This document shows positions 1 through 64,000 of a stretch of 64,000 bases of DNA, piece by piece (position 1 is the stretch's first letter; each line of letters starts with the position of its first letter). The DNA is taken from contig JBAZJW010000004.1 of NCBI GenBank assembly GCA_041651055.1, positions 2,018 to 66,017 on the forward strand. Reading direction: 5' to 3'. The position numbers and the translations under genes were made by a program. A model generated the notes under the pieces. The model made no database searches. It had not been told where the DNA came from and saw nothing but the letters and a program-made list of their open reading frames with translations. This stretch comes from Minisyncoccota bacterium. GTDB taxonomy: Bacteria; Patescibacteriota; Minisyncoccia; Phycocordibacterales; UBA5272.

Positions 1-2654
1 GTGAATATAAAACACGCATCACCTGCTAGTGCACCCTCAGTACCAGTGGCGTTGTATTGTACCATACCTGCGGTGTCACCTGCTGCGGTAGCTGTCATGG
101 TGCTCCACGAGAGTCCACCATCACCGTCTGTGATGAGAGCTTGATTAGCGGTACCGTCAGTAGTGGGAAGGGTTAGGGTATAATTGGCAGAGATTGCTGG
201 CACCGCAATGGCGACGTAGTTTGTACTACCATCGTAGAGTCTAAATACTGTAGTAGTGTCTGTGTCACCTAAGTAGATACCAGCCTCAAAGGTTTTGAGT
301 CCACTAACTGTTTGTGCATCCTCTAGACGCATAGGAGTTTTCTGTGTACCAGCTTGAGAGAAGTAGAGTACGTCTGCTATGAAGTAGATTTGGTCCGCTG
401 TGGGAGTGAGTGCGGTGTTGCTAGTGAGTGTGATGCCACGTTGACCGTCTGTGCCTGTGCCACCTACGAATGATGCTGCGTAGATGTTTGCTGCGGTTTC
501 GATGTCACCACCTACGTAGAATTCTGTAACCCCGGTTGCGTATGTAGGGCTGGGTGACGCGCTGTCAATCGTTACTGCTCTACCAGAACCTGCGATGAGA
601 GACTGAACCGTGAGGGTGTCTGTATTGGCGTTGCCTATGGTTACGTTACCATTGAATGTGTTAGCTAATGTGAACGTATTAGCCAAGTTACGCGCTGCAA
701 GTTCTTGTGCCGCATCCTCAAGGGTGATTGCTCTTGCTGTGCTAAGTCCGGTTACTGTTATGTATCCTACGCCATCTGAGTCGTAGAATCTGTTAACGTG
801 GCTAGACGCGTCTACATCAGCAGCTGCGACTTTTTGGTAGCTTGAACCGTCTGTGATGGTGTCCATCGTGAGTGCCGCGGTCCATTGGTAGCCTGTTGCA
901 CCTGAGTTTACAATCAAGTATTGTCCCGCTGTGCCTACGGCGATTTCACTAAAGGCTGTAGTAGTGCTCAAATATGGTATCGCATATTGAGTCCATGAAC
1001 TTTTGTTCGTACCACCGTCTGCCACGGCAACATCTGTACCAGAAGCATAGTATGCTGCGTTACCAGCGACTTGTAATGCACCAGTAGAAACATTTACGTA
1101 GTTGTTGCCAAACGTCACAACTGGATCAGTGCCTGTTGATACGTCAAACGTCCATGCGATTGTAGCGTCTCCACCAGCGGCCCAGGTTCGTGCACCAGTT
1201 AACTCAGTAGGATCAAACGCGATGCTACTAGACGTGAGGTCAATAGCTAAACCCTCGGATACGATAGAGGGCGTAGACGTAGAAGCTGCAACACTTGAGT
1301 AGACTAAACCACTCGTCAGCAAGCCTAAGTTTACCTCAGCACTCAACGTAGCGTCTGCTGTGCTGACCCAGTATTTAGCGTCTGTTGGTGCACCACTTGG
1401 TGAAATAGAAACCCAACCGCCGTCATAGATTTTGAGGATGTTGTTTGTGTAGTCCCACGCTATCCAAGCGGTGTCGGTAGCAGGTACAACATCAGCCCAG
1501 CGTGGGATGGCTAAGCCGTAGTCTTGACCGGTTGTGATGGTTACACCTGAGATGTCGACAGAGTCGGTAGCTGCGAATGTAAGTGTAGCTGCGAGGTCGG
1601 TAGCGGTGATGGTGTCGTTAGTGATCATGGCTGAGGTTACAGTACCCCATGAAGGATCGGTACCGTCAGTTATCAACACTGTATTCGCTGCACCAATAGC
1701 AAGCTCCGTCCAAGCTGGAGAGGAACTTCCAATGATTAGGTCACCTCTTGTTACCGTGAGCGCAGCAATAGCTGTAAGGTCGGCATCTAGGGTTTGTGCG
1801 CCTATAGCTGTTAACGCAGCTGCGGGAGTTTTGAATTCAAGCGCGGAGTTGTCGTTGGTTGATGTAAGGAAATAATTAGTTCCACCAGATGTTAACACCG
1901 CAGCTGCAGCCGCGCCGGTGAGTTGGATTACTGAAGCATCCGCAAAGGTTAACCCTGCAACGGCAGCTAGTTCGGCGTCGTAGGCTTGGACGTTGGTGCC
2001 TATTGCTAAACCTAGGTTCGTACGTGCAGTTGCGTAGTCAGCAGAACCAAGCAACGAGACCATATTAGCTGAGGAGCTAATTACACTGGCCGTACCAGAA
2101 CCTGTGAAGTATGGTATTGCGTTTGCCGCGCTGGTTACACCTGAGATAGCTTGAAGGTCTGCGTCGAGGGTGAGGATTGTACCACTAATGGTCAGGCCCG
2201 TGCTTAGGGTGAACCACGTAACTCCACTCGCACTATCATCCCAACCCATCATGCGGTCTGCGTTAGGATCAGCCATGTAGCTGTTAGTACCACCAGCATC
2301 TAGGTCTATGTAGCCGTTGGTGTCACCGTCCCACACTGCGATGATCATATCACCACCACCTGCTGGCGTACCCAAAGTCCATGACGTGGATGAGTGGGTG
2401 TATTGCATGTACTTACCATCATCAGCCGCGTCGGGTTCTTCTACGGTTAGACCATGAATCGTGGTTGCGTCTCCTGCACCACTAGACGATTCAAAGTATA
2501 AGCCGTCACTACTGACTTTGATGTCCGATCCAGCCATGAGGTTTTGACCATTGGCTAGGTCACGTGGTCGTACTGACCAACCAAATGCTAATGAGGGTAT
2601 CAGTAGTAATGATACAATCAATGTAAACCAGAAACCACCTTTAGTTGTAACCAT
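1..2654 (-). CDS. large secreted/virion structural protein (tail-fibre-like), partial: start at 2654, C-terminus lies beyond window start
   Basis: Minus-strand frame open from ATG at 2652-2654 (AAGAGG RBS upstream) to position 1 with no stop. N-terminus MVTTKGGFWFTLIVSLLLIPSLAFG is a signal/TM segment. Rest is G/T/S/A-rich, beta-rich in character. Plus-strand ORFs listed here are antisense shadows. Confidence 0.5.
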   Translation of the reverse strand, partial: MVTTKGGFWFTLIVSLLLIPSLAFGWSVRPRDLANGQNLMAGSDIKVSSDGLYFESSSGAGDATTIHGLTVEEPDAADDGKYMQYTHSSTSWTLGTPAGGGDMIIAVWDGDTNGYIDLDAGGTNSYMADPNADRMMGWDDSASGVTWFTLSTGLTISGTILTLDADLQAISGVTSAANAIPYFTGSGTASVISSSANMVSLLGSADYATARTNLGLAIGTNVQAYDAELAAVAGLTFADASVIQLTGAAAAAVLTSGGTNYFLTSTNDNSALEFKTPAAALTAIGAQTLDADLTAIAALTVTRGDLIIGSSSPAWTELAIGAANTVLITDGTDPSWGTVTSAMITNDTITATDLAATLTFAATDSVDISGVTITTGQDYGLAIPRWADVVPATDTAWIAWDYTNNILKIYDGGWVSISPSGAPTDAKYWVSTADATLSAEVNLGLLTSGLVYSSVAASTSTPSIVSEGLAIDLTSSSIAFDPTELTGARTWAAGGDATIAWTFDVSTGTDPVVTFGNNYVNVSTGALQVAGNAAYYASGTDVAVADGGTNKSSWTQYAIPYLSTTTAFSEIAVGTAGQYLIVNSGATGYQWTAALTMDTITDGSSYQKVAAADVDASSHVNRFYDSDGVGYITVTGLSTARAITLEDAAQELAARNLANTFTLANTFNGNVTIGNANTDTLTVQSLIAGSGRAVTIDSASPSPTYATGVTEFYVGGDIETAANIYAASFVGGTGTDGQRGITLTSNTALTPTADQIYFIADVLYFSQAGTQKTPMRLEDAQTVSGLKTFEAGIYLGDTDTTTVFRLYDGSTNYVAIAVPAISANYTLTLPTTDGTANQALITDGDGGLSWSTMTATAAGDTAGMVQYNATGTEGALAGDACFIF

Positions 2655-2665
2655 GCTAATACCTC

Positions 2666-3037
2666 TTATTGAATGGCGAAGTGTGCAGTCAGCGTGGCGT
2701 TGGTGGCACCAGCTGTTTCCCACGCAGCGATTTTCATAAACCGGGCCATGGTGGGAGTGAACGTAATAACATCACGACCATCTGCGGCATTACCTGAGAT
2801 GTTGGTAAGGCCGGTTGCTATTGAGTTGCCTTCGGTGGATTGGACAAAGTTTATGGCGTCGTTCGAGAGTAAGTATCCCAACGACACACTTACTCCAGCG
2901 GTGCTGATGTAGTATTGAAGCGAGAACGTACCACTTTTGCCAAACGTGCCTATGTCTATGATGTCAGAGTAGGACGTTGTGCCAGTGGTTATTGTTGATG
3001 AGTTCCATAGTCGGTTGATTACGATGTCACGTGACAT
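2666..3037 (-). CDS. hypothetical structural protein (123 aa)
   Basis: ATG at 3035-3037 with AAGGAG 7 nt upstream. Stop abuts the start of the next gene. T/S/G-rich composition. Confidence 0.45.
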   Translation of the reverse strand: MSRDIVINRLWNSSTITTGTTSYSDIIDIGTFGKSGTFSLQYYISTAGVSVSLGYLLSNDAINFVQSTEGNSIATGLTNISGNAADGRDVITFTPTMARFMKIAAWETAGATNATLTAHFAIQ

Positions 3038-3047
3038 AGGTGTCTCC

Positions 3048-3683
3048 TTAGTGCGTCTTGGTTGCTTGTAACATAGCTTTTAAGGTGGGGGATAACTCGT
3101 GCTTATCCCCGCCGTTGCCACCGATGGTGGGAATGGGCGTGTCACTGGGAATATGTTTAGTAAACAACACCGGGTCCGGGGTGACGTTGATTACGTCGGG
3201 TTCGTCGTTAGTGGGTGCTAAGTCTGCCATTAGTTCTTTGTAAGCTGCTTCTGGGTCGTAGCCTAGGTCTGCATCGTCGTTGGTATCAGTCTCACCAGAT
3301 GAGCGTTTGGTGACTCGTAGTAATTGTTCAAACACTATAGCATTGCCTGTACCAGAAGTAGGTGTGGCTGAGTGTTGGGCTATACGGTTGAGGATGTTTT
3401 CACCCGTCTTAGTGCGTACGTCTGCACTCACGGCTTTGTCTTCGACAATGTCCACGAGAGCCTTTGCTACCTTCTCGGCCGCGTCTTCCATTATTTTAAC
3501 GGCTTTCCCATAACGATCTTCTATTATCTTACGTTGACGCTCGATTTCTTGCTTAAAGAGTGGGTTAGCTTTTATGACTGACAGTCTCGACGCACTGATT
3601 TGAAAGTTTTGTAGGATTTCTGAGTTTTTCTTGCCCTCTGCGAACTCCTTGGCGAGTTGGATATGAAAGGGTGAAAGTCTCAT
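3048..3683 (-). CDS. DNA-binding protein with N-terminal HTH (terminase-small-subunit-like or regulator), acidic C-terminal half
   Basis: ATG at 3681-3683 with AAGGAG RBS. N-terminus LSPFHIQLAKEFAEGKKNSEILQNFQIS resembles the Terminase_2/sigma-region-4-type HTH. First gene after the leftward consensus promoter. Confidence 0.45.
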   Translation of the reverse strand: MRLSPFHIQLAKEFAEGKKNSEILQNFQISASRLSVIKANPLFKQEIERQRKIIEDRYGKAVKIMEDAAEKVAKALVDIVEDKAVSADVRTKTGENILNRIAQHSATPTSGTGNAIVFEQLLRVTKRSSGETDTNDDADLGYDPEAAYKELMADLAPTNDEPDVINVTPDPVLFTKHIPSDTPIPTIGGNGGDKHELSPTLKAMLQATKTH

Positions 3684-3806
3684 GTTAAGTAACTCCTTTT
3701 AATTGGTTGCTAGGTTTCTAGGGCCGGGCCTGGCGATTATTAACTCTGTCCTCCTAGACGACTTAACTAAACTCCTCCAGGCCCAGCTTGATGACTAACT
3801 ACTTAC

Positions 3807-3858
3807 TAGCTTTACTGGGTTTCTGCTTCTTACTCTTTTTCTTAGTTTTCTTTCCCAT
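3807..3858 (-). CDS. possible 17-aa lysine-rich leader peptide (MGKKTKKKSKKQKPSKASK) in the leftward leader
   Basis: ATG at 3856-3858 (minus) with AGGAG 6 nt upstream, about 40 nt downstream of the minus-strand promoter TSS. Tiny ORF, speculative. Confidence 0.15.
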
Positions 3859-3905
3859 TTCCCGGCTCCTGTGTGTGGGTTGTTATACTCTCCCATGATT
3901 GAGAC

Positions 3906-3934
3906 ATTATAGCAGCTTTCTATAACCCTGTCAA
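3906..3934 (-). promoter_or_regulatory. sigma70-type promoter, leftward (TTGACA-N17-TATAAT, perfect consensus)
   Basis: Reverse complement of 3929-3934 is TTGACA and of 3906-3911 is TATAAT, with a 17-nt spacer. A-rich UP-like tract beyond the -35. Confidence 0.6.
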
Positions 3935-4219
3935 GACCTTTTTATAAGCGGGTCGAGATTGTGTACTTATTTGTACTCACCTACTTCTAGTCCCTCCTGA
4001 CTCTCGTCATCACTGTCATTGTAGTTACTGTCAACTACCCAAAAATTTTTGTGGAAAAAAATTTTCATGTGGAGTCCTTGTCCCCGATTTGGCCGACGTT
4101 TGGCGAAAATCGGTTCATCGGGTCGAGCGATGAGAGAGAAAACGTCAAGTGACATAGAAATAGGCTAGATTGACTAGATTTGGAGCGTCTTCTAGGATAA
4201 AGATTCCTGCATTTTTTTG

Positions 4220-4248
4220 TTGACATTCTAGATTCCATCTGATATACT
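4220..4248 (+). promoter_or_regulatory. sigma70-type promoter, rightward (TTGACA-N17-TATACT)
   Basis: TTGACA at 4220-4225, 17-nt spacer, TATACT at 4243-4248. T-run upstream. Drives gene 4421..4912. Confidence 0.6.
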
Positions 4249-4420
4249 GGCCTCAAGAAATAAGGGATTTGTTCTTTGATAGGCAAAAGATCGACCTCAA
4301 AGGGAATGTCAGGCGCGGTTCCCGGCTCCAAGCCACGGATAAAGGGAGTCGATTGACTGAAATCTGATAGAATCAGTCATCACCCGACCCCTATTCTATC
4401 CCAAATGAGAGGAGCATACT

Positions 4421-4912
4421 ATGGCTAAAAAGTCTGATCGCAAACCTATCCGCACTTATCAAGATGCCACTAGCGCGACCATGAACGTCTATCTGGTCGA
4501 AGCTACGACCAAGGACAAAGCCACTGGCAAGAGAATGGTGGTATGGTCTGGTGAATACGCTGAACCTGCCACGCTGAATGATGGTATCAAGGTCGATGGC
4601 CGGGATGAAGTGACTAAGGTCTGGAAGTCAGAGAGATTCACCAACTTCTTGGACACTCAGAGAAACGCCACCAAGGAATCCCGGTCTGCTATGATTAAAC
4701 AACTGCTTGCAGCTATGGTCGCTGGTGATGCTATCAAGGTGGTCGAACTCTCGACTAAACTCGGCATTGACCTCAAGAAGGGTCTGACCAAGATTCTCGC
4801 TGACTTGCAGGTCGAGCCTACCACTGAACCTGAACCCGAACCAGAGGACGACACAGACGATGATCCTATGGACGAAATTGCACAGGCGTTGCTTGATGAC
4901 GCTGGTAAGTAG
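4421..4912 (+). CDS. early protein with acidic C-terminal tail (163 aa), unknown function
   Basis: ATG with GAGAGGAG RBS. C-terminus EPTTEPEPEPEDDTDDDPMDEIAQALLDDAGK. First rightward gene after a strong promoter, followed by a terminator. Confidence 0.6.
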   Translation: MAKKSDRKPIRTYQDATSATMNVYLVEATTKDKATGKRMVVWSGEYAEPATLNDGIKVDGRDEVTKVWKSERFTNFLDTQRNATKESRSAMIKQLLAAMVAGDAIKVVELSTKLGIDLKKGLTKILADLQVEPTTEPEPEPEDDTDDDPMDEIAQALLDDAGK

Positions 4913-4918
4913 CGCCTA

Positions 4919-4954
4919 AAACCCTACCCATCGCAAGGTGGGTAGGGTTTTTTA
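4919..4954 (+). terminator. rho-independent terminator
   Basis: AAACCCTACCCA / loop TCGCAAGG / TGGGTAGGGTTT: a perfect 12-bp stem followed by TTTTTT. Confidence 0.7.
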
Positions 4955-4959
4955 GTGCT

Positions 4960-5385
4960 ATTATTCCATAGTCCTATCATATTATTATACCTATCCAGTT
5001 CATTTATTGAACCTATTATGTTACCATATCCATCGCACGATTAATGTTCATATTCACCCTATTTATTGGCTAAGCTATTGATTTTATTAGCTATTTAATG
5101 CCTACCAAATGTTTCCAATTTTCTATTATCTCATAAGTGATTGATTTTATTGCATATTTAATGGTTTGCTGAATGGTTTGATATACCAGTAGGGGTAGGG
5201 GGGTAGACTGGTAGTCTTTATACATATATATTTTTTTTTTTTTACTACACCCTCTACCTCTTGGTATATCAATAACCGAGAAATATCCTAAAAGGCTAAT
5301 AATATCAATAGCTTAGAGGAAATCGCTACATTAGAACATTTTATGAGTACCTAAAAGCCTAATAATATCAATAGCTTAGCGAATT
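4960..5385. repeat. AT-rich non-coding region with direct repeats (iterons) and poly-T tract; candidate ori or regulatory region
   Basis: 26-nt imperfect direct repeats ATTGATTTTATT(A/G)C(T/A)TATTTAATG at 5076 and 5141. 21-nt exact repeats CTAATAATATCAATAGCTTAG at 5296 and 5359. T13 run around 5230. Repeated TATTTATTG. Confidence 0.4.
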
Positions 5386-5388
5386 TGC

Positions 5389-5417
5389 TTGACATCCCTC
5401 AAATAATATGCTATCAT
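5389..5417 (+). promoter_or_regulatory. sigma70-type promoter (TTGACA-N17-TATCAT)
   Basis: TTGACA at 5389-5394, 17-nt spacer, TATCAT at 5412-5417, just upstream of gene 5454. Confidence 0.55.
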
Positions 5418-5453
5418 GTAGGCATCTCAAACGAATGAATAGGAGGTGTGGTT

Positions 5454-6323
5454 ATGAACAAGACTGATAAAGAACTAGAGGATGAGTTTAATAAAGCTAT
5501 GTTAGAGGACGTTGATCCAGTGTGTATGAAACAGAACGAGGGAGTAGTGTTAACGCAGGTAGAATATAGTGAGTCAGTGGACACTACTACACACGCTACT
5601 ACAGACACCCTGCCCGGTCAGGGGTATGGTAGACATAAGAACCAACAGGTGCAATTAAGCAGAGCACGTCAAAGACAAAAGAAGCAAGACACCTTACCAA
5701 TGATAGGTGGAGAGTATGGTATGTATGCGTGTGATAATGCCGTTGCTAGAGTGTTGTGGATGGCTAAGGGACAAGATAGTATTAAGCCTAGGTGGGCAGT
5801 GAAGGCGTTGGTGACACTTAGGGATAATGGGGTGTGTCAGGTATGTGGTGATGAGTGTGATACACATGGAGAGGTGGTTAGAAAGACACCATCGGTAGCA
5901 GGTGGGGAGTTCAATGAGTTTAATTGCATATTGGTGTGTCCAAATTGTTATGCAGTGTGGCCTAAGAAGAGTTTTGATAAGACTAGATCACCAATGTTGA
6001 ATATATATACACAATATATGTATGTGTTGAAACGTAGAGGATTTGGTAGAAAGGGTGCGGTGCCACTGTCTGCTAAGGGTATGGAGAAGTATAGGGAGGT
6101 GTGTCATAGGTTAGAAGATAGCCAGATACGGCTAGAGGTAGAGTTAGAGAACATGCAACGTACGGTTGGTAAGGAGATTGTTAAGAGACGTATGACAGAG
6201 GAGGAGTACATGGAGATGATTAGTATGAAAAAGAAACCAATTAAAGACATAGAAGTTTCAAATCTTGAACCGGATATGTCAGTAGATGAGGATGGTACGG
6301 TATGGAGGACAGTTAAGGAATGA
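5454..6323 (+). CDS. HNH-like endonuclease-domain protein (290 aa)
   Basis: AGGAGG RBS 7 nt upstream of ATG 5454. Motif CQVCGDECDTHGEVVRK...GGEFNEFNCILVCPNCY has the CxxC...H...N...CxxC HNH layout, with the last His replaced by Tyr. Confidence 0.45.
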   Translation: MNKTDKELEDEFNKAMLEDVDPVCMKQNEGVVLTQVEYSESVDTTTHATTDTLPGQGYGRHKNQQVQLSRARQRQKKQDTLPMIGGEYGMYACDNAVARVLWMAKGQDSIKPRWAVKALVTLRDNGVCQVCGDECDTHGEVVRKTPSVAGGEFNEFNCILVCPNCYAVWPKKSFDKTRSPMLNIYTQYMYVLKRRGFGRKGAVPLSAKGMEKYREVCHRLEDSQIRLEVELENMQRTVGKEIVKRRMTEEEYMEMISMKKKPIKDIEVSNLEPDMSVDEDGTVWRTVKE

Positions 6324-6494
6324 CTGAATAGCACCTTTCCCGTCCCGGATCGTCGAGATTAGTCCACCGAGCGAGCGTAGCGAGGGAGGGCCGTGTGGGT
6401 AGCAACGAGACTAGACTCACACATGTAGTCCAAACGTAGGAGTAAGCCTAGTTGGTGAGAGCTAAATAGCTGAAATGATTAGAGAATTTGAGAA

Positions 6495-6509
6495 AGCTAT
6501 AATATAGCT
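6495..6509. promoter_or_regulatory. 7-1-7 perfect inverted repeat AGCTATA-A-TATAGCT (operator-like) upstream of promoter 6572
   Basis: Palindrome read directly from the sequence. The AGCTAT/ATAGCT core recurs at 5072, 5089, 5311, 5374, 6506 and 6529. Confidence 0.3.
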
Positions 6510-6571
6510 ATATTGTAGCCATGCCATAAGCTATTGGAATCATTAAGCAATCAAGATATTTTCGATTTTTC

Positions 6572-6600
6572 TTGACAATCTCGCTCCAATATGCTATAAT
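6572..6600 (+). promoter_or_regulatory. sigma70-type promoter (TTGACA-N17-TATAAT, perfect consensus)
   Basis: TTGACA at 6572-6577, 17-nt spacer, TATAAT at 6595-6600. Confidence 0.65.
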
Positions 6601-6669
6601 TGTCCAGATAATTGAAGTAGGCAATAAGTGAGGATTAGACTAGGATTAACCCATAAAAGAGAGGAGACC

Positions 6670-6903
6670 ATGAAAATCACGGTTCCAGCCCACAAATGCT
6701 ACAAATATGAAGAGGTTTGGGAAGTTGTAGAATTCAAGGACGGTTGCATATATAAGACCGAGCCTCTAGGGTTTGTAGTAGCCATAGATGATCCAGATTA
6801 TGACAGAATAGACAGAAGTAGATATACATTGGCCACGATAAATGCCAAACCCGGCAAAGAGTATGTGTTAGAACTGTACAAAGCACAGAAGATCGCAAAC
6901 TAA
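6670..6903 (+). CDS. hypothetical early protein (77 aa)
   Basis: ATG preceded by the conserved AAAAGAGAGGAGACC motif. The ORF track start at 6628 is a read-through of the leader. Confidence 0.5.
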   Translation: MKITVPAHKCYKYEEVWEVVEFKDGCIYKTEPLGFVVAIDDPDYDRIDRSRYTLATINAKPGKEYVLELYKAQKIAN

Positions 6904-6920
6904 AAGAGAGGAGACTCCAA

Positions 6921-7040
6921 ATGACCCCAAAAGCCGCACGGAAGTTACTCAGAAAGTACAACTACCACATTATGAACCACAAGGTTGGTAACGCCACAGC
7001 TCCAGACTGGATGTTGAGGTTGTGGAAAAAGTGTACATAA
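6921..7040 (+). CDS. small basic protein (39 aa)
   Basis: ATG preceded by AAAAGAGAGGAGACTCCAA. MTPKAARKLLRKYNYHIMNHKVGNATAPDWMLRLWKKCT. Confidence 0.35.
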   Translation: MTPKAARKLLRKYNYHIMNHKVGNATAPDWMLRLWKKCT

Positions 7041-7263
7041 GCAGCACTCAAGGGGTAGGCTAACGTGAAACCCTCCAGCCAAACTATAGGACACTCACTT
7101 GAAGCGTATCTCAGGTCACGTGAGGTGGTGTATGGTAAATCTAACTATCATAACAATCTAGCCAAGTATCCTAACCGGATTAAGTTGCAAACCCATCGTA
7201 GGGTCAGTGGGATCGACGATGGGTTTGTGACGTTTAGGAAGTATAAAAAGAGAGGAGACTAAC

Positions 7264-7443
7264 ATGACTACAAACAAGGTAGTAGTTGAACTTACACTAA
7301 AGCAGTTGGATGATTTACTGTCCAATAGAGTCTCACAAATGAAACCTGTTATTGAGTATATCAGGGATAACGTGCAAGACGTTGAAGACTACATTCCAGA
7401 CCTCGCAGACCTGGACATGGGTGAGCTTGAGGACGAAGGCTAA
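7264..7443 (+). CDS. small acidic protein (59 aa)
   Basis: ATG preceded by AAAAAGAGAGGAGACTAAC. Confidence 0.45.
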   Translation: MTTNKVVVELTLKQLDDLLSNRVSQMKPVIEYIRDNVQDVEDYIPDLADLDMGELEDEG

Positions 7444-7445
7444 TC

Positions 7446-7715
7446 ATGTACATACCCACCCCACTAGATGAATACGTTGTCACCCCAATGCCAGACGGGA
7501 CGTATAGCGTGTGGAATGAACCCAAGGACACACGTTATGCCGTCTGGCAGGCTGGCAACGGTAGGTACAGATGTACATGTGATCATTGGACTTATCGTTG
7601 CAAACTTTGGGGCGCGGATTGCAAACATATCACACTCGTCAAGGCGAGTAACAAAAGAGAGGAGACTAACTATGAAAAAGCCCACCAAAACAGACAAAGG
7701 TATCAAAGCCTTTAA
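7446..7715 (+). CDS. SWIM-type zinc-finger protein (89 aa)
   Basis: CTCDHWTYRCKLWGADCKH fits the CxCxnCxH SWIM pattern. The 3' end runs through the next gene's conserved leader. Confidence 0.5.
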   Translation: MYIPTPLDEYVVTPMPDGTYSVWNEPKDTRYAVWQAGNGRYRCTCDHWTYRCKLWGADCKHITLVKASNKREETNYEKAHQNRQRYQSL

Positions 7716-8097
7716 AGTTGTTGGCCCTCAGGGGTATGGCACGAATGTTACGGGTGCTATTTTTGGTGTTCGTGGTATCACTCCAACCATTCGAGAGTTT
7801 CTCGACAAGTATCCAAACTATTTCCCAAAATACAAACGTGGTGCTATTATTAACCAAGCGCCGAAGAGTGCTGGAGTGTTTTGTTTCAGCACCATTGTGG
7901 ATGCTCGTAAGTTTATACACAATAACTTCCAACTTCGTGAGCAGGACGTCAAAATACTCCAGGTAACTGGTTGGGGACGTAGGAAGATCACTGAAATAAT
8001 ACCTGGTTGTATGGAACTTAGTACGCTGTTTCGAAAGTGTGACCCATTTGACTTAACGCGGGCACCCCCAAGGAACCATCGGCTTCAGACGCATTAA
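7672..8097 (+). CDS. hypothetical protein (141 aa)
   Basis: ATG preceded by AAAAGAGAGGAGACTAAC. In frame with track ORF 7468..8097. Confidence 0.5.
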   Translation: MKKPTKTDKGIKAFKVVGPQGYGTNVTGAIFGVRGITPTIREFLDKYPNYFPKYKRGAIINQAPKSAGVFCFSTIVDARKFIHNNFQLREQDVKILQVTGWGRRKITEIIPGCMELSTLFRKCDPFDLTRAPPRNHRLQTH

Positions 8098-8130
8098 AGT
8101 GGGCAACAAAATAAGAGAGGACAAAAAGTC

Positions 8131-8412
8131 ATGACAACCATTCTAGGCCAACATATTTCACTCATACGGCCCTCACCACCACACAGGGCCATCGTCTACA
8201 AAAACGAGCGACCCCGGCCTAAGTCTCCAGTTAGGAGCAAACGCGCCATGTGTGGTAAGGTTCGTTTGATATGTGTGGAAGTTCTAGGTGGGATTATCTA
8301 CTCCATCACTAAAGGCACACACTTAAACGTCATACAAACCTTCAACATAGACCCAAGTAGGGTGATACGAACAGGTTGGCAACTCGATAACAACCAGTTC
8401 ATATGGCGGTGA
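8131..8412 (+). CDS. hypothetical protein (93 aa)
   Basis: ATG preceded by the variant motif AATAAGAGAGGAC. Confidence 0.45.
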   Translation: MTTILGQHISLIRPSPPHRAIVYKNERPRPKSPVRSKRAMCGKVRLICVEVLGGIIYSITKGTHLNVIQTFNIDPSRVIRTGWQLDNNQFIWR

Positions 8413-8419
8413 GGTGAGT

Positions 8420-8791
8420 ATGGGACTGCTAAACGACGACAATAAGGTAACTACAGGCGTGAAGGTAGCTATTAGGTCAAAGACCGAAGACCCTAGGTAC
8501 TTTCAAGCTAATGACTTATTGAAGCAGATTGATAAGTTGAGGGCTGAGCGTAGCAACTTACTGAAACAAGCGGATCAGTATAGAGAGAGGTTGGATACGT
8601 TAGAAGCACAGTTTCATAGGATTGTGCTTGAGTTAGAACCTACCGAGATATGCACCACTAACAAACCCAAATCCCCACAAGACAAAAAAGCTGAGTCAGT
8701 TAAGGCTATTCAACAGGCGTTGGCAAGTAAGTTAGCTGACTCACCGGGGTTTGAGGAACAGTTAATGAAAATCTTGGAGACGATGAAATGA
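8420..8791 (+). CDS. coiled-coil protein (123 aa)
   Basis: ATG at 8420 with GAGGTGAG upstream. Heptad-like charged repeats. Confidence 0.5.
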   Translation: MGLLNDDNKVTTGVKVAIRSKTEDPRYFQANDLLKQIDKLRAERSNLLKQADQYRERLDTLEAQFHRIVLELEPTEICTTNKPKSPQDKKAESVKAIQQALASKLADSPGFEEQLMKILETMK

Positions 8792-9042
8792 TCACTAAAA
8801 AACGTCACAACACTGAGTATTCAGTTGCTAAGGAATGGGCACGTAAGCGTAACTTCACGAAGTTTCTGTTGGCAGGTATGAAAGCTAGGTTACGTATCAC
8901 AGAGGTTCAAGAGGTTCTTACACCTATCGAACAGCAACGTGTATTGGAACTAACCCAAGAACTCAACGCCATTGTTAGAGCATGGTCAGGTAACAACCCA
9001 TTGTCGAGAACGTTGTTTGAGAGTAACAAGAGAGGAAAGTAG
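8788..9042 (+). CDS. hypothetical protein (84 aa)
   Basis: ATGA overlap with the upstream gene. Good coding continuity. Confidence 0.5.
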   Translation: MITKKRHNTEYSVAKEWARKRNFTKFLLAGMKARLRITEVQEVLTPIEQQRVLELTQELNAIVRAWSGNNPLSRTLFESNKRGK

Positions 9043-9043
9043 T

Positions 9044-9244
9044 ATGAACGTAAACCGCGTCGTAGAAGTGAGGATGTTTGATTCGTTAGGACAGCCAACC
9101 TTTAACTACGACATAGACGTCAGCACGAGTCTCATGTCTAAAAAATGGCCCAAGTTCGTGTATACTGTGTTGAGAGAATCTCTAACTGTGTGTATGCAAG
9201 GCGGGTGTGTTATTATGAGAGGTGTGTTAACGCCCAGACTATGA
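9044..9244 (+). CDS. hypothetical protein (66 aa)
   Basis: ATG preceded by AACAAGAGAGGAAAGTAG. Confidence 0.4.
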   Translation: MNVNRVVEVRMFDSLGQPTFNYDIDVSTSLMSKKWPKFVYTVLRESLTVCMQGGCVIMRGVLTPRL

Positions 9245-9263
9245 AAAGAGAGGAAACTAAATT

Positions 9264-9416
9264 ATGCAACCCCCAGTGGATCGTTTCATGGAGGTTAATA
9301 TGCACAACTACCGCAGACTCTCATTTGATGATGAGTTTCTGCCTGAGTTGGCACTAGAAACCGAACCTGATGAGTGTTTTATGTTCTTCGCAGAGAAGGA
9401 GGACGAACAAGAATGA
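9264..9416 (+). CDS. small acidic protein (50 aa)
   Basis: ATG preceded by AAAAGAGAGGAAACTAAATT. ATGA overlap with the next gene. Confidence 0.35.
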   Translation: MQPPVDRFMEVNMHNYRRLSFDDEFLPELALETEPDECFMFFAEKEDEQE

Positions 9417-9751
9417 AACCCGACTTAAATGACCCCATGAGTGTTGCTATTGCTAGTGCAACGTTAGTATTGCATAATGCGTTTAGTCGTAGCATGAACA
9501 CAACCTTCGAACAAGAATTCGTTTATGTCCCAATGCAATTTCCAGTTGGGTTTGCAGAAACACTTTCGTCGTTAATGGAAACAGACCAAGAAATAGGTCC
9601 GATAGTTGTTACGAGTATTTTAGTGGCTGGCTTAGAAAGTATTATTAATGACTTCAACCTGAGAAACAAAGACTCCAGAGTCGCATTACGAGAAGCTATA
9701 ACAAAACATGCAAACGAAGCACGTAAGGCACAAAATGCTGACTTACACTAA
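9413..9751 (+). CDS. hypothetical protein (112 aa)
   Basis: GAAGGAGG RBS before ATG 9413. Confidence 0.5.
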   Translation: MKPDLNDPMSVAIASATLVLHNAFSRSMNTTFEQEFVYVPMQFPVGFAETLSSLMETDQEIGPIVVTSILVAGLESIINDFNLRNKDSRVALREAITKHANEARKAQNADLH

Positions 9752-9832
9752 CAAACGTCCCTGTGGCCACGGGACATGTGTGGGTGGCCATGACGCACGA
9801 GGGTTAGGTCAGTGCTAAGTCGCCCGCACTAC

Positions 9833-9910
9833 CGGGCGGCAGTCTCCTCCACCCATAGCAAGCGTGACCAACGTGAGCAATGATTGGGTTAAGGACTCCG
9901 CCCGGTTTTT
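9833..9910 (+). terminator. long-range hairpin (CCGGGCGG ... CCGCCCGG) plus TTTTT closing a GC-rich structured non-coding segment
   Basis: Inverted 8-mers at 9833-9840 and 9898-9905 followed by T5. An inner hairpin CGCCCG-CACTAC-CGGGCG. Upstream hairpin GTCCC-TGTGGCCAC-GGGAC at 9757-9775. Confidence 0.4.
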
Positions 9911-9938
9911 ATTAATTTTGACATAAAAGGAGACCAAC

Positions 9939-10394
9939 ATGGAAGACGAAAACAAAAGTGAGTTCGGTAAAGGATGTGCGTATTGTTTGGTGCTATTCGC
10001 AAACCACTTCGACAATGACATGTGGCATAAGGTTGTAGAGTACAACTGGGCAATTCAAGGTAAGGAAGTATCAAAGGACGCTCAGTGGTGGTTGGATAAC
10101 ATAGTCCCAATTTATAAAGGCGACAAAGCTAAGGCACTCTCGTCTCAGATTGTGTCTTGGGCCAATGGTGCGTCGGATCATTTGTATGATTTGCAGATTC
10201 CACAGGATGGGTCTGAGTTGTCAGATGTGTTGACAGAGATACGTGAAACGGGACTGAAAATGGGCCACGGGTTTCTTGAGCCAGTTACTTGGACACCTGA
10301 TGATATGTTTAAGTTGAGAGAACTAACCTTTAAGGCTGCTACGTTGATTGACCAGAAATTAGGTGTAGAGGTAGAGAAAGGTCAGTGGGAATAA
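9939..10394 (+). CDS. hypothetical protein (151 aa)
   Basis: AAAAGGAGACC RBS. Confidence 0.5.
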   Translation: MEDENKSEFGKGCAYCLVLFANHFDNDMWHKVVEYNWAIQGKEVSKDAQWWLDNIVPIYKGDKAKALSSQIVSWANGASDHLYDLQIPQDGSELSDVLTEIRETGLKMGHGFLEPVTWTPDDMFKLRELTFKAATLIDQKLGVEVEKGQWE

Positions 10395-10430
10395 CCTTTA
10401 AACTTAATTCATTCAGAAAGTGAATTCATT

Positions 10431-10889
10431 ATGTCTACGAAATTAATTGACTCCTATTCCAAGCTACTCCCCTACGACGGTACGCTCTATTCGCCAGTTA
10501 AGCGTACGCCGTACGTAGGGGAGTTAGCTATTACGTTAAGTGACCCTAGAGGTTATTGTTGTGTTGTGAGTGCCATCAATAACGACATAGCTACGGTGTA
10601 TTGGTTAGATGACCTTCCCAACGCTACGAGAACTTATCCAGTGAAGTCACTCATCCCAACGGGTAAGACACCACTAGACTTACTCAAGTTATACGAGCCT
10701 ACACCACAGTCACTTAATGACGCACTCACTAAAGAGCGTAGTCAGGTTGACTACCTAGCGTTCAAAAAGAAAGGAGGTGGGTCAGCCACTAACAAGAAGC
10801 CTAAGTTTGACGTCAAAAACATGTCTAAGGAACAAAAAGATCAGTTAAAAGGGTTTATTATGCAGTTATTAAAGGGAGGAGACAAATGA
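10431..10889 (+). CDS. hypothetical protein (152 aa)
   Basis: Complete ORF. Lys-rich C-terminus. Confidence 0.5.
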   Translation: MSTKLIDSYSKLLPYDGTLYSPVKRTPYVGELAITLSDPRGYCCVVSAINNDIATVYWLDDLPNATRTYPVKSLIPTGKTPLDLLKLYEPTPQSLNDALTKERSQVDYLAFKKKGGGSATNKKPKFDVKNMSKEQKDQLKGFIMQLLKGGDK

Positions 10890-11071
10890 ACGACAACGGT
10901 GAACGTTTTCTGTCTGAGTTGAAAGACCTCTGTAAGAAACATTTTGTGCATTTGATTGAGGAGTGGGTAGACGACAGCGATGGTAACACAATGTTCACGG
11001 GTATACACTTCCAAGGCCCCGATTTCTGGATTCCAGTAACGGATATGCTGTTGGAAAGTGAGGAGGACTAA
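10886..11071 (+). CDS. hypothetical protein (61 aa)
   Basis: GGGAGGAGAC RBS. ATGA overlap with the upstream gene. Confidence 0.45.
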   Translation: MNDNGERFLSELKDLCKKHFVHLIEEWVDDSDGNTMFTGIHFQGPDFWIPVTDMLLESEED

Positions 11072-11073
11072 CC

Positions 11074-11253
11074 ATGAAACGCGTCATAAGAATTCTGTAC
11101 TTTGAAGGCCCAGACGAGTGGATAGACCTAACACTAAAAAAATCTTGGCTCCAGCCAGACGTGGAAGTTTCTATTGCTCAGGGACACATAGCTAAGGAAC
11201 TGAGCAGAACCATTATTGTTGACGATCACTTCCTTGATAACAAGGAGGACTAA
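11074..11253 (+). CDS. hypothetical protein (59 aa)
   Basis: GAGGAGG RBS before ATG 11074. Confidence 0.4.
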   Translation: MKRVIRILYFEGPDEWIDLTLKKSWLQPDVEVSIAQGHIAKELSRTIIVDDHFLDNKED

Positions 11254-11254
11254 C

Positions 11255-11431
11255 ATGTCAGTAGGAATGAAAACATTGCTACAAATAGCCACTCAATTAA
11301 AATCCGAAAACAATAAGAACCCTGAATACGATAGGGCTTTAGTTGAATTTCTAACAGAAGCACTCGGCCTTACTATGGACCACAAGAATGACGTTGCAGA
11401 GTTATTGGACATTAAACTGGAGGTGCATTAA
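11255..11431 (+). CDS. hypothetical protein (58 aa)
   Basis: AAGGAGG RBS before ATG 11255. Confidence 0.4.
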   Translation: MSVGMKTLLQIATQLKSENNKNPEYDRALVEFLTEALGLTMDHKNDVAELLDIKLEVH

Positions 11432-11433
11432 AA

Positions 11434-12327
11434 ATGCTCGTAACCGACCCTTCGACGATACAAGAGCTACGTGCAAATGGTATAGACGTCTATGACTTCT
11501 CATCAATTAGTCGTGCTATCTCATGTCCCCGTGCATACTACTATCGACACGAACTGGGCTTGACCATAGCTGTCACACCTGAGCCTAGTTACTCACTAGA
11601 GTTTGGCCGATGCGTCCACAAAGCATTGCAACACTGGTATGTGAATCGCAAGGACGACGATGCCATTTTAATGTTTGCAAACGAATTCAAACCCTTTGAA
11701 GAAAAGCCTACGTTAAGTGCCAAAACCGGCAAGGAACTAGACGCCACGTATACGGTTAGGTTTGGCTGTTCGTTGTTGGATGCATACTTCACTAAATATG
11801 CTAACGAGAATTATACGTTAATCCAGAACGAGGTTCCAGTAGCAGAGGAACTAAGCGACAATGTATTCATAGCAGGTAGGATTGACAAAGTAATTGATCG
11901 TAATGGTAAGATTGTGTTTATCGACCACAAGACAAGTAAATACATGGACAAATACACCGTCAATCCTAATCCCCAGTTTGCAGGGTATAAGTTTCTATGC
12001 GAGAAGTTAACTGGCAAACACGTAAGCGGTGAGTTGGACATGTTAGGTGTAGCGAAGTCTAAGGACTTAACTACGTTGCTCAGACGTGAGCCGTTTGACT
12101 ACACTCCTTGGCAAATGGAACAATGGAAGCGTAGTATAACCGAACACATCAACATGATTCGTAGGTGGCGTGAGAGTAAGTTCTTTCCGCAGTATTGGAA
12201 CTGCAAACCGTTTTTTAGGGATTGTCAATTCTTGCCGTTGTGTACGTTGGCACGTCACGAAGAAGAAGATAGTTTGATTGCTAACCTCTATCGGGTGGAG
12301 TTTTGGGACCCCTTTACAGTAGACTAA
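11434..12327 (+). CDS. PD-(D/E)xK exonuclease, Cas4/RecB-like with Fe-S-type cysteine cluster
   Basis: N-terminal Cys (AISCPRAYYY). GRIDKVIDRNGKIVFIDHKTSKY resembles the D..(D/E)xK motifs. C-terminus has three Cys: CKPFFRDCQFLPLC. Confidence 0.55.
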   Translation: MLVTDPSTIQELRANGIDVYDFSSISRAISCPRAYYYRHELGLTIAVTPEPSYSLEFGRCVHKALQHWYVNRKDDDAILMFANEFKPFEEKPTLSAKTGKELDATYTVRFGCSLLDAYFTKYANENYTLIQNEVPVAEELSDNVFIAGRIDKVIDRNGKIVFIDHKTSKYMDKYTVNPNPQFAGYKFLCEKLTGKHVSGELDMLGVAKSKDLTTLLRREPFDYTPWQMEQWKRSITEHINMIRRWRESKFFPQYWNCKPFFRDCQFLPLCTLARHEEEDSLIANLYRVEFWDPFTVD

Positions 12328-12336
12328 GGAGACACT

Positions 12337-12522
12337 ATGAAAACCCTCAAAGACATTAACCTATGTACTCACCCCGACCCGGGTGGGTGTTTTTATCACA
12401 TTTACCTATTATACAAAGCCCAAGGTGCAACTATGCAACTCCCAGGTGGTTATCCTGCACCAGCGTGTGACCATTGTAAGTGGTTGAAGCGTGATGAGGA
12501 CTTTCATGCACCTATGGACTAA
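12337..12522 (+). CDS. Cys/His-rich small protein (61 aa)
   Basis: AAGGAGAC RBS. Contains C...H...C...C..H..C residues. Confidence 0.4.
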   Translation: MKTLKDINLCTHPDPGGCFYHIYLLYKAQGATMQLPGGYPAPACDHCKWLKRDEDFHAPMD

Positions 12523-12627
12523 CCCAAAAAGGAGGTGATTAAACATGGCAACGATTCTAGCTATTAACCTGGCTATTGTGATCGTTTGGATAATCCTTAA
12601 ACATGCGAACTGAAAGGAGTACGTACT

Positions 12628-12924
12628 ATGCTTAGGTTCCCATATCCAATTAAGTTCGTAGCATCGAACAAACACGAGTTCGATGTGCGTGTAACGAAAC
12701 CCAACAAACGATCATGGTGGTTGCAAATCCTTGACGATGGGGTAGTAATTAAAACAATAAAAGTCTCTAAAACCTCAGTCAAGTTGCGCTACCCCACTAA
12801 AAATGGAGGAACAGCAGATGGTCCAACCATACTCAGGTCGCTCGTCAAGGAGGACAGGTTATCAAGGGTACGGGAGTCCACGATCAACAGGCAAACGAAT
12901 AGCAAGTCTACGTCTAGCAGATAA
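12628..12924 (+). CDS. hypothetical protein (98 aa)
   Basis: AAAGGAG RBS. Overlaps the next gene by about 100 nt. Confidence 0.4.
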   Translation: MLRFPYPIKFVASNKHEFDVRVTKPNKRSWWLQILDDGVVIKTIKVSKTSVKLRYPTKNGGTADGPTILRSLVKEDRLSRVRESTINRQTNSKSTSSR

Positions 12925-13306
12925 TGATGTGTTTATTATTGTTGAGGCACCATATGATGCGGGGTTTACGGAGACCCTTAAGACTAGCATCCCACAAAAG
13001 AAACGCATTTGGGACGCAAACGATAAGGCGTGGTTCGTTGTAAAAGATCAACTTGATAAACTCACACATATACTTGACCAGTATTATGATGAGGTTATCT
13101 TGTTGGGATTTCCACAGCAGTCAATGGCCACGGACGCATGGGGGAAGTTGTATCTAACACAAGGCGCACCTATTGAGGTGATACAGGCGGTGTATAGGGT
13201 ACTTGCTAAGAAGTATCATCCTGATTTAGGTGGTGATGTAGAGAAGATGAAACAGGTTAATGCAGCATACAAAGAATTAATGGGGGAATTTACTAACGGT
13301 GACTAG
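12818..13306 (+). CDS. J-domain (DnaJ-like) protein
   Basis: C-terminal VYRVLAKKYHPDLGGDVEKMKQVNAAYKEL carries the HPD motif. GGAGGA RBS before ATG 12818. Confidence 0.65.
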   Translation: MVQPYSGRSSRRTGYQGYGSPRSTGKRIASLRLADNDVFIIVEAPYDAGFTETLKTSIPQKKRIWDANDKAWFVVKDQLDKLTHILDQYYDEVILLGFPQQSMATDAWGKLYLTQGAPIEVIQAVYRVLAKKYHPDLGGDVEKMKQVNAAYKELMGEFTNGD

Positions 13307-13315
13307 GAGGTCAAA

Positions 13316-13588
13316 ATGAAAAAACTCATCTTAACAGCAATCATGTTCGGGTTACTTACGTCTGGTGCATACGCACAGGACACCAAACCTCAACCTAAGC
13401 CTAAGTCAACTGAAGAACTCACTTGGCAAGCACAGGCACTGCAAAACGAATACCTTTATTTACAGGAACGTCTCAAAAACATCCAGTTTGAGTTCAACAA
13501 AATCAAAGCCGAACTGGACGCTCGTAAGGTACCAATGGTTGATACGTCTAAACCTGACTCCAAAGAGGACAAGAAAGGAAAAAAATAA
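13316..13588 (+). CDS. secreted coiled-coil protein with signal peptide (90 aa)
   Basis: MKKLILTAIMFGLLTSGAYA-QD signal peptide. Charged coiled-coil body. Confidence 0.5.
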   Translation: MKKLILTAIMFGLLTSGAYAQDTKPQPKPKSTEELTWQAQALQNEYLYLQERLKNIQFEFNKIKAELDARKVPMVDTSKPDSKEDKKGKK

Positions 13589-14188
13589 ATGGACCTAACC
13601 ACTAATAAAAATGCACAGGTAGCAACTCAGCGTATCAAGGGTAAAAAGCTGACGTTGCAGGATTTGAAGCGTGCAAATAGTGTTACCACTCAAATTAAGA
13701 ACGTATACATACTATGCGATATTAGCGGTTCGATGAGTGGGAACAAACTGACCTCACTTAGAGACGCCTTGAAGAAGGTCTACCGTCCTGGTATTAAGGT
13801 GTTTGCGTTTAGCGATCAAGTGTACGAGCTACAAGAATCTGACTTTGCCTTGTTACAGGTGATGGGCGGTACGGGCATGATGAACGTGTTACGTGAAACC
13901 TGGCGTTGCGATCCGCGTCATATAATTCTTATCACTGATGGTGAGCCAACTGATACCAGTGAAGACGAAATCCTACTCGCAGCTGAGGCCCACAAAACCA
14001 TACCTATTGATACGATTGGTGTGAGCGAATATGGTCGACGTGGCTTCAATGCCGGGTTTCTAGAGGCGTTGTCACGCATCACTGGTGGCAAATTTAACGA
14101 CTGCAGCAAACCGTTTGAATTAACCTTTATAGTTGAAACCCTACTAATAGGTATGGGTTCCGAGAAGAGAGGAGCAATTCAACTATGA
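13589..14188 (+). CDS. von Willebrand factor A (vWA) domain protein
   Basis: MIDAS motif DISGSMSG. ILITDGEPTD block. Confidence 0.65.
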   Translation: MDLTTNKNAQVATQRIKGKKLTLQDLKRANSVTTQIKNVYILCDISGSMSGNKLTSLRDALKKVYRPGIKVFAFSDQVYELQESDFALLQVMGGTGMMNVLRETWRCDPRHIILITDGEPTDTSEDEILLAAEAHKTIPIDTIGVSEYGRRGFNAGFLEALSRITGGKFNDCSKPFELTFIVETLLIGMGSEKRGAIQL

Positions 14189-14439
14189 GAACCTATAATG
14201 TTATATATTTTCTAGACGACAAAGAGAACCTAACCTGTCACATGGATTTGGGAACTTATTATGACAGTATAATCATTAACAACGAGACTGATTACATACA
14301 CGCCAACCCACAAACGATATTTTATGTCCCAATTCATGACGAGCAGACGTTTGTTAACTTCAAAAATTCAGTTATTTGGGCATTTAACCACTACATGAAG
14401 AATAAACATGCATCAACTCACACTAGTCCTAAGGAGTAA
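14185..14439 (+). CDS. hypothetical protein (84 aa)
   Basis: ATGA overlap. Preceded by a variant of the conserved leader (GAGAAGAGAGGAGCAATTCAACT). Confidence 0.45.
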   Translation: MRTYNVIYFLDDKENLTCHMDLGTYYDSIIINNETDYIHANPQTIFYVPIHDEQTFVNFKNSVIWAFNHYMKNKHASTHTSPKE

Positions 14440-14443
14440 GCCA

Positions 14444-15247
14444 ATGCAACTCAACATTCCAGACCCAACGTCAGTGAATGATTACATTCCTGATAGTTAT
14501 AATGCACTAATCTACGGCCCGTCTGGGACAGGTAAGACTGAATTCTGGGCAACCTGGGCTGAGGCAGGTGAGGTGTTGGGACTAGACTCTGATCAGGGTA
14601 TCGTAACAATCAAGTCTACACCTAGAATCTCACCTGAGCTTAAAGCACGTATCAAACACATACCCATTATTGACAAATCCACCGACCCTCACATCAAAGA
14701 ACCCATTGGTTGGGCTATAGTAAAGGCAGTCGTTGAGTCTGTCGCTGCTACGGGTAAGTTTGGTAACTGCCAACCCAAAACTCTCGTCATAGACTCCATG
14801 ACCACAGTCTCAGCTATGACAATGACATGGGTGTTAACTCAAAACCGCAAGTCCCCTGAGACTCAACCATCCTTGCCAGACTGGGGCAAACAAATTGAGG
14901 AACTCAAACGTATTATTAACCTTGGACGTAGCATTAAGGGTGTCAACTTTATATGCGTCGCACATGAGCAATACGAGAAAGACGAGTTATCTGGACGTGT
15001 GTGGTGCTTGCCACTTGTCACTGGTAAGTTTGCCCAACAAATAGGTGGATACTTCGACGAGGTTTATCATGCTAAAGTCGAGCAAACTGGTGACAAGCAT
15101 GTGTATAAACTGGACACAAAAGCGACGGGACTTATTACTGCTAAGTCGCGGTTAGACTTACCCACACCAATCGCAACTCATTACAACAGTCTCAAAGGCA
15201 CGTTGGAAAAGTTGCAAGTGAAAGGAGGTGTCACAACAACAAAATGA
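14444..15247 (+). CDS. AAA_24/Sak4-like RecA-family ATPase
   Basis: Walker A ALIYGPSGTGKTEF. Walker B-like TLVIDS. FICVAHE block. Confidence 0.55.
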   Translation: MQLNIPDPTSVNDYIPDSYNALIYGPSGTGKTEFWATWAEAGEVLGLDSDQGIVTIKSTPRISPELKARIKHIPIIDKSTDPHIKEPIGWAIVKAVVESVAATGKFGNCQPKTLVIDSMTTVSAMTMTWVLTQNRKSPETQPSLPDWGKQIEELKRIINLGRSIKGVNFICVAHEQYEKDELSGRVWCLPLVTGKFAQQIGGYFDEVYHAKVEQTGDKHVYKLDTKATGLITAKSRLDLPTPIATHYNSLKGTLEKLQVKGGVTTTK

Positions 15248-15292
15248 CAATTACCCTTATTATTAACCGTTAACCAAATGGAGGAGCTTAGT

Positions 15293-15733
15293 ATGCCAAC
15301 GATTAACCTTGGAGTAGATTACGAAGACGTGAAATCTCTTGACGAATGGATCGTCGTGCCCGGTGGGACATATTCATTTGTCGTTCGCGGCATCGACGAG
15401 AAAAAATCCAAAACCGGACGGCCGATGTTGAACTGGCGAATTGAAGTCACCGACCCCGTGTCACAGCGCCCTGTGAGTGTGTTCTACAACACTGTCCTGC
15501 CGTGGATGGACAACGGCGAACTCAGCGTTAAGGGTTGCGGGATGCTTGTGTCTATCGCAAAGGCAGTAGGCTTGCCCTGGACTGGCAAAGACCTCAACAC
15601 TGAGGACTACATCGGACGTGCCGGTAGCGTCGTGCTCAAAGTTAGTAAAGCTCAGAAAGACGACGGGACTGGTAAATACGTCGACGATCCTGATGGTAAG
15701 GTCCGTAACGAAGTTGAGAAGTTTGTCTACTAA
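15293..15733 (+). CDS. hypothetical protein, possibly ssDNA-binding partner of the ATPase
   Basis: AATGGAGGAG RBS. Position downstream of a Sak4-like gene. No clear motif. Confidence 0.4.
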   Translation: MPTINLGVDYEDVKSLDEWIVVPGGTYSFVVRGIDEKKSKTGRPMLNWRIEVTDPVSQRPVSVFYNTVLPWMDNGELSVKGCGMLVSIAKAVGLPWTGKDLNTEDYIGRAGSVVLKVSKAQKDDGTGKYVDDPDGKVRNEVEKFVY

Positions 15734-15803
15734 CCATTCCCACATCTATTAACCTTTTTCCAAGCATGACATTAGTTGTGCTAACTCTCTAGGAGGTTCT
15801 AAT

Positions 15804-16076
15804 ATGAAGACCGAACAAGTAGAAATCAAGTCCAAAGGCGAATCGTTGGGAACGTTTGACTACGCATACCCTGAGACGTTGGACGAGGGTATCAGTGTTG
15901 ACACAGCGGACTCAGTGTTTAAGCTGTACGCCATGCAGCGCAAGATTCGTTTCATGGACGCCAAACGCAGAGAGCTGACTGGTGGTGGTCTCCCGAAGGC
16001 TCTCACTGAGAAACTTCGCTCCTTGGATAAGGGCAAGTTGGCTCAGATTGCCGAGTTGCTGGGGATCGAACTGTAG
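15804..16076 (+). CDS. hypothetical protein (90 aa)
   Basis: AGGAGG RBS. Confidence 0.45.
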   Translation: MKTEQVEIKSKGESLGTFDYAYPETLDEGISVDTADSVFKLYAMQRKIRFMDAKRRELTGGGLPKALTEKLRSLDKGKLAQIAELLGIEL

Positions 16077-16366
16077 GTTATTAGTCGTTAGCTCCCTAAC
16101 CGGGGTTGGAGGGTTCCGCACCTAATGGGATTTAACTTAGGTTAGATATACACACTGGAACGCTTGATGTTCATGCAACTACCGGTCTTACACTTGGGAA
16201 TTTACATGACGAGAGGAACCAGTCATGTGAGGTTGCAAGTGGGGGAGCTTATTACTAGCGTAGCGGTGGTAGGGTAGAAACAAAGGGTTGAATCTAGACG
16301 TCATTGCGCCTATAGGCAGAGTAAGACCCGTTCTGCCCGAAACCGCCACTTAAAGGAGGGGGAAAG

Positions 16367-16606
16367 ATGGATGACAATAGACCATTCCCAATTCAAGGTG
16401 GAGTTTTTAGACAGCCTGACGGGGAAGTTCGGAGGCCCGTCGAGCGTTATTTACCGTGTACTATTCCGTGGTGGTTAGCGGAGGAAGCGTATAAATTGTA
16501 TGTCAAGGAAGGCGGAAGAGGCCAAACGCTGGAGAGATTAGCGGAACGTGGCGGTTTTGGCCGTGAAGAACTTATATACTTAATTCGTGGACGGTGGGGT
16601 GAGTGA
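16367..16606 (+). CDS. small protein with C-terminal HTH-like segment (island gene)
   Basis: G-rich RBS AAAGGAGGGGGAAAG. QTLERLAERGGFGREELIYLI resembles an HTH. Confidence 0.45.
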   Translation: MDDNRPFPIQGGVFRQPDGEVRRPVERYLPCTIPWWLAEEAYKLYVKEGGRGQTLERLAERGGFGREELIYLIRGRWGE

Positions 16607-16637
16607 CCACGCCCCAGGCGGGCGAAAGGGGGAAGGG

Positions 16638-17099
16638 ATGAACATAGAATTTGAAGTTTTGACAGATACGCTTTTACATATTGGAGAGGTTCAAGAGAAT
16701 TTGGAAATCTTTATCGGAGAACTACGGCAGCGTGGTCTTGCACATGACAGAACGAAGCTGCAAGAACTAGAATTTGACGCTTTCGTTTCAACCCGCCCGA
16801 AGTTCAAGAAAGCGAACTACGGAAGTCCTGAGTATCAAGAATGTGTGGATGCTATCAAGCCAGCGATTGACCATCATTACCAGCTTAACAGGCACCACAC
16901 GGCTTTTCATCAAGAAGGTATCAACGAAATGAACCTCATTGACATTCTCGAAATGGTGGCTGATTGGAGAGCCGCAGCGAGAAGAAGTCCAACTCAGACA
17001 TTTGAACAGTCCTTAGATTATGCGTTTAATAAGTACAAGATAGACGAACAGCTAAAGGGGATTATACTGCATACTCTCAAGGACTTGAATTGGGTGTAG
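16638..17099 (+). CDS. hypothetical His-rich protein (153 aa, island gene)
   Basis: GGGGGAAGGG RBS before ATG 16638. HHYQLNRHHTAFH suggests a metal-binding patch. Confidence 0.45.
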   Translation: MNIEFEVLTDTLLHIGEVQENLEIFIGELRQRGLAHDRTKLQELEFDAFVSTRPKFKKANYGSPEYQECVDAIKPAIDHHYQLNRHHTAFHQEGINEMNLIDILEMVADWRAAARRSPTQTFEQSLDYAFNKYKIDEQLKGIILHTLKDLNWV

Positions 17100-17110
17100 G
17101 AGGTCCAGCC

Positions 17111-17461
17111 ATGAACGATGTGAACAGGGAAGTGGCAGAGAAGGTTATGGGGTGGGAAGTGTTGGACATAGACTTGCCGCCTGGTGAAAAACGAATGTGG
17201 GCCTCACACGAAGTCGATTCCATTGGCTATAAATATTTCAAGCCACAAATAGCCGTGAAGGACTTCGACCCCATGCACCGGATTGAGCACGCGTGGATGG
17301 TGGTGGAGAAGTTTGATGGTTGTCTGCATTTGAGGCAGCACAATAAAAATGGAAAATGGGAAGCGTTCTTTTGTGACGCTGGCCCAGGGCACGAAGCAGA
17401 GGGAGACACCGCACAAGAAGCGATATGCAAAGCCGCACTCGCGGCAAAGGAGGAAGCATGA
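17111..17461 (+). CDS. hypothetical protein (116 aa, island gene)
   Basis: GTAGGAGG RBS. AEKVMGWE motif. C-terminal KAALAAKEEA is repeated in a downstream ORF. Confidence 0.45.
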   Translation: MNDVNREVAEKVMGWEVLDIDLPPGEKRMWASHEVDSIGYKYFKPQIAVKDFDPMHRIEHAWMVVEKFDGCLHLRQHNKNGKWEAFFCDAGPGHEAEGDTAQEAICKAALAAKEEA

Positions 17462-17715
17462 AACTAGGAAAGTGTATTTATACAGGCGAACACGGAGACT
17501 ATGCTCACCATATTCTTTTGGATGAGTTTCCAAATGACGTGCTCAAAATTTCAACGGTGTTCTCAAGGAGCATTAATGGCTACAGTGAGAACTCAATCCT
17601 CTTGGAAAGAGGAACGGTCAGAAGGCTGGTCACTCTCCTACAAGAATGGCTGGGAGAACCTATAGGCATGACTGCCAAGGTAAAGCTGCCGAAGAAGCGG
17701 AAGGAGGGGAAGTGA
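17458..17715 (+). CDS. hypothetical protein (85 aa, island gene)
   Basis: AAAGGAGGAAGC RBS. ATGA overlap. Confidence 0.4.
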   Translation: MKLGKCIYTGEHGDYAHHILLDEFPNDVLKISTVFSRSINGYSENSILLERGTVRRLVTLLQEWLGEPIGMTAKVKLPKKRKEGK

Positions 17716-17891
17716 TGTTGGTCCAATGTCCTTACTGCTTCGGTAAGGCAGTTATCTGCTGCGGTCTGTGTGGTGGTCGCAAAGTGGTTCCAAAAGAGGC
17801 TGCAAACCAATACAGAAAACTTGCGAATCCTACTGTGGATGACAGGATTAGGATACGAGAGCAGTTCAAGGCAAAGGAGGGGGAGGGATGA
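17715..17891 (+). CDS. zinc-finger protein (59 aa, CxxC..CCGLCGG)
   Basis: GGAAGGAGGGGAAG RBS. MLVQCPYCFGKAVICCGLCGGRKV. Confidence 0.4.
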   Translation: MLVQCPYCFGKAVICCGLCGGRKVVPKEAANQYRKLANPTVDDRIRIREQFKAKEGEG

Positions 17892-18079
17892 TACTAGCCC
17901 TGAAACTATACAAGCTCTGTCCATCCTGGCGGTATCACGTTAGGCGCACATGGGCTATGGAGCCGCCGTTTAGGACGCATTGGTTCTGTAAGCATTGTCC
18001 TATAAAGATGTTCAACGGGATAGGAATGGCGTGGAGACGAACAAGAGACAGGGCCGCACTCGCGGCAAAGGACAACTGA
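17888..18079 (+). CDS. Cys/His-rich small protein (63 aa)
   Basis: AAAGGAGGGGGAGGG RBS. C-terminal AALAAK repeats the junction sequence seen at 17433. Confidence 0.35.
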   Translation: MILALKLYKLCPSWRYHVRRTWAMEPPFRTHWFCKHCPIKMFNGIGMAWRRTRDRAALAAKDN

Positions 18080-18255
18080 TGCTGCTGCGTATAACTGCCC
18101 CGCATTTTGTAGCAGGAATGGACACGGAAACCAGAGAATGTGCCCCGATTATTAATTATATGAAGATGTGGACTATTGGCGGTATCAAGTCTTATTGTGA
18201 AAAGAAAGGTTGGAAGTGCGAAAAGATAGACAAGAAGGAGGGGGAGCATGAGTGA
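18079..18255 (+). CDS. small Cys-containing protein (58 aa)
   Basis: TGATG overlap start. Confidence 0.3.
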   Translation: MLLRITAPHFVAGMDTETRECAPIINYMKMWTIGGIKSYCEKKGWKCEKIDKKEGEHE

Positions 18256-18700
18256 GCGAAGGTTTTATATAGCAGAAATAGAGGAGAATGATGGAACATA
18301 CAAAAACCCAGAAGTAATCACCGAGTCTGTGCTGAGGCGGTGGGCAATCCAAATGTTCAATGCTCAATGGACTTGTGCTGATGATGTGAGAATTGACATC
18401 CTACTCCACGGCTCGGGGGAGAAGGGCGATGACTTACCTCCCCGTGAGATGAGGGCAGAGCCGTATTACAAGAAGCTCGGTGAGGGGGAGAAGGAAGTAA
18501 AGGTCAACCACGAACAGTTTGAAGCTGTACGAGCAGCAATGCCCTCCCCCGCGCCGACAAGGGCGGAGTGGGAAGCGTGGATAAACAGATTTCCGTGGGT
18601 GTATTTGCAGGATTGCACCGTAATGGGAACAGGATATGATAATGGGGCAGAAAGGTTAAGGGACTGGTTCAAGTCCATGCCAATCATTCCCAAGGAGTGA
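18248..18700 (+). CDS. hypothetical protein (150 aa). In-frame TGA is followed by a 46-codon extension (to 18838) that repeats its C-terminal module
   Basis: AGAAGGAGGGGGAG RBS. See the finding on the in-frame stop. Confidence 0.45.
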   Translation: MSERRFYIAEIEENDGTYKNPEVITESVLRRWAIQMFNAQWTCADDVRIDILLHGSGEKGDDLPPREMRAEPYYKKLGEGEKEVKVNHEQFEAVRAAMPSPAPTRAEWEAWINRFPWVYLQDCTVMGTGYDNGAERLRDWFKSMPIIPKE

Positions 18701-18842
18701 ACCCCCACGCCGACAAGGGAGGAATGGGCTCACAAACTGGCCCATGCGCTATGTACGAAGGACTATTTTAGCCATGAGACACAAAGGGAAGAGGTAGAAA
18801 ACTTACTTCTTTCCATGCCCATCGTGCCGAAAGGATGAACTA

Positions 18843-19016
18843 ATGAACAAATCAAAACTACTCCGCGACAGAGACATAGCTATCATACTATCCACAATAC
18901 ATCTCTCTAAGCGTGAGAAACGAACTAGATCAACAACCTATACAGTTACTCTACCAACACTATTATTAATCATACTAGCAATAGCCTTATTATTAACCTC
19001 ACACCTAACCTACTAG
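18843..19016 (+). CDS. small membrane-anchored protein (57 aa)
   Basis: C-terminal TM segment LPTLLLIILAIALLLTSHL. Weak RBS. Confidence 0.3.
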   Translation: MNKSKLLRDRDIAIILSTIHLSKREKRTRSTTYTVTLPTLLLIILAIALLLTSHLTY

Positions 19017-19028
19017 GAGGAACCCGAC

Positions 19029-19751
19029 ATGATACCTACTATGATGAATGACCTAACCAATCCCCCACTTGACAATGTTGCAGTCTACCTAAGTGGTGGT
19101 ATAGACTCGTCCGTGGTGCTTTATCACGTGACTAAAAAATGCAAAAACGTTCGCACGTATACGGCAGTTTTTGGTGTATCTAATGACGAGTCTGCCAAAG
19201 CTCAACGCGTGGCTAACTATTTTGGCACAACACACACTGAGGTATTTATATTCAAGTCTGATATACTAGACTCTCTCCCATATGTAATGCGTCTATTCGA
19301 CAGACCTCGATACAACATCTGGCCGTTTTTTCTGGCTAGACGTGCCTTCTATGATGAGGTTAAAACAGCCTACATAGGTGAGGGGTCAGATGAGATATTT
19401 GGTTATCCCGATCGTGGTTACCTCGAAGGCTGGGCCGGGCAGTTGATTTATGTACGTCCAACCTATGATATAGTCAACTCCCACTTCGGCATCACTCTCA
19501 AAGCCCCGTTCACTGAGTTACACCACAAGCTCATAGCAGACTACGGTTCCCAGTCCGCACCGTTAGCATACTTCGATCCACCCAACAAATCCTACCTTCG
19601 TTCAGCATATAAACGTCTCTTGCCAGACTGGATACTCAACACTCCCACAACTGCACCAGCATTTACTAACTACACCGAACTTGGGATCACTAAACATGAA
19701 TTCCAAATCGCAGCTACACGTGCATGGTTGGGGGTGCATGATGTTCACTAA
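19029..19751 (+). CDS. asparagine-synthetase-like (AsnB C-terminal domain only) PP-loop amidotransferase
   Basis: PP-loop VYLSGGIDSSVV. AsnB signature YIGEGSDEIFGYPDR. No glutaminase domain and no QueC-type Cys cluster. Confidence 0.7.
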   Translation: MIPTMMNDLTNPPLDNVAVYLSGGIDSSVVLYHVTKKCKNVRTYTAVFGVSNDESAKAQRVANYFGTTHTEVFIFKSDILDSLPYVMRLFDRPRYNIWPFFLARRAFYDEVKTAYIGEGSDEIFGYPDRGYLEGWAGQLIYVRPTYDIVNSHFGITLKAPFTELHHKLIADYGSQSAPLAYFDPPNKSYLRSAYKRLLPDWILNTPTTAPAFTNYTELGITKHEFQIAATRAWLGVHDVH

Positions 19752-20490
19752 ACTAACCATCGAACTCACCAACATCTGCAACTTATCATGTGATCCTTGT
19801 CCACGTCACCACCTAAAAATGAACTTTGGCTACATGAACGAGCAGCTATTCTATAAGTTGCTAGACCAATGTCCCCCAGGTACCACTATCCTACCGTTCT
19901 GGCGTGGTGAATCGCTCCTACACCCACAGGCTATTGAGCTGCTCTATTACGCAGTTTCCCGTAAATTAGATGTTGTGTTAGCAACCAACGGTTCCCGAAT
20001 GGTTGAACTACACCAACAAATCGGCCTCATAAAAAAGCTAAAAGCGATCAACGTGAGCTTACATAACATCGACTCATATTCAGCCTACCTATGGCTCCAA
20101 GAACTCAAACACGCTACAAACTCACCAATCGACATACAACTATCCTATGTCGAAGGTGAACACACCGACGTTCCAGAGGAGTTATTTAACCACTTAAACC
20201 TTCGCCGTTATAAACAACACTCCTTCAACGGTGTATGGGGATGCACCGATGCTGAACCAGTATTATACCAAGACTGGTGTCAGCGTTTAGACACTGACCT
20301 AGTAATCACGTGGGATGGTAAAGTCTCACGTTGCTGCTATGTGTGGCAACCAATAGAAGGTTTAGATGCTAACACACAAACTCTGGAATCCATACAATAT
20401 CATCCAAATTATAGTCGTATCATTACTAACTATCCCGACCGCATTTGCTCTGCGTGTGACCAATGGCGAGGCGGGGGTAGAACTCTCTAA
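19738..20490 (+). CDS. radical SAM enzyme
   Basis: CxxxCxxC triad in IELTNICNLSCDPCPRHH. Additional C-terminal Cys (RCCYVW...CSACDQW). Confidence 0.7.
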   Translation: MMFTKLTIELTNICNLSCDPCPRHHLKMNFGYMNEQLFYKLLDQCPPGTTILPFWRGESLLHPQAIELLYYAVSRKLDVVLATNGSRMVELHQQIGLIKKLKAINVSLHNIDSYSAYLWLQELKHATNSPIDIQLSYVEGEHTDVPEELFNHLNLRRYKQHSFNGVWGCTDAEPVLYQDWCQRLDTDLVITWDGKVSRCCYVWQPIEGLDANTQTLESIQYHPNYSRIITNYPDRICSACDQWRGGGRTL

Positions 20491-20505
20491 CCCAGGAGTC
20501 AAACT

Positions 20506-21321
20506 ATGGACATTTTAATCCTTGGTGGCGATGGCATGTTGGGGCATCAGTTACTTAAATCCCTAAGTCATAAACACTACGTAAAAGCAACCATTCACGG
20601 GCCGGAGATGTTTGGTAGAATCAACACATTTCCATATGTTGACGTCACAAACACAGACCACTTAACAGAAATACTCTCTGAATTTCACCCTAAAGTTGTT
20701 ATCAATGCAGTGGGTTTCGTTAAACAACGGTTTCATGACTACGTCAAAAACATCGAAGTAAACGCTTTGTTTCCACACAAACTAAACAACCTCTGTAAGT
20801 CTATTCATGCGCGACTTATACACATCAGCACGGACTGTGTGTTTAGTGGTAACAATAGCAGCTACACAGAACAACATACACCTGATCCTGTTGACATCTA
20901 TGGTATGACAAAACTACTTGGTGAAATTCACTCATCTTATGGTTGTCTTACTCTACGCACGTCATTCATAGGACGTGAACTTAAGAATAAGTTAGGTTTA
21001 CTTGAGTGGTTTCTAGGTCAAACCGGGACGAGTGTAAACGGCTACATAAACGCTGTTTTCAGTGGCCTAACCACCATCGAATTTGGGCGTGTTATAGAGA
21101 TGATACTAGACTCCCACGAACTACATGGTCTACTTAACGTATCTGGTTATCCCATTAATAAGTATGATCTCTTACTTAAACTCCGTGCTAAATTCAACCT
21201 AAACATAGACATCAAACCATGTATGGAACCAGTGATTAATAGGTCGTTAGATTCATCCAAGTTTATGAAACGCTTCAACTACCAGCCCCCAACCTGGGAT
21301 TCGTTGATTGAGGAACTATGA
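20506..21321 (+). CDS. NAD(P)-dependent sugar reductase/epimerase, RmlD-like
   Basis: ILILGGDGMLG Rossmann motif. YGMTK (YxxxK) catalytic pair. About 270 aa, as in dTDP-4-dehydrorhamnose reductases. Confidence 0.6.
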   Translation: MDILILGGDGMLGHQLLKSLSHKHYVKATIHGPEMFGRINTFPYVDVTNTDHLTEILSEFHPKVVINAVGFVKQRFHDYVKNIEVNALFPHKLNNLCKSIHARLIHISTDCVFSGNNSSYTEQHTPDPVDIYGMTKLLGEIHSSYGCLTLRTSFIGRELKNKLGLLEWFLGQTGTSVNGYINAVFSGLTTIEFGRVIEMILDSHELHGLLNVSGYPINKYDLLLKLRAKFNLNIDIKPCMEPVINRSLDSSKFMKRFNYQPPTWDSLIEEL

Positions 21322-22268
21322 AAATCCTTCACTACCATCACAACGGCGTGGGTGTGGTGCTTAGCAACGAAATGAACACCAGACCTAACATCACATCAAA
21401 GGTGTTCACCACCGCCAGACATCCTTTTGGGTTTAAGGCTGACTACGTGCTACCACCCAATATACCAATTCTAGGTTCACAAAACCTTTCATATTGGATA
21501 TTGTTTAGTACACTACACAAACGTTATGATATATTACATAGTCATGATGGAATTCCCCTACCACAACGTGTATTACGCAAATGGTCTGGCCGGGTTGTGC
21601 AGCACTACCACAATCCATTATTTACTGACTTCTACCCACACACTCCCATACCATCGTTCGTATCAACGCCAGCCATGACATTAACTATCCCAAATTCTGT
21701 GTGGATGCCACTACCTATAGACCCACTTAAATTCCATCCAGGTGTTAGACTTTATAACCCATACAATCCAGTTATAGGATTCTCATACAATATAAGCGCA
21801 GACAAGAATAAACTAAAATACATTCCACTTAATGAACTTATGCAGTTCTCACGGGACTGTAAACAAGTCATCATGAAAGGTTTATCTGATTCTATTCATC
21901 ATACCAAAATGCCAGCCTACTACCAATCAATAGACATTTATGTGGATCGCTTGGGACTGGACTCCTATGGTTGGCAAGCTATCGAAGCGGCGGCGTGTGG
22001 GTGCGTGGTAGTTACTCAAGCCAAGAACTCTCCAGAAGATTGTCCATTTAGTTATGCAACTCCAGAGACACTTTCTAACGTGCTAGAATCCATCATAACT
22101 CTACCAGTTAAGATGTTCATAAACATGAAACATCAATCCATTGAATACGCCAATAAATATCACAACGTCTCAACACTCGTTGACAGATACCTACAATATT
22201 ACTCTAACCTAGGAGACCTAAATGCTTTTAAAAACTGCATGGAGCACACTAGCATTACTGCTATATAA
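21318..22268 (+). CDS. putative glycosyltransferase
   Basis: C-terminal QAIEAAACGCVVV resembles the GT-B E...G.PVV sugar-donor motif. ATGA overlap. Confidence 0.45.
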   Translation: MKILHYHHNGVGVVLSNEMNTRPNITSKVFTTARHPFGFKADYVLPPNIPILGSQNLSYWILFSTLHKRYDILHSHDGIPLPQRVLRKWSGRVVQHYHNPLFTDFYPHTPIPSFVSTPAMTLTIPNSVWMPLPIDPLKFHPGVRLYNPYNPVIGFSYNISADKNKLKYIPLNELMQFSRDCKQVIMKGLSDSIHHTKMPAYYQSIDIYVDRLGLDSYGWQAIEAAACGCVVVTQAKNSPEDCPFSYATPETLSNVLESIITLPVKMFINMKHQSIEYANKYHNVSTLVDRYLQYYSNLGDLNAFKNCMEHTSITAI

Positions 22269-23250
22269 GCGTCAGAGTCAATGGGCCGTGCCAACATCAT
22301 TAGGTGTATGTCTGACAGATAGATGCAACATCAAATGCACCTACTGTATGCGAGAAACGTTTAAACCACCAAGCGGTGAGTTAGACCTAGACGATATTCA
22401 AGTTATGTTACGTAATGCACCTACTGTTACAGGCGTCTGTATTATGGGTTTGTGTGAACCTTATTGTAATCCTAATACGAGTCGTATCATCAAATGGTTA
22501 AAAGATGAAGGTCACTACAGTATATCATTCACTACAAATTGTACCATCCCATTCACACCCGTTAAATTAGATGCACTTCGACGCGTTGATGACATGGCCG
22601 TGAGTATAGACTCAGCTGATCCAGTGGTGTTTCGTGAATTAAGAGGTACTAGCTTAGACACAGTCATGACCCACCTAACCGATATTATTCGTTATAAACG
22701 TGTGCTCAAGTTAACCGCCACTGACTCACCACCCATTCACATCAATGCTGTAATAACTCAACGTAACTGGTCTGGCATACCAGACCTAATAAAAATGTTC
22801 GAACCCTATGCTAACGACCTAACCTACCTAATGCTAGACCCATGCACACGACCTGATTACTCAAAGGCAGACGTATTTACATCAACTGAGAAACCGTCTA
22901 ACTTCGACGACTTTAAACACCTTGCCAAACTCTCACCACTTAAAGTCATAGGTTTCGACTACATGTTCCAGCCATCTAGTGAGTGGTCTACCTGCTCAAT
23001 GTCGTGGTTAGGCCCATTCGTACAACCCAACGGTGACGTTTATCCTTGTTATGGTTATAGAACTGTCGTTGGTAACATCTATCGTGAATCCCTACTCCAC
23101 GCCTGGAACTCCCCACTCATACGAGAGTTTCGACGTTCCTTACAAACTCCCTATCCACCGTTAGTTCAATGTCGTTTCTGTAACTTCGCCCGTCCTAAAT
23201 GGCAAGTAGGTGGTGCATACAATAAACTCCACGAGGATCAAGACAAATGA
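22222..23250 (+). CDS. radical SAM enzyme with SPASM-like C-terminal Cys cluster
   Basis: CLTDRCNIKCTYCMRE triad. C-terminal CYGYR...QCRFCNF is SPASM-like. Start uncertain (22222 or a downstream ATG). Confidence 0.65.
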   Translation: MLLKTAWSTLALLLYKRQSQWAVPTSLGVCLTDRCNIKCTYCMRETFKPPSGELDLDDIQVMLRNAPTVTGVCIMGLCEPYCNPNTSRIIKWLKDEGHYSISFTTNCTIPFTPVKLDALRRVDDMAVSIDSADPVVFRELRGTSLDTVMTHLTDIIRYKRVLKLTATDSPPIHINAVITQRNWSGIPDLIKMFEPYANDLTYLMLDPCTRPDYSKADVFTSTEKPSNFDDFKHLAKLSPLKVIGFDYMFQPSSEWSTCSMSWLGPFVQPNGDVYPCYGYRTVVGNIYRESLLHAWNSPLIREFRRSLQTPYPPLVQCRFCNFARPKWQVGGAYNKLHEDQDK

Positions 23251-23948
23251 CAGACTTTGATTATCAGTGGAAATACTTATCCAACTCACCCTATTTAGAA
23301 CACAACTCAGATAGGGTGAAAGAACTCCTAGACCTAACAATGCTACCGCCTGAGTGGTTTAATGGTAAGTATTGCCTAGACGTTGGCTGTGGTTCGGGAC
23401 GCTACACATATGCTATGCAACAACTAGGTGCAAAGGTTATATCAATAGACAACAGCATCTATGCACTCCAGCTAACAAGTCAAATAAACAAACACGTCTT
23501 TCTACATGACATCACCAAAGCACCGTTTTTTATACGTGGTTGTGCATTAACATTCTGCTATGGTGTGATCCACCACACACCCAACCCTAGAAAAGCCTTC
23601 TCAAACCTAGCAAAGGGTGTACCTAGTGGAGGTTATTTATTTGTTATGGTATACCGTGACTCTCCCGTTCAAAAACGGTACGAAGGTTTCAGAAAACTAT
23701 TTAAATCCCTACCTGCTGTAATGAGGTTACCTTTTGTTTATATGATTACTCTAGTGTTCCGTTATAATTACATCCCACCATTTTATCATCCAGTTCATAC
23801 AGTTCATGGTTGGTGGGACGCATTAAGTCCGACATACAACTTCACATTCACCGAGGACGAAATAGTAACGTGGTTTAGAGAAGAAGGGTTTAGTAACTTA
23901 TACACTTCTACCCTACCTAACATATGTATGACAGGACTAAAACTATGA
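23247..23948 (+). CDS. class I SAM-dependent methyltransferase
   Basis: Motif I LDVGCGSGRYTYAM. Confidence 0.65.
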   Translation: MTDFDYQWKYLSNSPYLEHNSDRVKELLDLTMLPPEWFNGKYCLDVGCGSGRYTYAMQQLGAKVISIDNSIYALQLTSQINKHVFLHDITKAPFFIRGCALTFCYGVIHHTPNPRKAFSNLAKGVPSGGYLFVMVYRDSPVQKRYEGFRKLFKSLPAVMRLPFVYMITLVFRYNYIPPFYHPVHTVHGWWDALSPTYNFTFTEDEIVTWFREEGFSNLYTSTLPNICMTGLKL

Positions 23949-24589
23949 AAATCCTCTTTGTCCCACACGATGCAGGTAACTTTGCTCCGTTGGTAGCTAA
24001 GTGTCTACGTGACCAAGGTTACGATGCTAGGTGTATAATTTTTTCACAATCGTATCTAAGTTATAAGGTTCAACCACCAGACAAAGTAATCGGCGGTCGT
24101 GGTGTGTGGTCACTATTAATATTAGAACTAAAACGCTGGCTCGTGTTGTATGAGGCACTTAGTTATGATGTGATTGTTTTTACCTTTGGTAGTACCATCC
24201 TCCCGAACCCGGCGTTTATAGGTTGGGGATTGAGTAGTAAAATTTCACTAAAAATGCGTATGTTTTATTCATGTATAGTCTATCCATTCAGTTATCTAAT
24301 GTTAGATGTTTGGTTGTTACATAAACTACACAAACGCATAGGTGTATTGTTCCAGGGCGGCGACGCGCGTAGAGGTGACATACTACGTACGCGTGGGTAT
24401 CCAGACATAGACGAAGAACCCAAGGGTTATTATATTAACTTCATTGACAGATTAAAGTCCCGGCGTGCCAAACTTTGGGACAAATATGCTGATGTTATTT
24501 GGTACCACAACCCCGATCTCTGGTGGGGACTACCTAAACGCTCAACCTTTATGCCGTACCCAATAGAGACTAACCATGAAACGTTCTGA
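23945..24589 (+). CDS. GT-B glycosyltransferase, N-terminal (acceptor) half-like
   Basis: MKILFVPHDAGNFAPLVAKCLRDQGYDARCI resembles a GT4 N-terminus. ATGA overlap with the methyltransferase. Confidence 0.4.
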   Translation: MKILFVPHDAGNFAPLVAKCLRDQGYDARCIIFSQSYLSYKVQPPDKVIGGRGVWSLLILELKRWLVLYEALSYDVIVFTFGSTILPNPAFIGWGLSSKISLKMRMFYSCIVYPFSYLMLDVWLLHKLHKRIGVLFQGGDARRGDILRTRGYPDIDEEPKGYYINFIDRLKSRRAKLWDKYADVIWYHNPDLWWGLPKRSTFMPYPIETNHETF

Positions 24590-24932
24590 TATACGTAGAC
24601 TCTACGTCCATAACCGCATGATCCTAATGAAAGGATTTAATGAGGTTGGTATAGTTATAAGTATCTGGAACACGTCTATGCTACTGTTGCTTACGTTGTC
24701 TAACTTATTTGGACGGTCTATTAAAGTTGTGTGGATGGTGGTTATAGCTATACCTACTATTGTAGTTGTCTTTTATTTAGTAGGTCTCCTACTCTACAAA
24801 CGCGGCTTCATGAACGCGGAGTCAGAATGGATAGCAAGTGTAAGTCCTCCACATATGGACATAATCAAACGTCTAGACCACATAGAAAAGGAGCTACAGG
24901 ATGTCAAGACTAACATTCGGACACATAGTTAA
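24576..24932 (+). CDS. small membrane protein (2 TM), between the GT halves
   Basis: Hydrophobic segments IVISIWNTSMLLLLTL and VVWMVVIAIPTIVVVFYLVGLLLY. Confidence 0.4.
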   Translation: MKRSDIRRLYVHNRMILMKGFNEVGIVISIWNTSMLLLLTLSNLFGRSIKVVWMVVIAIPTIVVVFYLVGLLLYKRGFMNAESEWIASVSPPHMDIIKRLDHIEKELQDVKTNIRTHS

Positions 24933-25494
24933 CCACCGTGAGCCAAAAGGTAGTCGTTTCGTATTAGACGCTGTTCATAAAGCACGTATGTCAGGTGCAG
25001 ACTTCGGGTTTATATTTGCTGAACGTCTCTCATATCAGGAGGCTATGAAGTTATACCCCCAAATTGATGTGTTGCTTGAGCAGTTTGTTATAGGCTGGTA
25101 TGGTCTACAAGCATGTGAGTTTGCACTCATGGGTAAGCCGGTTGTAGTCTATCTACGTGAGGCTGACGGCCCGCCGCTGGTACCTAGCCAACTCTGGCAG
25201 GACATACCATTTATCAACGCCACTCCAGATCAAATCCCTGGTGTGATTATAAACATCACCAAGATGTCAACTCTTGCTCTAACTGAATTAGGAAAACGCG
25301 GCATAGCCTTCGTTAAGAAATATCATTCAAACACTGTAGTAACCCAACAAGTCATGAATGAGTTATTAACCCTACCAAATCACTCGGAATTAAACGAATC
25401 TCACGGAAAACTTTCCCCTAAGGAGGTGCATTGTGATGAAAAAGGTAATCCTATTAGCGTGGCTGCTTCAAATAGTGATCTACCCAAACTATAA
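24901..25494 (+). CDS. GT-B glycosyltransferase, C-terminal (donor-binding) half-like
   Basis: GHIVNHREPKGSRFVLDAV and LEQFVIGWYGLQACEFALMGKPVVV resemble the GT4 C-domain E-x7-E region. Confidence 0.5.
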   Translation: MSRLTFGHIVNHREPKGSRFVLDAVHKARMSGADFGFIFAERLSYQEAMKLYPQIDVLLEQFVIGWYGLQACEFALMGKPVVVYLREADGPPLVPSQLWQDIPFINATPDQIPGVIINITKMSTLALTELGKRGIAFVKKYHSNTVVTQQVMNELLTLPNHSELNESHGKLSPKEVHCDEKGNPISVAASNSDLPKL

Positions 25495-25684
25495 AGGCAT
25501 CCAAGGTGAGGTTGACTACTCTCGTCCAGCCATCGTGATTGACAAGGACGAAGTCTACCAAACCATACCAGGTACAACAGAACGTGACTACACTAAACCT
25601 AGCTACACTATAGAAGACAAACGTCCAGATACACGTAGACATCATCAACGTTACATAATCGACATGGAGGACCCGTTGGAATGA
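25436..25684 (+). CDS. small secreted/membrane protein (82 aa)
   Basis: AAGGAGGTG RBS. N-terminus KKVILLAWLLQIVIY is hydrophobic. Confidence 0.35.
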   Translation: MKKVILLAWLLQIVIYPNYKGIQGEVDYSRPAIVIDKDEVYQTIPGTTERDYTKPSYTIEDKRPDTRRHHQRYIIDMEDPLE

Positions 25685-26982
25685 ACATATTCACTATCAA
25701 CCTATCAGACATAACTATCCCACCAACTCGTCAACGTACTGACAAGGACGACAAATACATTGACCAGTTATCCGAATCCATCCGTATGATAGGCCAAATC
25801 AACCCTATTATACTTGACGAAACCAACACCCTCATAGCAGGTTGGTGTCGTATCAAGGCGTTTGAGTTGCTAGGACGCACCGAAATCTATGCACGTCGTT
25901 GGGAGGACTTGGACCAATATGAAAAAGAACTTATCGAGTTCGAAGAAAACGTTAGACGTAAAAATCTATCCTATAACGAACAGTTGCTCGCTGAACTTGC
26001 ACTCCATGAACGATTCCAGCAGTATCACGGCGTACAGAAGTCCCCATTTTACGGCCACGTTTCTAAAGGACGACCCAAATGGCGAGTGGAAGACATGGCT
26101 AACTTTATGGGATTCTCAATAGGTAAAATGAGTGAGCGTCTCAAGCTCGCACAAGAAATCCGCCGCAACCCTGAGATGGGTGACTTCAAGACCGAATCCC
26201 AAGCACGTCACGCTATGGAACGCAAACAAGCACAGGCTATACGTACGGTGTTAGCTGCTGTTAAGGTGAGTGAACAGAAGGAAACCACACCATCCAACGA
26301 ACCCAAACCATTATTTGAAACCTATCACCACGGTGACATCACCCTCATTAACGCAGACGCCAAACTCGTCATCCCTACCCTACCAGACGACTCTATAAGT
26401 TGCCTCATCACCGACCCGCCTTGGAACGTTCTCTTTGATGAGTCATTTGGTACAGACACCAAAATAGGACTGGAGTTAACTCATGAGACTCTCAGACTTC
26501 TATACCCAAAATTGCAGTCAGGATCATTATGTGTCATGTATTGTGCAACAAGACACCTTATCACAGGAAAAATTTATGAACTCGTTCAGTCTTGTGGTTA
26601 TGCTATCTACCCCACTATACATATATGGTACAAACCACACTCTGCAGGAAGTTCCATACCTTATCGTGAACTCAAGAACGACTACGAACCCGCGCTCTTA
26701 TTCTCAAAAGGACTCGGAAGAGATTTTCATAGTCCTATGTGGGCAGTTATTAGTGGTCTAGTAGAAGGCAAACGTTATCATACTGCACAGAAATGTACGG
26801 ACGTGCTGAAGCAACTCATTCAGAATTTCACGGTTGAAAATGAGTTAGTGATTGACCCGTTTATGGGTTCCGGACAGACGATGTTAGCCTGTCGTGCGTT
26901 GAAGCGTCGCGGATTGGGTATAGAAAAAGAACCTGACCATTATCATACTGCTATTTATCTAATGGAGGAACCTCATGTCTGA
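25681..26982 (+). CDS. ParB-like nuclease domain fused to beta-class DNA (N6-adenine/N4-cytosine) methyltransferase
   Basis: ParB-N block IPPTRQR...LSESIRMIGQINPIILDE. MTase motif IV ITDPPWNV, then motif I FMGSGQT near the C-terminus (beta-class order). Confidence 0.7.
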   Translation: MNIFTINLSDITIPPTRQRTDKDDKYIDQLSESIRMIGQINPIILDETNTLIAGWCRIKAFELLGRTEIYARRWEDLDQYEKELIEFEENVRRKNLSYNEQLLAELALHERFQQYHGVQKSPFYGHVSKGRPKWRVEDMANFMGFSIGKMSERLKLAQEIRRNPEMGDFKTESQARHAMERKQAQAIRTVLAAVKVSEQKETTPSNEPKPLFETYHHGDITLINADAKLVIPTLPDDSISCLITDPPWNVLFDESFGTDTKIGLELTHETLRLLYPKLQSGSLCVMYCATRHLITGKIYELVQSCGYAIYPTIHIWYKPHSAGSSIPYRELKNDYEPALLFSKGLGRDFHSPMWAVISGLVEGKRYHTAQKCTDVLKQLIQNFTVENELVIDPFMGSGQTMLACRALKRRGLGIEKEPDHYHTAIYLMEEPHV

Positions 26983-27169
26983 ACAATGGTTTGACATAGG
27001 TCGATGCGTCTATTGTGGGGCTATATTATATGACCTACATTACCCTACATCAGTTGGCTGGAACCCAACCGGGCGTCACCGTTGGAAAGGCGGCGACCCG
27101 GATTGCAGACACCGCGCACTGGAAATGGAGGTAGATGACGATGAAATTCATACGAGCACAGATAACTGA
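26975..27169 (+). CDS. zinc-ribbon protein (64 aa)
   Basis: CVYCG...CRHR. Confidence 0.4.
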   Translation: MSEQWFDIGRCVYCGAILYDLHYPTSVGWNPTGRHRWKGGDPDCRHRALEMEVDDDEIHTSTDN

Positions 27170-27353
27170 CACCCTACACGACCGCTTGATGGCCCTCACC
27201 ACACATCATGGTGAGTACACCCACTTGATTCGTAAAGCCATTCGCGAGTTCGTTACCAATGAGGAGGCCCGCCGTGGAATTGACAACACAACTAGACTTA
27301 CAATCCAAGTGCAGCAAACTAAAACTAGTCCTTCCAAAATCCCTAACCCATAA
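27135..27353 (+). CDS. ribbon-helix-helix (CopG/Arc-like) DNA-binding protein
   Basis: MKFIRAQITDTLHDRLMALTTHHGEYTHLIRKAIREFV shows a beta-alpha-alpha pattern. Its 3' end overlaps the polymerase start. Confidence 0.45.
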   Translation: MTMKFIRAQITDTLHDRLMALTTHHGEYTHLIRKAIREFVTNEEARRGIDNTTRLTIQVQQTKTSPSKIPNP

Positions 27354-29613
27354 ACGCCTAGCTATTGTTGGTGAAGCACTAGGCGCAGACGAGGAGGAAC
27401 AAGGTGATTACTTCGTTGGCAAGGCTGGGTTCTTACTTGATAAACTCCTTCGTGAGTGTGGTCTCATCCGTGATGCTATTCATATTACTAATGTTCTTAA
27501 AATACGTCCTCCGGATAACAAAGTACCCAGACTAGGTGAGTTAGGTCTAACCATAGATGACTTCGTCCCATATCTAAAGGAAGAACTCTCACTTGTCAAA
27601 CCTAACATTATCCTTGCATTAGGTGCCCCGGCCATGCAGGTTCTAACTGGCAAAGACGGTATAACCAAATGGCGCGGCTCGACGGTTCCTTGCACTTTAA
27701 TCCCAGGGAACATACCAGTTGTGATCACTCTTCACCCGTCGTATATACAGCGTGGTCAGTGGCACCTATATCCATATGTTAGGCATGACTTTGAAACCTT
27801 TGCAGATATGGGATTTGGGTTGCATAAACAAACCCAACCATTTGAAATGTTGATTGAGCCTACACTAACTCAAATTATGGACTACTTAAACGAAATATAC
27901 GAGACGTCCACTGAAACGTCCATAGACATAGAGACCGTTAACAAGACCCACATCACTTGTGTGGGGTTTACTAAGAATGAGAACTCGGCAATCTGCATAC
28001 CTTTTCGTTCGAAGGGTCTACGTAACCACTGGGCCGAGCATGAGCAACTACTTATACTTGAAGCGATGCGTCGTGTCTATCAGAAACCGGGCCTTGTCAA
28101 GATTGGTCAGAACTTCCTAGACTACGACGCCCATTACCTCTATCCGTTGTTAGGCTTCCCACGTGAACCCCTATTCGACACCCTCTATGCACATCAGTTA
28201 ATTCACGCCGACGCGCGTCATGACCTAGGGTTCATCATAAGTGTCTACACCGACATGCCCTACCATAAAGACGACGCCAAAGACTGGGAATCTAAAAAAC
28301 TCCCACACGATCAAGCCTTGTGGGAATACAACTGTCGTGATACAATAGGCACACACCGTGCTGCACTTAAACTAAGGAGCGACCTACATGAATTGGGACT
28401 CTACGGTTTTCTCACCGGCTACATCATGCCATTCAAACGCGCCCTATTTGAGATGGAGTGGAGAGGAATATACGTTGATCAAGAACTGCGTGGGAGAATG
28501 GCAAAAGACATTGAAGATAACCTTTTACCAGACGCATTGTGGTGCATCGAAGAACTCACAGGTAAAGCTATTAATCCAAACTCATCCAAGCAGGTTGGGG
28601 AGTACCTCAACGACGTCCTCCACATACCCGTTCCAAGGACAGACAAAGGCAACTACACAGTCGATGAGGATAAGTTAGAAGAACTCTTCGCGAGGTTTCC
28701 AAAGCATCGTCGTATCATGGAGATGTTTATATGCACCCGTAAGATGAAGGCTAAGGACTTGGGTACCTATCTCACTGCACCCTTATCAAGTGACGGTCGC
28801 CTACGCACTAGCTTTGGCATAGCTAAAACCGGTAGACTCACCTCTGGTACTAACCACCGTGGCGAGGGCACGAACCTCCAGAACCAGCCCAAGCGATTGC
28901 GCGTGGTTTATAAAGCCGACCCCGGTCGTAAGTTACTATGTCCTGACCTCGTAGGTGCTGAAGCCTTCGTAACTGTCTGGCAATCCGGGGCAAAGAAACT
29001 CAAAGCTGAGATGTTGAAAGGTAAAAAAATCCATGCTATCGTCGCCAACTGGATCACCGGCAAACCCATTAGCGAACTCCCACCCGAAACCTACCGCAAC
29101 ATAAAAGCCTGTGTGCATGGTAGCAACTATAAAATGGGCGTGAACAAATTCGCCAAGACCATAGGCTCAACCGTTGAAGAAGCCAAGCGTGTGCGTGAAC
29201 AATACTTTGCTGTGTTTCCTGAGTTGGCTGGGTATCATGCATGGGTAGAGAATGAAGTTGTCACCAAACGTAAACTCATCACGCCTTATGGACGGGTACG
29301 TATATTCACAGGCGACTTGAAAAAAGACGATATGTATTCTGCTTATTCACAAATTCCACAATCCACTATTGCGGACACAATAAATACAGGGATACTCGGT
29401 CTTTGGTTGGTGAAGCCAGACGATATATACTTACTGCTACAAGTACATGATGAAGTTGTAATAGAGCTACTTCCAGACAGAATTGAGTGGTTCAAACTGT
29501 ACATAGAAGCACATCTATCCAAACTACGCGAACTATGGATTGGAGATGATTATTTAGTTATTCCAGTGGACATAGGTAAGGCTAAGGACAGGTGGTACGG
29601 AGGTGAAAAGTAA
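27259..29613 (+). CDS. family A DNA polymerase with 3'-5' exonuclease domain and N-terminal family-4 UDG-like domain
   Basis: UDG-like GEALGADEEEQGDYFVGKAGFLLDKLL plus HPSY. Exo I IDIETV. Pol motif A LLCPDLVGAE, motif B RNIKACVHGSNYKMG, motif C LLQVHDEVV. Confidence 0.85.
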   Translation: MRRPAVELTTQLDLQSKCSKLKLVLPKSLTHKRLAIVGEALGADEEEQGDYFVGKAGFLLDKLLRECGLIRDAIHITNVLKIRPPDNKVPRLGELGLTIDDFVPYLKEELSLVKPNIILALGAPAMQVLTGKDGITKWRGSTVPCTLIPGNIPVVITLHPSYIQRGQWHLYPYVRHDFETFADMGFGLHKQTQPFEMLIEPTLTQIMDYLNEIYETSTETSIDIETVNKTHITCVGFTKNENSAICIPFRSKGLRNHWAEHEQLLILEAMRRVYQKPGLVKIGQNFLDYDAHYLYPLLGFPREPLFDTLYAHQLIHADARHDLGFIISVYTDMPYHKDDAKDWESKKLPHDQALWEYNCRDTIGTHRAALKLRSDLHELGLYGFLTGYIMPFKRALFEMEWRGIYVDQELRGRMAKDIEDNLLPDALWCIEELTGKAINPNSSKQVGEYLNDVLHIPVPRTDKGNYTVDEDKLEELFARFPKHRRIMEMFICTRKMKAKDLGTYLTAPLSSDGRLRTSFGIAKTGRLTSGTNHRGEGTNLQNQPKRLRVVYKADPGRKLLCPDLVGAEAFVTVWQSGAKKLKAEMLKGKKIHAIVANWITGKPISELPPETYRNIKACVHGSNYKMGVNKFAKTIGSTVEEAKRVREQYFAVFPELAGYHAWVENEVVTKRKLITPYGRVRIFTGDLKKDDMYSAYSQIPQSTIADTINTGILGLWLVKPDDIYLLLQVHDEVVIELLPDRIEWFKLYIEAHLSKLRELWIGDDYLVIPVDIGKAKDRWYGGEK

Positions 29614-29614
29614 C

Positions 29615-30133
29615 ATGAGTGGGTATGCAGAAAACTTACTTGGACGCAGATTTGGTAAGTTAGTGGTGTTAGAAAAAATCAACACACACAAAGTTACTTC
29701 TAGGAGTGCGTGGTGGAAGTGTCAATGTGATTGTGGAAATATAACAGAAGTCGCTGCAAGACACTTAAAAGCTAAACTCAAACCTAAAACAGACTGCGGT
29801 TGTGTTAAGGGATACTCAAAAAGTGGCACGTATATATCGTATAGAAGTATGAGAAATAGATGTCTGAATAAAAACTCACCAGACTATCCTAAATACGGAG
29901 GTCGTGGGATAACTGTCTGTGGACGGTGGTTAGACAGCTTTGAAAACTTTTCGAAAGATATGGGTCCACGTCCAATAGGAACGACGTTAGATAGGAAAGA
30001 TAAGTTAGGGAACTATGAACCATCAAATTGTAAATGGTCAACATACCACGAGCAAACATTAAACAGGAGTACGTCACTAATTTCAAAAGAAGAACTGGAT
30101 CGCTTAAATAAGACACTTGGTTTTGTCAAGTAG
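29615..30133 (+). CDS. HNH_3-like putative (homing) endonuclease with N-terminal Cys-rich domain, paralog A
   Basis: FGKLVV, CQCDCGN..CGC, YGGRGITVCGRW, LDRKDKLGNYEPSNCKW. Paralog of 32058..32585. Confidence 0.45.
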   Translation: MSGYAENLLGRRFGKLVVLEKINTHKVTSRSAWWKCQCDCGNITEVAARHLKAKLKPKTDCGCVKGYSKSGTYISYRSMRNRCLNKNSPDYPKYGGRGITVCGRWLDSFENFSKDMGPRPIGTTLDRKDKLGNYEPSNCKWSTYHEQTLNRSTSLISKEELDRLNKTLGFVK

Positions 30134-30141
30134 GAGGTCAT

Positions 30142-30465
30142 ATGCCACAATTTTATCCACCCACACCAGAAGAACAACAAAGGATGCACAACATAATCAC
30201 AGCAGTCTTAGATCAACTCTATCCACGTGATAAAATTACCTTACTCAATCGTGACGAAACCTACCACTTATGCAACCTGGTAAGTGAAGTCACAGGCCAC
30301 ATACAAGAATACTCCAACTTAGTTTGGAGTCACTTCAACCACTTAAACAAACCAACCGTTGATCCGAGTCATGAAGTGTTGTTACGTAAGCTAGAACGTG
30401 CGTTGAATAACCGTGGACTAGATATTAACAACCTAATCAATTCATTAAATGAAGGGAGTAAGTGA
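30142..30465 (+). CDS. hypothetical protein (107 aa)
   Basis: AGGAGG RBS. Confidence 0.45.
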   Translation: MPQFYPPTPEEQQRMHNIITAVLDQLYPRDKITLLNRDETYHLCNLVSEVTGHIQEYSNLVWSHFNHLNKPTVDPSHEVLLRKLERALNNRGLDINNLINSLNEGSK

Positions 30466-30641
30466 TGACCGACCAATTACATGATTTCTATGTCAAAGGT
30501 TCAGATGGTGTTGTGTATCGTGCCATCTACGCACTAGATAACGACTTCTATCTAGTATGCAACACCAACGTCGACGTCACCGATATGCCAGTTCCAGTGT
30601 ATGTAATCCGAGGTGAGAAAGTAGAGGACTTCAACGCATGA
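30465..30641 (+). CDS. hypothetical protein (58 aa)
   Basis: TGATG overlap at the start, ATGA overlap at the end. Confidence 0.35.
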   Translation: MTDQLHDFYVKGSDGVVYRAIYALDNDFYLVCNTNVDVTDMPVPVYVIRGEKVEDFNA

Positions 30642-30862
30642 CCACCTTCGACCTCATAACCTGGGGTTTAAACCTAGGAGCACTCATTGGCGTGATACTT
30701 AACATTAAGCATCGCCGTGAGTGCTTCTATTTTTGGTTTGTTACTAACGCTGGTTGGTGTATCGTTGACTACTACAAAGGCATCTACGCTCAAGCAGCAC
30801 TATTTTTCGTCTACTGGTTACTCGCAATCTGGGGTATCTTCGCCTGGAGGTCTAAGTCCTAA
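30638..30862 (+). CDS. small membrane protein (2-3 TM, Trp-rich)
   Basis: LITWGLNLGALIGVIL and AALFFVYWLLAIWGIFAW. Confidence 0.4.
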   Translation: MTTFDLITWGLNLGALIGVILNIKHRRECFYFWFVTNAGWCIVDYYKGIYAQAALFFVYWLLAIWGIFAWRSKS

Positions 30863-32046
30863 TGCCACGTAAATGCTCCCCGTCGTTTATGGAATCCTAC
30901 CTCGAATACACCCGTTACCAGGAGTCTCCCGCACGGTTCCATTCATGGACCTCACTCTATGCTATATCGTCGGCGGTGAAACGTAACGTCTATATAGACA
31001 AATTCTACTACCGCCTATACCCTAATCTCTACATTGCACTCGTTGGTCCCAGTGCTGCTGTCAAAAAAACCACCGCCGCAGATATAGCAGCAGGGTTAAT
31101 TGAGACCCTACCAAAGATTCTATTTCTCAAAGGTAAAGTCACCGCTTGGGAGTTTTTCCACGAACTTGGCAATGCCACTAAAATCGGAGACGCGGCCGCG
31201 AGTATCTATTCACCAGAAGCTAAAAACTTATTTGGTGACCTAGGTAAGATAGAACTAGTCACGATGCTAACTGACCTCTATGGCTCACCAAGCTCATTTA
31301 CATATCGCACTCTCAAGCACGGTACCATAAACATCAAAAACGTCTGCATCAACCTAATGATCTGCTCTACACCCGAATGGCTCATAACAGGTACCACCAC
31401 TGATGAGATCGCAGGTGGTTGGACAGGACGATTCGTATACATTTTTGAAGAAACCTGTGACCGTAGTATAGCCTTCCCAGAAGACTTCATCACGCCTGAG
31501 TTGCAACAAGTCAAACAAGACCTCATAGAGGACTTGCTAGACATCTCTCAGGCCAGTGGAGAATTCGTCATAACTCCACAGGCCAAGGCTGAGTATCTAA
31601 TTTGGTACAACTCCCGCAAGTCCGAATGGAAAGACGAACGTCTTATGGGCTACTATGGACGCAAAGCTGACCTAGTTTGGAAAATCGCTATGTTGATCTC
31701 ACTCTCACGTGATAACTCACTCGTTATTAACGAAGAGATACTAGCCTATGCTTGGGGTATGTTAAAAGACATAGAAGGTAGTATGGGTAAAGCCCTTGCG
31801 CATGTTATTGATGACCCCGCACTAAGATACAAAGATTCTGTAGTGTCATATATTGTTAACCAACCTGGACATCGTGCAACTAGAGTAGCTATTCTAAAGA
31901 AATTTTGGAACAGATTTGATTCAGATATGTTAGATAGAATTATACGAAATGCTCTGGAGTGTAGAACTATTAAACAGTATAGTGTTCACCAAGGCAAGAC
32001 CTCAGACATAATGTATGAAATTAACGAAGACCCGATTAATCCATAA
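30862..32046 (+). CDS. hypothetical replication-module protein with deviant P-loop-like segment (394 aa)
   Basis: LYIALVGPSAAVKKTT is not a canonical GxxxxGK[ST] motif. Sits between the polymerase and the HNH paralogs. Confidence 0.4.
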   Translation: MPRKCSPSFMESYLEYTRYQESPARFHSWTSLYAISSAVKRNVYIDKFYYRLYPNLYIALVGPSAAVKKTTAADIAAGLIETLPKILFLKGKVTAWEFFHELGNATKIGDAAASIYSPEAKNLFGDLGKIELVTMLTDLYGSPSSFTYRTLKHGTINIKNVCINLMICSTPEWLITGTTTDEIAGGWTGRFVYIFEETCDRSIAFPEDFITPELQQVKQDLIEDLLDISQASGEFVITPQAKAEYLIWYNSRKSEWKDERLMGYYGRKADLVWKIAMLISLSRDNSLVINEEILAYAWGMLKDIEGSMGKALAHVIDDPALRYKDSVVSYIVNQPGHRATRVAILKKFWNRFDSDMLDRIIRNALECRTIKQYSVHQGKTSDIMYEINEDPINP

Positions 32047-32057
32047 GGAGAAATGTT

Positions 32058-32585
32058 GTGAACAAAATACCAGACTTAATAGGACAACGATTCGGCAAAT
32101 TGGTTGTAATAAGTTTTCATGGTTTAAATAAACAGAATAAATCTATGTGGGAATGTATCTGTGATTGTGGTAAACATAAAGTTATACGTGGTTCTTTACT
32201 ACGTTATGGAACATCACAGAGTTGCGGTTGTTTACGTACTAAAAGTGTGACCAAACATGGATTATGGGGTAGTCCCACCTATTCTAGTTGGCATGGTATG
32301 AAACAACGTTGCGCTAATCCAAACAGAGACGTTTATAAGGACTATGGTGGTAGAGGAATTACTATGTGTGAGCGTTGGAACAAGTTTGAAAAATTTTTAG
32401 AGGATATGGGAGAGTGTCCTAAAGGATTAACCCTAGATAGAATAGACAACAACGGTAATTATGAACCCGGTAATTGTCGATGGGTGTCGATGTTAGAACA
32501 AACATACAACAGGAGAAAGAATAACACATTAACCATTGATGAAACTAAGAAGCTCTACCATAATTTTGGTATAAAAGGTTACTAG
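32058..32585 (+). CDS. HNH_3-like putative (homing) endonuclease, paralog B
   Basis: GTG start with AAGGAGAA RBS. FGKLVV, CICDCGK..CGC, YGGRGITMCERW, LDRIDNNGNYEPGNCRW. Confidence 0.45.
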   Translation: MNKIPDLIGQRFGKLVVISFHGLNKQNKSMWECICDCGKHKVIRGSLLRYGTSQSCGCLRTKSVTKHGLWGSPTYSSWHGMKQRCANPNRDVYKDYGGRGITMCERWNKFEKFLEDMGECPKGLTLDRIDNNGNYEPGNCRWVSMLEQTYNRRKNNTLTIDETKKLYHNFGIKGY

Positions 32586-32613
32586 ATTCTTCGTTGGAAC
32601 CATAGGAGGACTT

Positions 32614-32976
32614 ATGACCCTAGAAACCCGGCCCGAAACGCTCATGGGCAAGACTCATAGGATTCGCACAGGATACGGATGGCTATACGTAACCATTAAT
32701 GAACTAGACTCCAAACCCGTAGAAGTCTTTGCCACCATAGGTAAAAGTGGCGCATCCATTATGGCAAAAGCCGAAATCGTTGGACGCTTCGTATCGCTAT
32801 GCCTACGCTACGACATCCCTCTCAAAGAAATAATCGACCAACTCATAGACGTCTCAGGCTCGGAGCAACTCCCTGTAGGCGACACAGTTATCAAATCCAT
32901 ACCTGATGCAGTAGGTAAGTTACTCCATCACTTGTACATAAAAACTCCACCCAAACAACAAGTGGAGTCTCTATGA
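32614..32976 (+). CDS. hypothetical protein resembling the class II RNR C-terminal (NrdJb-like) block, with Cys replaced
   Basis: RTGYGWLYVTINELDSKPVEVFATIGKSGASIMAKAEIVGRFVSLCLRYD, compared with the remembered KTGCG.LYVT..EVF..GK.GGC pattern. Tentative. Confidence 0.35.
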   Translation: MTLETRPETLMGKTHRIRTGYGWLYVTINELDSKPVEVFATIGKSGASIMAKAEIVGRFVSLCLRYDIPLKEIIDQLIDVSGSEQLPVGDTVIKSIPDAVGKLLHHLYIKTPPKQQVESL

Positions 32977-33034
32977 AACTATTAGGCTTTATAGTCTACT
33001 TCATAATCATAGCGTTTCTTATAGCTATATGGAG

Positions 33035-36000
33035 TTACCAATGACGTGCGTTGGGTGGTTTCTTAGCGTCTATCGTCCGCTTACCAGCCAGCCACGTCCA
33101 GGGTGGTTCACCCCTGGCTGACTCCCTACCAATTTTCGTAGCCTGCGCTGTCCCAGGTACCCCAAACCCCTTAGCAGCTAACTCAGCAGACTTAGCCGTG
33201 AAAATGTCACCCTTATATAACTGTCTAACCGCTTCCTCACCAAACTTCACCGCAGGTCCGAACGGAGTTTGACCATATCTAATCCCACCACCTATCACCG
33301 GGACATTCTCAAGTAGCTCCTTAGCCATCTGCCAACTAGCACTAGGCAAGGACTCTCCTTCTTCCAACGCTTCAGCAGCAGCCCGAAGTGGCGTAGGGAA
33401 CGGTGAATTCATACCCATGAAGTCTTCATACAGCATATTAATCAACGTCGTAGACACAATATACTTCCCTAACTTCTCAAACCTCTCCTTGGAGTTAATT
33501 CTCGGATTACCCATCCCTAGTACGTCCCGGATGAAAAAATTCCAGTCATTAATTACAAACGTCTGCAGCAACGTCAACATCCTACCTTCTTGACTCCGCT
33601 GAATCTTAGCAATATCACTCGGTGCCCCGGACGCTTGGGTCTTAACCACTACATCATCAGCATAGTTAGCTGCTTTACTCTTACTCAACCCATCAGCCAT
33701 ACCTTTTCTATATGCACCTCTCCATGTAGTCCACGCGGTTGCAATATCTAACCACTGAATAGGCTTCATACCAGCTTTACCAATGACTTGCTTAGTCTGA
33801 CCTATCCTCCCGCCTCTTATGGCATCGAACGCCTGTTGCATAGACACATCATAAGCTCTACCTAACAATACGTTAGACCTACCAAACGGTTCACGCCAGA
33901 GTCGCCTATTGCCGATTGACTCAATTAAGTCTCTCACCCCTTGAAAGGTATGTTTGACTCCTATCTCTGGTATCGTGTTTCTCAACGCACTAAACTGTAT
34001 CAACATGGTTCTCAAATTATAACTAAGCAACGCAAACGTCATGTTTCTATTCAACGCCATGATAGCTCTAGCAACGTTACCATGTAGCAACACCGTGCCT
34101 TGTTGTATACCTGTTTGATATGTCAACCAATCATTCACATACTTATAGAAGTTAGGATGTGTTTGGGACAACTGCCATTTATCACCCGTCGCGGCGTCTT
34201 GGAAAATCCCACTCAACTCTCTAATCTTAGCAATCCTTGGACTCATGTGGATATGTTTAACTGCCTGAGGTAGATACTTCTCCATAATCGTGAAGGCATC
34301 CAGCTCAAGTGGTAGCAACTCCTTACCTCTATGCTTAGCATACTTAAACGGTGTCGCAGTAGGATGAATGAACCGCTCAAGTGTGTCCAACCCCTGGGTC
34401 ATGGGGTTCATACCTAGGTTCTCTAACTTACTAAAATCATGCATAAAGGTGAAGTAGTTTTCAACCTTCGGAAACGGGGCATGACCACTAGCAACCCTAG
34501 CTGCGTTTAATCTTAGGTAAAACTCATCCAGCTTCTCACGCATCAACTTATAAACCTGCATCTCACTATCACTCAGCTTAGGTACCTCTGTTATACCCAT
34601 AGCTTTCAACCGTTCTAACCCATCATTATACCAAACCATTTGTTTACTTTTGGGATCACGTATATATGATCTCTGTTGCGCAATAGCATACGTCCCGATT
34701 CGTTTCCTAGCGTTGTAGTCAATCATCTCACGGAGGGTTTGCATCCACTTATCAACCGTCCTGCGCTCGACTGCTACAGCATGTTCACCTTCCTTAATGG
34801 GTCTATAAAATAGTTCCTTAGCCTCTGGTCCGGCGTATTCAAACACCCGTATAGGATTCTCAAATAACTCCCTATACGTACTCATAGGTATCTCATTCAA
34901 ATTTTGAGCTATGTTACGCTCTAGACCCTTGACCTCAGGTGCGTATAACTTCTTACCCTTGAACGTAATCGTCCTGCGTTTCTTAACCGTCTCGTTCCAG
35001 TCAGTCGTGAACAACTTCTCATTAGGTATCTGCTTCTGAAACGGGGTTTTCATTTGAGACTCGGCACGTATAATTTTGATCCTGTCAACTAAATCATCAA
35101 ACATCTTCTGGAACCCTAACATATCCAACGTAACCGTAGGCACTTCCTGAGCCTGTCCAAGCCTAACCAAGTCATCCATGCCCATAGACTTAAATCTTAG
35201 TTTACCTTTGTCCTCACTTAGATACGACACCCACATCTTATTCTTAATGTTAGGATCAGGCACGATACCTACTATCGTCCCAAACCCAGGTACTTTATCA
35301 CCCTTCTTGACCGACCTAAACGTCTTCCCAGGTACCACTGCAGTGGCTTTTTCTTCTTGTGTTAATCCAACGCTTGGTCTCTCAACAGACACCCCAACAT
35401 CTGCTAAGTCATCAAATATATCACTCTCACCTTCAGCTACTCTCATCCCAGGTTCCGGGGCTTCTACGTCTGATTTGGGGCGTATCACTTGAGTACCCTT
35501 AGTAGGTGTGACAGGTGGACTAGGCTCAACCTTAGGTGCAACTTTAACTTCTGCCTTAACTGGAGGTGCTTTTTTCTCAACAACCGGTGGCTTAACCTTC
35601 GTAGCTACTGTTTTTCCTTCCTGCACCAACGGCTCAGTAAACTGTCCACTCCCTAAGGTCTTCTCCAAGTCCGGCATCGCAGCTTTTAGTGTTCTCCCAA
35701 CCGCACTATCCTCAGCCTCTATAACCTTTAATGCACTCAACGTGTCAGTAGGCCCAAACACTTCCTTAGCTGCTTGTACCAACACACCCAAATCAAACGT
35801 CTCAACCTCTGTACCCGGCACCCCTCTAGCAAAAGACTTATTCAACATATTCACGAACGTTCCATACAACTCATCTTGCTTCTGTTGTGCTACCTTCATA
35901 TCCCCATACGAAGGCATCCCTAACCTCTTTCTAACCTGATTAATAAACCCCAAGGCACTTACACCACTACTCTTAGCCAAGTGACCCTCAGCTACATACC

Positions 36001-37312
36001 TTTCTTTCCTAACCCTAGCAGCTTCCATTATACGTTTAGCCGCTTCAGGTATTGTAGCTGGCTCATTAGGTATTGCGGTTCCCATCGTAGCCTTAGGTGC
36101 AACATCACCACCGGTCACTACGGGTTGTGTTCTGCCTAATGTCTCGGCCTGTGGTATGCCAACCTTCAAGTCCATTCCTAGCGTTGGCGCGATACTCTCA
36201 CCTTCTACAATCCCACCAGCAGGTACCGGCTTAGGTGGTACTCCCTTAATATCAGGCATCGTCGCGCCTTGCATCACAACACCACCACTTCTACCAACTT
36301 CTGATGACGGTACCTGAACCTTAGACAACGACTCACCTTCTACGATGCCACCCTTGTCAACGTTTTTAATCTCAGGTTGATAGTTAACCTGTCTACCTGC
36401 ACCCGGTTGTATATTCTGCCACGTCGCGCCTTCTTTGATACCCCACAACCTAGCATCATACGCCTTTCTAAGAGTGTGCGCGATCTTACGCTTCATATGT
36501 ACATCATCTAACTCACTCAAATACTTAATCTGATCCATCACATGTGGAGGTATCTCACCCACGAACCCTTTAGGTACCTTTAACTTAGCCAGTTGTGCAG
36601 CCGGTACCAACGCCATAGAAGGATCAGTTATAACTTCCATTATCAACTTAATACTCGGCGCGAGTCGCTTGGCCCAGACTTTAGAATCCTTAACTCCTAT
36701 CTCCTCAAACCCGGCTTCTAAGTCCTGGTCAATAGTCTTACCCATGTGCATCTTGTAGTAGTCTTCAAACGTCACACCCCATTTGCCAGGTGTTGAGATG
36801 CTCTCTAACGTACTCACGAACCCGGCCCCCATTCTAACAGCGATCTGCTGCCAATACGGCATCTTCCAAAACTGTTGTGGATCATACGTCTCAGCAGACA
36901 TATACCCCAACATAAACGGCTGACCAGTCATAGCATTTAACGTACCCAATCCTACTCCTGCTGTCCTAGATGCTACCTTCAACGCACCCACACCAGCTTC
37001 AGCCATAGGTGATAGTGGTTCTTTAACTGCTAGGCTATTCAAGTAACTATCAAAATTAGACTTCCCTTGAGGTTGCTCCTTAATCTCTAACCTATTCATT
37101 GCACTTATGAAGTTTCCTTCGTTGTCTGGACTAGCCTCTAAATAACCACGTGTCTTATCGGCTAATTTTAAGTCACTCATTGGATCGGTTCCAAGTTCAT
37201 ACGCACGTCTATGTTCAGTCGTTAACTGTTCAAGCTCATTCGTGGCAGTGAGTGGTTGGACCGTTACTGGTGTTACACCAATACTACTCCAATCGCGTTG
37301 TGCACTTACCAT
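33035..37312 (-). CDS. very large virion protein (1425 aa; internal/ejection or tape-measure-like) with Pro-rich linker
   Basis: Single uninterrupted ORF. KVKPPVVEKKAPPVKAEVKVAPKVEPSPPVTP linker. Last gene of the minus-strand late operon. Confidence 0.55.
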   Translation of the reverse strand: MVSAQRDWSSIGVTPVTVQPLTATNELEQLTTEHRRAYELGTDPMSDLKLADKTRGYLEASPDNEGNFISAMNRLEIKEQPQGKSNFDSYLNSLAVKEPLSPMAEAGVGALKVASRTAGVGLGTLNAMTGQPFMLGYMSAETYDPQQFWKMPYWQQIAVRMGAGFVSTLESISTPGKWGVTFEDYYKMHMGKTIDQDLEAGFEEIGVKDSKVWAKRLAPSIKLIMEVITDPSMALVPAAQLAKLKVPKGFVGEIPPHVMDQIKYLSELDDVHMKRKIAHTLRKAYDARLWGIKEGATWQNIQPGAGRQVNYQPEIKNVDKGGIVEGESLSKVQVPSSEVGRSGGVVMQGATMPDIKGVPPKPVPAGGIVEGESIAPTLGMDLKVGIPQAETLGRTQPVVTGGDVAPKATMGTAIPNEPATIPEAAKRIMEAARVRKERYVAEGHLAKSSGVSALGFINQVRKRLGMPSYGDMKVAQQKQDELYGTFVNMLNKSFARGVPGTEVETFDLGVLVQAAKEVFGPTDTLSALKVIEAEDSAVGRTLKAAMPDLEKTLGSGQFTEPLVQEGKTVATKVKPPVVEKKAPPVKAEVKVAPKVEPSPPVTPTKGTQVIRPKSDVEAPEPGMRVAEGESDIFDDLADVGVSVERPSVGLTQEEKATAVVPGKTFRSVKKGDKVPGFGTIVGIVPDPNIKNKMWVSYLSEDKGKLRFKSMGMDDLVRLGQAQEVPTVTLDMLGFQKMFDDLVDRIKIIRAESQMKTPFQKQIPNEKLFTTDWNETVKKRRTITFKGKKLYAPEVKGLERNIAQNLNEIPMSTYRELFENPIRVFEYAGPEAKELFYRPIKEGEHAVAVERRTVDKWMQTLREMIDYNARKRIGTYAIAQQRSYIRDPKSKQMVWYNDGLERLKAMGITEVPKLSDSEMQVYKLMREKLDEFYLRLNAARVASGHAPFPKVENYFTFMHDFSKLENLGMNPMTQGLDTLERFIHPTATPFKYAKHRGKELLPLELDAFTIMEKYLPQAVKHIHMSPRIAKIRELSGIFQDAATGDKWQLSQTHPNFYKYVNDWLTYQTGIQQGTVLLHGNVARAIMALNRNMTFALLSYNLRTMLIQFSALRNTIPEIGVKHTFQGVRDLIESIGNRRLWREPFGRSNVLLGRAYDVSMQQAFDAIRGGRIGQTKQVIGKAGMKPIQWLDIATAWTTWRGAYRKGMADGLSKSKAANYADDVVVKTQASGAPSDIAKIQRSQEGRMLTLLQTFVINDWNFFIRDVLGMGNPRINSKERFEKLGKYIVSTTLINMLYEDFMGMNSPFPTPLRAAAEALEEGESLPSASWQMAKELLENVPVIGGGIRYGQTPFGPAVKFGEEAVRQLYKGDIFTAKSAELAAKGFGVPGTAQATKIGRESARGEPPWTWLAGKRTIDAKKPPNARHW

Positions 37313-38298
37313 CAGCGTTTCCTCATGTGTGCAATAATATCATTTAATATAGAATCAAGTGTTCTACCACTACGTTTTGCTTCTTGTCTGAGTTCCCCTA
37401 TAGTTGGTCGCCAAGGACTGCCATCTGCATTTTTACCAACTGGTAGTTCTATACCCACTAAACTACCACCTGATCTAAGTGTGTTTGGTTCCCATATATA
37501 AAACCTACCAGAATTATCTAGTATCAAATCATTAAGCTGTCTTGCTATCTCCATACCACCTTCTTTGGTTACTTTTGGTTCAGCAGCGTCTTTCATTAGT
37601 TTTTCACGACGCTCTTGTGCTTCCATACTTTGTCTATTAATCTGTATTTCGGTTGGTGGTTTAACACTAATCGTACTAGGCTTACCCTTAACTAACGTTC
37701 CTTTCTCATTAGCTTCACGTAGTTCCAGTTCTTGCTTGTTGAGTTTACTAGGATGCGCAGTCATAATATGTTGATACTCAGCATCGGTTAACTCTATCGT
37801 AAACCCATTAGTCATATTAGTATAACTCTGCTTACTCTCCTTCTCCTCTTTCTTAGCAGCAGCGTCCTTAGCACCTTTCAACCTAGCTTCTAGTTCCTGT
37901 ATCTCCAACCCGCGCTTCTTGAGTTCATGCTCCCTAGTGAGTGCACTCTCACCACGCTTTAATCCATACTCCTCAGCCTCCTGTCCCATCTTCCACTTCT
38001 CGTGTCCCATCTTCTCGCGTTCTAACTCATACTTAGCCTTATCCCACGGAGCAATCTCCTTTGGTTGTAACCACCCAATCCCACCAATACTCAACACTCC
38101 AGGTGTCTTAGCACCCTTCTCAGGATCAACAGGCTCCCAATGACCACTCTCAATTAACTTCATATACGTCTGCAACGCATCCTTACCACGGTCTAACTCC
38201 TCTTGTCGATACTTCTCCTGCGTTGCAGCAGCACCTTTAAGATACCCACCTGCAAGCGACCCAATTCCAGGCGCAGCATTGTCTAAGAACGTAGCCAT
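37312..38298 (-). CDS. coiled-coil, Lys/Glu-rich virion protein (328 aa)
   Basis: ATGA overlap with the 1425-aa gene. Charged heptad repeats. Confidence 0.5.
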   Translation of the reverse strand: MATFLDNAAPGIGSLAGGYLKGAAATQEKYRQEELDRGKDALQTYMKLIESGHWEPVDPEKGAKTPGVLSIGGIGWLQPKEIAPWDKAKYELEREKMGHEKWKMGQEAEEYGLKRGESALTREHELKKRGLEIQELEARLKGAKDAAAKKEEKESKQSYTNMTNGFTIELTDAEYQHIMTAHPSKLNKQELELREANEKGTLVKGKPSTISVKPPTEIQINRQSMEAQERREKLMKDAAEPKVTKEGGMEIARQLNDLILDNSGRFYIWEPNTLRSGGSLVGIELPVGKNADGSPWRPTIGELRQEAKRSGRTLDSILNDIIAHMRKR

Positions 38299-38308
38299 TT
38301 AGAACCTC

Positions 38309-39124
38309 CTATCTATAGATAAACCTAGCTTCTGACGGCCAGTCTTCAGTAAACGTTTCAGCAGATGTTTTTGCAGGTGTGGTGGTTACCTGTCCAGTTG
38401 TACTAGCTGGAGTCTTAGAACTCAACTTAGCCAACGACTCACCAATCCCACTCAACGTTTCACCCGTATCCTTGTTCTGATAATACGACGTCTGCATTAC
38501 CTGATTAGGCGAGGCAGCAGCTGTAGTCGGATACCCCTGTAGTATCCCACTAGCTGACTGATACCCCGTGTTCAAATTCGTAGGTTGTGTCTTACCAAAC
38601 TCCAATGCCTTACCCATGTACTCGTTCTTCAACGTAAGGTTCAACGTCTTCCTATCCTCACGTGACTTAGCAGTCGCAGCAGCTTTCTCGTCTTGGGCTT
38701 TCATAGCAACATCAGCTAACATTCTCATTTTCAACCCACCCGTTGGCACCTTATCTGCTATCATACGTCTGGCTGTCTCAGCCTGTGCGTCTATGTCACG
38801 TAGCTTAGCCTGCGTTGCATATTCAATCTCGTCAAATTGACTCTTAAACACATCCAACGCTTCTGGCTCAGCACCCTGTAAAATTGCACGAAACAACCCG
38901 GCTGTCCTACCCCATGACTCAGGATCATTCATAGACTCAACAGATGAGAGATTTTTCAAGGCCATCTGTCTAATCAAATCCTGGTTAGCAGATATACGAC
39001 TTCCTTGTGCTTCTGATGCTTCAACTTGATTATTATAATCGCTCTGACCTTTAATACTACTATACAAACTCGCAGCAGAACCTACCCCACCTACGATAGC
39101 AGAAAACGTATCTAACCAGCCCAT
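38309..39124 (-). CDS. hypothetical virion protein with hydrophobic Gly-rich N-terminus (271 aa)
   Basis: N-terminus MGWLDTFSAIVGGVGSAASLY. Confidence 0.5.
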   Translation of the reverse strand: MGWLDTFSAIVGGVGSAASLYSSIKGQSDYNNQVEASEAQGSRISANQDLIRQMALKNLSSVESMNDPESWGRTAGLFRAILQGAEPEALDVFKSQFDEIEYATQAKLRDIDAQAETARRMIADKVPTGGLKMRMLADVAMKAQDEKAAATAKSREDRKTLNLTLKNEYMGKALEFGKTQPTNLNTGYQSASGILQGYPTTAAASPNQVMQTSYYQNKDTGETLSGIGESLAKLSSKTPASTTGQVTTTPAKTSAETFTEDWPSEARFIYR

Positions 39125-39135
39125 TCTAGTACCTC

Positions 39136-39429
39136 CTATGGATACACCCTACCTATGTTAGTCAACACCACCGTCCCTGCTGAGTTAATAGTCACACGCC
39201 AATAACTAGCCGGGTTTCCGTTATCTCTCAACACAACTCCCTTAGTATTATCCGTTATAACCACATCACTCCCATGCTCAACATAATTATAAAACTTCCC
39301 ATGACCTCGATAACCCTCTAAGTTATCCATTCGTGTGCTTATCAACTCAAATATCCTATTAGCCTCAAGCACCCAGTCATAAGGATCGTCACCTCTAATT
39401 TTATACATTGTCCCGGCTTGCTCGGTCAT
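39136..39429 (-). CDS. hypothetical structural protein (97 aa)
   Basis: Tightly packed in the operon. Confidence 0.45.
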   Translation of the reverse strand: MTEQAGTMYKIRGDDPYDWVLEANRIFELISTRMDNLEGYRGHGKFYNYVEHGSDVVITDNTKGVVLRDNGNPASYWRVTINSAGTVVLTNIGRVYP

Positions 39430-41300
39430 CGCACTTCAATCTCCCTTAACTCGTGGCTCGTAGGCCCGGCATTAGTATTAGTCGCCTTAACATATACAAA
39501 CCTACCCTTAATCTTAGACTCAAAACTCCTCCAGTTATACGCATCAGCATGTGTGAGACTCGTCAACGTCACACTATACCTAGACACCCCATCCACAAAA
39601 AACTCCAACGTCCAACTCCCATCAGCATCGACCCTATATTCTTTTAACCAAGACGTCTCAGTCACTCGTTTAGCTTTCACACCATATGCTACTTCTGGAC
39701 TCTTAACCAGGTCTTCTGGAGCAGATGTGAAGTCATAATTCTTAGTCACTACCTCTACCGAAATACTTTCATCTGTTGTACCTACATCACCACTCAACAA
39801 CTGATACACCGTTGAATTACCACTACTTGTACTAAACTGGTAATCCGTTGACCCATACAACACCCCATTAGCATCATCACCGAAAATATCGTCTAGTCTA
39901 GTTGTTATGAGTCTCCACTGTTTCTCAACAGGGTTGAATTCTAGCAAGTTATTAGCCGACGTCCCGGTGGTGTCTTTCATAGGTGCAATCAAATAATACC
40001 TACCATTATAACAGGTAGCTCTACACTTACTCGGGGCTTGGTCTCTATCGACTACCGAATACAACGACGTTGGACTCTGCCAAAACGCCTTCTCGATGGG
40101 TGTACTCACACACGTACTCTTAACCCCATCAAACATATACACCCCATCTCTAGCTAAGTAATAAATCCCCCCACCTACGCTAGCTACCGACCACCTTGCA
40201 TACGTCCCAACTGTAGCTTTGGTCTCATCAGTTGTAAACGTATCAGGATATTCAGTGTAACCACTCAACCCAACCACACTATGCTGGGTAACAATATACA
40301 ACTTCCCTTCTGCTATGGCTAGGTTTTGTACCACCGTACCAGCCTGGCCCGCTTCGACATAATACGTCGACGGCCAGCTGTCTGGTTGGTCTGCAATACA
40401 ATTATAAACTCTATTTCTATAATTCGTATCACCCGTTAAAAACAACACATTTTTCAACGCCATAACCACATCGCACGTAGGTGGTATCCCAGCGTCTGTT
40501 ACAGCAACTTGAGTGAGGTTACTATCAGGTATCGTGTCGACATAATATGTCACTACATTATCAGGTATAATGGCTATTAAGTATCTAGTCCCACCATCGG
40601 CTATAGTTCTATACAACCTTCTAGCTGTGATCCTACTATCATTAGATACTGTCAAGTTAGCAACCATCACAGATTGATCGTCTGTCACAGTTATACTCGC
40701 ACACGCAGGTGATGGCTCAGACTCAGCGCCTGTAGCGCCATCATAAAACGTATACACATACGAATACGCACCAGCTGACAACTGCCCGGTTGCCGAGTCA
40801 ATACTAACCAGCGGTGCACTCTCAGGAGCGTCGATACCCCAGGTTTTAGTAGACGTTCCGTTGTCAGCTATCATCGTAACGCCGTCGGTCATGTAGACAT
40901 AGGTATACGTACTTATCTCAGGCTTAACCGCAGCATACGAAATATGTCTAGCACTTGTCAAACTAGATGATATAGACGTGGTAACATTAGTAAGTGAATT
41001 CCACCTAGACGTGCCAGTTGATCCACTATGAAAAATCAACTGTTTATCTATACCCTCAACGTTGATCTGAAATAAATTACTAATCACTCCTACCGTTAAT
41101 TGACTATTAAAATACGGCGTATGCACCGCGTGTCTCTCACGACACCTAACCGCTCCAGTATTATCGAAGTTGACATTCTTACCTACATACACGCTATCAT
41201 CGTGCATCAACTCATGCCGAGCTTTGTTTTGCCAACCTTGTTTAAAATCACCAATTAAAAGGCTCATTTTCTGTTGAATATCCTCCGCACTGAATCGCAC
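39426..41300 (-). CDS. tail protein (624 aa)
   Basis: Long beta-rich ORF in the tail gene block. Confidence 0.5.
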   Translation of the reverse strand: MRFSAEDIQQKMSLLIGDFKQGWQNKARHELMHDDSVYVGKNVNFDNTGAVRCRERHAVHTPYFNSQLTVGVISNLFQINVEGIDKQLIFHSGSTGTSRWNSLTNVTTSISSSLTSARHISYAAVKPEISTYTYVYMTDGVTMIADNGTSTKTWGIDAPESAPLVSIDSATGQLSAGAYSYVYTFYDGATGAESEPSPACASITVTDDQSVMVANLTVSNDSRITARRLYRTIADGGTRYLIAIIPDNVVTYYVDTIPDSNLTQVAVTDAGIPPTCDVVMALKNVLFLTGDTNYRNRVYNCIADQPDSWPSTYYVEAGQAGTVVQNLAIAEGKLYIVTQHSVVGLSGYTEYPDTFTTDETKATVGTYARWSVASVGGGIYYLARDGVYMFDGVKSTCVSTPIEKAFWQSPTSLYSVVDRDQAPSKCRATCYNGRYYLIAPMKDTTGTSANNLLEFNPVEKQWRLITTRLDDIFGDDANGVLYGSTDYQFSTSSGNSTVYQLLSGDVGTTDESISVEVVTKNYDFTSAPEDLVKSPEVAYGVKAKRVTETSWLKEYRVDADGSWTLEFFVDGVSRYSVTLTSLTHADAYNWRSFESKIKGRFVYVKATNTNAGPTSHELREIEVR

Positions 41301-42340
41301 TCCAACATAAATATAACCTCAAATGCCTTAGCTTTGTCAACATCTCTACCAGAACCTTCTGCGTTGAAGGCTAGTGCCAACACGCCATGCTGGATAATAG
41401 GTATAAAGCAGTCATTCAAATAAATCTCACTCTCAACATTAGGCGTATCGTCTATTAGTCCCTTATACCACACATGCAACGCACCATCTGATACCCTACC
41501 CATTGTAACAATCCCATACGGACCATCTAACCTAACTACTGCCGTTGGCGTACTTGCTACTCCCTGTGCATAGGCGTCACTAACTGTACCATAATTAGAC
41601 GTGAAGTCTTGATTCACGCCGTTTATTTCCATTCTAGTTAACTTACCATACTGTCCAGATGTTAATATCACACCACTATCATCAGCAGTTACTGACCATC
41701 CCATACTACTGGAGTCTGCTAATACTACTGTATTAGCTGTAGTTGTTGCAGACGTAGTCGCAGACAATACTCCACTTGTGTCAACTGACAGCGACCAAAA
41801 TGTTGTAGGTCCACTTAATATAATTGTTTGGGTAGTACCAGTGAGCACAGATGTTGTGGACAATACTCCACTAGTATTTACACTTACTGTCCACAACGCG
41901 TCACTTGAATCCGCTAAGGTAACACTCGTAACCACTTCCCATCCAAACGGTCCGATTGCTCCAGTAGGTACAGGTACCACTCTAACTGTTGCATCCCTAC
42001 CTGTGCCCATTACTGTAGCTGCAAGCGGACTCGTGCCTGTGGTTCCTAATGACCACGTCGCGGTCACGAAGTCTAACTCACCTAATGATACTATGTCTAG
42101 CTGAGATTTGTCATAACTCACATAATGCGCGTTTAGGAAATTACTCGGTACATTAGCCTCACCCGTTGTGGTACTAACATACCTAAGTGAATCTCCATCT
42201 ACAATAAGAGTTGCTTCTGCAAATCGTCTGAGAGTTTTACGTAAATAACTAAGTATACTAGCGGGTGTCCAAATAGGCGCATAAGTGACGTCTTCACCTA
42301 ATAAGTCTAACACATCTGAGATAAAGTCGTTAGCTTTCAT
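41264..42340 (-). CDS. tail fibre-like protein with internal Thr/Ser-rich repeats (358 aa)
   Basis: Repeated motifs VDTSGVLSATTSATT and VNTSGVLSTTSVLTGTT. Confidence 0.5.
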   Translation of the reverse strand: MKANDFISDVLDLLGEDVTYAPIWTPASILSYLRKTLRRFAEATLIVDGDSLRYVSTTTGEANVPSNFLNAHYVSYDKSQLDIVSLGELDFVTATWSLGTTGTSPLAATVMGTGRDATVRVVPVPTGAIGPFGWEVVTSVTLADSSDALWTVSVNTSGVLSTTSVLTGTTQTIILSGPTTFWSLSVDTSGVLSATTSATTTANTVVLADSSSMGWSVTADDSGVILTSGQYGKLTRMEINGVNQDFTSNYGTVSDAYAQGVASTPTAVVRLDGPYGIVTMGRVSDGALHVWYKGLIDDTPNVESEIYLNDCFIPIIQHGVLALAFNAEGSGRDVDKAKAFEVIFMLECDSVRRIFNRK

Positions 42341-42350
42341 ATGAGTCCTG

Positions 42351-43085
42351 TTATGTGGTTTCCTCTTTCTCCTGCTTAGGTGCAGCTACCTTTCGCTGTT
42401 GCTCAGTAATGTTGTCATATATAAACTCTGGTGGGAATGGTTCATGATCCCGGCCACCCGGAAAACGTGACTTAACACTAACCGTGAATTTGTCTAATTC
42501 CTCAGTATACTTTTTATACTCATCTACCATATCCTTAGCTCTACCAGGTTCACTAGCAAACGCAGCAAACCTAGTATACCTAAACAACACCATAACATGA
42601 CTATCAGGAATCCTAGGTACCGATGTAGACGTCAACGTCGCAGGTTCAAACGCCCCAATAATCGTATATTGACTATCCCCCTGATCGTCTATTGGACACG
42701 TCACGATAGCAGCATGTGCATAGTTAAATGGATTCAACAACGTATAATACTGCGCCCCGGCTGAGTCTACAGTACCTTCCCACCCACTTGCATAGAACTC
42801 AAATTGATCTAACATACACGGATGAATACGCTTGCCTGAGTTGCTGTCTGCTATATATAAGGGTGCTATACAAACTTCACTACTACTTCCCAACGGTACC
42901 GCAAAGAAGTTTCTAGTACCGTCTATGTTAATACTATCTCTGCGTTCGTCGAACAACGTGAACAACGCAGTAAGTTTGTATCCTTCGTTTAGACGTTCCA
43001 ATAAAAACGCGTCTGTGCGATAGATGTTGTCGTCTTCTAGAGAGGTTTTAATTGTCGTTAACAACTCTGAAGTTAGCATTATCAC
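42351..43085 (-). CDS. hypothetical tail-associated protein (244 aa)
   Basis: ATGA overlap with the upstream tailspike gene. Confidence 0.45.
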   Translation of the reverse strand: MIMLTSELLTTIKTSLEDDNIYRTDAFLLERLNEGYKLTALFTLFDERRDSINIDGTRNFFAVPLGSSSEVCIAPLYIADSNSGKRIHPCMLDQFEFYASGWEGTVDSAGAQYYTLLNPFNYAHAAIVTCPIDDQGDSQYTIIGAFEPATLTSTSVPRIPDSHVMVLFRYTRFAAFASEPGRAKDMVDEYKKYTEELDKFTVSVKSRFPGGRDHEPFPPEFIYDNITEQQRKVAAPKQEKEETT

Positions 43086-45523
43086 TCCTGCATATAAGGT
43101 CCAACTAGATCATAGAATGTTGTAAGTGGACTAGCCCCGGCGTGGTTCTGGTCAAACACAACCACCCCCACAGGAACCCAATCAGGGTTAGGTAACTTAG
43201 GCAACTGTGCAGATACTGACGCCGCTGCTGTAGGACCAACAATATAATGTCCAGGTAACCCACTTGATGAAGCTATACACAACAGGGCTTTCTTGTACTC
43301 ACCAGAACCCGTAGTTTCACTCGTCAAATCCCAAAAATCGTCTGTTGCGTCTTTTCCTTGAACTATTCTATTACCACCTATCGTAAATACTATATCATTA
43401 GTTGTCTTGACATAACCACCAGTTGACGCAGTAGAACACCCAGCGCCGGTTGTGCCAAATACATAATTATAACTAGTTGCTCTAACCGTCATATTATAGT
43501 TAGTTGCTAATGTCGTTCCCATGCTAATGTTCGTAGCAGCGTAAGGAACATCATTGCCACTAATGTTCATCTTACATGTTCCAGTTAGGAAACAAGAAGC
43601 AATACTTATTCCTTTCTCTCCACTTGAAGCGTCTAAGTATATTCTATTATTCTTACATACAACAGTGTCCGTATAATTATGTGGAGTAGCACCAGCGGCG
43701 GAATAACCAAAAGCAATACCAACCATATTATCAGCATACGTGTCATCTGGTATTCCTATTAGATTATTGACAATATCCACACCATGTCCATAAAAGAACC
43801 ATATAGAAACACCACCATTAACTGGATCAGGTCTAAATTGATTGTTAGCAATAAACACGTTTTTAGGTATCTCATTAGTTGTATTTGCATTACCGTTCAT
43901 GTTACCAATAGCAATACCGTGTTGAATGAACCTATCATAGTTGCAGTTAGTTATTTTAATGTTTTCACACACACTATCACTATCACCCATAATCCCAGTA
44001 GCCATACCATAACAGTTTTGAAAGTGCACCCCATCAACGGTGACATTAGCACTTCTAGCTATTTGCAACGCAGGTAGTAAACTAATTCCACCCGCAGCAT
44101 AAACTGTTGCACGGTGATTTTTTATCTCACCACCAATTATTCTAACATTTTTAGACCTACCAACATAGATACTATGTCTACCACAGTCATCAAATGTGTT
44201 ACCTATTAGATCAACATTACCTTCATGTGGACAGGTTATTACGACCGTGGCCCCGACACTTTCATCTGACAACGTCTCATTTACTGTCATGGACGTTCCA
44301 GTAACTCCAGTAACATTAAACGTAGCACAGTTGGTAGTTGCAGTTGCACCTGTAATGGTAATCTTATCACCTATCGCAAAACCATCCACTAAATACGACG
44401 CATTAGCATCACTAATAACTCCTCCTGACGCAGTGAAGCTAACGGTTGTAGACGATTTATATGTTCCAGTTGCTATATCAATTCCGTAACCTTGTCCGGC
44501 TGTGGATGTAGCATTAGCTCTAATGTCTTTTATTAGACAATTTTCAACTACTGCGTTTTTCCATGTACCACTAAGATTAGCATTTAACACTATACCTTGA
44601 TTCACATCATGTATATACAAGTTACTAAACCTAGTATTACTAATCGTCTGTCCAGATGCTGCACTAATTCCACCTTGAAAATCACTTATTGTACTATTAC
44701 CCTCACCTACGAGTTCGAGACCTTCTATAACTATATCATCACAAGTATCTGCTAACTGGAATATAACAGCAGTTGTGCTGGCTGCAGACAGTGTAATACT
44801 ACCATTACCTTTAATAGTTAAGTGTGTTTTACTCGTAATCGTCAACCCAGTAGCTATTGTATAATCCCCATCCATGATGATGGTTGAGTTAGTGGGAGCT
44901 GCTGTAATACACGCCTGTATGGGTACACCAGTTACTCCCCACCATTCAGGTCTAAATGTACCACCGGTGCTAAATGCGTAGGTTCCCGATCCAGAGAAGA
45001 TGTTTTGAGTTGGACCAGCTATAATGTTAGAAGGAGACGGCAACGTAACTGTTATTCCACCAGACGTAGAAAAATACGCCCCGTTTTCAAACTCAAACAT
45101 TATATTAGAATAACTACCTAAATTCAACGAAGTGGCAAACGCGTAGGTAGTTGTACTATCTGCTCTTGTGTGTGGAATTACAACGGTGGCTTTTTTAGTA
45201 GTTCCGATAGTTTCACATATCCCTTTCAATGTGCTACCGTAACCAGTTACTCCATGGTTAGCCTCAGATGAACTAACATAATATCGCATACGTTCATAGC
45301 TACCGTCACCTCTACTTAGGTAACTACTAACCGTCACACCTGTAGCAGTCATTGTGTAGTCTTTATTAATTACACCATCAATGGTTACTCCAGTGGCAGA
45401 CGTATATTCACTTATCACATCAGCCTTAAAGCTACCACCAGGACTCACTGCACAGGTACCAGTTGTAAACGTGTGCGTCGCGGTTATGCTACCGTTGACA
45501 CTTTCTGTTAGGTGTTTAGGCAT
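43082..45523 (-). CDS. tailspike-like protein with right-handed parallel beta-helix (pectate-lyase-like) repeats (813 aa)
   Basis: Repeats such as VENCLIKDIRANATS, NVRIIGGEIKNHRATVYAAGG and ISNTRFSNLYIHDVNQGIVLNANLSG. Confidence 0.6.
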   Translation of the reverse strand: MPKHLTESVNGSITATHTFTTGTCAVSPGGSFKADVISEYTSATGVTIDGVINKDYTMTATGVTVSSYLSRGDGSYERMRYYVSSSEANHGVTGYGSTLKGICETIGTTKKATVVIPHTRADSTTTYAFATSLNLGSYSNIMFEFENGAYFSTSGGITVTLPSPSNIIAGPTQNIFSGSGTYAFSTGGTFRPEWWGVTGVPIQACITAAPTNSTIIMDGDYTIATGLTITSKTHLTIKGNGSITLSAASTTAVIFQLADTCDDIVIEGLELVGEGNSTISDFQGGISAASGQTISNTRFSNLYIHDVNQGIVLNANLSGTWKNAVVENCLIKDIRANATSTAGQGYGIDIATGTYKSSTTVSFTASGGVISDANASYLVDGFAIGDKITITGATATTNCATFNVTGVTGTSMTVNETLSDESVGATVVITCPHEGNVDLIGNTFDDCGRHSIYVGRSKNVRIIGGEIKNHRATVYAAGGISLLPALQIARSANVTVDGVHFQNCYGMATGIMGDSDSVCENIKITNCNYDRFIQHGIAIGNMNGNANTTNEIPKNVFIANNQFRPDPVNGGVSIWFFYGHGVDIVNNLIGIPDDTYADNMVGIAFGYSAAGATPHNYTDTVVCKNNRIYLDASSGEKGISIASCFLTGTCKMNISGNDVPYAATNISMGTTLATNYNMTVRATSYNYVFGTTGAGCSTASTGGYVKTTNDIVFTIGGNRIVQGKDATDDFWDLTSETTGSGEYKKALLCIASSSGLPGHYIVGPTAAASVSAQLPKLPNPDWVPVGVVVFDQNHAGASPLTTFYDLVGPYMQE

Positions 45524-46425
45524 TAAATACCCTCCACATCATGACTAACCCTGAAGTCATCGTTCCATAAGGTACCACCGGTTACGTCTCTCACACGTCT
45601 TGGCATAGACGTCGTACCCATGTCCTCTATAATTGCATCACGAAGCAAATTAGCATAGTCCGTTTTGGCGTCACGTGCTAGGCCAATAAACGCAGGGTTT
45701 TGTGTGATAGTAAATACTAACCTATAACAATCCCACAATGCTCCTGCTTCAATTAACTCAGGTCTAAACACCGGCTCGTCGGTGTCTGCACTAAGATCAG
45801 CTACGTACTTCTTATAATGTACTGTTAGCACATAATCCTGATCTGGCACGGGCCATACTTCAAATGTCACCAACCCATCACCTTTGGTCTTACTAGTGAT
45901 CCTATAATGTGTAGGCGGCCCCGTAGACGTCCTCTCAGGATCGAGTGCGTTAAGATAATTCTCACTAACTTCTCCCAACCTACTTTGATATACCAAACTC
46001 ACAATCTCCCCAACATCAGCCACTGTAGGTGTATAATATGTCCTAAATATGCCATAGTTAGTTGACGCTGCCGTTGACCCGCCATATGCAGTTAGCAATA
46101 CAATATTCGTTGCGTCGGTTATTGTTGTGATTTCATATGGTTGGGACTCACTACCAAATCTAATAAAATCCCCAACTGCGAAGTTAGTAAACGTCGTCCC
46201 CGACCCAACCACTGCAGTACTGTCATGCGTCACAGTGACAGTGTCTACAGTCGACGTATTAGCATAATCACCCTCTAGCTTAACAGTCGTTCTATCCTTT
46301 AGAAACTCCCAATCCTCAGCACCTAGAATTTGTTTATACCTGATGTTAATTCGCTGCTTGACTACCGGCATTGACAACATCGGGACGAATTCTTTGAGGT
46401 TGAGTGCCATTAATCTTAGGTTCAT
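45523..46425 (-). CDS. hypothetical head-tail or tail protein (300 aa)
   Basis: Start may be an internal Met (46380 or 46371), which would reduce the overlap with the upstream gene. Confidence 0.45.
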   Translation of the reverse strand: MNLRLMALNLKEFVPMLSMPVVKQRINIRYKQILGAEDWEFLKDRTTVKLEGDYANTSTVDTVTVTHDSTAVVGSGTTFTNFAVGDFIRFGSESQPYEITTITDATNIVLLTAYGGSTAASTNYGIFRTYYTPTVADVGEIVSLVYQSRLGEVSENYLNALDPERTSTGPPTHYRITSKTKGDGLVTFEVWPVPDQDYVLTVHYKKYVADLSADTDEPVFRPELIEAGALWDCYRLVFTITQNPAFIGLARDAKTDYANLLRDAIIEDMGTTSMPRRVRDVTGGTLWNDDFRVSHDVEGI

Positions 46426-48025
46426 TTTTAGGCTCCATTTGACGTTTTACTTGATACCCACGAAGTAGAATCTGTTGTATTTGTCCTAGAAACTCTCTCG
46501 CTTCTTTGTAGCTAGGATTAAACTCTAGGCTTTTTTTAGCGTAGGCTTCGGCTGCCAGTAACCCACCCAATACTAACTGTGCTTTAGCTGCGTTTAACCA
46601 TAATTCCCAGAGTCTAATAGCACCATCATAACGATTAATACCTTCCATTGTGTAGTGCAATGCATGAATTGAGTCATTAGCAACTTGGTACATGCCACCT
46701 AGGTTGACCAATGAAAATCCATCAGTAGGCGAGTGTTTAATCGCTTTGTGGTAGTAGTCTACGCTAGAGGTTTTCTTCGCGCGAATGAAGTAATATTCAG
46801 TTAGTGTCTTATGAATGAGGTCTTTGTAGGTTGATAGTATTACAATAATTAATCCAGCTATTATGTACCATTCGGGTGTATACGTAGCATCACCTCGTAA
46901 GCATGCAAACAACACAAACCAGATCATTACGTTAGTGGGTTCTGTATGTAAGTTGTGCATAAATATACCAGATATTAATGCTGCTATTAGTGCACCTTTT
47001 AAAAGTAAGTCTGCATCTGATAGTAGTGCCATTATGATTAAACTCAAATATGCCACCAAACCAGGTATGCCTACATCACAGGCCATTTGAATGTAGTCAT
47101 TATGACACTTCTGCGGGTAGGGACAAGAGTAGTTACTTGGATCAAGAAACGCGCCGTTGGATTTGTTGTTGAGATCACGCTGTATGTAAGGTATTCTGCA
47201 CTTCAAGCAATCCAACCCAAGCCCGAATCCTGGGGTGAGTTTAATTTGTTCCCAAGCTATTCGCCAGTAGTTGAGTCTCTCCTTAAGTGTACCTTTGCTG
47301 TAGTCACTAATTAAATGCCTCCAGCCTGTTGAGAGTAACATCATTCCAATACCAATGCTCATTATAACAAGCAACGTATACACATCATCTGATTGAGTTG
47401 TTACCAACACAAACAACCCACCCACCACCATGCCTAGGTAACTACCTTTACATTTAGTAATCCAAACTGTATAACCTATTAATGCGCTGACTAGATACCA
47501 CCACCTAGACTCAGCACCCAGTAACAATGACAAAAAGAAACTCACCGCCATGAGGTTCCCAAGCATGTTAGTATTACCAATAAACCCTAGTGGAAATAGA
47601 TACTGAGGTAGTGCGTTGGATAAGTTGCGTAGTGGCTCTCGCTTAAAGACTCCCTGTAAGACAGCATACAAGCAATTAGCCACAATGCCTATCATAACAA
47701 TACCAAGACCAGTTAGATTAATACCATTAAACGCTGTCACTATGAACATAACCATCCCGGTCCAGACGCTTAACTCACTAACCCCAACATAGTGATATGG
47801 AGAAACTAACGTAGCCACGATCCACCACCCTACCATGCCTAACGTTATCCATATCACCATATCAGGTAAATAAATACTGGTACCTTCTACCCACCACTGG
47901 AGGAGGTATGCCACGCCAAGCAAAGGCATAAGTGCGCGTCTCAAGACCTCATAGGGTGCTCTAAATTGAGGCCCACTCATTAAGACGGTTAAAATGGCGA
48001 GTAGTATATAAGGTACCAGTTCCAT
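46346..48025 (-). CDS. Wzy_C-domain (O-antigen ligase / polymerase / O-oligosaccharyltransferase-like) polytopic membrane protein with C-terminal TPR-like repeats
   Basis: About 10-12 hydrophobic helices. Loop motif CHNDYIQMACDVGIPGL matches the Wzy_C H-N-x-Y-L...G-x-x-G signature. C-terminus has TPR-like helices (NPSYKEAREFLGQI). Confidence 0.55.
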   Translation of the reverse strand: MELVPYILLAILTVLMSGPQFRAPYEVLRRALMPLLGVAYLLQWWVEGTSIYLPDMVIWITLGMVGWWIVATLVSPYHYVGVSELSVWTGMVMFIVTAFNGINLTGLGIVMIGIVANCLYAVLQGVFKREPLRNLSNALPQYLFPLGFIGNTNMLGNLMAVSFFLSLLLGAESRWWYLVSALIGYTVWITKCKGSYLGMVVGGLFVLVTTQSDDVYTLLVIMSIGIGMMLLSTGWRHLISDYSKGTLKERLNYWRIAWEQIKLTPGFGLGLDCLKCRIPYIQRDLNNKSNGAFLDPSNYSCPYPQKCHNDYIQMACDVGIPGLVAYLSLIIMALLSDADLLLKGALIAALISGIFMHNLHTEPTNVMIWFVLFACLRGDATYTPEWYIIAGLIIVILSTYKDLIHKTLTEYYFIRAKKTSSVDYYHKAIKHSPTDGFSLVNLGGMYQVANDSIHALHYTMEGINRYDGAIRLWELWLNAAKAQLVLGGLLAAEAYAKKSLEFNPSYKEAREFLGQIQQILLRGYQVKRQMEPKNEPKINGTQPQRIRPDVVNAGSQAAN

Positions 48026-48035
48026 AAGGTTTCTC

Positions 48036-48287
48036 CTAAGCAGTTCCGATTACGAAGACATAGTAATACGACGTTGCAGCAGGTGCAGAACTAAACGTCA
48101 CAACATTCGTGGCAAAGCTAACTCCCAACCTGCCTTCAAATGCTGTGGTTTCCTGCACCCAACACGCGTCGATCGTACCCAATGGAGCCGTCCACGCTGT
48201 ATCGGAGGCATCGCCAGTCAGTTTATAACAAATAAACATCTGATTGGCTACAGGTACAGCAAAAATTGCAGTTTCAGTGAAAGCCAT
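48036..48287 (-). CDS. small structural protein (83 aa)
   Basis: Packed in the head/tail operon. Confidence 0.4.
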   Translation of the reverse strand: MAFTETAIFAVPVANQMFICYKLTGDASDTAWTAPLGTIDACWVQETTAFEGRLGVSFATNVVTFSSAPAATSYYYVFVIGTA

Positions 48288-48302
48288 TTTGCACCCCCTT
48301 CC

Positions 48303-49061
48303 TTATGGTGCAATCATAAGATAAACGGGTTTGTATTCTTGAGCCACACCAACCAACAGCTGAATCCCAAGCGGGGGCGTGGTGTCAACAGTGGTTCTAA
48401 CCGTGGTACCTGCAACCGTGTTACCGACTGCAAGCTCCACAGCAAACCCAGCAGACGGGGTACCTTCTGACCAGACGCACGCTACCCCCCAGGTTTGGAG
48501 CCAGTAGTAATAACTTGCAGCAACCGTGATAGGAGGTACACCAAGAATCCATTCAGTGATAGCGGTTGCGATAACCGTAGCGTAGTAAGGATTCCCAACC
48601 ATGGTTGCTTCTGATGCCGTGGTGAGTGCAGTCGCAATCGGGTCGTACAAGGTGATGTCGCAACTCGTTGCTGTCGTAGCGTTCGCCTTGTAGGATTTGA
48701 TCTTATACTGAATCCCCTCACCAGCGGCGTCGTTAATCTGCAACCAACCGTCTTTGTAAATGCTAGCGGTTGGTTCAGCAGCGGTTTCAACGGTCAACGT
48801 GTAGGCTCCTGCGTCTACAGCCGCAAGGACTTCCTTGTTGATCCAGTTAGCTGAGCTAATCTCGGCGCATTTCACGAACTTACCAGGAGCCAGTGCAACT
48901 GTCCCGTTGTAAGCATACCTAAACACCCGCCCGTCTGCAAATGCCAGTCTCGTCCCAAGAGGTGCTTGCTGAGTAGCAGACGCCTCGTAGATTCCCTGCG
49001 CGGGTGGGACAATAATGTGGTCGCCTTTGCGATACTCACGATACTCGTTCTTTGATGCCAT
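48303..49061 (-). CDS. head-associated structural protein (252 aa; decoration/minor capsid candidate)
   Basis: AAGGAG RBS (plus-strand CTCCTT at 49071-76). Follows the capsid gene after terminator-like hairpins. Confidence 0.45.
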   Translation of the reverse strand: MASKNEYREYRKGDHIIVPPAQGIYEASATQQAPLGTRLAFADGRVFRYAYNGTVALAPGKFVKCAEISSANWINKEVLAAVDAGAYTLTVETAAEPTASIYKDGWLQINDAAGEGIQYKIKSYKANATTATSCDITLYDPIATALTTASEATMVGNPYYATVIATAITEWILGVPPITVAASYYYWLQTWGVACVWSEGTPSAGFAVELAVGNTVAGTTVRTTVDTTPPLGIQLLVGVAQEYKPVYLMIAP

Positions 49062-49094
49062 AGTTAAATCTCCTTCGGATTAGGCTACCTCAGA

Positions 49095-49153
49095 CGTGCA
49101 TTGGCTTGCACGCGGAGATAGGTTGTGGGGGAGTCGCCACTAACTGCTCCCCC
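49095..49153 (-). terminator. two stem-loops (GGGGGAG..CTCCCCC and CGTGCA..TGCACG) immediately after the capsid gene; partial terminator or mRNA-stabilising element
   Basis: 7-bp and 6-bp GC-rich stems read directly. No clear U-tract. Confidence 0.3.
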
Positions 49154-49167
49154 GTGCGTTAAAAGGT

Positions 49168-50094
49168 TTAGCTGACAGATGAGATGTAACCATTCCATCT
49201 AGGTGCTGTGCAAATAAAAGACCCAGCCCACAGCAACTGCCTTACCCAAGCATCCTGGTTGATAGGAACCTTAGGTTCGGTCCAATACATATTGCGTTTC
49301 CTATGCACGACCATTTTCCAATAGTCCGTGTTAAGGATGAAAATATACCCACTTGGGCAGTAGTGGTCCACTACGATAGTGGCTTTGTTAAACGCGATCC
49401 CAGTGAAACCTACACGAGCAAGATCAGGAGCGGTGGTCAAGTCGCCACGCTGAGTGGGCTGAACCCGGTTCCAAATCTTATCGTAGATGTCCTGGGTCGT
49501 GATAATCAGATCAGGCTGTACGGCACCATCACAGCAGTTGCCGTACGCACTCTGGAGCATACTCATAGAGAACGCTCCACCTGTGCTGTCTACCTGACCG
49601 CGCCACCAAGAATACGACGTCTTGCTGATCTCACCATAGGTGCCCGTTGTAGCCAGTGCACTAATCAACGGCGGGATCGCTTTGGTGTCGCTCCAAGACG
49701 TATCAAAAATCGCCTCAGAGAACTTTTTAGTGAAGGTTTTCTGCGCGTTCTGCATTTTGGACTGAACGATAGACAGAATTTTCTCATCGCCCTCGACCTT
49801 GAGTTCAGTCTCACCATCCATGGTCACGTTGACCCACATCAGATACCAAGCATGCTTAGCCAACGTGGTGGTTTCAATAAGTGAGATATCGAACTCATCC
49901 AGTCCAGAATACCATCCTGAGTTCAAGTCACCATACAGCACTGGCACGTCGATCTTGGAACCGGAGTCGTAGGTGACTTTGTTTTTTGACATCAACCTAG
50001 TAAAAATCGGGGTTGAATAATAGAACTGATCCGTAAGAATGGGAATGTATTTCTCCCGTACGTGAGCATCAAGTTCTGAATAAGTAAGAGCCAT
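49168..50094 (-). CDS. probable major capsid protein (308 aa)
   Basis: Directly follows the scaffold-like gene and precedes the hairpins. Size typical for HK97-fold capsid proteins. No motif proof. Confidence 0.5.
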   Translation of the reverse strand: MALTYSELDAHVREKYIPILTDQFYYSTPIFTRLMSKNKVTYDSGSKIDVPVLYGDLNSGWYSGLDEFDISLIETTTLAKHAWYLMWVNVTMDGETELKVEGDEKILSIVQSKMQNAQKTFTKKFSEAIFDTSWSDTKAIPPLISALATTGTYGEISKTSYSWWRGQVDSTGGAFSMSMLQSAYGNCCDGAVQPDLIITTQDIYDKIWNRVQPTQRGDLTTAPDLARVGFTGIAFNKATIVVDHYCPSGYIFILNTDYWKMVVHRKRNMYWTEPKVPINQDAWVRQLLWAGSFICTAPRWNGYISSVS

Positions 50095-50108
50095 GATTTA
50101 ATCTCCTG

Positions 50109-50897
50109 TTAGTCTAACTTACCCTGCATGGCACGCTCTTTGATGATAGACTCAGTTGCTTCTTCCCATGAGAGAGGCTTGTCGGAGCGTTTCACGATAA
50201 CTGGTCTAGAGCTACTGTGAATCCCATCAGTCCGGGCCTTGGCCAGTTCTTCCTTGAGCCTACGTTGAACTTCCTCCTCGACAATAGAGTCTCGATAGAG
50301 GTCTGTGTAGGCTTTTTCAAGGTCTAGTTGGCCGGTTTTAAGTGCATGGTCGAGTAACTTTTGTTTATCAAGATTCGCGTGTTTCGATGCGAGGTCGGTT
50401 AGTTGTGCTTGATAGTTAAACATGCGATCCACCCGTTTGGATGAATCAGTCATAGCCTTTTGAGCGCTGAGTAACTCAGACTTGAGACCGGTTATTTGTT
50501 CCTCAAGTTTTCTCAACATCTCAGCATTAGCAGCAGGTTCGCCTTTGGAGAGTTGTGCACGTAGCTCCTCCTCCTTGGCTTTCTGTACTTGCTCGTCTTC
50601 GGTCTTAGTGGTGTCTTCAAGTGACTTATACCATTCTCGCCATTGAGTTGTTTCCTGTTCCATCGCACCATAGTTTTGCAACTTCTGCATGTATTCTTGT
50701 TCCCGTGCAGAGAATTCCTTGCGTTGTTCAGCTAGAGTTTGAGTCTTGCGCGTGTAGTCCGCTTGCATAGACTTGTACAACTGTTGCAACTCAGGTGCTA
50801 ACTCGTTAGGGTTAATGTTTAAGTCTTTGAAGAGTTCTGCGTTAGTAAGATCGTCCTTCTTGTCATCTGCCATTTGTCGTCTCCTTCGTTGCTCCAA
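50109..50897 (-). CDS. scaffolding-like coiled-coil protein (262 aa)
   Basis: Highly charged, heptad-rich sequence between the portal and capsid genes. Confidence 0.45.
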   Translation of the reverse strand: MEQRRRRQMADDKKDDLTNAELFKDLNINPNELAPELQQLYKSMQADYTRKTQTLAEQRKEFSAREQEYMQKLQNYGAMEQETTQWREWYKSLEDTTKTEDEQVQKAKEEELRAQLSKGEPAANAEMLRKLEEQITGLKSELLSAQKAMTDSSKRVDRMFNYQAQLTDLASKHANLDKQKLLDHALKTGQLDLEKAYTDLYRDSIVEEEVQRRLKEELAKARTDGIHSSSRPVIVKRSDKPLSWEEATESIIKERAMQGKLD

Positions 50898-50929
50898 AAC
50901 GGAGTCTCAGAGCTATAAAAAGTTAATGG

Positions 50930-51331
50930 TTAAACTCCAGAGGTCGGTGGTTGCCTCGGAGGGCCAGTAAGTGATACGGCGCGGTTTCGGTCGGAACGTA
51001 ACTTGGCTTGCTGAAGTGCTAACTTACCTTCCTGTTCCATGCCGTAGTGTTTGGTGATTTTTAAGTAAGCGTTTTGCAAGGTCTCGTCTATGATGTAGCG
51101 TATAGATGGTTCGACCTCTGCTGCACGTCGCATGATCACACCTGCTTGCATGAGTAGCTTAATGGCTTGTTGCTCTTGGGGTGTGTCCGGGCCTGGACCA
51201 CCCGGGCCTTGAGACTGCGCACCAGGAGGCCCGGCACCGGGCATCATAGGTGCTTGTGAGGGAGTCTCAGGTTGGTCTTCCATTGAACTAAGGCTACTCA
51301 AACTTTCAGTTTCGTTTTCGTTAAATGCCAT
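50930..51331 (-). CDS. Pro/Gly-rich head protein (133 aa)
   Basis: PMMPGAGPPGAQSQGPGGPGPD. Confidence 0.4.
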   Translation of the reverse strand: MAFNENETESLSSLSSMEDQPETPSQAPMMPGAGPPGAQSQGPGGPGPDTPQEQQAIKLLMQAGVIMRRAAEVEPSIRYIIDETLQNAYLKITKHYGMEQEGKLALQQAKLRSDRNRAVSLTGPPRQPPTSGV

Positions 51332-51377
51332 TTTCTCACCTCATTGATTCATTTAATGAATTGAATGTGTTGGTTAT

Positions 51378-52103
51378 TTATGCCCAACGATGTCTAGCCT
51401 GACCAATCGTTGGGGGTAAACCTACGAAACGTGCACTGGCCGGTCGAGACTCACTTAGATTAGCCTCTGGATTGGGGTCTCTTAGTGAGAGTGCCTTAAG
51501 TAATTCTGACTCTGCGTTTGTACGTTGTTCTGCATAGGCTTGTTCACGTGAGATACGTAGGCGATTCGCTGCGTCTATTTCAGCAGGTGTACGCCCGCGT
51601 TCGGCTGCGAATTCAACTCCGGTTCGTATTGTAGGAGCTATCACGCCCGAGGTCGGTGAGCCTGTCATGGCGTTACCAACAGGCGGCCTACCCGGTCCGT
51701 GGTAACTTTGACCATATGTAGGACGTGGGTCAGCGCCAGGACCACCCAAGGCTGCACTTGAGACGTTTCCACCTATACCATCAAATGCACCTGCATAGTC
51801 CATACCTGCAATAATAGCAGCGGCAGCTGGAGTAGCAAACATAGATGCAACTTGTGCTATGTCAGAACCCTTAATGGCTGATTTACCCAAAAGAGGTTCA
51901 GCGGCGTCCATACCAGAAGCACCTCCACCAAAGCCAGTTTCCGCTGCGTTTTCTGTTGCAGAAGCCATTTCACTCGCAACACCAGTTATAATAGCACTCA
52001 CATCAGCGTCGGTAGAATCAGATTCACCCTCACCCAAATCGCCAAAGTCTCCAGCTGTTACTACGTTGGCGCCTTCTCCAACACCCACACCAGGAGCACA
52101 CAT
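51378..52103 (-). CDS. Gly/Ala-rich virion protein (241 aa)
   Basis: Low-complexity G/A/S-rich sequence. Confidence 0.45.
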   Translation of the reverse strand: MCAPGVGVGEGANVVTAGDFGDLGEGESDSTDADVSAIITGVASEMASATENAAETGFGGGASGMDAAEPLLGKSAIKGSDIAQVASMFATPAAAAIIAGMDYAGAFDGIGGNVSSAALGGPGADPRPTYGQSYHGPGRPPVGNAMTGSPTSGVIAPTIRTGVEFAAERGRTPAEIDAANRLRISREQAYAEQRTNAESELLKALSLRDPNPEANLSESRPASARFVGLPPTIGQARHRWA

Positions 52104-52105
52104 AG

Positions 52106-52555
52106 TTATACCTCTCTCTCGTAGTAAGTGTAGATTTTTTTCATGTTAAAGAGTCTCTGAAACGCATCACCATTTATGTGGCTAGATGTTCCAGAGATAC
52201 GTTTAAAGCCGAGTTCTTTGAATTTTGCCACAATTAGGTCACGAAACTTGAACCCTAACCCCGGCCCGTATAGTTGGCGTATTAATGCAGTATCACCATT
52301 GGATTGATAAATCATACATCCAACTCTCTCACCGTTTAATATCCCTATTAAAGCACTCGCCTGTCCAAGTAGAACCATACCAACAGATTCACATAGGTTG
52401 TCCATTCCATAAATCTCAGGTATCTTGGAGTTAATCATTGGTGACCACATCATTAGGATTTCTTCTCTACTAAGGAGTGGTCTGAGTTCTAAGTTATCCA
52501 TTAGCAGCCGGACTCCCGCCGGATTGGTTAGGGAATTGCGTACTAGCACCTGCAT
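52106..52555 (-). CDS. GNAT-family N-acetyltransferase-like protein
   Basis: RQLYGPGLGFKF resembles the acetyl-CoA-binding motif A (R/Q-x-x-G-x-G/A). About 150 aa. Overlaps the portal 3' end. Confidence 0.45.
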   Translation of the reverse strand: MQVLVRNSLTNPAGVRLLMDNLELRPLLSREEILMMWSPMINSKIPEIYGMDNLCESVGMVLLGQASALIGILNGERVGCMIYQSNGDTALIRQLYGPGLGFKFRDLIVAKFKELGFKRISGTSSHINGDAFQRLFNMKKIYTYYEREV

Positions 52556-54299
52556 GACTCGCAGGTTGCTGCGGCGTGACTTCTTGGTTTTGCTCGTCCT
52601 GACGTTTCATTTCAACTCGCTTTAGGACGTCCTCACGATGGGGGTATTCTAAGTCCTCAAGCAAGGCTCTGTCGTCTATAACTTGCATCTTTCGGAGGTT
52701 CATGGATTGTTGTTTGCGTTCTTGTTTGACCAACTGTAAACTACTCCCCGGCTCGATTTGGAACACTACATCTAGCCACGCACGTTCTTTGCGCTTTGAC
52801 ACAGGTCTAAGTAACTCACTCTCAATCTCTTTAATTTGTTGCTCGTATTTACTCTGTCTCGCACGTAGCACTTCAAATATGCGTTCTGGCTCATAAAACT
52901 GGAATATCCTAGAGATCAACTTACGGCCTATTCTCATGTGCATGGCTTCTATGGCACGACCACGTAACCTCACCAATGCCTGTGCAGCCATCTGAAGTGC
53001 CTCGATTCCGACACCAGAACTAACCTGACCCGTACGAATACCACGCATGACATCAACCATACCAGTAATTTCATCTTTAGCTACCTTGAGGAAGTTTGCT
53101 ACTTCGAATACATATTGTGGAAGTGCCACACCTGCTTCACGTCGCAACTCCCGGCCTGGGCGTTTTTTAACGTGTGATCCCGGTGCGTTTGTGAGTTTGA
53201 TCCATTCTTCCTTCGTTAAAGCGTCAGCATCACCTACCCATATTGCGTTAGACATCAGGATAGCATTTTCAAGGATAGTGGCTAGTAACTTATTAAATTG
53301 TTCTTGTGGGTTGGTTAGCAACTCCACATCACCCCATGACCATCCACAGTCTGGATCAGCGTGCCAACTCAACATGTCTTGTGGGAACTCACCATCATCG
53401 TATGGGTTCTCACCGTCGTCGGCTAGTACGACATCACCTATTAGGACTGACTTTCTTGACATGTTTTTGAATTCGGGTTTGCCGCGTTCAGTTTTAGACC
53501 TGTCTTTGAGCCAGAATTCACGTATATATACACGTGGTACTGCACTGACGTGGGGATCTTGGATGCCTTGGGGCTGAAAGATAGTACCAAGTAATGTCGA
53601 CAAGAACCCTTTGTGCTGTTGGGCTTGTCTAAATGGTGTTAACCCCGCGTCGGCTTTGATGCGGTCAGCGACTTTAGGGTAGATGTCCTGAGCCTTAGAG
53701 AGTGCCCAGACGTCCTCAACGATGAAGTATTCTCCCTCACACAGATTATAGGATTTAATCACTAAAGGATCAAAGTATGCCGCACGAGGATCAACGCTAG
53801 GTACTAGAATCTCGCCTCTGCCGTTACCACCGCTTCGGTCGTATACTGTAGATGTGAACCCGGCCCCGAAAACTTGACCATTATAGACTACATCCGACAT
53901 GCCCTGTCCAAATACACTCTGCTCAAAGATAGCTGAACATAGGTCGTTTAATATATCAGCTGTGTCTTGGAAACTATCGCTCCTTGGCACAATCGACGGG
54001 ATTGGTTTGGAGTCTGTTAATAGAGCTGTCTTTCGTTCGATGTTTTCAATGGTGAAGTTGATAACACTACTAACCTTATGACTCGGCCTACGTACTGGCC
54101 ATTGTTCACCTTTGAGAAATTTAGTATACCTAGCCCAGTCTTGAGTGTGTTGTTGCTTATACAACGCGGCTTCGGTATAATACTTATTAAGCATCCCAAC
54201 ATACTCTATCTCACGCCTAACTTCAGCTTCCTTTGAGAGTATCTGGAGCTTCTCAAATTGTTCGATCTGTTCAGGAGTCGGGTCGTCTTTTTTCGCCAT
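52494..54299 (-). CDS. portal protein (601 aa)
   Basis: Size and position (downstream of terminase, upstream of scaffold and capsid). Confidence 0.55.
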   Translation of the reverse strand: MAKKDDPTPEQIEQFEKLQILSKEAEVRREIEYVGMLNKYYTEAALYKQQHTQDWARYTKFLKGEQWPVRRPSHKVSSVINFTIENIERKTALLTDSKPIPSIVPRSDSFQDTADILNDLCSAIFEQSVFGQGMSDVVYNGQVFGAGFTSTVYDRSGGNGRGEILVPSVDPRAAYFDPLVIKSYNLCEGEYFIVEDVWALSKAQDIYPKVADRIKADAGLTPFRQAQQHKGFLSTLLGTIFQPQGIQDPHVSAVPRVYIREFWLKDRSKTERGKPEFKNMSRKSVLIGDVVLADDGENPYDDGEFPQDMLSWHADPDCGWSWGDVELLTNPQEQFNKLLATILENAILMSNAIWVGDADALTKEEWIKLTNAPGSHVKKRPGRELRREAGVALPQYVFEVANFLKVAKDEITGMVDVMRGIRTGQVSSGVGIEALQMAAQALVRLRGRAIEAMHMRIGRKLISRIFQFYEPERIFEVLRARQSKYEQQIKEIESELLRPVSKRKERAWLDVVFQIEPGSSLQLVKQERKQQSMNLRKMQVIDDRALLEDLEYPHREDVLKRVEMKRQDEQNQEVTPQQPASHAGASTQFPNQSGGSPAANG

Positions 54300-54302
54300 T
54301 TT

Positions 54303-55472
54303 TTATAACCTATCAGTGTAGTATCCGCAAACGTGAATTGTAGTTGTCACACCAGCCGCAGTAGCATACCAATATAACGCCTGTGCTGCACTCAATGCCG
54401 TGTCGAAGGTGGTGTAACCAGTCACACAGTGTGCCTCTGGAGCCTGTGCTGAGGATTCAATGTCGAAGTAGTAACTGGTTTCTGATGTTGTGGTTAGTAA
54501 CCTTAGTCTAGATCGAGTCGAAAAAATAGGCACACAGCTACTTATATCTAAGGACGTATATGTTACTCCCGCTGTCGCTGCTGTGAACTCTTCAATAGGT
54601 GCAGCGTAACGGTAGTAGTTGCCACTAAAAATATCAAAATCTAACACTTGACTAGAGCCATTGGTTAGCACTGCACCAATACACCGGTCGCTGCCGTTGT
54701 ACCAACCAACTTTAGATTCTGACCAAGCTGGTGCAGTAGTGGAGTTTAAAAACTCACTAGCTGTGAGTAACCTCGATGCAGCGGACACCACAGCAGAGTC
54801 ATCTATGTAGATGTAATGAATCTGTGATGCACCTAGGTTAGATGATGCTGCGTTGGAACCGGCTGGACCTAATGTAAAGGTTATTTGTGTCGCGGTGTAT
54901 AGATGCTGGTTGGTTGTCCCGTTGTGTGCCCAAATGCCGCCCTTGATGGTGATTGCTGTGGTAGATGAGTAACCTAAATAAAAACCATTTTTCATGCCAC
55001 TGTTGTGTGCGGTGCTTTGTAGAGTAGTAATATCTACCCCGTACTCAGTCAACACACCTTGTACAGTTGTACTAGAATAATACGTCGCGGCTGCTACAAC
55101 ACCCACTAAACCCGCACCCAGGCCAGCGGTGGTTGACAATAAATCCGTCGCACCTATGAGAGCCTGGTTGCTGGTATTTGGAAACGTGAATGTCCTGTCA
55201 GCCGTTAAACCACTAGATGATAAAATCGGACTATAGCCAGCTGAGTTAATAGTAAAAGTAGTTGACGTTGTACCCGTATCAGTATGTTGCACATGTAGAT
55301 GATCGTCTATATACCCACCCAATGCAGTAGCAGGTATAACGGTGTCGTCAATATAGTGTACACTAACACTCCCACCCAAGTAAGTCTCACGGGTGAATGT
55401 TGTTGATGCATCACCCCAACTGATGTCTTCTTTACCTATTAGTTCATTAACTAACTTAATTACTGTTGCCAT
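54303..55472 (-). CDS. tail fibre-like protein (389 aa)
   Basis: N-terminus MATVIKLVNEL resembles T7-type fibre N-termini (MANVIKTV). Thr/Ser-rich beta-rich body. Confidence 0.45.
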   Translation of the reverse strand: MATVIKLVNELIGKEDISWGDASTTFTRETYLGGSVSVHYIDDTVIPATALGGYIDDHLHVQHTDTGTTSTTFTINSAGYSPILSSSGLTADRTFTFPNTSNQALIGATDLLSTTAGLGAGLVGVVAAATYYSSTTVQGVLTEYGVDITTLQSTAHNSGMKNGFYLGYSSTTAITIKGGIWAHNGTTNQHLYTATQITFTLGPAGSNAASSNLGASQIHYIYIDDSAVVSAASRLLTASEFLNSTTAPAWSESKVGWYNGSDRCIGAVLTNGSSQVLDFDIFSGNYYRYAAPIEEFTAATAGVTYTSLDISSCVPIFSTRSRLRLLTTTSETSYYFDIESSAQAPEAHCVTGYTTFDTALSAAQALYWYATAAGVTTTIHVCGYYTDRL

Positions 55473-55777
55473 TCCTGTTGCTCCTTGTGTTCGTTGACAA
55501 GTCTAAACACGTCTTCTTCTGATTTAGCACCCTGTTCAATGGCCCACGCGATTTCGTCAGTGGTTAGTCCATCAGCTCTACCTCGGTCTGGAAGTGGATA
55601 GTCAACGCCGGTATCATATTCGATGTTATCGTCTGTGTTAGTCAATGGGTAACTGATCACCCTTTGCCCACCCTGAAGGAGCTTTTGAAGTAAGTTCACT
55701 AATCTTAGCAGCAAAAGAGTCTGGAGTATCATTAGTGGCAACAGCAATAGGGGCAGAAGGTTTAGTAGTTGTGTCAT
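55460..55777 (-). CDS. hypothetical protein; true start probably downstream (about 55661, GTG)
   Basis: The Leu-rich N-terminus of the tracked ORF is an out-of-frame read of the upstream gene. The C-terminal part is hydrophilic. Confidence 0.3.
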   Translation of the reverse strand: MTQLLNLLPLLLLPLMILQTLLLLRLVNLLQKLLQGGQRVISYPLTNTDDNIEYDTGVDYPLPDRGRADGLTTDEIAWAIEQGAKSEEDVFRLVNEHKEQQEWQQ

Positions 55778-56114
55778 TTTTAGTCACCTTTGGGTTAGTA
55801 TGTTCTTCACCACACTTATTAGAGCAAAACACCTGACCTAAGTGTACAGGGGTGAATTTTTTGTCACAGTGTTTGCAAACATATTCATATTGTTTCAACC
55901 CCTCAGCCCATGCGGGTTCAAGGTAGAAATTGCTTAGGTTGCCTTGCATGTGGACTTCTAGTACAATGCCACAAAAAATCTGCCAAATTGGAAGGTGGTA
56001 GTCGTCTGCTATTTGGTGCATTAGTTCAGACGCGTGTTCGGGCAGACACAGCAGTAGGTCCTCGGTGTATTTGTTGAGTGTAACTTCGTCGAGTTTCTTT
56101 TTAGTTACCTGCAT
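55638..56114 (-). CDS. zinc-ribbon protein downstream of terminase (158 aa; possible small terminase or DNA-binding protein)
   Basis: CKHCDKKFTPVHLGQVFCSNKCGEEH. Confidence 0.4.
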   Translation of the reverse strand: MQVTKKKLDEVTLNKYTEDLLLCLPEHASELMHQIADDYHLPIWQIFCGIVLEVHMQGNLSNFYLEPAWAEGLKQYEYVCKHCDKKFTPVHLGQVFCSNKCGEEHTNPKVTKNDTTTKPSAPIAVATNDTPDSFAAKISELTSKAPSGWAKGDQLPID

Positions 56115-56122
56115 AAATCCTC

Positions 56123-57886
56123 CTATGAGTTAAGCCAATGGTCGTCGTAGGTGTCGTCTTTACCATAGGCCAAAATACGTGCAAATTCTAAATCACGGAA
56201 TTTAGTCGTGGTTGAGATAGCTGGCTTACGTGCTTGGATTATAGACGCGTCGTCGGGTTCTTGGTTGACGTGACGATACATCGTGTATAAGCCTATCAAC
56301 GCGCTCATGACCCTGTCGTCATACCCGTTGCCGATTGCAGAACCACCACCGGACTCGTCCTGGGTGAAGGTTATCAATTCACGAATCAGGTCTTGACTAT
56401 GTACAATGATTGTCATGTCTGAGATACAATGTGTGCCGTAACTAATTAACGCTTTCTTGGAGCGCAAGTTAGTCTCCCAGCCTAGCTTGTTAGTAAAGCT
56501 CCCATCGTAGGTGTCGATACGTTCCTGACGATAGATGTTCCAGTAGTGGTTCTGCAATTCCTGCAACGTGACGCGGCCATACGACTCGACCTCAACCGAC
56601 GCTAAGGCTTCGTTGTAGAGTTTGCCAACCGAGGCTACGATCTCGGCTAGGTTAAAGGGGTCTACATAACCATGCCATTCAGCGACTTGTTCGGCTACCA
56701 ATGGTATAGGGAGTTTTTTCCAGACTTCGATACATGAAAAGTCACCTTTGGTTTTACCACTTCGGGGGTCGTATTGACCACCACCTGAGACGTCAATGCC
56801 CATTACGTAGATGCCTCGGTCTTCGGGAAGTTTCCAGATGCGTAGGTTACCGTTTTCGTCTGCTTTCAAACCGCGCTTGGAGATGTTGCCACGCCATTTG
56901 GGTTCACTGCATTTGAGAAACATCGTCCTGAGTTTACGTCTATCAAACAGCGGTACACCTGATACGATAAAGGCTTCTTCGTCGTTGCTAGGATATTCCT
57001 GCCGGAACAACTCCACATCGGCGCGCAGGTCGGCGATGGTAGTACGACGCCAGTAGAGTTGTTCTGGTGACAGGCTATATGTGGCCTTGAGTTCTTTTTC
57101 TTCGTCGTTGAGACTCTCCATGAAGGCAGTTCGCTCACGTCCTGTGTTGAACTGGCGCACATATTCTGGCAAGTCAAACCATGCTAGGAAGAACGGTATG
57201 AAGTTGCTACTCCCTTCTTTTGCTGCGAGCCACTCCTCGTGGAAGAAGTTGCCAACTCCTTTTGCTGTGGACTCGTAGAAGATGACACTGTTTAGGGTCT
57301 TAGGAACGGTGGGAATCAAAGCGGGAATGACATCTTCTGCTTTAGTCCATGAACCCAACTCGCTACAGTGAAGGTTATGGTAGCCCGCGCTTCTAGCTAC
57401 GTCTTTCTTGCCAGCCGTTAAAACGGTCAAGGATGACCGTAGTCCGGGATTAAGGTTACGGGTTTTAGGGTCGGGGTTTTCGAAGGTTAGTTCGCGTTTA
57501 GACCCGTAGCGAACCATTGGTTGTAACTCTTTGGGTAGGCAGTCGTAGTAGAGCTTACACATGTTGAAGATTTTCTCACCTGACTCCTTTTCATGTGCGA
57601 TTATAGCAGCGTCTGTGTTCTCGGACATGTGTGAGAGCCAGAAAATGGTGCCTTCGCAGTAAGTGGACATGCCCTCACGCCGGGCCTTGAGGATGATGAA
57701 CCTGAGTAACTTTCTGTTTTGACGTGCGGATTCTACTACCTTGTGAAATTTCTGCTGTGGGGACCAGAAGTTGAACGGGAGCAACTGTTGATTCTGGTCT
57801 TTGATTTTCAACAACTTAGCTGCATAATATTCAAAATCCCACGTGCAGCGTTTGAAGTCGAGGTTATTTAAGACGCTAGAAGTCAT
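56123..57886 (-). CDS. terminase large subunit
   Basis: About 587 aa. N-terminal ATPase region with KARREGMST P-loop-like block, then a nuclease-domain-sized C-terminus. Confidence 0.8.
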   Translation of the reverse strand: MTSSVLNNLDFKRCTWDFEYYAAKLLKIKDQNQQLLPFNFWSPQQKFHKVVESARQNRKLLRFIILKARREGMSTYCEGTIFWLSHMSENTDAAIIAHEKESGEKIFNMCKLYYDCLPKELQPMVRYGSKRELTFENPDPKTRNLNPGLRSSLTVLTAGKKDVARSAGYHNLHCSELGSWTKAEDVIPALIPTVPKTLNSVIFYESTAKGVGNFFHEEWLAAKEGSSNFIPFFLAWFDLPEYVRQFNTGRERTAFMESLNDEEKELKATYSLSPEQLYWRRTTIADLRADVELFRQEYPSNDEEAFIVSGVPLFDRRKLRTMFLKCSEPKWRGNISKRGLKADENGNLRIWKLPEDRGIYVMGIDVSGGGQYDPRSGKTKGDFSCIEVWKKLPIPLVAEQVAEWHGYVDPFNLAEIVASVGKLYNEALASVEVESYGRVTLQELQNHYWNIYRQERIDTYDGSFTNKLGWETNLRSKKALISYGTHCISDMTIIVHSQDLIRELITFTQDESGGGSAIGNGYDDRVMSALIGLYTMYRHVNQEPDDASIIQARKPAISTTTKFRDLEFARILAYGKDDTYDDHWLNS

Positions 57887-58062
57887 TTGGGTCTGTGGCC
57901 ACTCCTTATGGCATGTTTAGCGGGTTTGTTAACTTTAGATGCAAACTCACTAAGCTGCTTATGAGTCATGCTTAACACACCCCGGTTGCGCTTAAACAAC
58001 TTACTAGGCGCGTGTTTAGCGATTGCCATTAGTTTACGTTGCTTCTCACTTACTGCTGGCAT
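57883..58062 (-). CDS. small basic protein, DUF3008-like (59 aa)
   Basis: MPAVSEKQRKLMAIAKHAPSKLFKRNRGVLSMTHKQLSEFASKV. ATGA overlap with the terminase start. Overlaps the 3' end of the RlpA-like gene by 17 nt. Confidence 0.35.
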   Translation of the reverse strand: MPAVSEKQRKLMAIAKHAPSKLFKRNRGVLSMTHKQLSEFASKVNKPAKHAIRSGHRPK

Positions 58063-60730
58063 CTTTCACCGTTATGTGAGGCGGGTTTTTCTTGGCCTCT
58101 TTAATAATGTCGATTTTGATGTTAGCTACACCCTTTTTGGTTATGCCTAATTTGTCTGCTGCGGCCTTGGACAAGTCAAGCACCCTGTTAGGGTATTTAT
58201 ACGGGCCGCGGTCTGTGACTTCAACCACTACACTTTTATTAGTATGCTTATCCGTAACTTTGATCTTTGTGCCTAGCGGTAAGGTTCTATGTGCTGCGGT
58301 CATTTTGTTCATGTCAAAGGGTTTCTTAGGGTTACCTGCCATTGGTTTCCCGTGGAATTGCTTACCATACCATGAGGCTTTCGCACCTTGTGGGTGGGAG
58401 TCGTGGGTGGCAGACTCATCAAGTTTAGGTTTCTCGTCACGTTGAGCAAGTGCCTTGAGTGCTTGCGTGGTTGTGAGTGAGCCTTGTGCGATACGTTGGC
58501 CTTTGATGGTGATGGATTGTTTTAGGTCAGGGGAGAGGGGGAGGTACCAGACTTCTACTTGTTCACCACGTGCCTTTTCATACGCATCAACTAAATTACC
58601 ACGAGCGTCTCGCAACTGTTGATAAGTTGGTGCTGCATTTGGATCAGCAATAGTTGTTTTTATTTTAACTGGCCTAACCCCATACTCCCTCTCAGCCTCT
58701 CTAACCATGTACTCATCATAAACCTTCTCGAAAAACTTACCACCTACCAGGAAGTCCCCGGTTGCGCCGTCGCCGGATATAGCACGACCCGTGCCAGGCC
58801 AGTTCTCACTACGCATCTTTGCAACTAAAGCTGACGCGTCTTCTCTGTATCTTACAATGTCAGTTAACTCACCCATATCGTCGAATATTTTGTACCTGTC
58901 ATCAGCTTTTTCGTAATATGCACCTCCAGCACGATCTTCAAGTGAATATGACTCTGAATCCTTTGGTTTATTTTTAGACGCTGCTGTTGCAATTTTCTCC
59001 TGCTCCTCTACAATCCTAGCGACGTTCTTACCAGCGTTATCTTGCAACTGCTTCATATTCACATAACCCTGATCGAACGTTCTGCCATTAGGAGTCTCAA
59101 AGTGGAGAGTGTACTTACCAGTCTTTAAGTCCTTAGTCCAGTTGAAACTATTGACTAGCTTGTTGTATCTATCTGCTACGATTCTGCCGGTTGACCATGT
59201 TACTGAGTCCTTACCTTCTCGTACGGCTGTGTCGACCCACTCCTTTAATCCAAGTTTGGCCCATTTGAGGTCTTTGAAAGGGGCGGGTGGAATGTTACTA
59301 CGTTGTCCGAGATAACCCTGTGCATAGTTCACTAATGAATCTCTATCATATGCACCATTTATTTTTGCACCTTCTTCGTCTCTAAGTATGTAGTATTCCC
59401 TGTTGTTTAAATCTGGCCTACCAGGAATGTTAGGAGGTTCCTTAGAGATCGTCCAACCAGTAGGTAGTTCGTCTTTTCCAATAGGTGTTGCATACCCCTC
59501 CTCCATCGCCTTCTGGTGTAATGAACTCTGCGTCTCATCCAAGTGCTTAGCTAACTCACCATTAGGCAACTTTCTATCGTGACCACGTGTGAACATAAAC
59601 GCATTATCAGCTACGTTACCTGGCCAGTCATGTGGCTCCACGTAGCGTAGGCCACCTTCAGGAGTGAAGTGGAAGAGACGTTCTTGATAGGTTCCTGGGA
59701 TGTGACCGGGGAGGTTGAAGGAGGAGTAGTTTTCGGGGCCGTACTTACCACCAGCACTACGTTTCTCTAACTTTTCCATCGCATTTGCAACAGCCATTCT
59801 TCTATTTTGCAAACGCGTTATATCCGGTTGCCATATTTCGTATCGCTCTCGATCCGGTGCTTTTTTATACAACTCGTCGAGTTCGTTGGTTGTCCTAGTA
59901 GCTATTCGTTCCAATCTATCACGTGCAGCCTGCAACTTGGGATCAATCGGACCAAGCACACTCGGCTCCCCAGTCTCTTTTAGACTCTTACTCCTCACCA
60001 ACTGCAACATCTCATCCCTACTGACTCTCTGATCACCTAGAGATTTCAGTTTCTGAAGCAAGCCAGTGTAATTGAGTTCCTCCATGTTGATGAGGTTTTT
60101 GTCGGTTGCATACTTCAATGTGCTTAGCATCCCAGTAGCTTTAGGGTTGTCTGGGATGAAGAGTTTACCAATCTGGCCGGTTTCTAGGGCACGTTCGAGT
60201 GGGGAGTAGAACTTAGGACTGCTTGTTAAGCCTGTCTTTGCACCACCAGCACCCCCACCAAACGGTATCGTAGCTAAGTCAAAGTTAGCCATTCCTATAG
60301 ACGTGCGTAACGTCTCACTTGCTTCCTTGGGGTCCATCGCTTGGGTGTAGGTTAACTCTCTACCAGTTTCAGGGTCTTTGAACTTCCCACCAGCAGCTAC
60401 ATGCGCCCAAAGGTTATAGGCGTTGTTGATGCTACTAACTACTGCTCCTGGTAGTGCCAACGCAAACTTAATCGGCGCACCAACTATCGCACCCATAACT
60501 TCGCCTGTGGTGCGGAGCCAGTCTGGTTGAGGTGCAGGTTGAGTAGGCGATTCATAAGCCGGGGGTATGGAGACGAAGGGTTTGTCACCAAGGGGGAGTT
60601 GGTTGGTTTGGTCCCCAGCCCCGGCTTGTGGGTTAGCAACTACACCTTCTGGCGTAGCTGCCATTGCATCACGTTGGTCCTTCCACTTCCTAAATCTCTC
60701 AACCTCAATGTCCGTAGGCTCAGTTCGCAC
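58046..60730 (-). CDS. large protein with C-terminal RlpA-like double-psi beta-barrel (DPBB) lytic-transglycosylase-type domain (894 aa)
   Basis: C-terminus ASWYGKQFHGKPMAGNPKKPFDMNKMTAAHRTLPLGTKIKVTDKHTNKSVVVEVTDRGPYKYPNRVLDLSKAAADKLG is the canonical RlpA/DPBB_1 pattern. Confidence 0.65.
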   Translation of the reverse strand: MRTEPTDIEVERFRKWKDQRDAMAATPEGVVANPQAGAGDQTNQLPLGDKPFVSIPPAYESPTQPAPQPDWLRTTGEVMGAIVGAPIKFALALPGAVVSSINNAYNLWAHVAAGGKFKDPETGRELTYTQAMDPKEASETLRTSIGMANFDLATIPFGGGAGGAKTGLTSSPKFYSPLERALETGQIGKLFIPDNPKATGMLSTLKYATDKNLINMEELNYTGLLQKLKSLGDQRVSRDEMLQLVRSKSLKETGEPSVLGPIDPKLQAARDRLERIATRTTNELDELYKKAPDRERYEIWQPDITRLQNRRMAVANAMEKLEKRSAGGKYGPENYSSFNLPGHIPGTYQERLFHFTPEGGLRYVEPHDWPGNVADNAFMFTRGHDRKLPNGELAKHLDETQSSLHQKAMEEGYATPIGKDELPTGWTISKEPPNIPGRPDLNNREYYILRDEEGAKINGAYDRDSLVNYAQGYLGQRSNIPPAPFKDLKWAKLGLKEWVDTAVREGKDSVTWSTGRIVADRYNKLVNSFNWTKDLKTGKYTLHFETPNGRTFDQGYVNMKQLQDNAGKNVARIVEEQEKIATAASKNKPKDSESYSLEDRAGGAYYEKADDRYKIFDDMGELTDIVRYREDASALVAKMRSENWPGTGRAISGDGATGDFLVGGKFFEKVYDEYMVREAEREYGVRPVKIKTTIADPNAAPTYQQLRDARGNLVDAYEKARGEQVEVWYLPLSPDLKQSITIKGQRIAQGSLTTTQALKALAQRDEKPKLDESATHDSHPQGAKASWYGKQFHGKPMAGNPKKPFDMNKMTAAHRTLPLGTKIKVTDKHTNKSVVVEVTDRGPYKYPNRVLDLSKAAADKLGITKKGVANIKIDIIKEAKKNPPHITVKDASSK

Positions 60731-60993
60731 TATGCTTTAGTCCTTGTCATCTCGTAGAGTCCCGTTGCAGTGGCTCCAGTCATGAAACCCTGCACCAGAA
60801 ACAACACCACCGTTTGAGGACTCGTCCCGGTTGGAGTGATGTATAACGCTACTAAACTAAGTCCCATGCCGATGCCCACAGCAATCCAAGGCTTGGCTTT
60901 ACTAGAAACCTCCCACGTACCATAGATCATCCTAAGCACGATACTTAGCAACACCGAGATTCCTATTGATCCAATTTGGAGTTCCTCTAACAT
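60730..60993 (-). CDS. holin-like 3-TM membrane protein (87 aa)
   Basis: Three hydrophobic helices, short charged C-terminus, adjacent to the muralytic gene. Confidence 0.45.
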   Translation of the reverse strand: MLEELQIGSIGISVLLSIVLRMIYGTWEVSSKAKPWIAVGIGMGLSLVALYITPTGTSPQTVVLFLVQGFMTGATATGLYEMTRTKA

Positions 60994-60995
60994 AG

Positions 60996-61241
60996 TTAGT
61001 CTCCCAAATAAGTGAGTGTAACCTGTGCAGCTATTGGGATTTTTGCTCCCATGAGACCTTGGTTGATTGCGTCCTCAATGACGCTTTGGAGTTGGACAAT
61101 TTCCTGGGGTTCGATGTCCTCACCGCCTGCACTCCCCGCTGCCTGTGCACTTTGCATCCACATAAATACTCGACTTGCAACTCCTGCAAACGCGATAGCC
61201 AGTGCTGTGTATTTCATCCATCTTTCAGTTGTCATTGCCAT
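60996..61241 (-). CDS. single-TM membrane protein (holin/antiholin candidate, 81 aa)
   Basis: N-terminal TM segment YTALAIAFAGVASRVFMWM. Confidence 0.35.
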   Translation of the reverse strand: MAMTTERWMKYTALAIAFAGVASRVFMWMQSAQAAGSAGGEDIEPQEIVQLQSVIEDAINQGLMGAKIPIAAQVTLTYLGD

Positions 61242-61253
61242 GATGTAACCTCC

Positions 61254-61484
61254 TTAAAGTTTGTGTTCGATGTTAGTGTGATACGTCCCACATAGATGCG
61301 TCTTATACGCCTCTATTCCCTTTTGCATTAGTTCAATGGTTTTCAGGGTTTCTTTGGCCCTGACACCTGCATTGTCTGGTCGGTCGTTTTCTAAGTGTTT
61401 AATAATCTTCTTCATGGATATTTGCAAAACCTTCAGACTCCTCTCCCACGTGCAAAGTAGATTGCCGGGATCGTAGACAGTCAT
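61254..61484 (-). CDS. hypothetical protein (76 aa)
   Basis: Start taken at the internal ATG that forms an ATGA overlap with the upstream gene. The tracked ORF extends further, to 61574. Confidence 0.35.
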   Translation of the reverse strand: MTVYDPGNLLCTWERSLKVLQISMKKIIKHLENDRPDNAGVRAKETLKTIELMQKGIEAYKTHLCGTYHTNIEHKL

Positions 61485-61693
61485 CGTTTTAGTTCCACCG
61501 TAAGCTCCGCGATTCTTTTTATCAGGTGTTCCTCTTTCTGGAGTACGTCTTTCATTGTCGCTAGGCGTGCCCATTTCTCGCGTGTGGCCTCACCCAGCTC
61601 AATCGTTAGTTTAGCCAACACCAGCTTTTTCTCTATCACTTCATATGGTTCCTTGTTCCAGTTGTTCATGATCCTACTCCCTAGATTTTTCAA
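61481..61693 (-). CDS. hypothetical coiled-coil protein (70 aa)
   Basis: Complete ORF. Confidence 0.4.
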   Translation of the reverse strand: MKNLGSRIMNNWNKEPYEVIEKKLVLAKLTIELGEATREKWARLATMKDVLQKEEHLIKRIAELTVELKR

Positions 61694-62006
61694 CCCGTGC
61701 TACCTGTACTGCGAGACCCACCATGTCACGTTGTACGCTATCTACTCGTTTTTCGACGTCATCAAACTGCTTGCCAAACTCTTTTTTGCACTCTTCGTGC
61801 ATTTTATCACAGCGCGACTGACCAACCTGTGAGTCAAGTTTCTGTTCGTTCTTAGTAACGCGCCTATCTAAATCAGCGCGTTTAACTTCCTCAACATCCA
61901 ACCTTGCCTTTAGAACGTAATAAACAATCGCAGCTCCAGACCCAGTCCCGATGGCCCCACTAAGAAATGGCGCCAACATAGAAACCCAATCAGGTGTAGG
62001 TGTCAA
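61674..62006 (-). CDS. i-spanin-like protein (N-terminal TM plus periplasmic coiled coil, 110 aa)
   Basis: TM segment WVSMLAPFLSGAIGTGSGAAIVYYVL, then a charged coiled coil with a Cys. Confidence 0.4.
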   Translation of the reverse strand: MTPTPDWVSMLAPFLSGAIGTGSGAAIVYYVLKARLDVEEVKRADLDRRVTKNEQKLDSQVGQSRCDKMHEECKKEFGKQFDDVEKRVDSVQRDMVGLAVQVARVEKSRE

Positions 62007-62022
62007 TCAAGTCGAGCCTCCG

Positions 62023-62163
62023 TTAGCAATTCACGTCGAGAATCCGTATCTTAGGTGCGTCAGGTTTAGGCAACGGCCTGTCGAACCATCCCATCCCGTA
62101 CGCTGAAGAAGCGAACAGCACTATCGCAAGAAGGATAACTATATATTTTGTTGATCTTGCCAT
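62023..62163 (-). CDS. small secreted Pro-rich protein (46 aa; o-spanin-like position, but no lipobox Cys)
   Basis: MARSTKYIVILLAIVLFASSAYGMGWFDRPLPKPDAPKIRILDVNC. GGAG RBS. Not in the ORF track because it is under 60 aa. Confidence 0.3.
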   Translation of the reverse strand: MARSTKYIVILLAIVLFASSAYGMGWFDRPLPKPDAPKIRILDVNC

Positions 62164-62281
62164 TCTCTCCACTCATCGTAATTAACCCACTTGATCCAGA
62201 TATGACCGCATTTGGGGCATTGAGTAGGCCCAGGCTTGTCCTCATACTCATAGCTACATTTCAAACATAGGAACCTAGCCT

Positions 62282-62686
62282 TCACTTACACACCTGTGTA
62301 GCGTTCCCGAATTCAGGGGCATCGGGAGTAACAGTCACCCCGCAGTTGATCGTAACGGACTTTGGTGTGCTCCACCCGTAGGTCAGAGCCTTCGTCCCGT
62401 CGCTCCGTGTCACCTCGACAACAGCCCCAAGGCGATACGAAAACGTACCGTCTGCAAGGCCGGTAATAGTCAAGTTGGTGCATCCCGGGAGACATTGTTG
62501 AGCCAAGAGTGAACCGTTCTGCTCAACCACATAATACTTGAACACAGGACTCATCGAAGCAGGGAATACGCTCGACCTCGGCGTGGGGTCGTCAAGGGAT
62601 TTCGTCACCTGAATCGTGACATCATGGGCCTGTGCGAAGGTTGCGAAGGCCAGTACCAGAATCACCGTTGCGAATAGCTTTTTCAT
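62282..62686 (-). CDS. secreted beta-rich protein with signal peptide (134 aa)
   Basis: MKKLFATVILVLAFATFAQA-HD. Confidence 0.5.
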   Translation of the reverse strand: MKKLFATVILVLAFATFAQAHDVTIQVTKSLDDPTPRSSVFPASMSPVFKYYVVEQNGSLLAQQCLPGCTNLTITGLADGTFSYRLGAVVEVTRSDGTKALTYGWSTPKSVTINCGVTVTPDAPEFGNATQVCK

Positions 62687-62694
62687 AAATCCTC

Positions 62695-64000
62695 CTATTT
62701 GAACGTCGTCCCGTTCATAATGCAGCCTTGGGCGGTTGGGGGTGTTGAGCCATACTCATACGCCCCAATGTCGTACCCTGCCCCCTGCGGCCTAGTGATA
62801 ACTGTCGCTAGTCCCGCTCCGTTAATGCAGCCGTTATATGGACTTCCGAGGGTGTAGCCGTTATTAATCGCATCACCTGACGAAATCGCAAAATAGGTAG
62901 TATTTGGGATCATGTCGGTCCCATATGTTCCGCTGAAGCCCGTTGGGATAGTACCGCCTGTGAAAGCTGGGTTGGTCTTTTTTGCTGAAGTCTCCAAACT
63001 GGTTGTGAAGTCATTGACTCCACCATTTCTATGGTAGTTGACACCACCAGATTCAACGTGAGTATCGGTGGCACTTGATGATCTATAGTACAGATTATTA
63101 CTGTGATTTATGTGACTAAAACTGTTTGTTGAGTCCTCCCCAACAAGTATTGTGGAGGTTGAATTTAAAATATTGTTCTTAAAATCAATAGTACCAGTCG
63201 ATGCAGTCACCAACGTCCTAAATAGATGTGTAGGTGAGTAACCACCTTGGAGCATGGTATTATTATAAATTCCGATATTAGCACCTACATAATTACCTGA
63301 TGTTAAAGACACCATCCCTCCAATGATGATGTTTCCATAAATATATACTGAATCAATCGGGTTGTTATAAGCCGCTGGTATTCCTATTGCATTTGGACTT
63401 GCATAGATGATATTATATCTAAACACTACATTTTCTGGAGATCCATAATATCCACTATAGGTAGGGAGTCCATACGTCCCTACTGCAAATGCTGAAAAAT
63501 TCCCAATGATATTGTAGATTGTATTGTACTCTAATGTGATATTGTCAGCATTGTTAAAACAGTCTATTCCATTTCCCCTATTTGTACCAGATACCTGTCC
63601 AGTATCATGAACAGTGTTGCCTCTAACTGTTATGTTATAATTGCGGTTTGGTATATTGTCTTGCCAGTAATGATAGATAGTTATTCCCTCATGACCCGTA
63701 TGATGGACATGACAATTTTTTATAGTTACATTACTAACTGTGTGAGAGTCTCTCGGCCCAAGATGTATCCCATAATAAAACTGCGACCCACTGTCAGTTG
63801 TTCTATTATTTGTGACCTCACAGTTATCTATTGTTATATCAGATATAGTATAATATAGACCAGCCCTGATCTGCGAGATGTTATGATTGTTGCCATCGAC
63901 TTTGAAACCCTGGAAAACTACGTTACTCTGGTAAATATCAACCATAGACCAACCACTGCTATCTGTAGATGCTTGTAAAGTTGCTCTAGTTCCTGTCCCC
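62695..64000 (-). CDS. beta-helix (pectin-lyase-fold) tailspike/depolymerase-like protein, 5' partial (N-terminus beyond window end)
   Basis: Frame stays open upstream of the M at 63945, to the window edge. Repeats such as VSNVTIKNCHVHHTGHEGITIYHY and NITVRGNTVHDTGQVSG. Confidence 0.6.
   Translation of the reverse strand, partial: GTGTRATLQASTDSSGWSMVDIYQSNVVFQGFKVDGNNHNISQIRAGLYYTISDITIDNCEVTNNRTTDSGSQFYYGIHLGPRDSHTVSNVTIKNCHVHHTGHEGITIYHYWQDNIPNRNYNITVRGNTVHDTGQVSGTNRGNGIDCFNNADNITLEYNTIYNIIGNFSAFAVGTYGLPTYSGYYGSPENVVFRYNIIYASPNAIGIPAAYNNPIDSVYIYGNIIIGGMVSLTSGNYVGANIGIYNNTMLQGGYSPTHLFRTLVTASTGTIDFKNNILNSTSTILVGEDSTNSFSHINHSNNLYYRSSSATDTHVESGGVNYHRNGGVNDFTTSLETSAKKTNPAFTGGTIPTGFSGTYGTDMIPNTTYFAISSGDAINNGYTLGSPYNGCINGAGLATVITRPQGAGYDIGAYEYGSTPPTAQGCIMNGTTFK

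Follow-up and report, generated by a model that had tools for sequence, protein, structure and literature searches.

Layout and genes of the block

The window, by which we mean the whole 64-kb stretch of DNA analysed here, contains a block of small genes that is real and accessory, comprises eight phage genes and recurs in otherwise unrelated phages. A 290-nt structured gap (16077-16366) is followed by eight + strand genes (16367-18700), where the initial annotation had counted nine or more small ORFs, and by a start-less remnant (18701-18838). Neighbouring genes overlap or lie 0-31 nt apart, with start and stop codons overlapping. The features are as follows:

16077..16366, + strand: structured non-coding leader of the array, from fold statistics and conservation
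16337-16366, + strand: leader A, CCGAAACCGCCACTTAAAGGAGGGGGAAAG, ending at the i1 start codon
16367-16606, + strand: i1, 79 aa, of a large unnamed family of ~75-80 aa phage proteins
16607..16637, + strand: leader B, CGCCCCAGGCGGGCGAAAGGGGGAAGGG, intergenic, containing a G-rich SD and a short GC inverted repeat
16638-17099, + strand: i2, 153 aa, DUF5662, all-alpha
17111-17461, + strand: i3, 116 aa, Phage ABA-sandwich domain (Phage_ABA_S)
17432..17451, + strand: 20-mer copy 1, forming the 3' end of ABA_S (..AALAAKE)
17458-17715, + strand: i4, 85 aa, orphan, singleton cluster
17715-17891, + strand: i5, 58 aa, Cys-rich peptide, zinc-ribbon-like as judged from sequence
17888-18079, + strand: i6, 63 aa, its 3' end carrying the second 20-mer copy
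18053..18072, + strand: 20-mer copy 2, in the 3' end of i6 and immediately upstream of the i7 start codon
18079-18255, + strand: i7, 58 aa, of a very large family of 50-70 aa proteins
18248-18700, + strand: i8, 150 aa, of a rare family, with leader E before its start
18701-18838, + strand: remnant, start-less, in frame after the i8 TGA stop

That the gap is structured and non-coding, as initially proposed, was borne out: it holds no credible ORF, its predicted RNA has an MFE of -99.5 kcal/mol (z = -3.44 against dinucleotide shuffles), and after regression on GC its fold ranks in the top 0.8% among 657 same-size windows of the genome. A long hairpin lies at about 16265-16347. The last ~100 nt are kept in another locus, L089, with two compensatory pair changes in an 8-bp inner stem, and in the hairpin upstream of leader A pairing is maintained via compensatory changes in both L089 and L096, which points to an RNA-level role. 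An Rfam search of the gap gave no family at gathering thresholds; a sub-threshold snoRNA-like match (E = 1.4) was dismissed as chance. A decayed gene was likewise rejected as the origin of the gap, translated comparison with every fetched locus showing no similarity.

Only DUF5662 and Phage_ABA_S are recognised among the array proteins. The match of i2 to Pfam PF18907 (DUF5662) covers the full domain at 105.8 bits (gathering cutoff 27, E = 2e-30), and its invariant residues are H14, H36-D37, H79-H80, H86-H87 and D109. Both peptides singled out initially were located, HHYQLNRHH in i2 and CPYCFGKAVICCGLCGG in i5. There are 162 homologues of i2 at E <= 0.001 (58-76% identical for the best 120 of the 162), on contigs binned to many phyla and with neighbours that vary between contigs; DUF5662 also occurs in 16 cultured phages, annotated 'hypothetical protein' in all 16. 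For i3 the match is to PF18066 (Phage_ABA_S; 66.2 bits, gathering cutoff 27, E = 4e-18), with a relative in the PDB (1R7L, E = 1e-4). The i1 protein is without a Pfam domain, Sulfolobus_pRN being its sole and weak match (E = 0.039), and has 352 homologues at E <= 0.01 (53-89% identical for the best 120 of the 352), found in unrelated phage contexts; its C-terminus possibly forms a helix-turn-helix. The i7 family extends to 596 representative clusters at E <= 1e-3, and i7 itself is 98% identical in amino acids to its L096 counterpart. A tblastn search of i1, i3 and i7 against cultured phages gave no match.

Relatives of i4, i5 and i6 were sought in IMG/VR and none were found. There is no Pfam or NCBIfam match to i4, and a PHROG at E = 0.014 only; i5, with five cysteines in 15 residues (C5, C8, C15, C16 and C19), has no family match in Pfam, PHROGs or NCBIfam. 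On its substitution pattern i6 is a real coding gene: it shares 77% amino acid identity with L096, 18 of the 31 nucleotide differences fall at codon position 3, and the indels measure 6 and 3 nt. Its descent as a degenerate ABA_S paralogue is not supported (BLASTP E = 0.5), and its likeness to ABA_S is limited to the 5' leader with the first codons (in L096) and the 3' end.

The i8 family has 7 members found. The protein runs from an N-terminal MSERRF..ILLHGEGEK to a C-terminal PSPAPTREEW...SMPIVPKE, and its structure model is unusable (pLDDT 53). Its homologues lie downstream of ABA_S, directly so in L008/L009 and with one small ORF between in L078. The remnant resembles a second PTREEW...SMPIVPKG-domain gene: 44 residues align at 50% amino acid identity (E = 3e-8) with the C-terminal portion of the 68-aa gene downstream of the L008 i8 homologue, and its last 34 nt are 97% identical. 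We rejected TGA recoding for this in-frame tail because the standard code leaves ORFs as long as 1425 aa intact.

Composition of the block and its recurrence in other phages

The visibly higher G+C of the initial annotation is there, but it is modest: the island has 48.6% GC against 44.9% for the window, and 6% of equal-size windows reach the island value. The composition and codon check suggested at that stage gave Mann-Whitney p = 0.009 for per-gene GC and p = 0.005 for GC3. The rise starts upstream, in conserved core genes at about 14.5 kb (those at 15293 and 15804 have 51-52% GC), and i2 is below average at 42.6%. A G>C skew of +0.205 is the sharper and more distinctive signal, ranking the island among the top 1.2% of + strand-block windows. 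In backbones of 35-50% GC the array has its own ~48-49% GC and a skew of +0.16 to +0.23. The proposed G-rich SD dialect held for the array itself, where all 4 + strand occurrences of AGGAGGGG in the window are found, as the SDs of i1, i5, i6 and i8 (that of i2 is GAAAGGGGGAAGGG); the contrasting GAGAGGAGAC leaders, however, are not adjacent, all 4 occurrences in the window lying at 6659-7657, ~9 kb upstream. In the window, L008, L078 and L096 alike, GGAGGGG is restricted on the + strand to the array.

On gene order, the block occupies a hypervariable slot of the replication module. The comparison with related phages that the initial annotation recommended finds the slot filled by unrelated small ORFs: L001, L002 and L004 share the order of a homologue of the gene at 15804, 0.3-2.9 kb of unrelated small Cys-rich ORFs, and then the ParB-methylase and DNA polymerase genes. 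In the window's phage the variable slot spans 16077-25680, making it larger, and takes in a 6.5-kb enzyme block of different composition as well.

The comparators carrying pieces of the array are five loci only. In L096, the closest relative, core genes are about 66-68% identical in nucleotides and the i6-i7 block is 91% identical; its array lies at a different position, between the ParB-methylase and DNA polymerase genes. L008 has core genes only 25-29% identical in amino acids, yet its ABA_S gene is 96% identical in nucleotides over 200 nt (17262-17461). The L078 locus, 89% identical to i3 over 17107-17316, belongs to an unrelated phage type with a large 692-aa replication protein upstream and a 35% GC backbone, and carries ABA_S and i8 within a 47.8% GC module. 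The order gap, i1, leader B, DUF5662 is found independently in L089. Segments are thus 91-97% identical in nucleotides despite diverged cores, and the exchange is therefore recent. A nucleotide search of 14000-21000 against INPHARED phages, in near and distant modes, returned nothing. We note that each of i1, DUF5662 and i7 is present in other phage contexts from which its neighbours here are missing, and judged by such distributions the island is a mosaic of genes with separate histories. The earlier idea of a horizontally acquired island survives in that the block is accessory and exchanged, but not as one import from one lineage.

Leaders and junctions

At the level of sequence, the leaders before the start codons are conserved even with unrelated genes on either side. 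They measure 20-35 nt, usually overlap the last codons of the preceding gene, and often consist of a 5-bp GC hairpin followed by a strong G-rich SD, such as AAGGAGGGGGAG, and ATG; every leader has a near-consensus SD at the correct spacing. A sequence like leader A, which leads to i1 in the window and L089, precedes an unrelated 61-aa gene in L096. Leader B matches L096 9624-9655 at 31/32 nt, with neither flanking gene there related to i1 or i2; the gene it precedes is DUF5662 in the window and L089, and in L096 an unrelated one of 69 aa. Leader C (GGTCCAGCSATGAACG) stands before ABA_S in the window and before i6 in L096, and leader E (AAGGAGGGGGAGC), before i8, is kept in L008, L078 and L096 behind three different upstream genes.

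The duplicated junction sequence reported initially, GCCGCACTCGCGGCAAAGGA, does occur twice, with true starts at 17432 and 18053, so that the positions first given were off by 1 and 3 nt. Copy 1 contains the hairpin GCCGC-ACTC-GCGGC, then the start of the i4 SD; the L096 counterpart of copy 2 is diverged (GCCGCACTCGTGAAGGA). Scans with the 20-mer returned one GC-rich scaffold-protein gene only (L010) from IMG/VR and 63 contigs of 49-75% GC, without island homologues, from JGI metagenomes, and are uninformative because the matches are chance AALAAK[DE]-coding sequence. Leader B and leader E scans of IMG/VR gave nothing new, and of the 10 loci that leader E picked out in GTDB genomes none had island homologues.

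In L008 the junction GCCGCACTCGCGGCgAAGGAGGGGGAGC-ATG(i8) is undivided. The window splits it into GCCGCACTCGCGGCAAAGGAGG..(i4) and ..AAGGAGGGGGAGC-ATG(i8), and the 790-bp i4-i7 block sits between the two halves, which in the window are two AAGGAGG SDs. The event would be either an insertion here or a deletion in L008.

No promoter- or terminator-like sites were found at the gene junctions of the array. Predicted + strand promoter-like sites lie at 16673, 16744 and 17041, inside i2, and at 18939, beyond the array (8 in total versus 4.6 expected), and none of the 5-bp GC hairpins at three junctions has a + strand U tract.

Origin of the array and its likeness to known systems

From these comparisons the block is probably a promoter-less polycistronic small-gene array, shuffled by recombination at its leaders. 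The leaders would act as 20-35 bp homology patches between co-infecting phages, at which individual ORFs would be exchanged, inserted or deleted, and the products of the genes just upstream, a PD-(D/E)XK nuclease, AAA_24 (Sak4-like) and DUF669 proteins (recombination genes confirmed by Pfam), may assist the exchange. Leader-mediated shuffling would account for the 20-mer duplication, in which i6 ends with a copy of the ABA_S 3' end, for the i4-i7 block between two SDs where L008 has a single junction, and for the truncated gene after i8. The leaders would also drive efficient, translationally coupled expression, and the products may be dispensable early or middle proteins acting on the host, possibly against its defences.

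Leader similarity could arise without a role in recombination. Part of the leader sequence is coding and the SD lies within it, so that selection acting on expression, or on the C-terminal residues, could preserve the likeness. It is possible, though we doubt it, that the leaders are expression elements only, shared by co-transfer or convergent selection, with recombination occurring anywhere. The well-spaced SD of every leader and the compensatory changes in the hairpin upstream of leader A fit such a role, but the near-identity of leader B between unrelated flanks goes well beyond the needs of an SD, the exact 20-mer duplication likewise exceeds them, and the breakpoints between the window and L008 fall exactly within leaders. 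The expression roles in question would be translational coupling and mRNA stability or RNase processing by SDs and small hairpins. Vertical descent of an ancestral block that the relatives lost is highly improbable, even if most comparisons had distant relatives only: the array segments are far closer in nucleotides than cores at about 66% nucleotide or 25-29% amino acid identity, and the L096 array occupies a different genomic position. We find it equally hard to credit a metagenome assembly chimera formed at repeated leaders. Assemblers can be misled by short shared sequences, but the same protein sequences and a 65.4-66.7 kb contig are present in Logan, NCBI, JGI and ENA, the shared stretches of 20-200 nt are at or below read length, and L089 repeats the gene order independently.

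As to function, the initial annotation likened the block to a moron or anti-defence-type island, and that it is specifically an anti-defence island (anti-restriction, anti-CRISPR, immune-signal sponges or degraders) seems to us rather unlikely. Small, variable genes of the early/middle region are typical of such loci, the homologous slot of L096 has an Acb2/Tad1 hairpin-domain protein (Pfam E = 7.7e-20), and the invariant His/Asp cluster of DUF5662 is compatible with a metal-dependent hydrolase, an HD-domain phosphohydrolase (H...HD...D signature, all-alpha fold) being one candidate considered for i2. Against this, zero island proteins match anti-defence/defence families of Pfam, PHROGs, NCBIfam or PADLOC, a PDB fold search with the i2 (DUF5662) model (pLDDT 84.7) gave no match, and no paper in the literature collection searched mentions DUF5662. 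Alternatively, the small Cys-rich peptides (i5 and others) might be precursors for the downstream enzymes in a phage RiPP-type cluster, which we consider very improbable. Two rSAM/SPASM enzymes, an Asn-synthase-like PP-loop enzyme and a methyltransferase do lie directly downstream (19029-23948), and the dense cysteines of i5 would suit a precursor; but the enzyme block differs in composition (42.4% GC, skew -0.105), is missing from every other array-carrying locus and includes RmlD-like and glycosyltransferase-like genes, which suggest sugar chemistry, and the i5 Cys cluster is N-terminal, unlike that of leader-core precursors. The block is a variant of known phage mosaicism, and an anti-defence island is not demonstrated.

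Promoter-early stem-loop cassettes (PeSLs) of the hyperplastic regions of T4-type phages are short, conserved composite motifs that include a stem-loop and finish with an SD and start codon; they lie directly upstream of small non-essential ORFans, and unrelated ORFs are swapped between identical motifs (Arbiol et al. 2010, PMC2839356; Comeau et al. 2014, PMC4122927). In our reading the array may be analogous to PeSLs: leaders A-E recur directly in front of small ORFs within a variable region, and unrelated ORFs lie between the same motifs (window versus L096, L008 and L078). However, the array leaders have no sigma-70-like promoter (-35/-10) or AT-rich upstream element, their hairpins carry no + strand U tract, and at only 20-35 nt they lie mostly inside the preceding ORF, so the genes would be translationally coupled and not separately transcribed; the array phages, of ~40-65 kb and with PolA- or MCM-type replication, are not T4-like.

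Mosaic junctions or 'boundary sequences' and morons have reportedly been described in lambdoid phages and mycobacteriophages by Juhala and co-workers in 2000 and by Hendrix and colleagues. The array resembles that mosaicism in its sharp shifts at gene boundaries from near-identical to unrelated sequence, and resembles morons in its presence or absence among relatives and its atypical base composition. Classical morons have their own promoter and terminator, whereas none were found flanking genes in the array, and here a whole multi-gene array with conserved leader order recurs in unrelated backbones. Promoter-less ORFs in the same orientation, short joints with imperfect hairpins and variable cargo also recall integron arrays. 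No integrase adjoins the array, though, its flanks being an unassigned 90-aa protein (after the DUF669 and AAA_24 genes) and the Asn-synthase-like enzyme; its joints include an SD and fall far short of attC sites in length, and there is no sign of site-specific recombination. Phages also have anti-defence or accessory clusters, for instance loci with Acb2/Tad1-type sponges, which the array resembles in its place among early/middle small genes, its high turnover and the Acb2/Tad1-domain gene in the L096 slot, and from which it differs in that the window's island genes fall in no recognised anti-defence family.

More tentatively, the array could be a distinct mobile module among unrelated environmental phages, promoter-less and integrase-less, whose scaffold is its ordered leaders. 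If so, a long structured RNA or DNA element would open the array and ORFs would be replaced between leaders that double as translation signals and recombination joints, while the scaffold, a GC of ~48.5%, a skew of ~+0.2 and the terminal i8 would be retained in backbones whose GC ranges over 35-50%. For few phage groups are the sequence features guiding exchange documented, T4-type PeSLs and lambdoid boundary sequences being examples, and this locus offers a compact, checkable case in uncultivated phages in which ribosome-binding leaders mark the gene differences between genomes. Its i1, i7 and DUF5662 proteins are candidates for host-takeover or counter-defence roles and, if the arrangement is general, GGAGGGG-type SDs clustered on one strand could locate accessory arrays and their cargo in metagenomic contigs.

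Gene content and composition of the island

The island lies in a ~65-kb phage genome, most of it covered by the window, whose records are metagenomic only (SRR8542065 in Logan, with 65,442 bp, and a contig that NCBI assigns to a MAG named 'Candidatus Paceibacterota bacterium', WC444_06290-06320). Phage-size contigs with DUF5662 homologues are labelled Omnitrophica, Deltaproteobacteria and Cloacimonetes; such MAG labels are probably binning artefacts and not host evidence. Among 50,697 deposited phage records we found no nucleotide match, and the nearest DNA polymerase is only 28% identical. Plus-strand genes occupy ~4.4 to 33 kb of the window, and all five genes directly upstream of the island were confirmed by Pfam.

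Features of the island and its surroundings
11434-12327, +, PD-(D/E)XK nuclease (Pfam)
upstream of island, +, DnaJ-domain protein (Pfam)
upstream of island, +, VWA protein (Pfam)
14444-15247, +, AAA_24 (Sak4-like) ATPase (Pfam)
15293-15733, +, DUF669 protein (Pfam)
16367-16606, +, i1, unnamed family (352 proteins at E <= 0.01)
16638-17099, +, i2, DUF5662 protein (E = 2e-30)
17111-17461, +, i3, Phage ABA-sandwich (ABA_S) protein (E = 4e-18; PDB 1R7L match)
17458-17715 and 17715-17891, +, i4 and i5, orphans, no relatives found in IMG/VR
17888-18079, +, i6
18079-18255, +, i7, family with 596 representative clusters
18248-18700, +, i8, rare family, seven members detected
19029-25494, +, enzyme block: PP-loop Asn-synthase-like, two radical-SAM/SPASM, RmlD/epimerase-like, weak GT1-like, class I methyltransferase, three unknowns
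25681-26982, +, ParB-N/DNA methylase fusion, farther downstream of island
27274-29613, +, UDG-PolA polymerase, farther downstream of island

The small-ORF cluster of the initial annotation stands, with eight genes (16367-18700) in place of nine or more; they are tightly spaced, neighbouring stop and start codons overlapping or nearly so, and both quoted peptides are present. i6 is a real gene: substitutions between it and its homologue in the closest relative (L096) fall at codon position 3 in 18 of 31 cases, and indel lengths are multiples of three. Tested gene by gene, the higher G+C reaches significance (p = 0.009; p = 0.005 for GC3) but is modest overall (48.6% vs 44.9% for the window, with 6% of equal-size windows equally GC-rich); it begins to climb at ~14.5 kb, within conserved core genes, and i2 is below average. 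More distinctive is the G>C skew: at +0.205 it ranks within the top 1.2% of the plus-strand block. The claim of a foreign, G-rich ribosome-binding dialect specific to the island was borne out: AGGAGGGG occurs four times on the plus strand of the 64-kb window, each time as the Shine-Dalgarno (SD) sequence of an island gene, with i2 using GAAAGGGGGAAGGG. The contrasting GAGAGGAGAC leaders do exist, at 6.6-7.7 kb and not next to the island. At 6658-9255 and 14166 there is another leader dialect: (A)AAAGAGAGGAGAC(T)AAC-ATG precedes at least four early small genes and looser AGAGAGGA variants precede four more, so leader sharing is not unique to the island.

A variable slot and its conserved leaders

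Three IMG/VR loci (L001, L002, L004) share the gene order of the window at 37-56% amino acid identity of core genes. Each has a homologue of g15804, the core gene just upstream of the gap, then 0.3-2.9 kb of unrelated small ORFs (often Cys-rich), then the ParB-methylase and DNA polymerase. The same slot in the window (16077-25680) holds the island and the 6.5-kb enzyme block, which has 42.4% GC and a skew of -0.105, opposite in sign to that of the island, and is missing in all relatives examined. The products of the block may act on sugars or nucleotide sugars, hypermodify DNA or mature peptides. Between island and block, at 18843-19016, lies a predicted 57-aa membrane protein (36% GC), whose exact sequence has no gene call in the protein collection. 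A 172-175 aa protein is scattered through the replication region as two paralogues in the window (29615-30133, 32058-32585) and three in L096 (2959-3459, 6147-6614, 15892-16419).

The horizontal, accessory origin proposed initially is upheld by this variability together with segments of 91-97% nucleotide identity in phages with diverged cores. In L008 (NCBI JBINNZ010005265.1), whose core proteins are only 25-29% identical to those of the window, the ABA_S gene matches 17262-17461 at 96% nucleotide identity; an i8 homologue comes immediately after it, then a 68-aa gene, the last 34 nt of which are 97% identical to 18806-18839. L078 belongs to an unrelated type of phage: its backbone has 35% GC, and a large replication protein of 692 aa is encoded upstream of its module. 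In that module, which has 47.8% GC, ABA_S is followed by one small Zn-finger ORF and then i8. L096 has core genes 56-71% identical in amino acids (~66-68% in nucleotides); its i6-i7 segment is 91% identical in nucleotides and followed by an i8-like gene, at a different site, between ParB-methylase and DNA polymerase. In each of the four phages (that of the window, L008, L078 and L096) GGAGGGG on the coding strand is restricted to the array, and the module varies little between the four backbones in GC (48-49%) or in skew (+0.16 to +0.23). Furthermore, i1, DUF5662 and i7 can each be found apart from their island neighbours in other phage settings. As judged by nucleotide identity, these matches attest to recent exchange between the island and unrelated phages.

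Alignment of the 55 nt preceding each start codon revealed leaders that are kept even where the adjoining genes differ.

Leaders shared between loci
Leader A: CCCGAARCCGCCAC(A)TTAAAGGAGGGGGAAAG-ATG; before i1 (window and L089, a 532-bp contig); recognisable variant before an unrelated 61-aa gene (L096)
Leader B: CGCCCCAGGCGGGCGAAAGGGGGARGGG-ATG; before DUF5662 (window, L089); before an unrelated 69-aa gene (L096)
Leader C: GGTCCAGCS-ATGAACG; before ABA_S (window); before i6 (L096)
Leader E: AAGGAGGGGGAGY-ATGAGT; before i8 after three different genes (i7, ABA_S, Zn-finger ORF)

Leader B, for instance, is identical at 31 of 32 nt between window and L096, with both flanks unalignable. The ABA_S-i8 junction of L008, GCCGCACTCGCGGCgAAGGAGGGGGAGC-ATG, is divided in the window, its left part leading into i4 and its right part lying after i7, and two AAGGAGG motifs enclose 790 bp (i4-i7). 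This split identifies the 20-mer, which was indeed found twice (17432 and 18053), as the 3' end of ABA_S, with the second copy at the 3' end of i6. Since i6 of L096 has a diverged version, GCCGCACTCGTGAAGGA, the exact duplication arose or was homogenised in the window lineage. Finally, 45 start-less codons (18701-18838) continue in frame after the i8 TGA (18698-18700) and are homologous to the PTREEW...SMPIVPKG C-terminal domain of the 68-aa gene after i8 in L008 (50% over 44 aa, E = 3e-8), with ~25 N-terminal codons lost. We read this tail as a deletion scar; alternatively, it may be a readthrough extension.

The structured gap

The 290-nt gap (16077-16366) is as structured as first described, with a minimum free energy of -99.5 kcal/mol (z = -3.44 vs shuffles); once GC is corrected for, it ranks in the top 0.8% among 657 genome windows of equal length. 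An Rfam search of it returned nothing. The 3'-terminal ~100 nt fold into a long hairpin (about 16265-16347), which stops just short of leader A. This part is conserved in L089 (i1 at 89% amino acid identity), where an 8-bp inner stem, GGGUAGAA/UUCUGCCC vs GGGUAGGC/GCCUACCC, keeps pairing via two double changes. In L096 the same leader stands at the end of an intergenic region of 194 nt, whose closing stem is GUGGGCG/CGCCCAC vs GUGGCGG/CCGCCAC in L089 (two compensated positions). The compensatory changes in these three sequences are suggestive of conserved pairing. Neither a U tract nor a promoter-like site is present in the element, and our best guess is that it heads the array as a 5' structure for mRNA processing or stabilisation.

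The 13-nt 3' arm of the hairpin (16337-16349, CCGAAACCGCCAC) can also pair over its full length, one G-U pair included, with 16548-16560 in i1 (coding for ERGGFG), and in L089 a leader A-to-G change is matched by a synonymous U-to-C in that stretch; either an alternative pairing at long range or coincidence may explain this. After GC correction, no other 290-nt window of the genome is as over-structured as that at ~5045-5335 (31% GC, -79.3 kcal/mol, residual z = -3.65), which lies in an AT-rich stretch ahead of the early genes and might serve as an origin or for regulation.

Function and proposed mechanism of shuffling

The suggested anti-defence function is unproven: no island protein matches a PHROG with function, NCBIfam or PADLOC. 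Such a role is hypothetical, its one support being that L096, at 5594-5815 in the slot taken up by the island in the window, encodes a protein with an Acb2/Tad1 hairpin domain (Pfam E = 7.7e-20). DUF5662 has invariant residues (H14, H36-D37, H79-H80, H86-H87, D109) and a confident all-alpha structure model, which matched no known fold or HD family, and so a metal-dependent hydrolase is only a guess. A zinc-ribbon ORF of 63-66 aa (M[KH]CPxCxxxMKCFFT...YREYVC.LC), absent from the window, accompanies the ABA_S/i8 module on opposite sides in the unrelated phages L008 (4096-4296) and L078 (4672-4863).

The slot is variable, its leaders are conserved independently of the genes, breakpoints fall within leaders and composition is module-specific. 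We infer that leader-leader recombination swaps, inserts and deletes ORFs, perhaps with help from the nuclease, Sak4-like and DUF669 genes that the phage itself carries, and that the leaders would also drive strong coupled translation. That phage recombinases have relaxed homology requirements is well established (Lopes et al. 2010; De Paepe et al. 2014).

No promoter-like or terminator-like site was found at any junction of the array. The locus differs from a classical moron in having no promoter or terminator of its own, and from an integron in having no integrase. The closest described system is the promoter-early stem-loop (PeSL) cassette of T4-type hyperplastic regions, a sigma-70 promoter and stem-loop terminator ending in an SD and start codon, which mediates modular shuffling (PMC2839356, PMC4122927). 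Our locus resembles it in position, stem-loop, SD end and swapping, but shows no promoter-like or terminator-like site at its junctions and is thus not a PeSL. By analogy it plausibly works like one, and it is a variant of known phage mosaicism.

Follow-up and report, generated by a model that had tools for sequence, protein, structure and literature searches.

A phage gene cluster proposed to tailor and ligate host surface glycans, with a glycosyltransferase divided between two genes

What would a phage make with two radical SAM enzymes, an AsnB-like enzyme, a reductase, a methyltransferase and several glycosyltransferases (GTs) encoded side by side? The question is raised by positions 19029-25494 of a 64,000-nt stretch (the window) of a contig that NCBI files in a Candidatus Paceibacterota MAG, where nine co-oriented, overlapping and tightly packed ORFs (P1 to P9) lie on the + strand (Table 1). 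All nine ORFs listed in the initial annotation were recovered with matching coordinates and strand, each motif quoted there was found in the translations, and its family assignments agreed with Pfam, NCBIfam and profile-profile comparison; the ATGA overlaps that it described occur at the P3/P4, P5/P6 and P6/P7 junctions. Because all family-invariant residues are retained in P1 to P9 and dN is far below dS in comparisons with homologues, we conclude from their sequences that the ORFs are not the pseudogene fragments that had initially been considered. The dN/dS ratio is about 0.14 for both halves of a split GT (for P7, against locus L008), indicating purifying selection on each, compared to 0.08 for the neighbouring ParB-methyltransferase. 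The answer that we favour, with moderate confidence, is a phage-borne cassette for glycan tailoring and ligation that remodels a surface glycan of the host, in keeping with the nucleotide-sugar and glycan chemistry suggested at the outset.

Table 1. Cluster genes and the associated membrane protein gene, in window coordinates.
Feature	Position	Strand	Assignment	Basis or remark
P1	19029..19751	+	240-aa AsnB-type ATP-pyrophosphatase, glutaminase-less	Pfam Asn_synthase, partial
P2	19738..20490	+	250-aa twitch/SPASM radical SAM enzyme	Pfam, NCBIfam, AF2, Foldseek
P3	20506..21321	+	RmlD-like short-chain NAD(P) ketoreductase	GGDGMLG, YGMTK; accessory gene
P4	21318..22268	+	Compact divergent GT-B (GT4-like) glycosyltransferase, P7/P9-family paralogue	Accessory gene
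P5	22222..23250	+	Second radical SAM enzyme, full SPASM domain	Accessory gene
P6	23247..23948	+	Class I SAM methyltransferase, DVGCGSG	Pfam class I methyltransferase families; core member
P7	23945..24589	+	N-terminal Rossmann domain of split GT4-like GT-B	L002 alignment
P8	24576..24932	+	Conserved 118-aa protein, two hydrophobic helices	Hydropathy, homologues
P9	24901..25494	+	C-terminal nucleotide-sugar-binding domain of split GT4-like GT	L002 alignment
Wzy_C-TPR	46346..48025	-	WaaL-like O-antigen-ligase family, polytopic, C-terminal TPR	Pfam

The match of P1 to Pfam Asn_synthase (E 1.6e-26) covers only profile positions 20-137 of 354, and the Pfam and NCBIfam scan found no GATase domain; compared with cellular AsnB homologues, P1 has lost roughly one third of the synthetase domain as well as the glutaminase domain. 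The PP-loop SGGIDS and the motif GEGSDEIFG are invariant in its family, which comprises about 30 clusters of 233-274 aa, beyond which only generic AsnB was found, and which had no members among GTDB species representatives. With CarA, AsnB and beta-lactam synthetase as its best PDB sequence matches, P1 is predicted to form an amide from a carboxylate that it first adenylates.

P2 is a radical SAM enzyme, as initially annotated, with an auxiliary-cluster domain that had been overlooked: it just missed the Pfam cut-off for Radical_SAM (28.2 bits, cut-off 29.5), passed that for SPASM (25.4 bits, cut-off 21.5), and carries a CX3CX2C motif and one auxiliary four-Cys cluster (invariant Cys 13/17/20 and 180/198/236/239). 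The top Foldseek matches of its AF2 model (pLDDT 88.4) were BtrN (E 4e-10), DesII, SpeY and BlsE; fold matches of the cluster models have a TM of about 0.6 at 11-16% identity and therefore show class, not substrate. Within 8 kb of 91 P2-like radical SAM genes, the neighbours were DegT aminotransferase (54 loci, at a median distance of 5 nt), full-length AsnB (51), LbH acetyltransferase (36), P7/P9-type GT (20), methyltransferase (18), formyltransferase (11), PP-loop protein (10), epimerase/dehydratase (10) and GT4 (7), and by these neighbours the setting of the cellular relatives is one of amino-sugar and polysaccharide synthesis. The P2-DegT neighbourhood matches butirosin biosynthesis, where BtrN is paired with a partner aminotransferase; DegT, the commonest partner of P2 relatives, was not found in the window. 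For P2 we predict dehydrogenase-like chemistry at a sugar C-H, and the peptide substrates at first proposed for SPASM enzymes are disfavoured, since P2 relatives adjoin sugar enzymes and its nearest fold matches are twitch enzymes that act on sugars.

Among the remaining enzymes, P3 matched Pfam RmlD_sub_bind (E 1.1e-26) and scored 88.5 bits with TIGR01214, under the cut-off of 224; blastp found no P3 homologues in related loci. P4 gave a weak Glycos_transf_1 match alone in Pfam (E 2e-3) and aligned over residues 1-299 with the GT family alignment (hhalign probability 98.6%, E 8e-16), an alignment that shows P4 and the P7/P9 family to be paralogous over the full length. P5 matched Pfam Radical_SAM (E 1.5e-12) and SPASM (E 5e-12), with all NCBIfam matches under cut-off; it is specific to the window among the loci examined, a radical SAM protein in L013 resembling it in the core only, and no relatives were found in IMG/VR. 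Homologues of P6 share 43-57% identity in L002, L003 and L008 and 28% in L014, and in cellular loci P6-like methyltransferases lie downstream of the radical SAM-AsnB pair.

The split GT of the initial annotation proved to consist of two halves as described, with the start of P7 most likely at 23945 (MKILFVP..., matching homologues) rather than 23924. P7 and P9 have no Pfam match and align with the N- and C-terminal halves of intact 371-401-aa homologues on other phage contigs; in the intact L002 enzyme (382 aa), P7 aligns with residues 12-223 and P9 with residues 235-387. Invariant positions are retained in both (G..GGDAR and NPD in P7; H, KG, Q, G, A, E and H in P9). The model of an intact homologue (pLDDT 88.7) has PglA, MshA, BshA and WaaG as top fold matches, and the polysaccharide loci in which distant cellular homologues reside also encode Wzm/Wzt, DegT, epimerases and AsnB.

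By hydropathy, the cassette enzymes have no hydrophobic segments, which are found in P8 and in Wzy_C-TPR. Homologues of P8 lie within the cassette in L003, L010 and L014, and one directly follows Wzy_C in L186, a moron position with lysis genes alongside; P8 is a cassette member, not debris of the GT split, and we propose it as the membrane partner of the system. L186 also has ORFs that, on reading the sequence only, look integrase-like and repressor-like. Wzy_C-TPR (Pfam Wzy_C, E 3.7e-14) has at least seven hydrophobic segments in residues 1-404 and invariant residues R250 and H308-N309, its family profile matches WaaL (7tpg) and TPR proteins, and it is proposed to handle the lipid-linked product. 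The connection first drawn between this gene and the cluster gained support from sister loci: Wzy_C homologues adjoin the cassette in L010 (Wzy_C, P1, P2...) and L014 (...GT, P1, Wzy_C, TPR) and share its contig in L002 and L011, as in the window. In the window itself, Wzy_C lies 21 kb from the cluster on the opposite strand and among the virion genes, an arrangement that gives no evidence of co-regulation. The subfamily was not detected with a stringent scan pattern on four P1/P2-bearing IMG/VR contigs, three of them partial views, and tblastn with the window protein gave no match in 50,697 GenBank phage records.

The cassette as a whole is likewise absent from the 50,697 GenBank phage records, which bears out its description as unusual in a phage only in part, as roughly twelve contigs of uncultured phages, among them L002/L176, L003, L010, L013, L014, L177, L097 and L180, also have P1, P2, P6, P8 and the GT, with the gene order shuffled. 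Every accessory gene of the sister cassettes encodes a sugar enzyme: Gfo/Idh/MocA, LbH, DegT, sulfotransferase with APS kinase, and WbmS-like and WbpG-like PP-loop proteins.

We infer the substrates, step order, acceptor and biological pay-off as follows. Soluble cytoplasmic enzymes would tailor a sugar supplied by the host, in the form of a nucleotide sugar or preloaded on a lipid carrier. P2, as a BtrN-like twitch enzyme, would abstract a sugar hydrogen, probably converting a hydroxyl to a ketone that P3 could reduce, the two giving a net epimerisation; P1 may adenylate a carboxylate, for example of a uronic acid, and form an amide with ammonia or an amine, P6 would methylate, and P5 may add a further radical step. 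P4 and the two-subunit GT4-type P7+P9 would then transfer the sugar or sugars onto a membrane-bound acceptor, and Wzy_C-TPR, probably with P8, would polymerise or ligate the product outside the membrane. The altered glycan of the infected cell might block further phage adsorption or otherwise mask receptors. We found no phage gene for an initiating phosphoglycosyltransferase, a flippase or a nucleotidyltransferase, and the pathway must therefore lean on host functions. Also counting against this scheme, classical seroconversion is a prophage trait, whereas the window yielded no integrase; and the Candidatus Paceibacterota lineage would be expected to have no LPS.

The same enzymes could instead glycosylate the virion, cytoplasmic GT4s attaching a tailored sugar straight to capsid or tail proteins and Wzy_C being unrelated, which we consider unlikely. 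Virion glycosylation is reported for mycobacteriophages and capsid glycans for giant viruses, the GTs and tailoring enzymes are soluble, the GT fold is shared with many viral GT1/GT4 proteins, the phage, with no integrase detected, looks lytic, and Wzy_C is located between MCP-like and adaptor-like genes. However, the cassette occupies replication or early modules in the window, L008, L013 and L177 rather than a place beside capsid genes; WaaL-like and 2-TM proteins, neither of which a cytoplasmic route needs, are linked to it in L010, L014 and L186; and the closest structural match of the GT is PglA, which acts on a lipid-linked acceptor. No finding points to the virion option of the initial annotation in particular.

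Ranked after it, and also improbable, is a metabolic booster or passive moron, that is, recently captured host polysaccharide genes with no dedicated phage-specific product. Environmental viruses often carry auxiliary genes for nucleotide-sugar enzymes, asparagine synthases, methyltransferases and GTs (PMC10980836), the GC content of P3 to P9 is slightly under the genome mean, and a Patescibacteria MAG locus (L019) holds a similar mix (P2-like radical SAM, glutaminase-less AsnB, P6-like methyltransferase and GTs). Recent capture is at odds with the P1, P2 and GT families, which are rare (about 25-34 clusters among 5.8 billion), sit on phage-like contigs and share 27-35% identity with cellular relatives; with a core kept across phage lineages at saturated synonymous change and low dN/dS; and with the AsnB truncation and GT split, which are conserved derived features.

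Decoration of phage DNA bases to evade restriction, in concert with the adjacent ParB-N6/N4 methyltransferase, is very improbable. Besides the place of the cluster directly upstream of that gene, and a position near PolA, it could draw on T4 AGT at rank 44 of the GT-model fold search (E 1e-7), T4 DNA glucosyltransferases being GT-B enzymes, and on a weak QueC-like similarity of P1, which is confined to the PP-loop and far under cut-offs. Yet the methyltransferase adjacency, on which the initial caveat rested, is restricted to one phage lineage, with TerS, Wzy_C or a DnaB-like helicase adjoining elsewhere, and sister loci link the cassette to a WaaL-like protein, sulfotransferase with APS kinase, DegT and LbH. 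A Pfam scan of window ORFs of at least 90 aa, including all of at least 200 aa, found no dCMP/dUMP hydroxymethylase, thymidylate-synthase homologue, TET/JBP, DpdA/TGT, QueD/E or FolE, which therefore disfavours this option. Equally doubtful is RiPP-like maturation of a small peptide or P8: SPASM enzymes and AsnB homologues (the latter lasso-cyclase-like) are typical RiPP maturases, peptide-maturase models abound among the weak NCBIfam matches, SuiB, SkfB and EpeE are among further P2 fold matches and P8 is a small conserved ORF, but the NCBIfam matches are all far under cut-off, the best P2 fold matches BtrN and DesII are sugar-acting, most of the 91 P2-like loci have sugar-enzyme neighbours, P8 is a 2-TM membrane protein with no recognisable leader/core layout, and neither a protease nor a RiPP recognition element was found.

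The favoured host-glycan cassette resembles phage serotype-conversion modules, such as Iap/Wzy-beta/Oac of Pseudomonas phage D3, in encoding a polytopic Wzy_C-family protein with small membrane proteins, in the moron position of the L186 relative by lysis genes and an integrase-like ORF, and in the expected outcome of an altered host surface glycan. It differs in the C-terminal TPR of the window Wzy_C, the lack of an integrase, and the coupling to a multi-enzyme sugar-tailoring set and GT4s, where the known modules have an acetyltransferase or polymerase inhibitor; no similarity between P8 and Iap has been demonstrated. Cellular O-antigen pathways for amino sugars and uronic acids (WbpB/WbpE/WbpD/WbpG-type, with AsnB-like uronamide-forming enzymes such as WbpS), together with the BtrN pair, offer the same enzyme classes: sugar-carbon oxidation, optional transamination and acylation, amide formation driven by ATP, methylation and GT4 transfer. 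DegT, LbH and AsnB flank P2 relatives, and sister phage islands carry Gfo/Idh/MocA, DegT, LbH and a WbpG-like PP-loop protein; here, by contrast, a radical SAM twitch enzyme takes the oxidising role that an NAD-dependent dehydrogenase has there, and aminotransferase and acyltransferase are absent from the window. Further examples of phage serotype-conversion modules with a Wzy_C-family protein are the VarioGold O-antigen-ligase moron (PMC9658991) and the Wzy polymerases of Acinetobacter prophages (PMC13228068). Viral GTs, methyltransferases, asparagine-synthase-like and nucleotide-sugar enzymes are familiar from environmental phages and giant viruses, including viruses co-binned with Patescibacteria (PMC10980836; PMC9614988), in surveys of individual genes, whereas the present analysis defines a specific multi-gene core that different phage lineages have conserved, together with its link to a ligase-like membrane protein of its own.

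For the divided GT, P7 and P9 are cut exactly at the linker between two Rossmann-like domains, as in eukaryotic Alg13/Alg14, and two-gene GT-B enzymes are also known in bacteria; unlike those, the P7/P9 family mixes intact and split versions. The two halves are adjacent in L008 and L014, and are separated by P8 in the window, a 74-aa ORF in L013 and a Cys-rich ORF in L003. On inspection alone, this Cys-rich ORF appears homing-endonuclease-like.

The nine co-oriented ORFs of the cluster, whose junctions are overlaps (ATGA at three of them) or a 15-nt gap, represent one version of a gene cassette that recurs on uncultured phage contigs (L numbers denote comparison contigs and loci). Among the 5.8 billion entries searched, the families of P1, a shortened AsnB, P2, a twitch/SPASM radical SAM enzyme, and the split glycosyltransferase P7 + P9 are rare (about 30, 34 and 25 clusters, respectively), and they co-occur on phage-like contigs in shuffled order. 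Comparing synteny, as the initial annotation had suggested, we found the cassette on other phage-like contigs with a core shared across lineages: P1, P2, a P6-type class I methyltransferase, a glycosyltransferase and P8, a small membrane protein. Accessory genes vary between contigs: the window adds an RmlD-like reductase (P3), a second glycosyltransferase (P4) and a second radical SAM enzyme (P5); L014 a sulfotransferase and APS kinase; L010 a WbmS-like protein and LbH; L015 an epimerase, DegT and acetyltransferases; L003, by eye, Gfo/Idh/MocA and LbH acetyltransferase genes plus two more ORFs, one methyltransferase-like and one sulfotransferase-like; and L177, by eye from translations, a large set including Gfo/Idh/MocA-, DegT- and LbH-like ORFs, a WbpG-like PP-loop ORF, a GT4-like ORF and two AsnB-like ORFs. 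L008, L013 and L177 belong to the same phage lineage as the window (PolA identity 55-74%), in which the region of the ParB-methyltransferase and PolA is a hypervariable island, which in L008 holds a methyltransferase and split glycosyltransferase alone and in L177 at least 14 genes. Other lineages carry the cassette beside TerS, beside the Wzy_C gene or following a DnaB-like helicase, and adjacency to a DNA methyltransferase therefore has no functional weight.

Coordinates of the cluster, its surroundings and features of the comparison loci
Contig or locus	Position	Strand	Feature
Window	16587-17461	+	Small protein flanking replication genes
Window	~17.4-19.0 kb		Unannotated small ORFs only; corresponds in position to the anti-defence stretch of L008
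Window	19029-25494	+	Cluster P1-P9
Window	25433-25684	+	83-aa ORF; overlaps 3' end of P9, and its own end overlaps the ParB-methyltransferase start codon by 4 nt
Window	27259-29613	+	DNA polymerase A with ~200 extra N-terminal residues
Window	32614-32976	+	Small protein flanking replication genes
Window	46346-48025	-	Wzy_C-TPR
L002	8-1459	+	Truncated ORF upstream of Wzy_C
L003	3649-4257		Cys-rich ORF
L003	8101-8598		Cys-rich ORF, paralogue of the preceding
L008	5801-6010 and 7604-8239		Acb2_Tad1_hairpin and Tad3
L019 (JBDRJA010000131.1)	1-16000		Glycan locus of a Patescibacteria group MAG
L100	9971-14863		Consecutive radical SAM, AsnB and methyltransferase genes
L163	3013-6895		Consecutive radical SAM, AsnB and methyltransferase genes
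L170	2615-6575		Consecutive radical SAM, AsnB and methyltransferase genes
L186	27-9311	+	3094-aa protein directly upstream of Wzy_C-TPR
L186	14729-15823	-	Integrase-like ORF

Pfam and NCBIfam upheld the initial annotation in its assignment of an AsnB-like protein (P1), two radical SAM enzymes (P2 and P5), an RmlD-like reductase (P3) and a methyltransferase (P6). P1 (240 aa) scores 94.3 bits against PF00733 (Asn_synthase; cut-off 21), over profile positions 20-137 only, and has no GATase_6/7 match in the Pfam scan, that is, no Ntn glutaminase domain of the AsnB family, which its full-length relatives possess. The PP-loop SGGxDS and the ATP/Mg motif GEGSDE are invariant in a 26-member alignment of P1, and its score against the AsnB equivalog TIGR01536 (77.6 bits) lies below the cut-off of 267.1. 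For P3, SDR motifs are present (GGDGMLG for GxxGxxG and YGMTK for YxxxK) and RmlD_sub_bind matches with 94.1 bits (cut-off 27), over profile positions 1-151 only; against the RmlD equivalog TIGR01214 it scores 88.5 bits, below the cut-off of 224, and no RmlA/B/C-like ORF was found among the Pfam-scanned ORFs of the window. PADLOC returned superfamily-level matches only for the cluster (the pVip radical SAM core and the QueC PP-loop), which gives no reason to read it as a defence system. Promoter and terminator scans were at or below shuffle expectation, and per-gene GC and GC3 were slightly low in the cluster, within the range of the genome.

In P2 the CX3CX2C cysteines (C13/C17/C20) and the auxiliary cysteines (C180/C198/C236/C239) are all invariant and the SPASM domain exceeds its Pfam cut-off, as do both the Radical_SAM and SPASM domains of P5. 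Sequence searches of the PDB gave only marginal E-values for P2 and P5, and structure prediction was therefore required. The AlphaFold-type model of P2 (pLDDT 88.4) had BtrN as its nearest fold (4m7t; rank 1, E 4e-10, TM 0.63/0.64 over 245 columns at 16% sequence identity) and DesII as the next, with SpeY and BlsE also listed; the modelled likeness to BtrN-type twitch dehydrogenases, with one auxiliary cluster, extends over the whole protein. Judged from this model, the nearest structures to P2 are radical SAM enzymes that act on sugars or cyclitols. A scan of IMG/VR with P5 produced a single 37-residue match, at chance level.

Pfam hardly recognises the glycosyltransferases: neither P7 nor P9 has a match, and P4 scores 17.9 bits against Glycos_transf_1, below the cut-off of 26.4. 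The split GT-B enzyme that had been proposed from the sequence was nevertheless confirmed: related contigs code for intact proteins of 371-401 aa, to one half of which P7 aligns and to the other P9. P4 belongs to the same family as a divergent paralogue of full length (hhalign 98.6%). An AlphaFold (AF2) model of an intact homologue (pLDDT 88.7) has a GT-B fold with two Rossmann-like domains, split in P7/P9 at the interdomain linker; the nearest enzymes to the model are the GT4 members PglA, MshA, BshA and WaaG, and T4 DNA alpha-glucosyltransferase appears only at rank 44. That the halves might be pseudogene fragments can be discarded: the split is conserved (the window, L003, L008, L013 and L014), with intervening genes that vary or are absent, both halves retain every family-invariant residue (P9, the C-terminal, nucleotide-sugar-binding half, keeps H, KG, Q, G, A, E and H), and dN/dS is about 0.14 for each. 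P8, a conserved ninth ORF with two hydrophobic helices, is coded between the halves in the window. We considered whether its insertion broke the glycosyltransferase and rejected this: in L008 and L014 the halves are separate although no gene intervenes, and in L003, L010 and L014 P8 occupies other places within the cassette. Distant cellular homologues of the glycosyltransferase are accompanied by Wzm/Wzt, DegT and epimerases in polysaccharide loci. A scan of IMG/VR with the glycosyltransferase alignment recovered the known contig alone because the pattern was too narrow.

The Wzy_C-TPR protein coded elsewhere in the window scores 53.2 bits against PF04932 (Wzy_C; cut-off 31.7) and has at least seven hydrophobic segments and, beyond them, a soluble TPR domain, with invariant residues R250 and H308-N309 (an Arg and HN motif). 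With the family profile, the WaaL structure 7tpg was the only membrane-protein match, and no NCBIfam model reached its cut-off; the protein may be a ligase, a polymerase or a protein O-oligosaccharyltransferase. Its suspected link to the cluster was strengthened by homologues of the same architecture, which directly adjoin the cassette in L010 and L014 and occur on one contig with it in L002 and L011. This type is present on about 20 IMG/VR contigs; the scan did not detect it on four IMG/VR contigs with P1/P2, so that the link is not universal. In its closest relative (L186) a P8 homologue directly follows Wzy_C. The two genes have virion genes on one side and lysis genes on the other, next to integrase-like and repressor-like ORFs recognised by eye, which is a classic place for a moron. 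The 3094-aa protein of L186 has, by eye, a helicase/methylase-like N-terminal part, and shares its C-terminal end with the truncated ORF of L002.

Focusing on cellular relatives, we scanned metagenomes and viromes with the P2 alignment and counted neighbours within 8 kb at 91 non-redundant loci, many of which are on contigs of 100-430 kb and are therefore cellular. A DegT aminotransferase was near the P2-like enzyme at 54 loci (median distance 5 nt) and a full-length AsnB at 51, followed by an LbH acetyltransferase (36), a P7/P9-type glycosyltransferase (20), a class I methyltransferase (18), a formyltransferase (11), a PP-loop protein (10), an epimerase/dehydratase (10) and GT4 (7). BtrN, too, partners a DegT-family aminotransferase, in butirosin biosynthesis. 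Radical SAM, AsnB and methyltransferase genes are often consecutive, as in the three loci tabulated and about 50 further ones of L096-L175, with the DegT aminotransferase usually abutting the radical SAM gene; they are a conserved trio, or with DegT a quartet, of polysaccharide loci, of which our literature searches found no description. P1, P2 and P6 of the phage are therefore a reduced form of a trio that cells use in sugar pathways.

The 64-kb window is a nearly complete phage genome, with portal, large terminase, SU10-like capsid and adaptor proteins, beta-helix tailspike-like proteins, primase, a ParB-N6/N4 DNA methyltransferase and a PolA having a UDG-like N-terminal part. No integrase or repressor was recognised across it and a tRNA scan found none; the phage is apparently lytic. 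It is remote from every deposited phage, its terminase being at most 33% identical to any record, and among 50,697 GenBank phages the cluster (blastn) and the glycosyltransferase family and Wzy_C (tblastn) had no match, while P2 (tblastn) had one weak match, in an unannotated faecal 'Bacteriophage sp.'. A protein identical to P1 (100%) is recorded on a contig of 66,682 bp, which NCBI has placed in a Candidatus Paceibacterota MAG. The phage genome therefore appears to be binned within a CPR bacterial MAG, which is either mis-binning or a hint of the host. Scanning GTDB genomes with the P1 alignment gave 80 loci, all generic AsnB over residues 17-126, and no prophage or host. Among the 80 genome loci fetched, the Patescibacteria locus L019 ranked first for a P6-like methyltransferase and second for a P2-like enzyme. 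It combines GT1, GT2 and GT4 genes with the P2-like rSAM-SPASM protein, several methyltransferases and an AsnB of 459 aa that has no glutaminase domain, and is the nearest cellular look-alike of the phage gene mix among these loci. Together with the bin label, this locus weakly hints at a CPR host, and with such a host LPS would not be the acceptor.

As a tentative reading, which we consider possible, the core (Wzy_C-TPR, P8, mini-AsnB, BtrN-like radical SAM enzyme, methyltransferase and the often-split GT4) may be a self-contained, phage-specific glycoconjugation system that makes an undescribed sugar modification, by radical-SAM oxidation and then ATP-dependent amidation, and adds this to the envelope of cells undergoing lytic infection; the host may be an LPS-less member of the Patescibacteria/CPR. 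In our main and more probable reading, cytoplasmic enzymes would tailor a sugar supplied by the host, P4 and P7 + P9 would pass it to a membrane-bound acceptor, and Wzy_C-TPR with P8 would handle the product on the outer side of the membrane, altering the surface glycan of the infected cell; every substrate, the acceptor and the sequence of steps are inferred. If the host lacks LPS, the acceptor would not be lipid A-core and might be a surface protein, pilin or wall polymer.

The initial annotation had favoured glycosylation of either the host surface or the virion, and the host-surface part gained from the link of Wzy_C and P8 to the cassette. Modification of the virion, which would draw on the same sugar chemistry, leaves these membrane partners unexplained and is improbable. 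Slightly more doubtful is a cluster carried as a passive moron, with no expression or phenotype, which conservation across lineages and purifying selection contradict. DNA hypermodification, raised earlier on account of the neighbouring ParB-methyltransferase, is disfavoured: no hydroxymethylase, TET/JBP or DpdA, that is, no base-activating enzyme, occurs in the Pfam-scanned ORFs of the window (all of at least 200 aa included), the cassette is tied to membrane and sulfation genes, and the methyltransferase adjacency is limited to one lineage. RiPP maturation by the radical SAM enzymes is disfavoured by the neighbourhood statistics and fold matches of P2.

Closest to the proposed envelope modification by the cassette are phage seroconversion modules centred on a Wzy_C-family protein, namely those of D3, VarioGold (PMC9658991) and the Acinetobacter prophage Wzy (PMC13228068). 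Glycan auxiliary genes described from viruses of the environment (PMC10980836) are also close. D3-type seroconversion is temperate and prophage-expressed, in contrast to the window phage with its 64 kb free of a recognised integrase or repressor; L186 differs from the window in its integrase-like ORF, as judged by reading the sequence alone. Known modules that rewrite the host coat comprise one to three prophage genes; the cassette would be a much larger, modular one. Literature searches for the gene combination found no paper describing it. New here are a multi-gene core common to several phage lineages, the pair of mini-AsnB and twitch radical SAM enzyme, a GT4 whose split is conserved, a WaaL-like partner that bears a TPR domain and is accompanied by P8, and the presence of all these in an apparently lytic phage. 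Rewriting of the host sugar coat by phages decides the visibility of the cell to other phages, predators and antibodies, and, if our reading is true, a modular kit moves between phage lineages, housed in a hypervariable island. Solving P1 and P2 of the phage would also annotate the cellular radical SAM-AsnB-methyltransferase loci, uncharacterised as far as our searches show, and, if the host really is a CPR bacterium, the cassette would offer one of few ways into studying how phage and host surface interact in that group.

Several smaller features accompany these genes. The 83-aa ORF at the end of the cluster has a hydrophobic, signal-peptide-like N-terminus and no Pfam match, and no counterpart is called between P9 and the ParB-methyltransferase in L008. 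The anti-defence families of L008 lie just upstream of its minimal methyltransferase and split-glycosyltransferase module. In the PolA homologues of L008 and L013 the N-terminal part is recorded as UDG (uracil-DNA glycosylase family), fused to DNA_pol_A_exo1 and DNA_pol_A. The small proteins flanking the replication genes match TSCPD (E 7.6e-16), DUF5662 (E 3e-30) and phage ABA-sandwich (E 5.5e-18). Within the glycan cassette of L003, the two Cys-rich ORFs (GRKFGRLTVL...W.C.CDCG), one of which sits exactly between the glycosyltransferase halves, look by inspection like selfish genes of the homing-endonuclease type.

Follow-up and report, generated by a model that had tools for sequence, protein, structure and literature searches.

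The window, a stretch of 64,000 nucleotides, carries within the structural operon of a phage a gene for a polytopic membrane protein that belongs to the Wzy_C (WaaL-fold) superfamily and, judged by its conserved residues, is catalytically intact. Wzy_C enzymes move a glycan en bloc from undecaprenyl-pyrophosphate (Und-PP) onto an acceptor. The protein begins with a Wzy_C/WaaL-fold membrane domain, continues with an additional transmembrane (TM) helix, TM13, and three TPR repeats, and ends in a disordered tail (Table 1). The charge of its loops points to an inverted topology in which the active site and the TPR domain probably face the cytoplasm. Our best reading, which we put forward tentatively, is that an Und-PP-linked glycan is transferred to virion proteins expressed together with the enzyme.

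The initial annotation placed an open reading frame (ORF) for a 559-aa protein at this position, between head and tail genes of a late operon. The ORF was recovered in full on the minus strand with an ATG start, and the annotated neighbours bear out its setting: the order is capsid protein, p252, p83, Wzy_C-TPR, adaptor and tailspike-like protein. The Shine–Dalgarno sequence overlaps the TAG stop codon of the 83-residue gene upstream, which indicates translational coupling. The final 80 nucleotides of the ORF are shared, in a different frame, with the start of the adaptor ORF. Between 42.5 and 51.5 kb, promoter- and terminator-like sites were in no excess over the shuffled expectation.

Table 1. 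Features of the Wzy_C-TPR gene, its product and the neighbouring genes, in window coordinates.
Feature	Position	Strand	Remarks
Major capsid protein	49168..50094	−	SU10_MCP; phrog_9953, E=2.9e-45
p252 (252 aa), between capsid protein and p83	48303..49061	−	conserved
p83 (83 aa), directly upstream of Wzy_C-TPR gene	48036..48287	−	
Shine–Dalgarno AGGAG	48033..48037	−	7 nt 5′ of the ATG at 48025
Wzy_C-TPR gene, entire ORF	46346..48025	−	559 aa, starts ATG
Membrane domain, residues 1–404	46814..48025	−	13 helices
G150-N151-x-N153 motif, TM5–TM6 loop	47567..47578	−	N151 invariant in 59 relatives
Pfam Wzy_C domain, residues 179–327	47045..47491	−	PF04932, E=3.7e-14
Large catalytic loop TM9–TM10, residues 234–315	47081..47326	−	contains two amphipathic helices
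R250	47276..47278	−	invariant in 59 relatives; candidate pyrophosphate-binding Arg
H308-N309-D310	47096..47104	−	H308 invariant in 59 relatives; D310 in at least 90%
Extra TM13, residues 386–404	46814..46870	−	not present in 12-TM WaaL
TPR domain, residues 405–525	46451..46813	−	three hairpins and a capping helix
Disordered C-terminal tail, residues 526–559	46346..46450	−	pLDDT <50
Head–tail adaptor, directly downstream	45523..46425	−	SU10_adaptor
Beta-helix tailspike-like protein, downstream	43082–45523		

The Wzy_C-TPR protein is the sole polytopic membrane protein encoded in the window, where neither a phage flippase nor a priming transferase was found. Among the ORFs scanned, we saw no integrase or lysogeny module, and a non-exhaustive scan of the ORFs recognised no endolysin/holin pair. 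Small ORFs with one or two TM helices are present in the window and are possible holins. When p252, p83 and the capsid protein were compared with PDB sequences, no meaningful match was obtained. The p83 protein is conserved solely in the SU10-like lineage, and one relative that lacks the Wzy_C gene has three copies of it; p83 may be an acceptor or a decoration protein. The NCBI label of the contig (Paceibacterota MAG) rests on binning only, and Paceibacterota are a phylum not known to have LPS. To look for co-occurrence of the gene with the sugar cluster at 19–25.5 kb, a link raised in the initial annotation, the radical-SAM and PolA proteins were used as queries in IMG/VR; the related contigs were not among the matches.

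In the AF2 model, nine TM helices lie ahead of the large loop and four behind it, and segmentation on the dG scale reproduces this 9+4 arrangement. Helices 1–7 comprise residues 4–21, 25–47, 55–74, 78–98, 104–126, 152–170 and 175–190, and helices 8–13 comprise residues 193–209, 213–233, 316–335, 340–355, 362–376 and 386–404. The initial annotation was therefore right in predicting many TM helices, but its count of 10–12 has to be raised to 13. The Pfam Wzy_C model scored 53.2 bits against the window protein (cutoff 31.7) and matched all of its relatives (59/59). Conservation is highest in the loop between TM9 and TM10 (49–81% identity across the relatives), and the motif HNDYIQMACDVGIPGL occupies residues 308–323. 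In 59 proteins with identity down to 16%, R250 and H308 are never substituted, and D310 and G150-N151 are near-invariant. The G150-N151-x-N153 motif is located on the catalytic-loop side of the membrane. A pairing of H308-N309-D310 with H338-N-E of E. coli WaaL was returned by hhalign with a score that is not significant. Wzy_C homology and the catalytic His and Arg, whose absence the initial annotation had named as grounds for giving up its assignment, were checked and both are there. Membership of the superfamily holds with a Pfam score above the gathering cutoff, as does the predicted loop signature, with H308 and R250 retained throughout the relatives.

TM13 continues directly into the TPR domain. 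With this extra helix, the TPR domain and the catalytic loop come to lie on one side of the membrane. The C-terminus had been described as TPR-like from the letters alone, and three repeats are indeed present; phmmer against consensus TPR proteins in the PDB matches the 16-repeat protein at E=4.5e-22 and CTPR3 at E=1.5e-5. The TPR domain also matches the TPRs of OGT and SPINDLY; with the Pfam TPR models, the window protein stays under the threshold. Three of its residues (P433, D467 and G468) are conserved in at least 90% of the relatives. The domain is among the least conserved regions, at 51% identity while the capsid protein is at 92%.

All the Wzy_C enzymes characterised so far (WaaL, Wzy, PglL) face the periplasm, to our knowledge, and act after the glycan has been flipped. 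Among Wzy_C and GT-C enzymes, none is known to us to have its active site in the cytoplasm. The short loops of the window protein carry charges of +8/−3 on the catalytic side and +3/−10 on the opposite side. In E. coli WaaL, the bias is opposite and canonical, with six K/R residues on the catalytic side and 13 on the other side, against eight and three in the window protein. Our home-made TM predictor is crude and mis-segments some controls (WzxE, RfbX). D3 Wzy-beta was uninformative as a bias control because the predictor segments it ambiguously (12 vs 14). Since TM segmentation of single sequences is sensitive to parameters, the charge test was redone with loops mapped by alignment. In this form, 110 of 116 tail-bearing members have an excess of K/R on the catalytic side. 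The numbers of K/R residues on the catalytic and the other side are 8.0 and 3.0 for tail-bearing members versus 5.4 and 10.7 for tail-less relatives. With classes defined by architecture only, the catalytic-side excess was found in 56/62 versus 0/14 proteins (p=1e-7). The distribution of the bias across the proteins is bimodal, and the N-terminal tails of the phage type contain no K or R. Four proteins (P0061, P0093, P0142 and P0146) have a like architecture (9+4 TM helices, C-terminal TPR) and a canonical charge bias. By the positive-inside rule, the K/R residues on the catalytic side, with almost none opposite, predict an external N-terminus and a cytoplasmic location for both the active site and the TPR domain. 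With this rule and a crude predictor as its basis, we regard the inverted topology as probable. Some of the charge on the catalytic side is functional, as in WaaL. A further related protein of canonical bias, P0099, has no Pfam TPR match; its context is phage-like, and a capsid gene is not adjacent.

The family comprises 672 cluster representatives at E≤1e-10, all of them from metagenomes. No match was found by tblastn of the window protein against 50,697 deposited phage records, or of three distant family members against deposited phages. Searches of PHROGs, NCBIfam and BFVD with the window protein gave no useful match. In the GTDB genomes, the sole match is a 23%-identical protein from a BRC1 MAG, without a prophage or host clue. 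Our literature search found no Wzy_C-TPR gene described within a phage structural module and no link between O-antigen ligase genes and CPR or groundwater viruses.

Family members follow the capsid gene at a distance of one to seven called ORFs, and they do so in four unrelated lineages of capsid: SU10-type, BPP-1-type (GP7/Bbp16), a Phage_capsid_4 siphovirus and P22-coat. The Wzy_C gene is present in the window and at loci L001, L003, L025, L030, L033 and L007. No Wzy_C gene follows p83 at L027, L041, L038/L039 and L032, whose capsid proteins show 63–68% identity. By this presence and absence at a fixed slot among close relatives, the Wzy_C-TPR gene is an accessory (moron-like) gene. It also diverges faster than the core genes. 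A role as a core structural gene was ruled out, as it is missing in close relatives. The idea of a conserved small gene, for a partner or an acceptor, that accompanies Wzy_C was likewise rejected, as the p83 family is confined to the SU10-like lineage; a p83 HMM had zero matches in loci of the other capsid types.

In the reading that we favour, the enzyme would draw Und-PP-linked glycans from the inner leaflet, prior to flipping. The TPR domain would recruit a cytoplasmic protein, to which the glycan would then be passed en bloc. The likeliest acceptors would be head or decoration proteins made from the shared late operon, and the outcome would be an accessory function, the glycosylation of virions. 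That the acceptor is a protein, and that virion proteins serve in this role, we infer. Extended to the family, the proposal is of an inverted Wzy_C phage family that attaches unflipped Und-PP host glycans en bloc to assembling virion proteins, which is possible but doubtful. Glycosylation of virions had been suggested in the initial annotation. The topology of a canonical Wzy_C enzyme, which faces the periplasm, precludes such a modification, and it becomes possible only through the inverted orientation to which the charge pattern points. The PglL-like enzyme named in that suggestion finds no support: the window protein matches neither PglL_A (PF15864) nor Wzy_C_2 (PF11846) at E≤0.1, and Wzy_C_2 is found in only one of the 59 relatives. 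The translational coupling in the late operon and the placement after capsid genes in four lineages argue for virion glycosylation, as does the precedent of TfpW, which has an odd TM count, a TPR domain on the catalytic side and a pilin as acceptor. The absence of the Wzy_C gene from the same slot in close relatives argues against it, as does the lack of a conserved small partner or acceptor common to the capsid lineages. A TPR domain that varies while the capsid protein is conserved points to a variable partner in the host more readily than to a conserved one in the capsid.

The main rival, also possible but far from assured, is a canonical periplasm-facing enzyme that ligates the Und-PP-linked glycan onto an acceptor of the host envelope late in infection and so masks a receptor. 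Pilin, S-layer protein, lipid A-core or a wall polymer are the proposed acceptors, and the phage would benefit from the exclusion of superinfecting phages or from progeny that do not re-adsorb to dying cells and debris. The periplasmic orientation of every characterised Wzy_C enzyme speaks for this rival, as do the nearest fold, which is that of WaaL (7TPJ), the modification of pilin by TfpW with its periplasmic TPR domain and the occurrence of Wzy_C-TPR proteins that look cellular and have a canonical bias. The accessory status of the gene fits as well, as does its rapid evolution, TPR domain included, which resembles that of host-interaction genes; the beta-helix tailspike-like proteins of the phage suggest a glycan receptor. 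The charge bias stands against it, being inverted in 110/116 members relative to canonical relatives and E. coli WaaL, and in the window protein the face taken to be cytoplasmic would be only +3/−10. Late expression would allow little time for surface remodelling, and the recurrent placement after the capsid gene in four lineages is left unexplained; a lysogeny module or integrase was not seen among the ORFs scanned. A serotype-converting O-antigen polymerase or ligase of the D3 type, expressed in the lysogen to change the host O-antigen, is highly improbable here. Phage Wzy_C genes are known (D3 Wzy-beta, phi297 and VarioGold VG_p25; PMC9658991), but the D3 and VarioGold genes sit in conversion modules by attP/integrase or lysis genes, opposite to the late genes. 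The window gene is coupled within the late operon and has no tblastn similarity to D3 Wzy-beta or to any other protein of a deposited phage; D3 Wzy-beta (386 aa) is without the TPR domain and the thirteenth TM helix. Together with the lack of an integrase among the ORFs scanned, the late-operon position and the lack of relation to D3 Wzy-beta by tblastn make classical lysogenic conversion unlikely. Remodelling of the host O-antigen or receptor, the other role suggested in the initial annotation, is possible.

Two further explanations were considered. In one of them, the enzyme is a cytoplasm-facing sink for inner-leaflet Und-PP-linked precursors, through hydrolysis or an irrelevant acceptor, and virions are not glycosylated. 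Late in infection, the flow of precursors for host capsule, O-antigen, wall polymer or peptidoglycan would stop, so that release or lysis is easier or receptor synthesis is blocked. We consider this unlikely. It is consistent with the inverted charge bias, the conserved catalytic residues, the late expression, the accessory status and the lack of a recognised endolysin/holin pair in the non-exhaustive ORF scan. However, the TPR domain, conserved family-wide, would be superfluous in a simple sink, the idea is without precedent, and possible holins do exist among the small ORFs of the window. The other explanation, the least credible of those considered here, is a degenerate, non-catalytic protein that would use its TPR domain to hold heads or tails at the membrane during their assembly. 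The TPR domain itself, its possibly cytoplasmic position and the location of the gene at the junction of the head and tail modules would suit a tether, but the R250, H308, D310 and G150-N151 motifs and the strong conservation of the catalytic loop argue for retained catalysis, and close relatives dispense with the gene.

If virion glycosylation by an inverted enzyme is correct, this would be the first Wzy_C-class enzyme that works on the inner face of the membrane, and a clear case in nature of a 13-TM enzyme whose topology is inverted as a whole. It would provide a new, previously undescribed route to glycosylated phage particles, in which a single gene lets tailed phages coat their virions with any Und-PP-glycan made by the host. 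Such a coat could influence stability, adsorption, recognition by immune systems or predators and host range. With the canonical orientation, the family would still be a large unannotated class of late-expressed phage envelope modifiers, one that is not represented in cultured phages, PHROGs or BFVD. In either orientation, the protein is a candidate tool for bioconjugate glycoengineering, where a flippase-independent oligosaccharyltransferase would be valuable.

Among known systems, WaaL (cryoEM structure from C. metallidurans, PDB ID: 7TPJ; E. coli K-12) shares with the window protein the Pfam Wzy_C family, nine TM helices followed by a large two-helix loop that ends in His-Asn-Asp/Glu, and a conserved Arg. 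The identity is only 14%. WaaL has 12 TM helices and both termini on one side of the membrane, whereas the window protein has 13 and a TPR domain; the charge bias is opposite, and WaaL is encoded in the LPS core cluster rather than in a phage structural operon. An HMM profile of the TM domain of the window protein had zero matches to PDB sequences, and none of the NCBIfam ligase models matches the protein. An assignment as WaaL in the strict sense was rejected, given the 13 TM helices, the TPR domain and the lack of a recognisable relation to characterised WaaL. The PglL, PilO (TfpO) and PglS enzymes belong to the Wzy_C superfamily, and their en bloc transfer of Und-PP-glycan to Ser/Thr of proteins is the chemistry proposed here, but they work in the periplasm and lack a TPR domain. 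The phage-encoded Wzy_C family membrane proteins D3 Wzy-beta, phi297 and VarioGold VG_p25 come from temperate phages, are without TPR and have no detectable similarity to the window protein. The cellular-type proteins with TPR (P0061 and the three others) are homologous to the family profile at E=1e-18 to 1e-31, with canonical charge, for example 7 vs 23 and 9 vs 24.

The layout of the window protein is closest to that of TfpW of P. aeruginosa, a pilin oligosaccharyltransferase with an ArnT-like GT-C fold whose gene adjoins pilA and whose TPR domain is periplasmic by experiment. Both are polytopic, use a lipid-linked sugar donor and have an odd number of TM helices, and in both the TPR domain follows at the C-terminus, on the catalytic side. 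The TfpW TPR is closest to that of OGT, which the window TPR likewise matches. Eukaryotic TMTC O-mannosyltransferases have a TPR-bearing layout like that of TfpW. The resemblance to TfpW and TMTC is in layout only, as the fold of the window protein is of the WaaL type and not of the ArnT/PMT type of GT-C, which has a DxD/DDx motif in loop 1. In function, the best reading has its analogue in the soluble glycosyltransferases of mycobacteriophages, encoded beside capsid genes, which reportedly glycosylate virions (a finding attributed to Freeman et al. 2023); virion glycosylation in mycobacteriophages is also mentioned in PMC11256854. These are likewise accessory, capsid-adjacent and responsible for cytoplasmic glycosylation of capsid or tail. 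Those enzymes are soluble, of the GT-A/GT-B type, and work stepwise from nucleotide sugars, whereas the enzyme proposed here is membrane-bound and would transfer a lipid-linked glycan en bloc.

In the AF2 model, the window protein consists of nine transmembrane (TM) helices, a large loop (residues 234–315) containing two helices, and four further TM helices. The last of these (386–404) continues without a break into the TPR region (405–525), which is made up of three hairpins with a helix capping them and precedes a disordered tail. As modeled, this thirteenth helix would place the TPR domain and the catalytic loop on one side of the membrane. WaaL has 12 TM helices. The initial annotation had claimed 10–12 TM helices, which the model corrects to 13 (9+4); the TPR-like C-terminus that it described is recovered as the hairpins and capping helix. 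Its assignment to the Wzy_C superfamily (PF04932) holds, as the HMM, the fold, and the catalytic residues all agree. WaaL in the strict sense, a PglL-type enzyme, and a D3-type Wzy were each checked for their defining features, which the window protein does not show, and all three were rejected; the PglL-like O-OTase identity suggested earlier is thus not supported.

All of the ten closest homologues share H308-N309-D310, R250, Q313, H357, and a GFxGNxN motif without variation. N151, R250, G268, H308, and G319 are still invariant in 59 relatives (identity down to 16%), and at least 90% of these retain G150, D310, P433, D467, and G468. The HND motif was placed by hhalign on H338-N-E of E. coli WaaL, with a score that was not significant. 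Conservation is highest in the catalytic loop (49–81% identity among relatives). The TPR domain, which resembles the TPRs of OGT and SPINDLY, is among the least conserved (23–72%).

A word-indexed search returned only ten proteins, including the window's own product, named O-antigen ligase by NCBI (Candidatus Paceibacterota MAG, 66.7 kb contig). At E≤1e-30, an exhaustive search with a TM-domain profile gave 55 cluster representatives; the number rose to 672 at E≤1e-10 and to 9854 at E≤1e-3. Most of the top 130 matches are 480–710 aa long. Neither the window protein nor any of three distant family members has a relative in the 50,697 deposited phage genomes, and BFVD gave no structural match at E≤1e-3. 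There was one match in GTDB genomes, 23% identical. UniRef members of the family carry the label viral metagenome, relatives of the window contig are listed as viral genomes in IMG/VR, and we take the viral metagenome records holding relatives to be groundwater-derived. In gene content the window resembles a nearly complete phage genome, encoding portal, capsid, and adaptor proteins, tailspike-like proteins, a DNA methylase, and PolA. The 66,682-bp NCBI contig was deposited within a Candidatus Paceibacterota MAG, yet it has the appearance of a near-complete podovirus-like phage genome. Either the contig was binned there by artefact, or its placement hints weakly at a CPR host.

The short loops of the window protein carry +8/−3 charges on the catalytic side (the membrane face of loop 234–315) and +3/−10 on the opposite side (AF2 helices), and the N-terminal tail, MEL, has no Lys or Arg. 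A simple dG-scale segmentation gave the right answer on three controls, E. coli WaaL (12 TM, N-in, 18 K/R on the cytoplasmic side vs. 10), WecA (N-out), and ArnT (N-in); it mis-segments WzxE and RfbX. Applied to the profile matches, it separated a tail-less class (380–445 aa, 9+3 TM, K+R 5–8 on the catalytic and 13–25 on the opposite side) from a tail-bearing class (480–710 aa, 9+4 TM, K+R 8–16 and 0–4, respectively). In a second test, classes were set by architecture only and counts were limited to the N-terminal nine-helix bundle. More K/R lay on the catalytic side in 56/62 tail-bearing vs. 0/14 tail-less proteins (Mann–Whitney p=1e-7); the bundle of E. coli WaaL has 6 on the catalytic side vs. 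13 opposite. The charge-bias distribution is bimodal, with the per-sequence segmentation being parameter-sensitive. When loops were instead assigned by alignment to the AF2 helices, the bias was inverted in 110 of 116 tail-bearing proteins (8.0 catalytic side vs. 3.0) and canonical in 11 of 14 tail-less ones (5.4 vs. 10.7). Four profile matches (P0061, P0093, P0142, and P0146) combine the canonical bias with Wzy_C and a clear TPR, including a CcmH/CycH-type TPR match; thus, one architecture exists in both charge regimes. Given the Lys/Arg bias to the catalytic side, the positive-inside rule predicts that the phage class probably has its N-terminus out and both its catalytic loop and its TPR domain on the cytoplasmic side.

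The gene lies in the late structural operon, as initially annotated. An AGGAG Shine–Dalgarno sequence 7 nt before its ATG coincides in part with the TAG stop codon of p83, the 83-aa gene ahead of it; at its 3′ end, it shares 80 nt with the adaptor ORF; and promoter-like and terminator-like sites between 42.5 and 51.5 kb show no excess over the shuffled expectation. It is therefore an integral, translationally coupled member of the operon. Its G+C of 0.42 equals that of the downstream tail genes. At the related viral locus L001, adaptor-frame similarity continues 5′ of the called start and into the 3′ end of Wzy_C, so the conserved Wzy_C C-terminal tail may be partly caused by dual coding.

The SU10-like order, namely capsid protein, a 252-aa protein (p252), p83, zero or one extra ORF, and Wzy_C, was found in the window and in L001, L002/L004, L003, L005, L007, and L008, and the distant member P0040 adjoins an SU10 adaptor. 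Elsewhere, P0100 belongs to a phage with T7-type portal and GP7/Bbp16 capsid genes, P0140 is part of a siphovirus-like module, where a Phage_capsid_4 capsid gene lies on one side of it and genes for the tail terminator, tube, and tape measure lie on the other, and a single small ORF stands between P0143 and the P22-type coat gene that precedes it. Wzy_C thus stands 1–7 called ORFs 3′ of the capsid gene, ahead of the tail genes, in four capsid lineages that are unrelated to one another. p83 occurs solely in the SU10-like lineage, so Wzy_C has no universal partner gene. Of the 80 viral loci that a portal-profile scan returned, Wzy_C is present only in the three known beforehand. In the close relatives L027, L041, L038/L039, and L032 (capsid protein 63–68% identical), the next gene follows p83 directly, with no other polytopic ORF in place of Wzy_C, which is therefore not a core gene. 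L003 is identical to the window at 92% for the capsid protein, 87% for p83, 82% for the adaptor, and 59% for Wzy_C, by which measure Wzy_C evolves faster than its neighbours. In L002 (11610–18600), approximately 7 kb of extra genes, including Laminin_G_3 and Peptidase_M23 proteins, separate Wzy_C from the adaptor, which marks this slot as a hotspot of accessory genes.

Coordinates of features in the window and in related viral loci
Feature	Locus	Position	Strand	
Wzy_C-TPR ORF, 559 aa, ATG start	window	46346..48025	−	
Overlap of Wzy_C 3′ end and adaptor ORF (another frame)	window	46346–46425		
Nine-gene cluster	window	19029–25494	+	
ParB_N domain + N6/N4 DNA methylase fusion, directly 3′ of the nine-gene cluster	window	25681–26982	+	
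Family-A DNA polymerase: N-terminal uracil-DNA-glycosylase-superfamily domain fused to exonuclease and polymerase domains	window	27259–29613	+	
Right-handed β-helix proteins (two)	window	43082–45523; 62695–63945	−	
894-aa protein, C-terminal DPBB_1 (RlpA-like lytic transglycosylase) domain	window	58046–60730	−	
Three tandem p83 paralogues, close relative without Wzy_C	L027	12544–13321		
LAGLIDADG homing-endonuclease ORFs within or beside the capsid gene	L008; L003; L007	8001–10000; 8476–8934; 3000–4600		

The nine-gene cluster encodes an Asn-synthase-like PP-loop enzyme, two radical-SAM/SPASM proteins, an RmlD-like reductase/epimerase, a weak GT1-like protein, a SAM methyltransferase, and three unknowns (one with 2 TM helices). 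Its product could be a modified sugar, destined either for a glycan or for hypermodified DNA. Both β-helix proteins look like tailspikes or depolymerases. Only the N-terminal ~190 residues of the 813-aa one are kept in relatives, as expected if receptor-binding modules are swapped. The 894-aa DPBB_1 protein may be a virion-associated cell-wall-degrading protein; its gene lies upstream of a 587-aa ORF homologous to an L002 gene with a weak Terminase_6C match. No classical endolysin was recognised among the window ORFs scanned. The capsid match ends at residue 211 in L008, where a LAGLIDADG_2 ORF follows, and covers only residues 88–308 in L007; with the LAGLIDADG ORFs, these partial matches suggest introns or inteins in the relatives' major capsid gene.

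Und-PP-glycans are built on the inner leaflet and flipped afterwards. Wzy_C enzymes work at the membrane surface, where they pass the glycan on from Und-PP to an acceptor. If the catalytic side is cytoplasmic, the late co-expression with head proteins, the recurrent position after capsid genes, and the lack of a recognizable phage flippase or priming enzyme in the window would point to glycan transfer to virion proteins, with en-bloc glycosylation as an accessory trait. We put forward such a cytoplasm-facing, virion-glycosylating oligosaccharyltransferase tentatively, as a possible but rather doubtful assignment. It is to our knowledge without precedent, and this, the fast-evolving TPR domain, and the dispensability of the gene count against it.

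The canonical-bias Wzy_C-TPR proteins show the architecture in the opposite charge regime from the inverted bias of the phage class. In the canonical orientation, the enzyme would most likely modify a protein or glycan of the host envelope late in infection, which would serve exclusion or keep phages from re-adsorbing. A cytoplasmic precursor sink, which shares the predicted cytoplasmic side with virion glycosylation, is less likely, as is D3-type seroconversion by the window protein. A non-catalytic tether is also less likely; from its conservation pattern, the family appears to be under selection for catalysis.

The phage-specific clade, its architecture of 13 TM helices and a TPR domain that bears an inverted charge signature, and its recurrent slot between capsid and tail genes are new; none of the three is described in the literature searched. 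TfpW, a polytopic transferase, has an odd number of TM helices, a TPR on the catalytic side, and a protein target. The layout of TfpW and TMTC is like that of the window protein, but their fold class excludes it. Mycobacteriophage capsids are glycosylated, an outcome similar to the role proposed here for the Wzy_C-TPR enzyme, but the transferases there are soluble.
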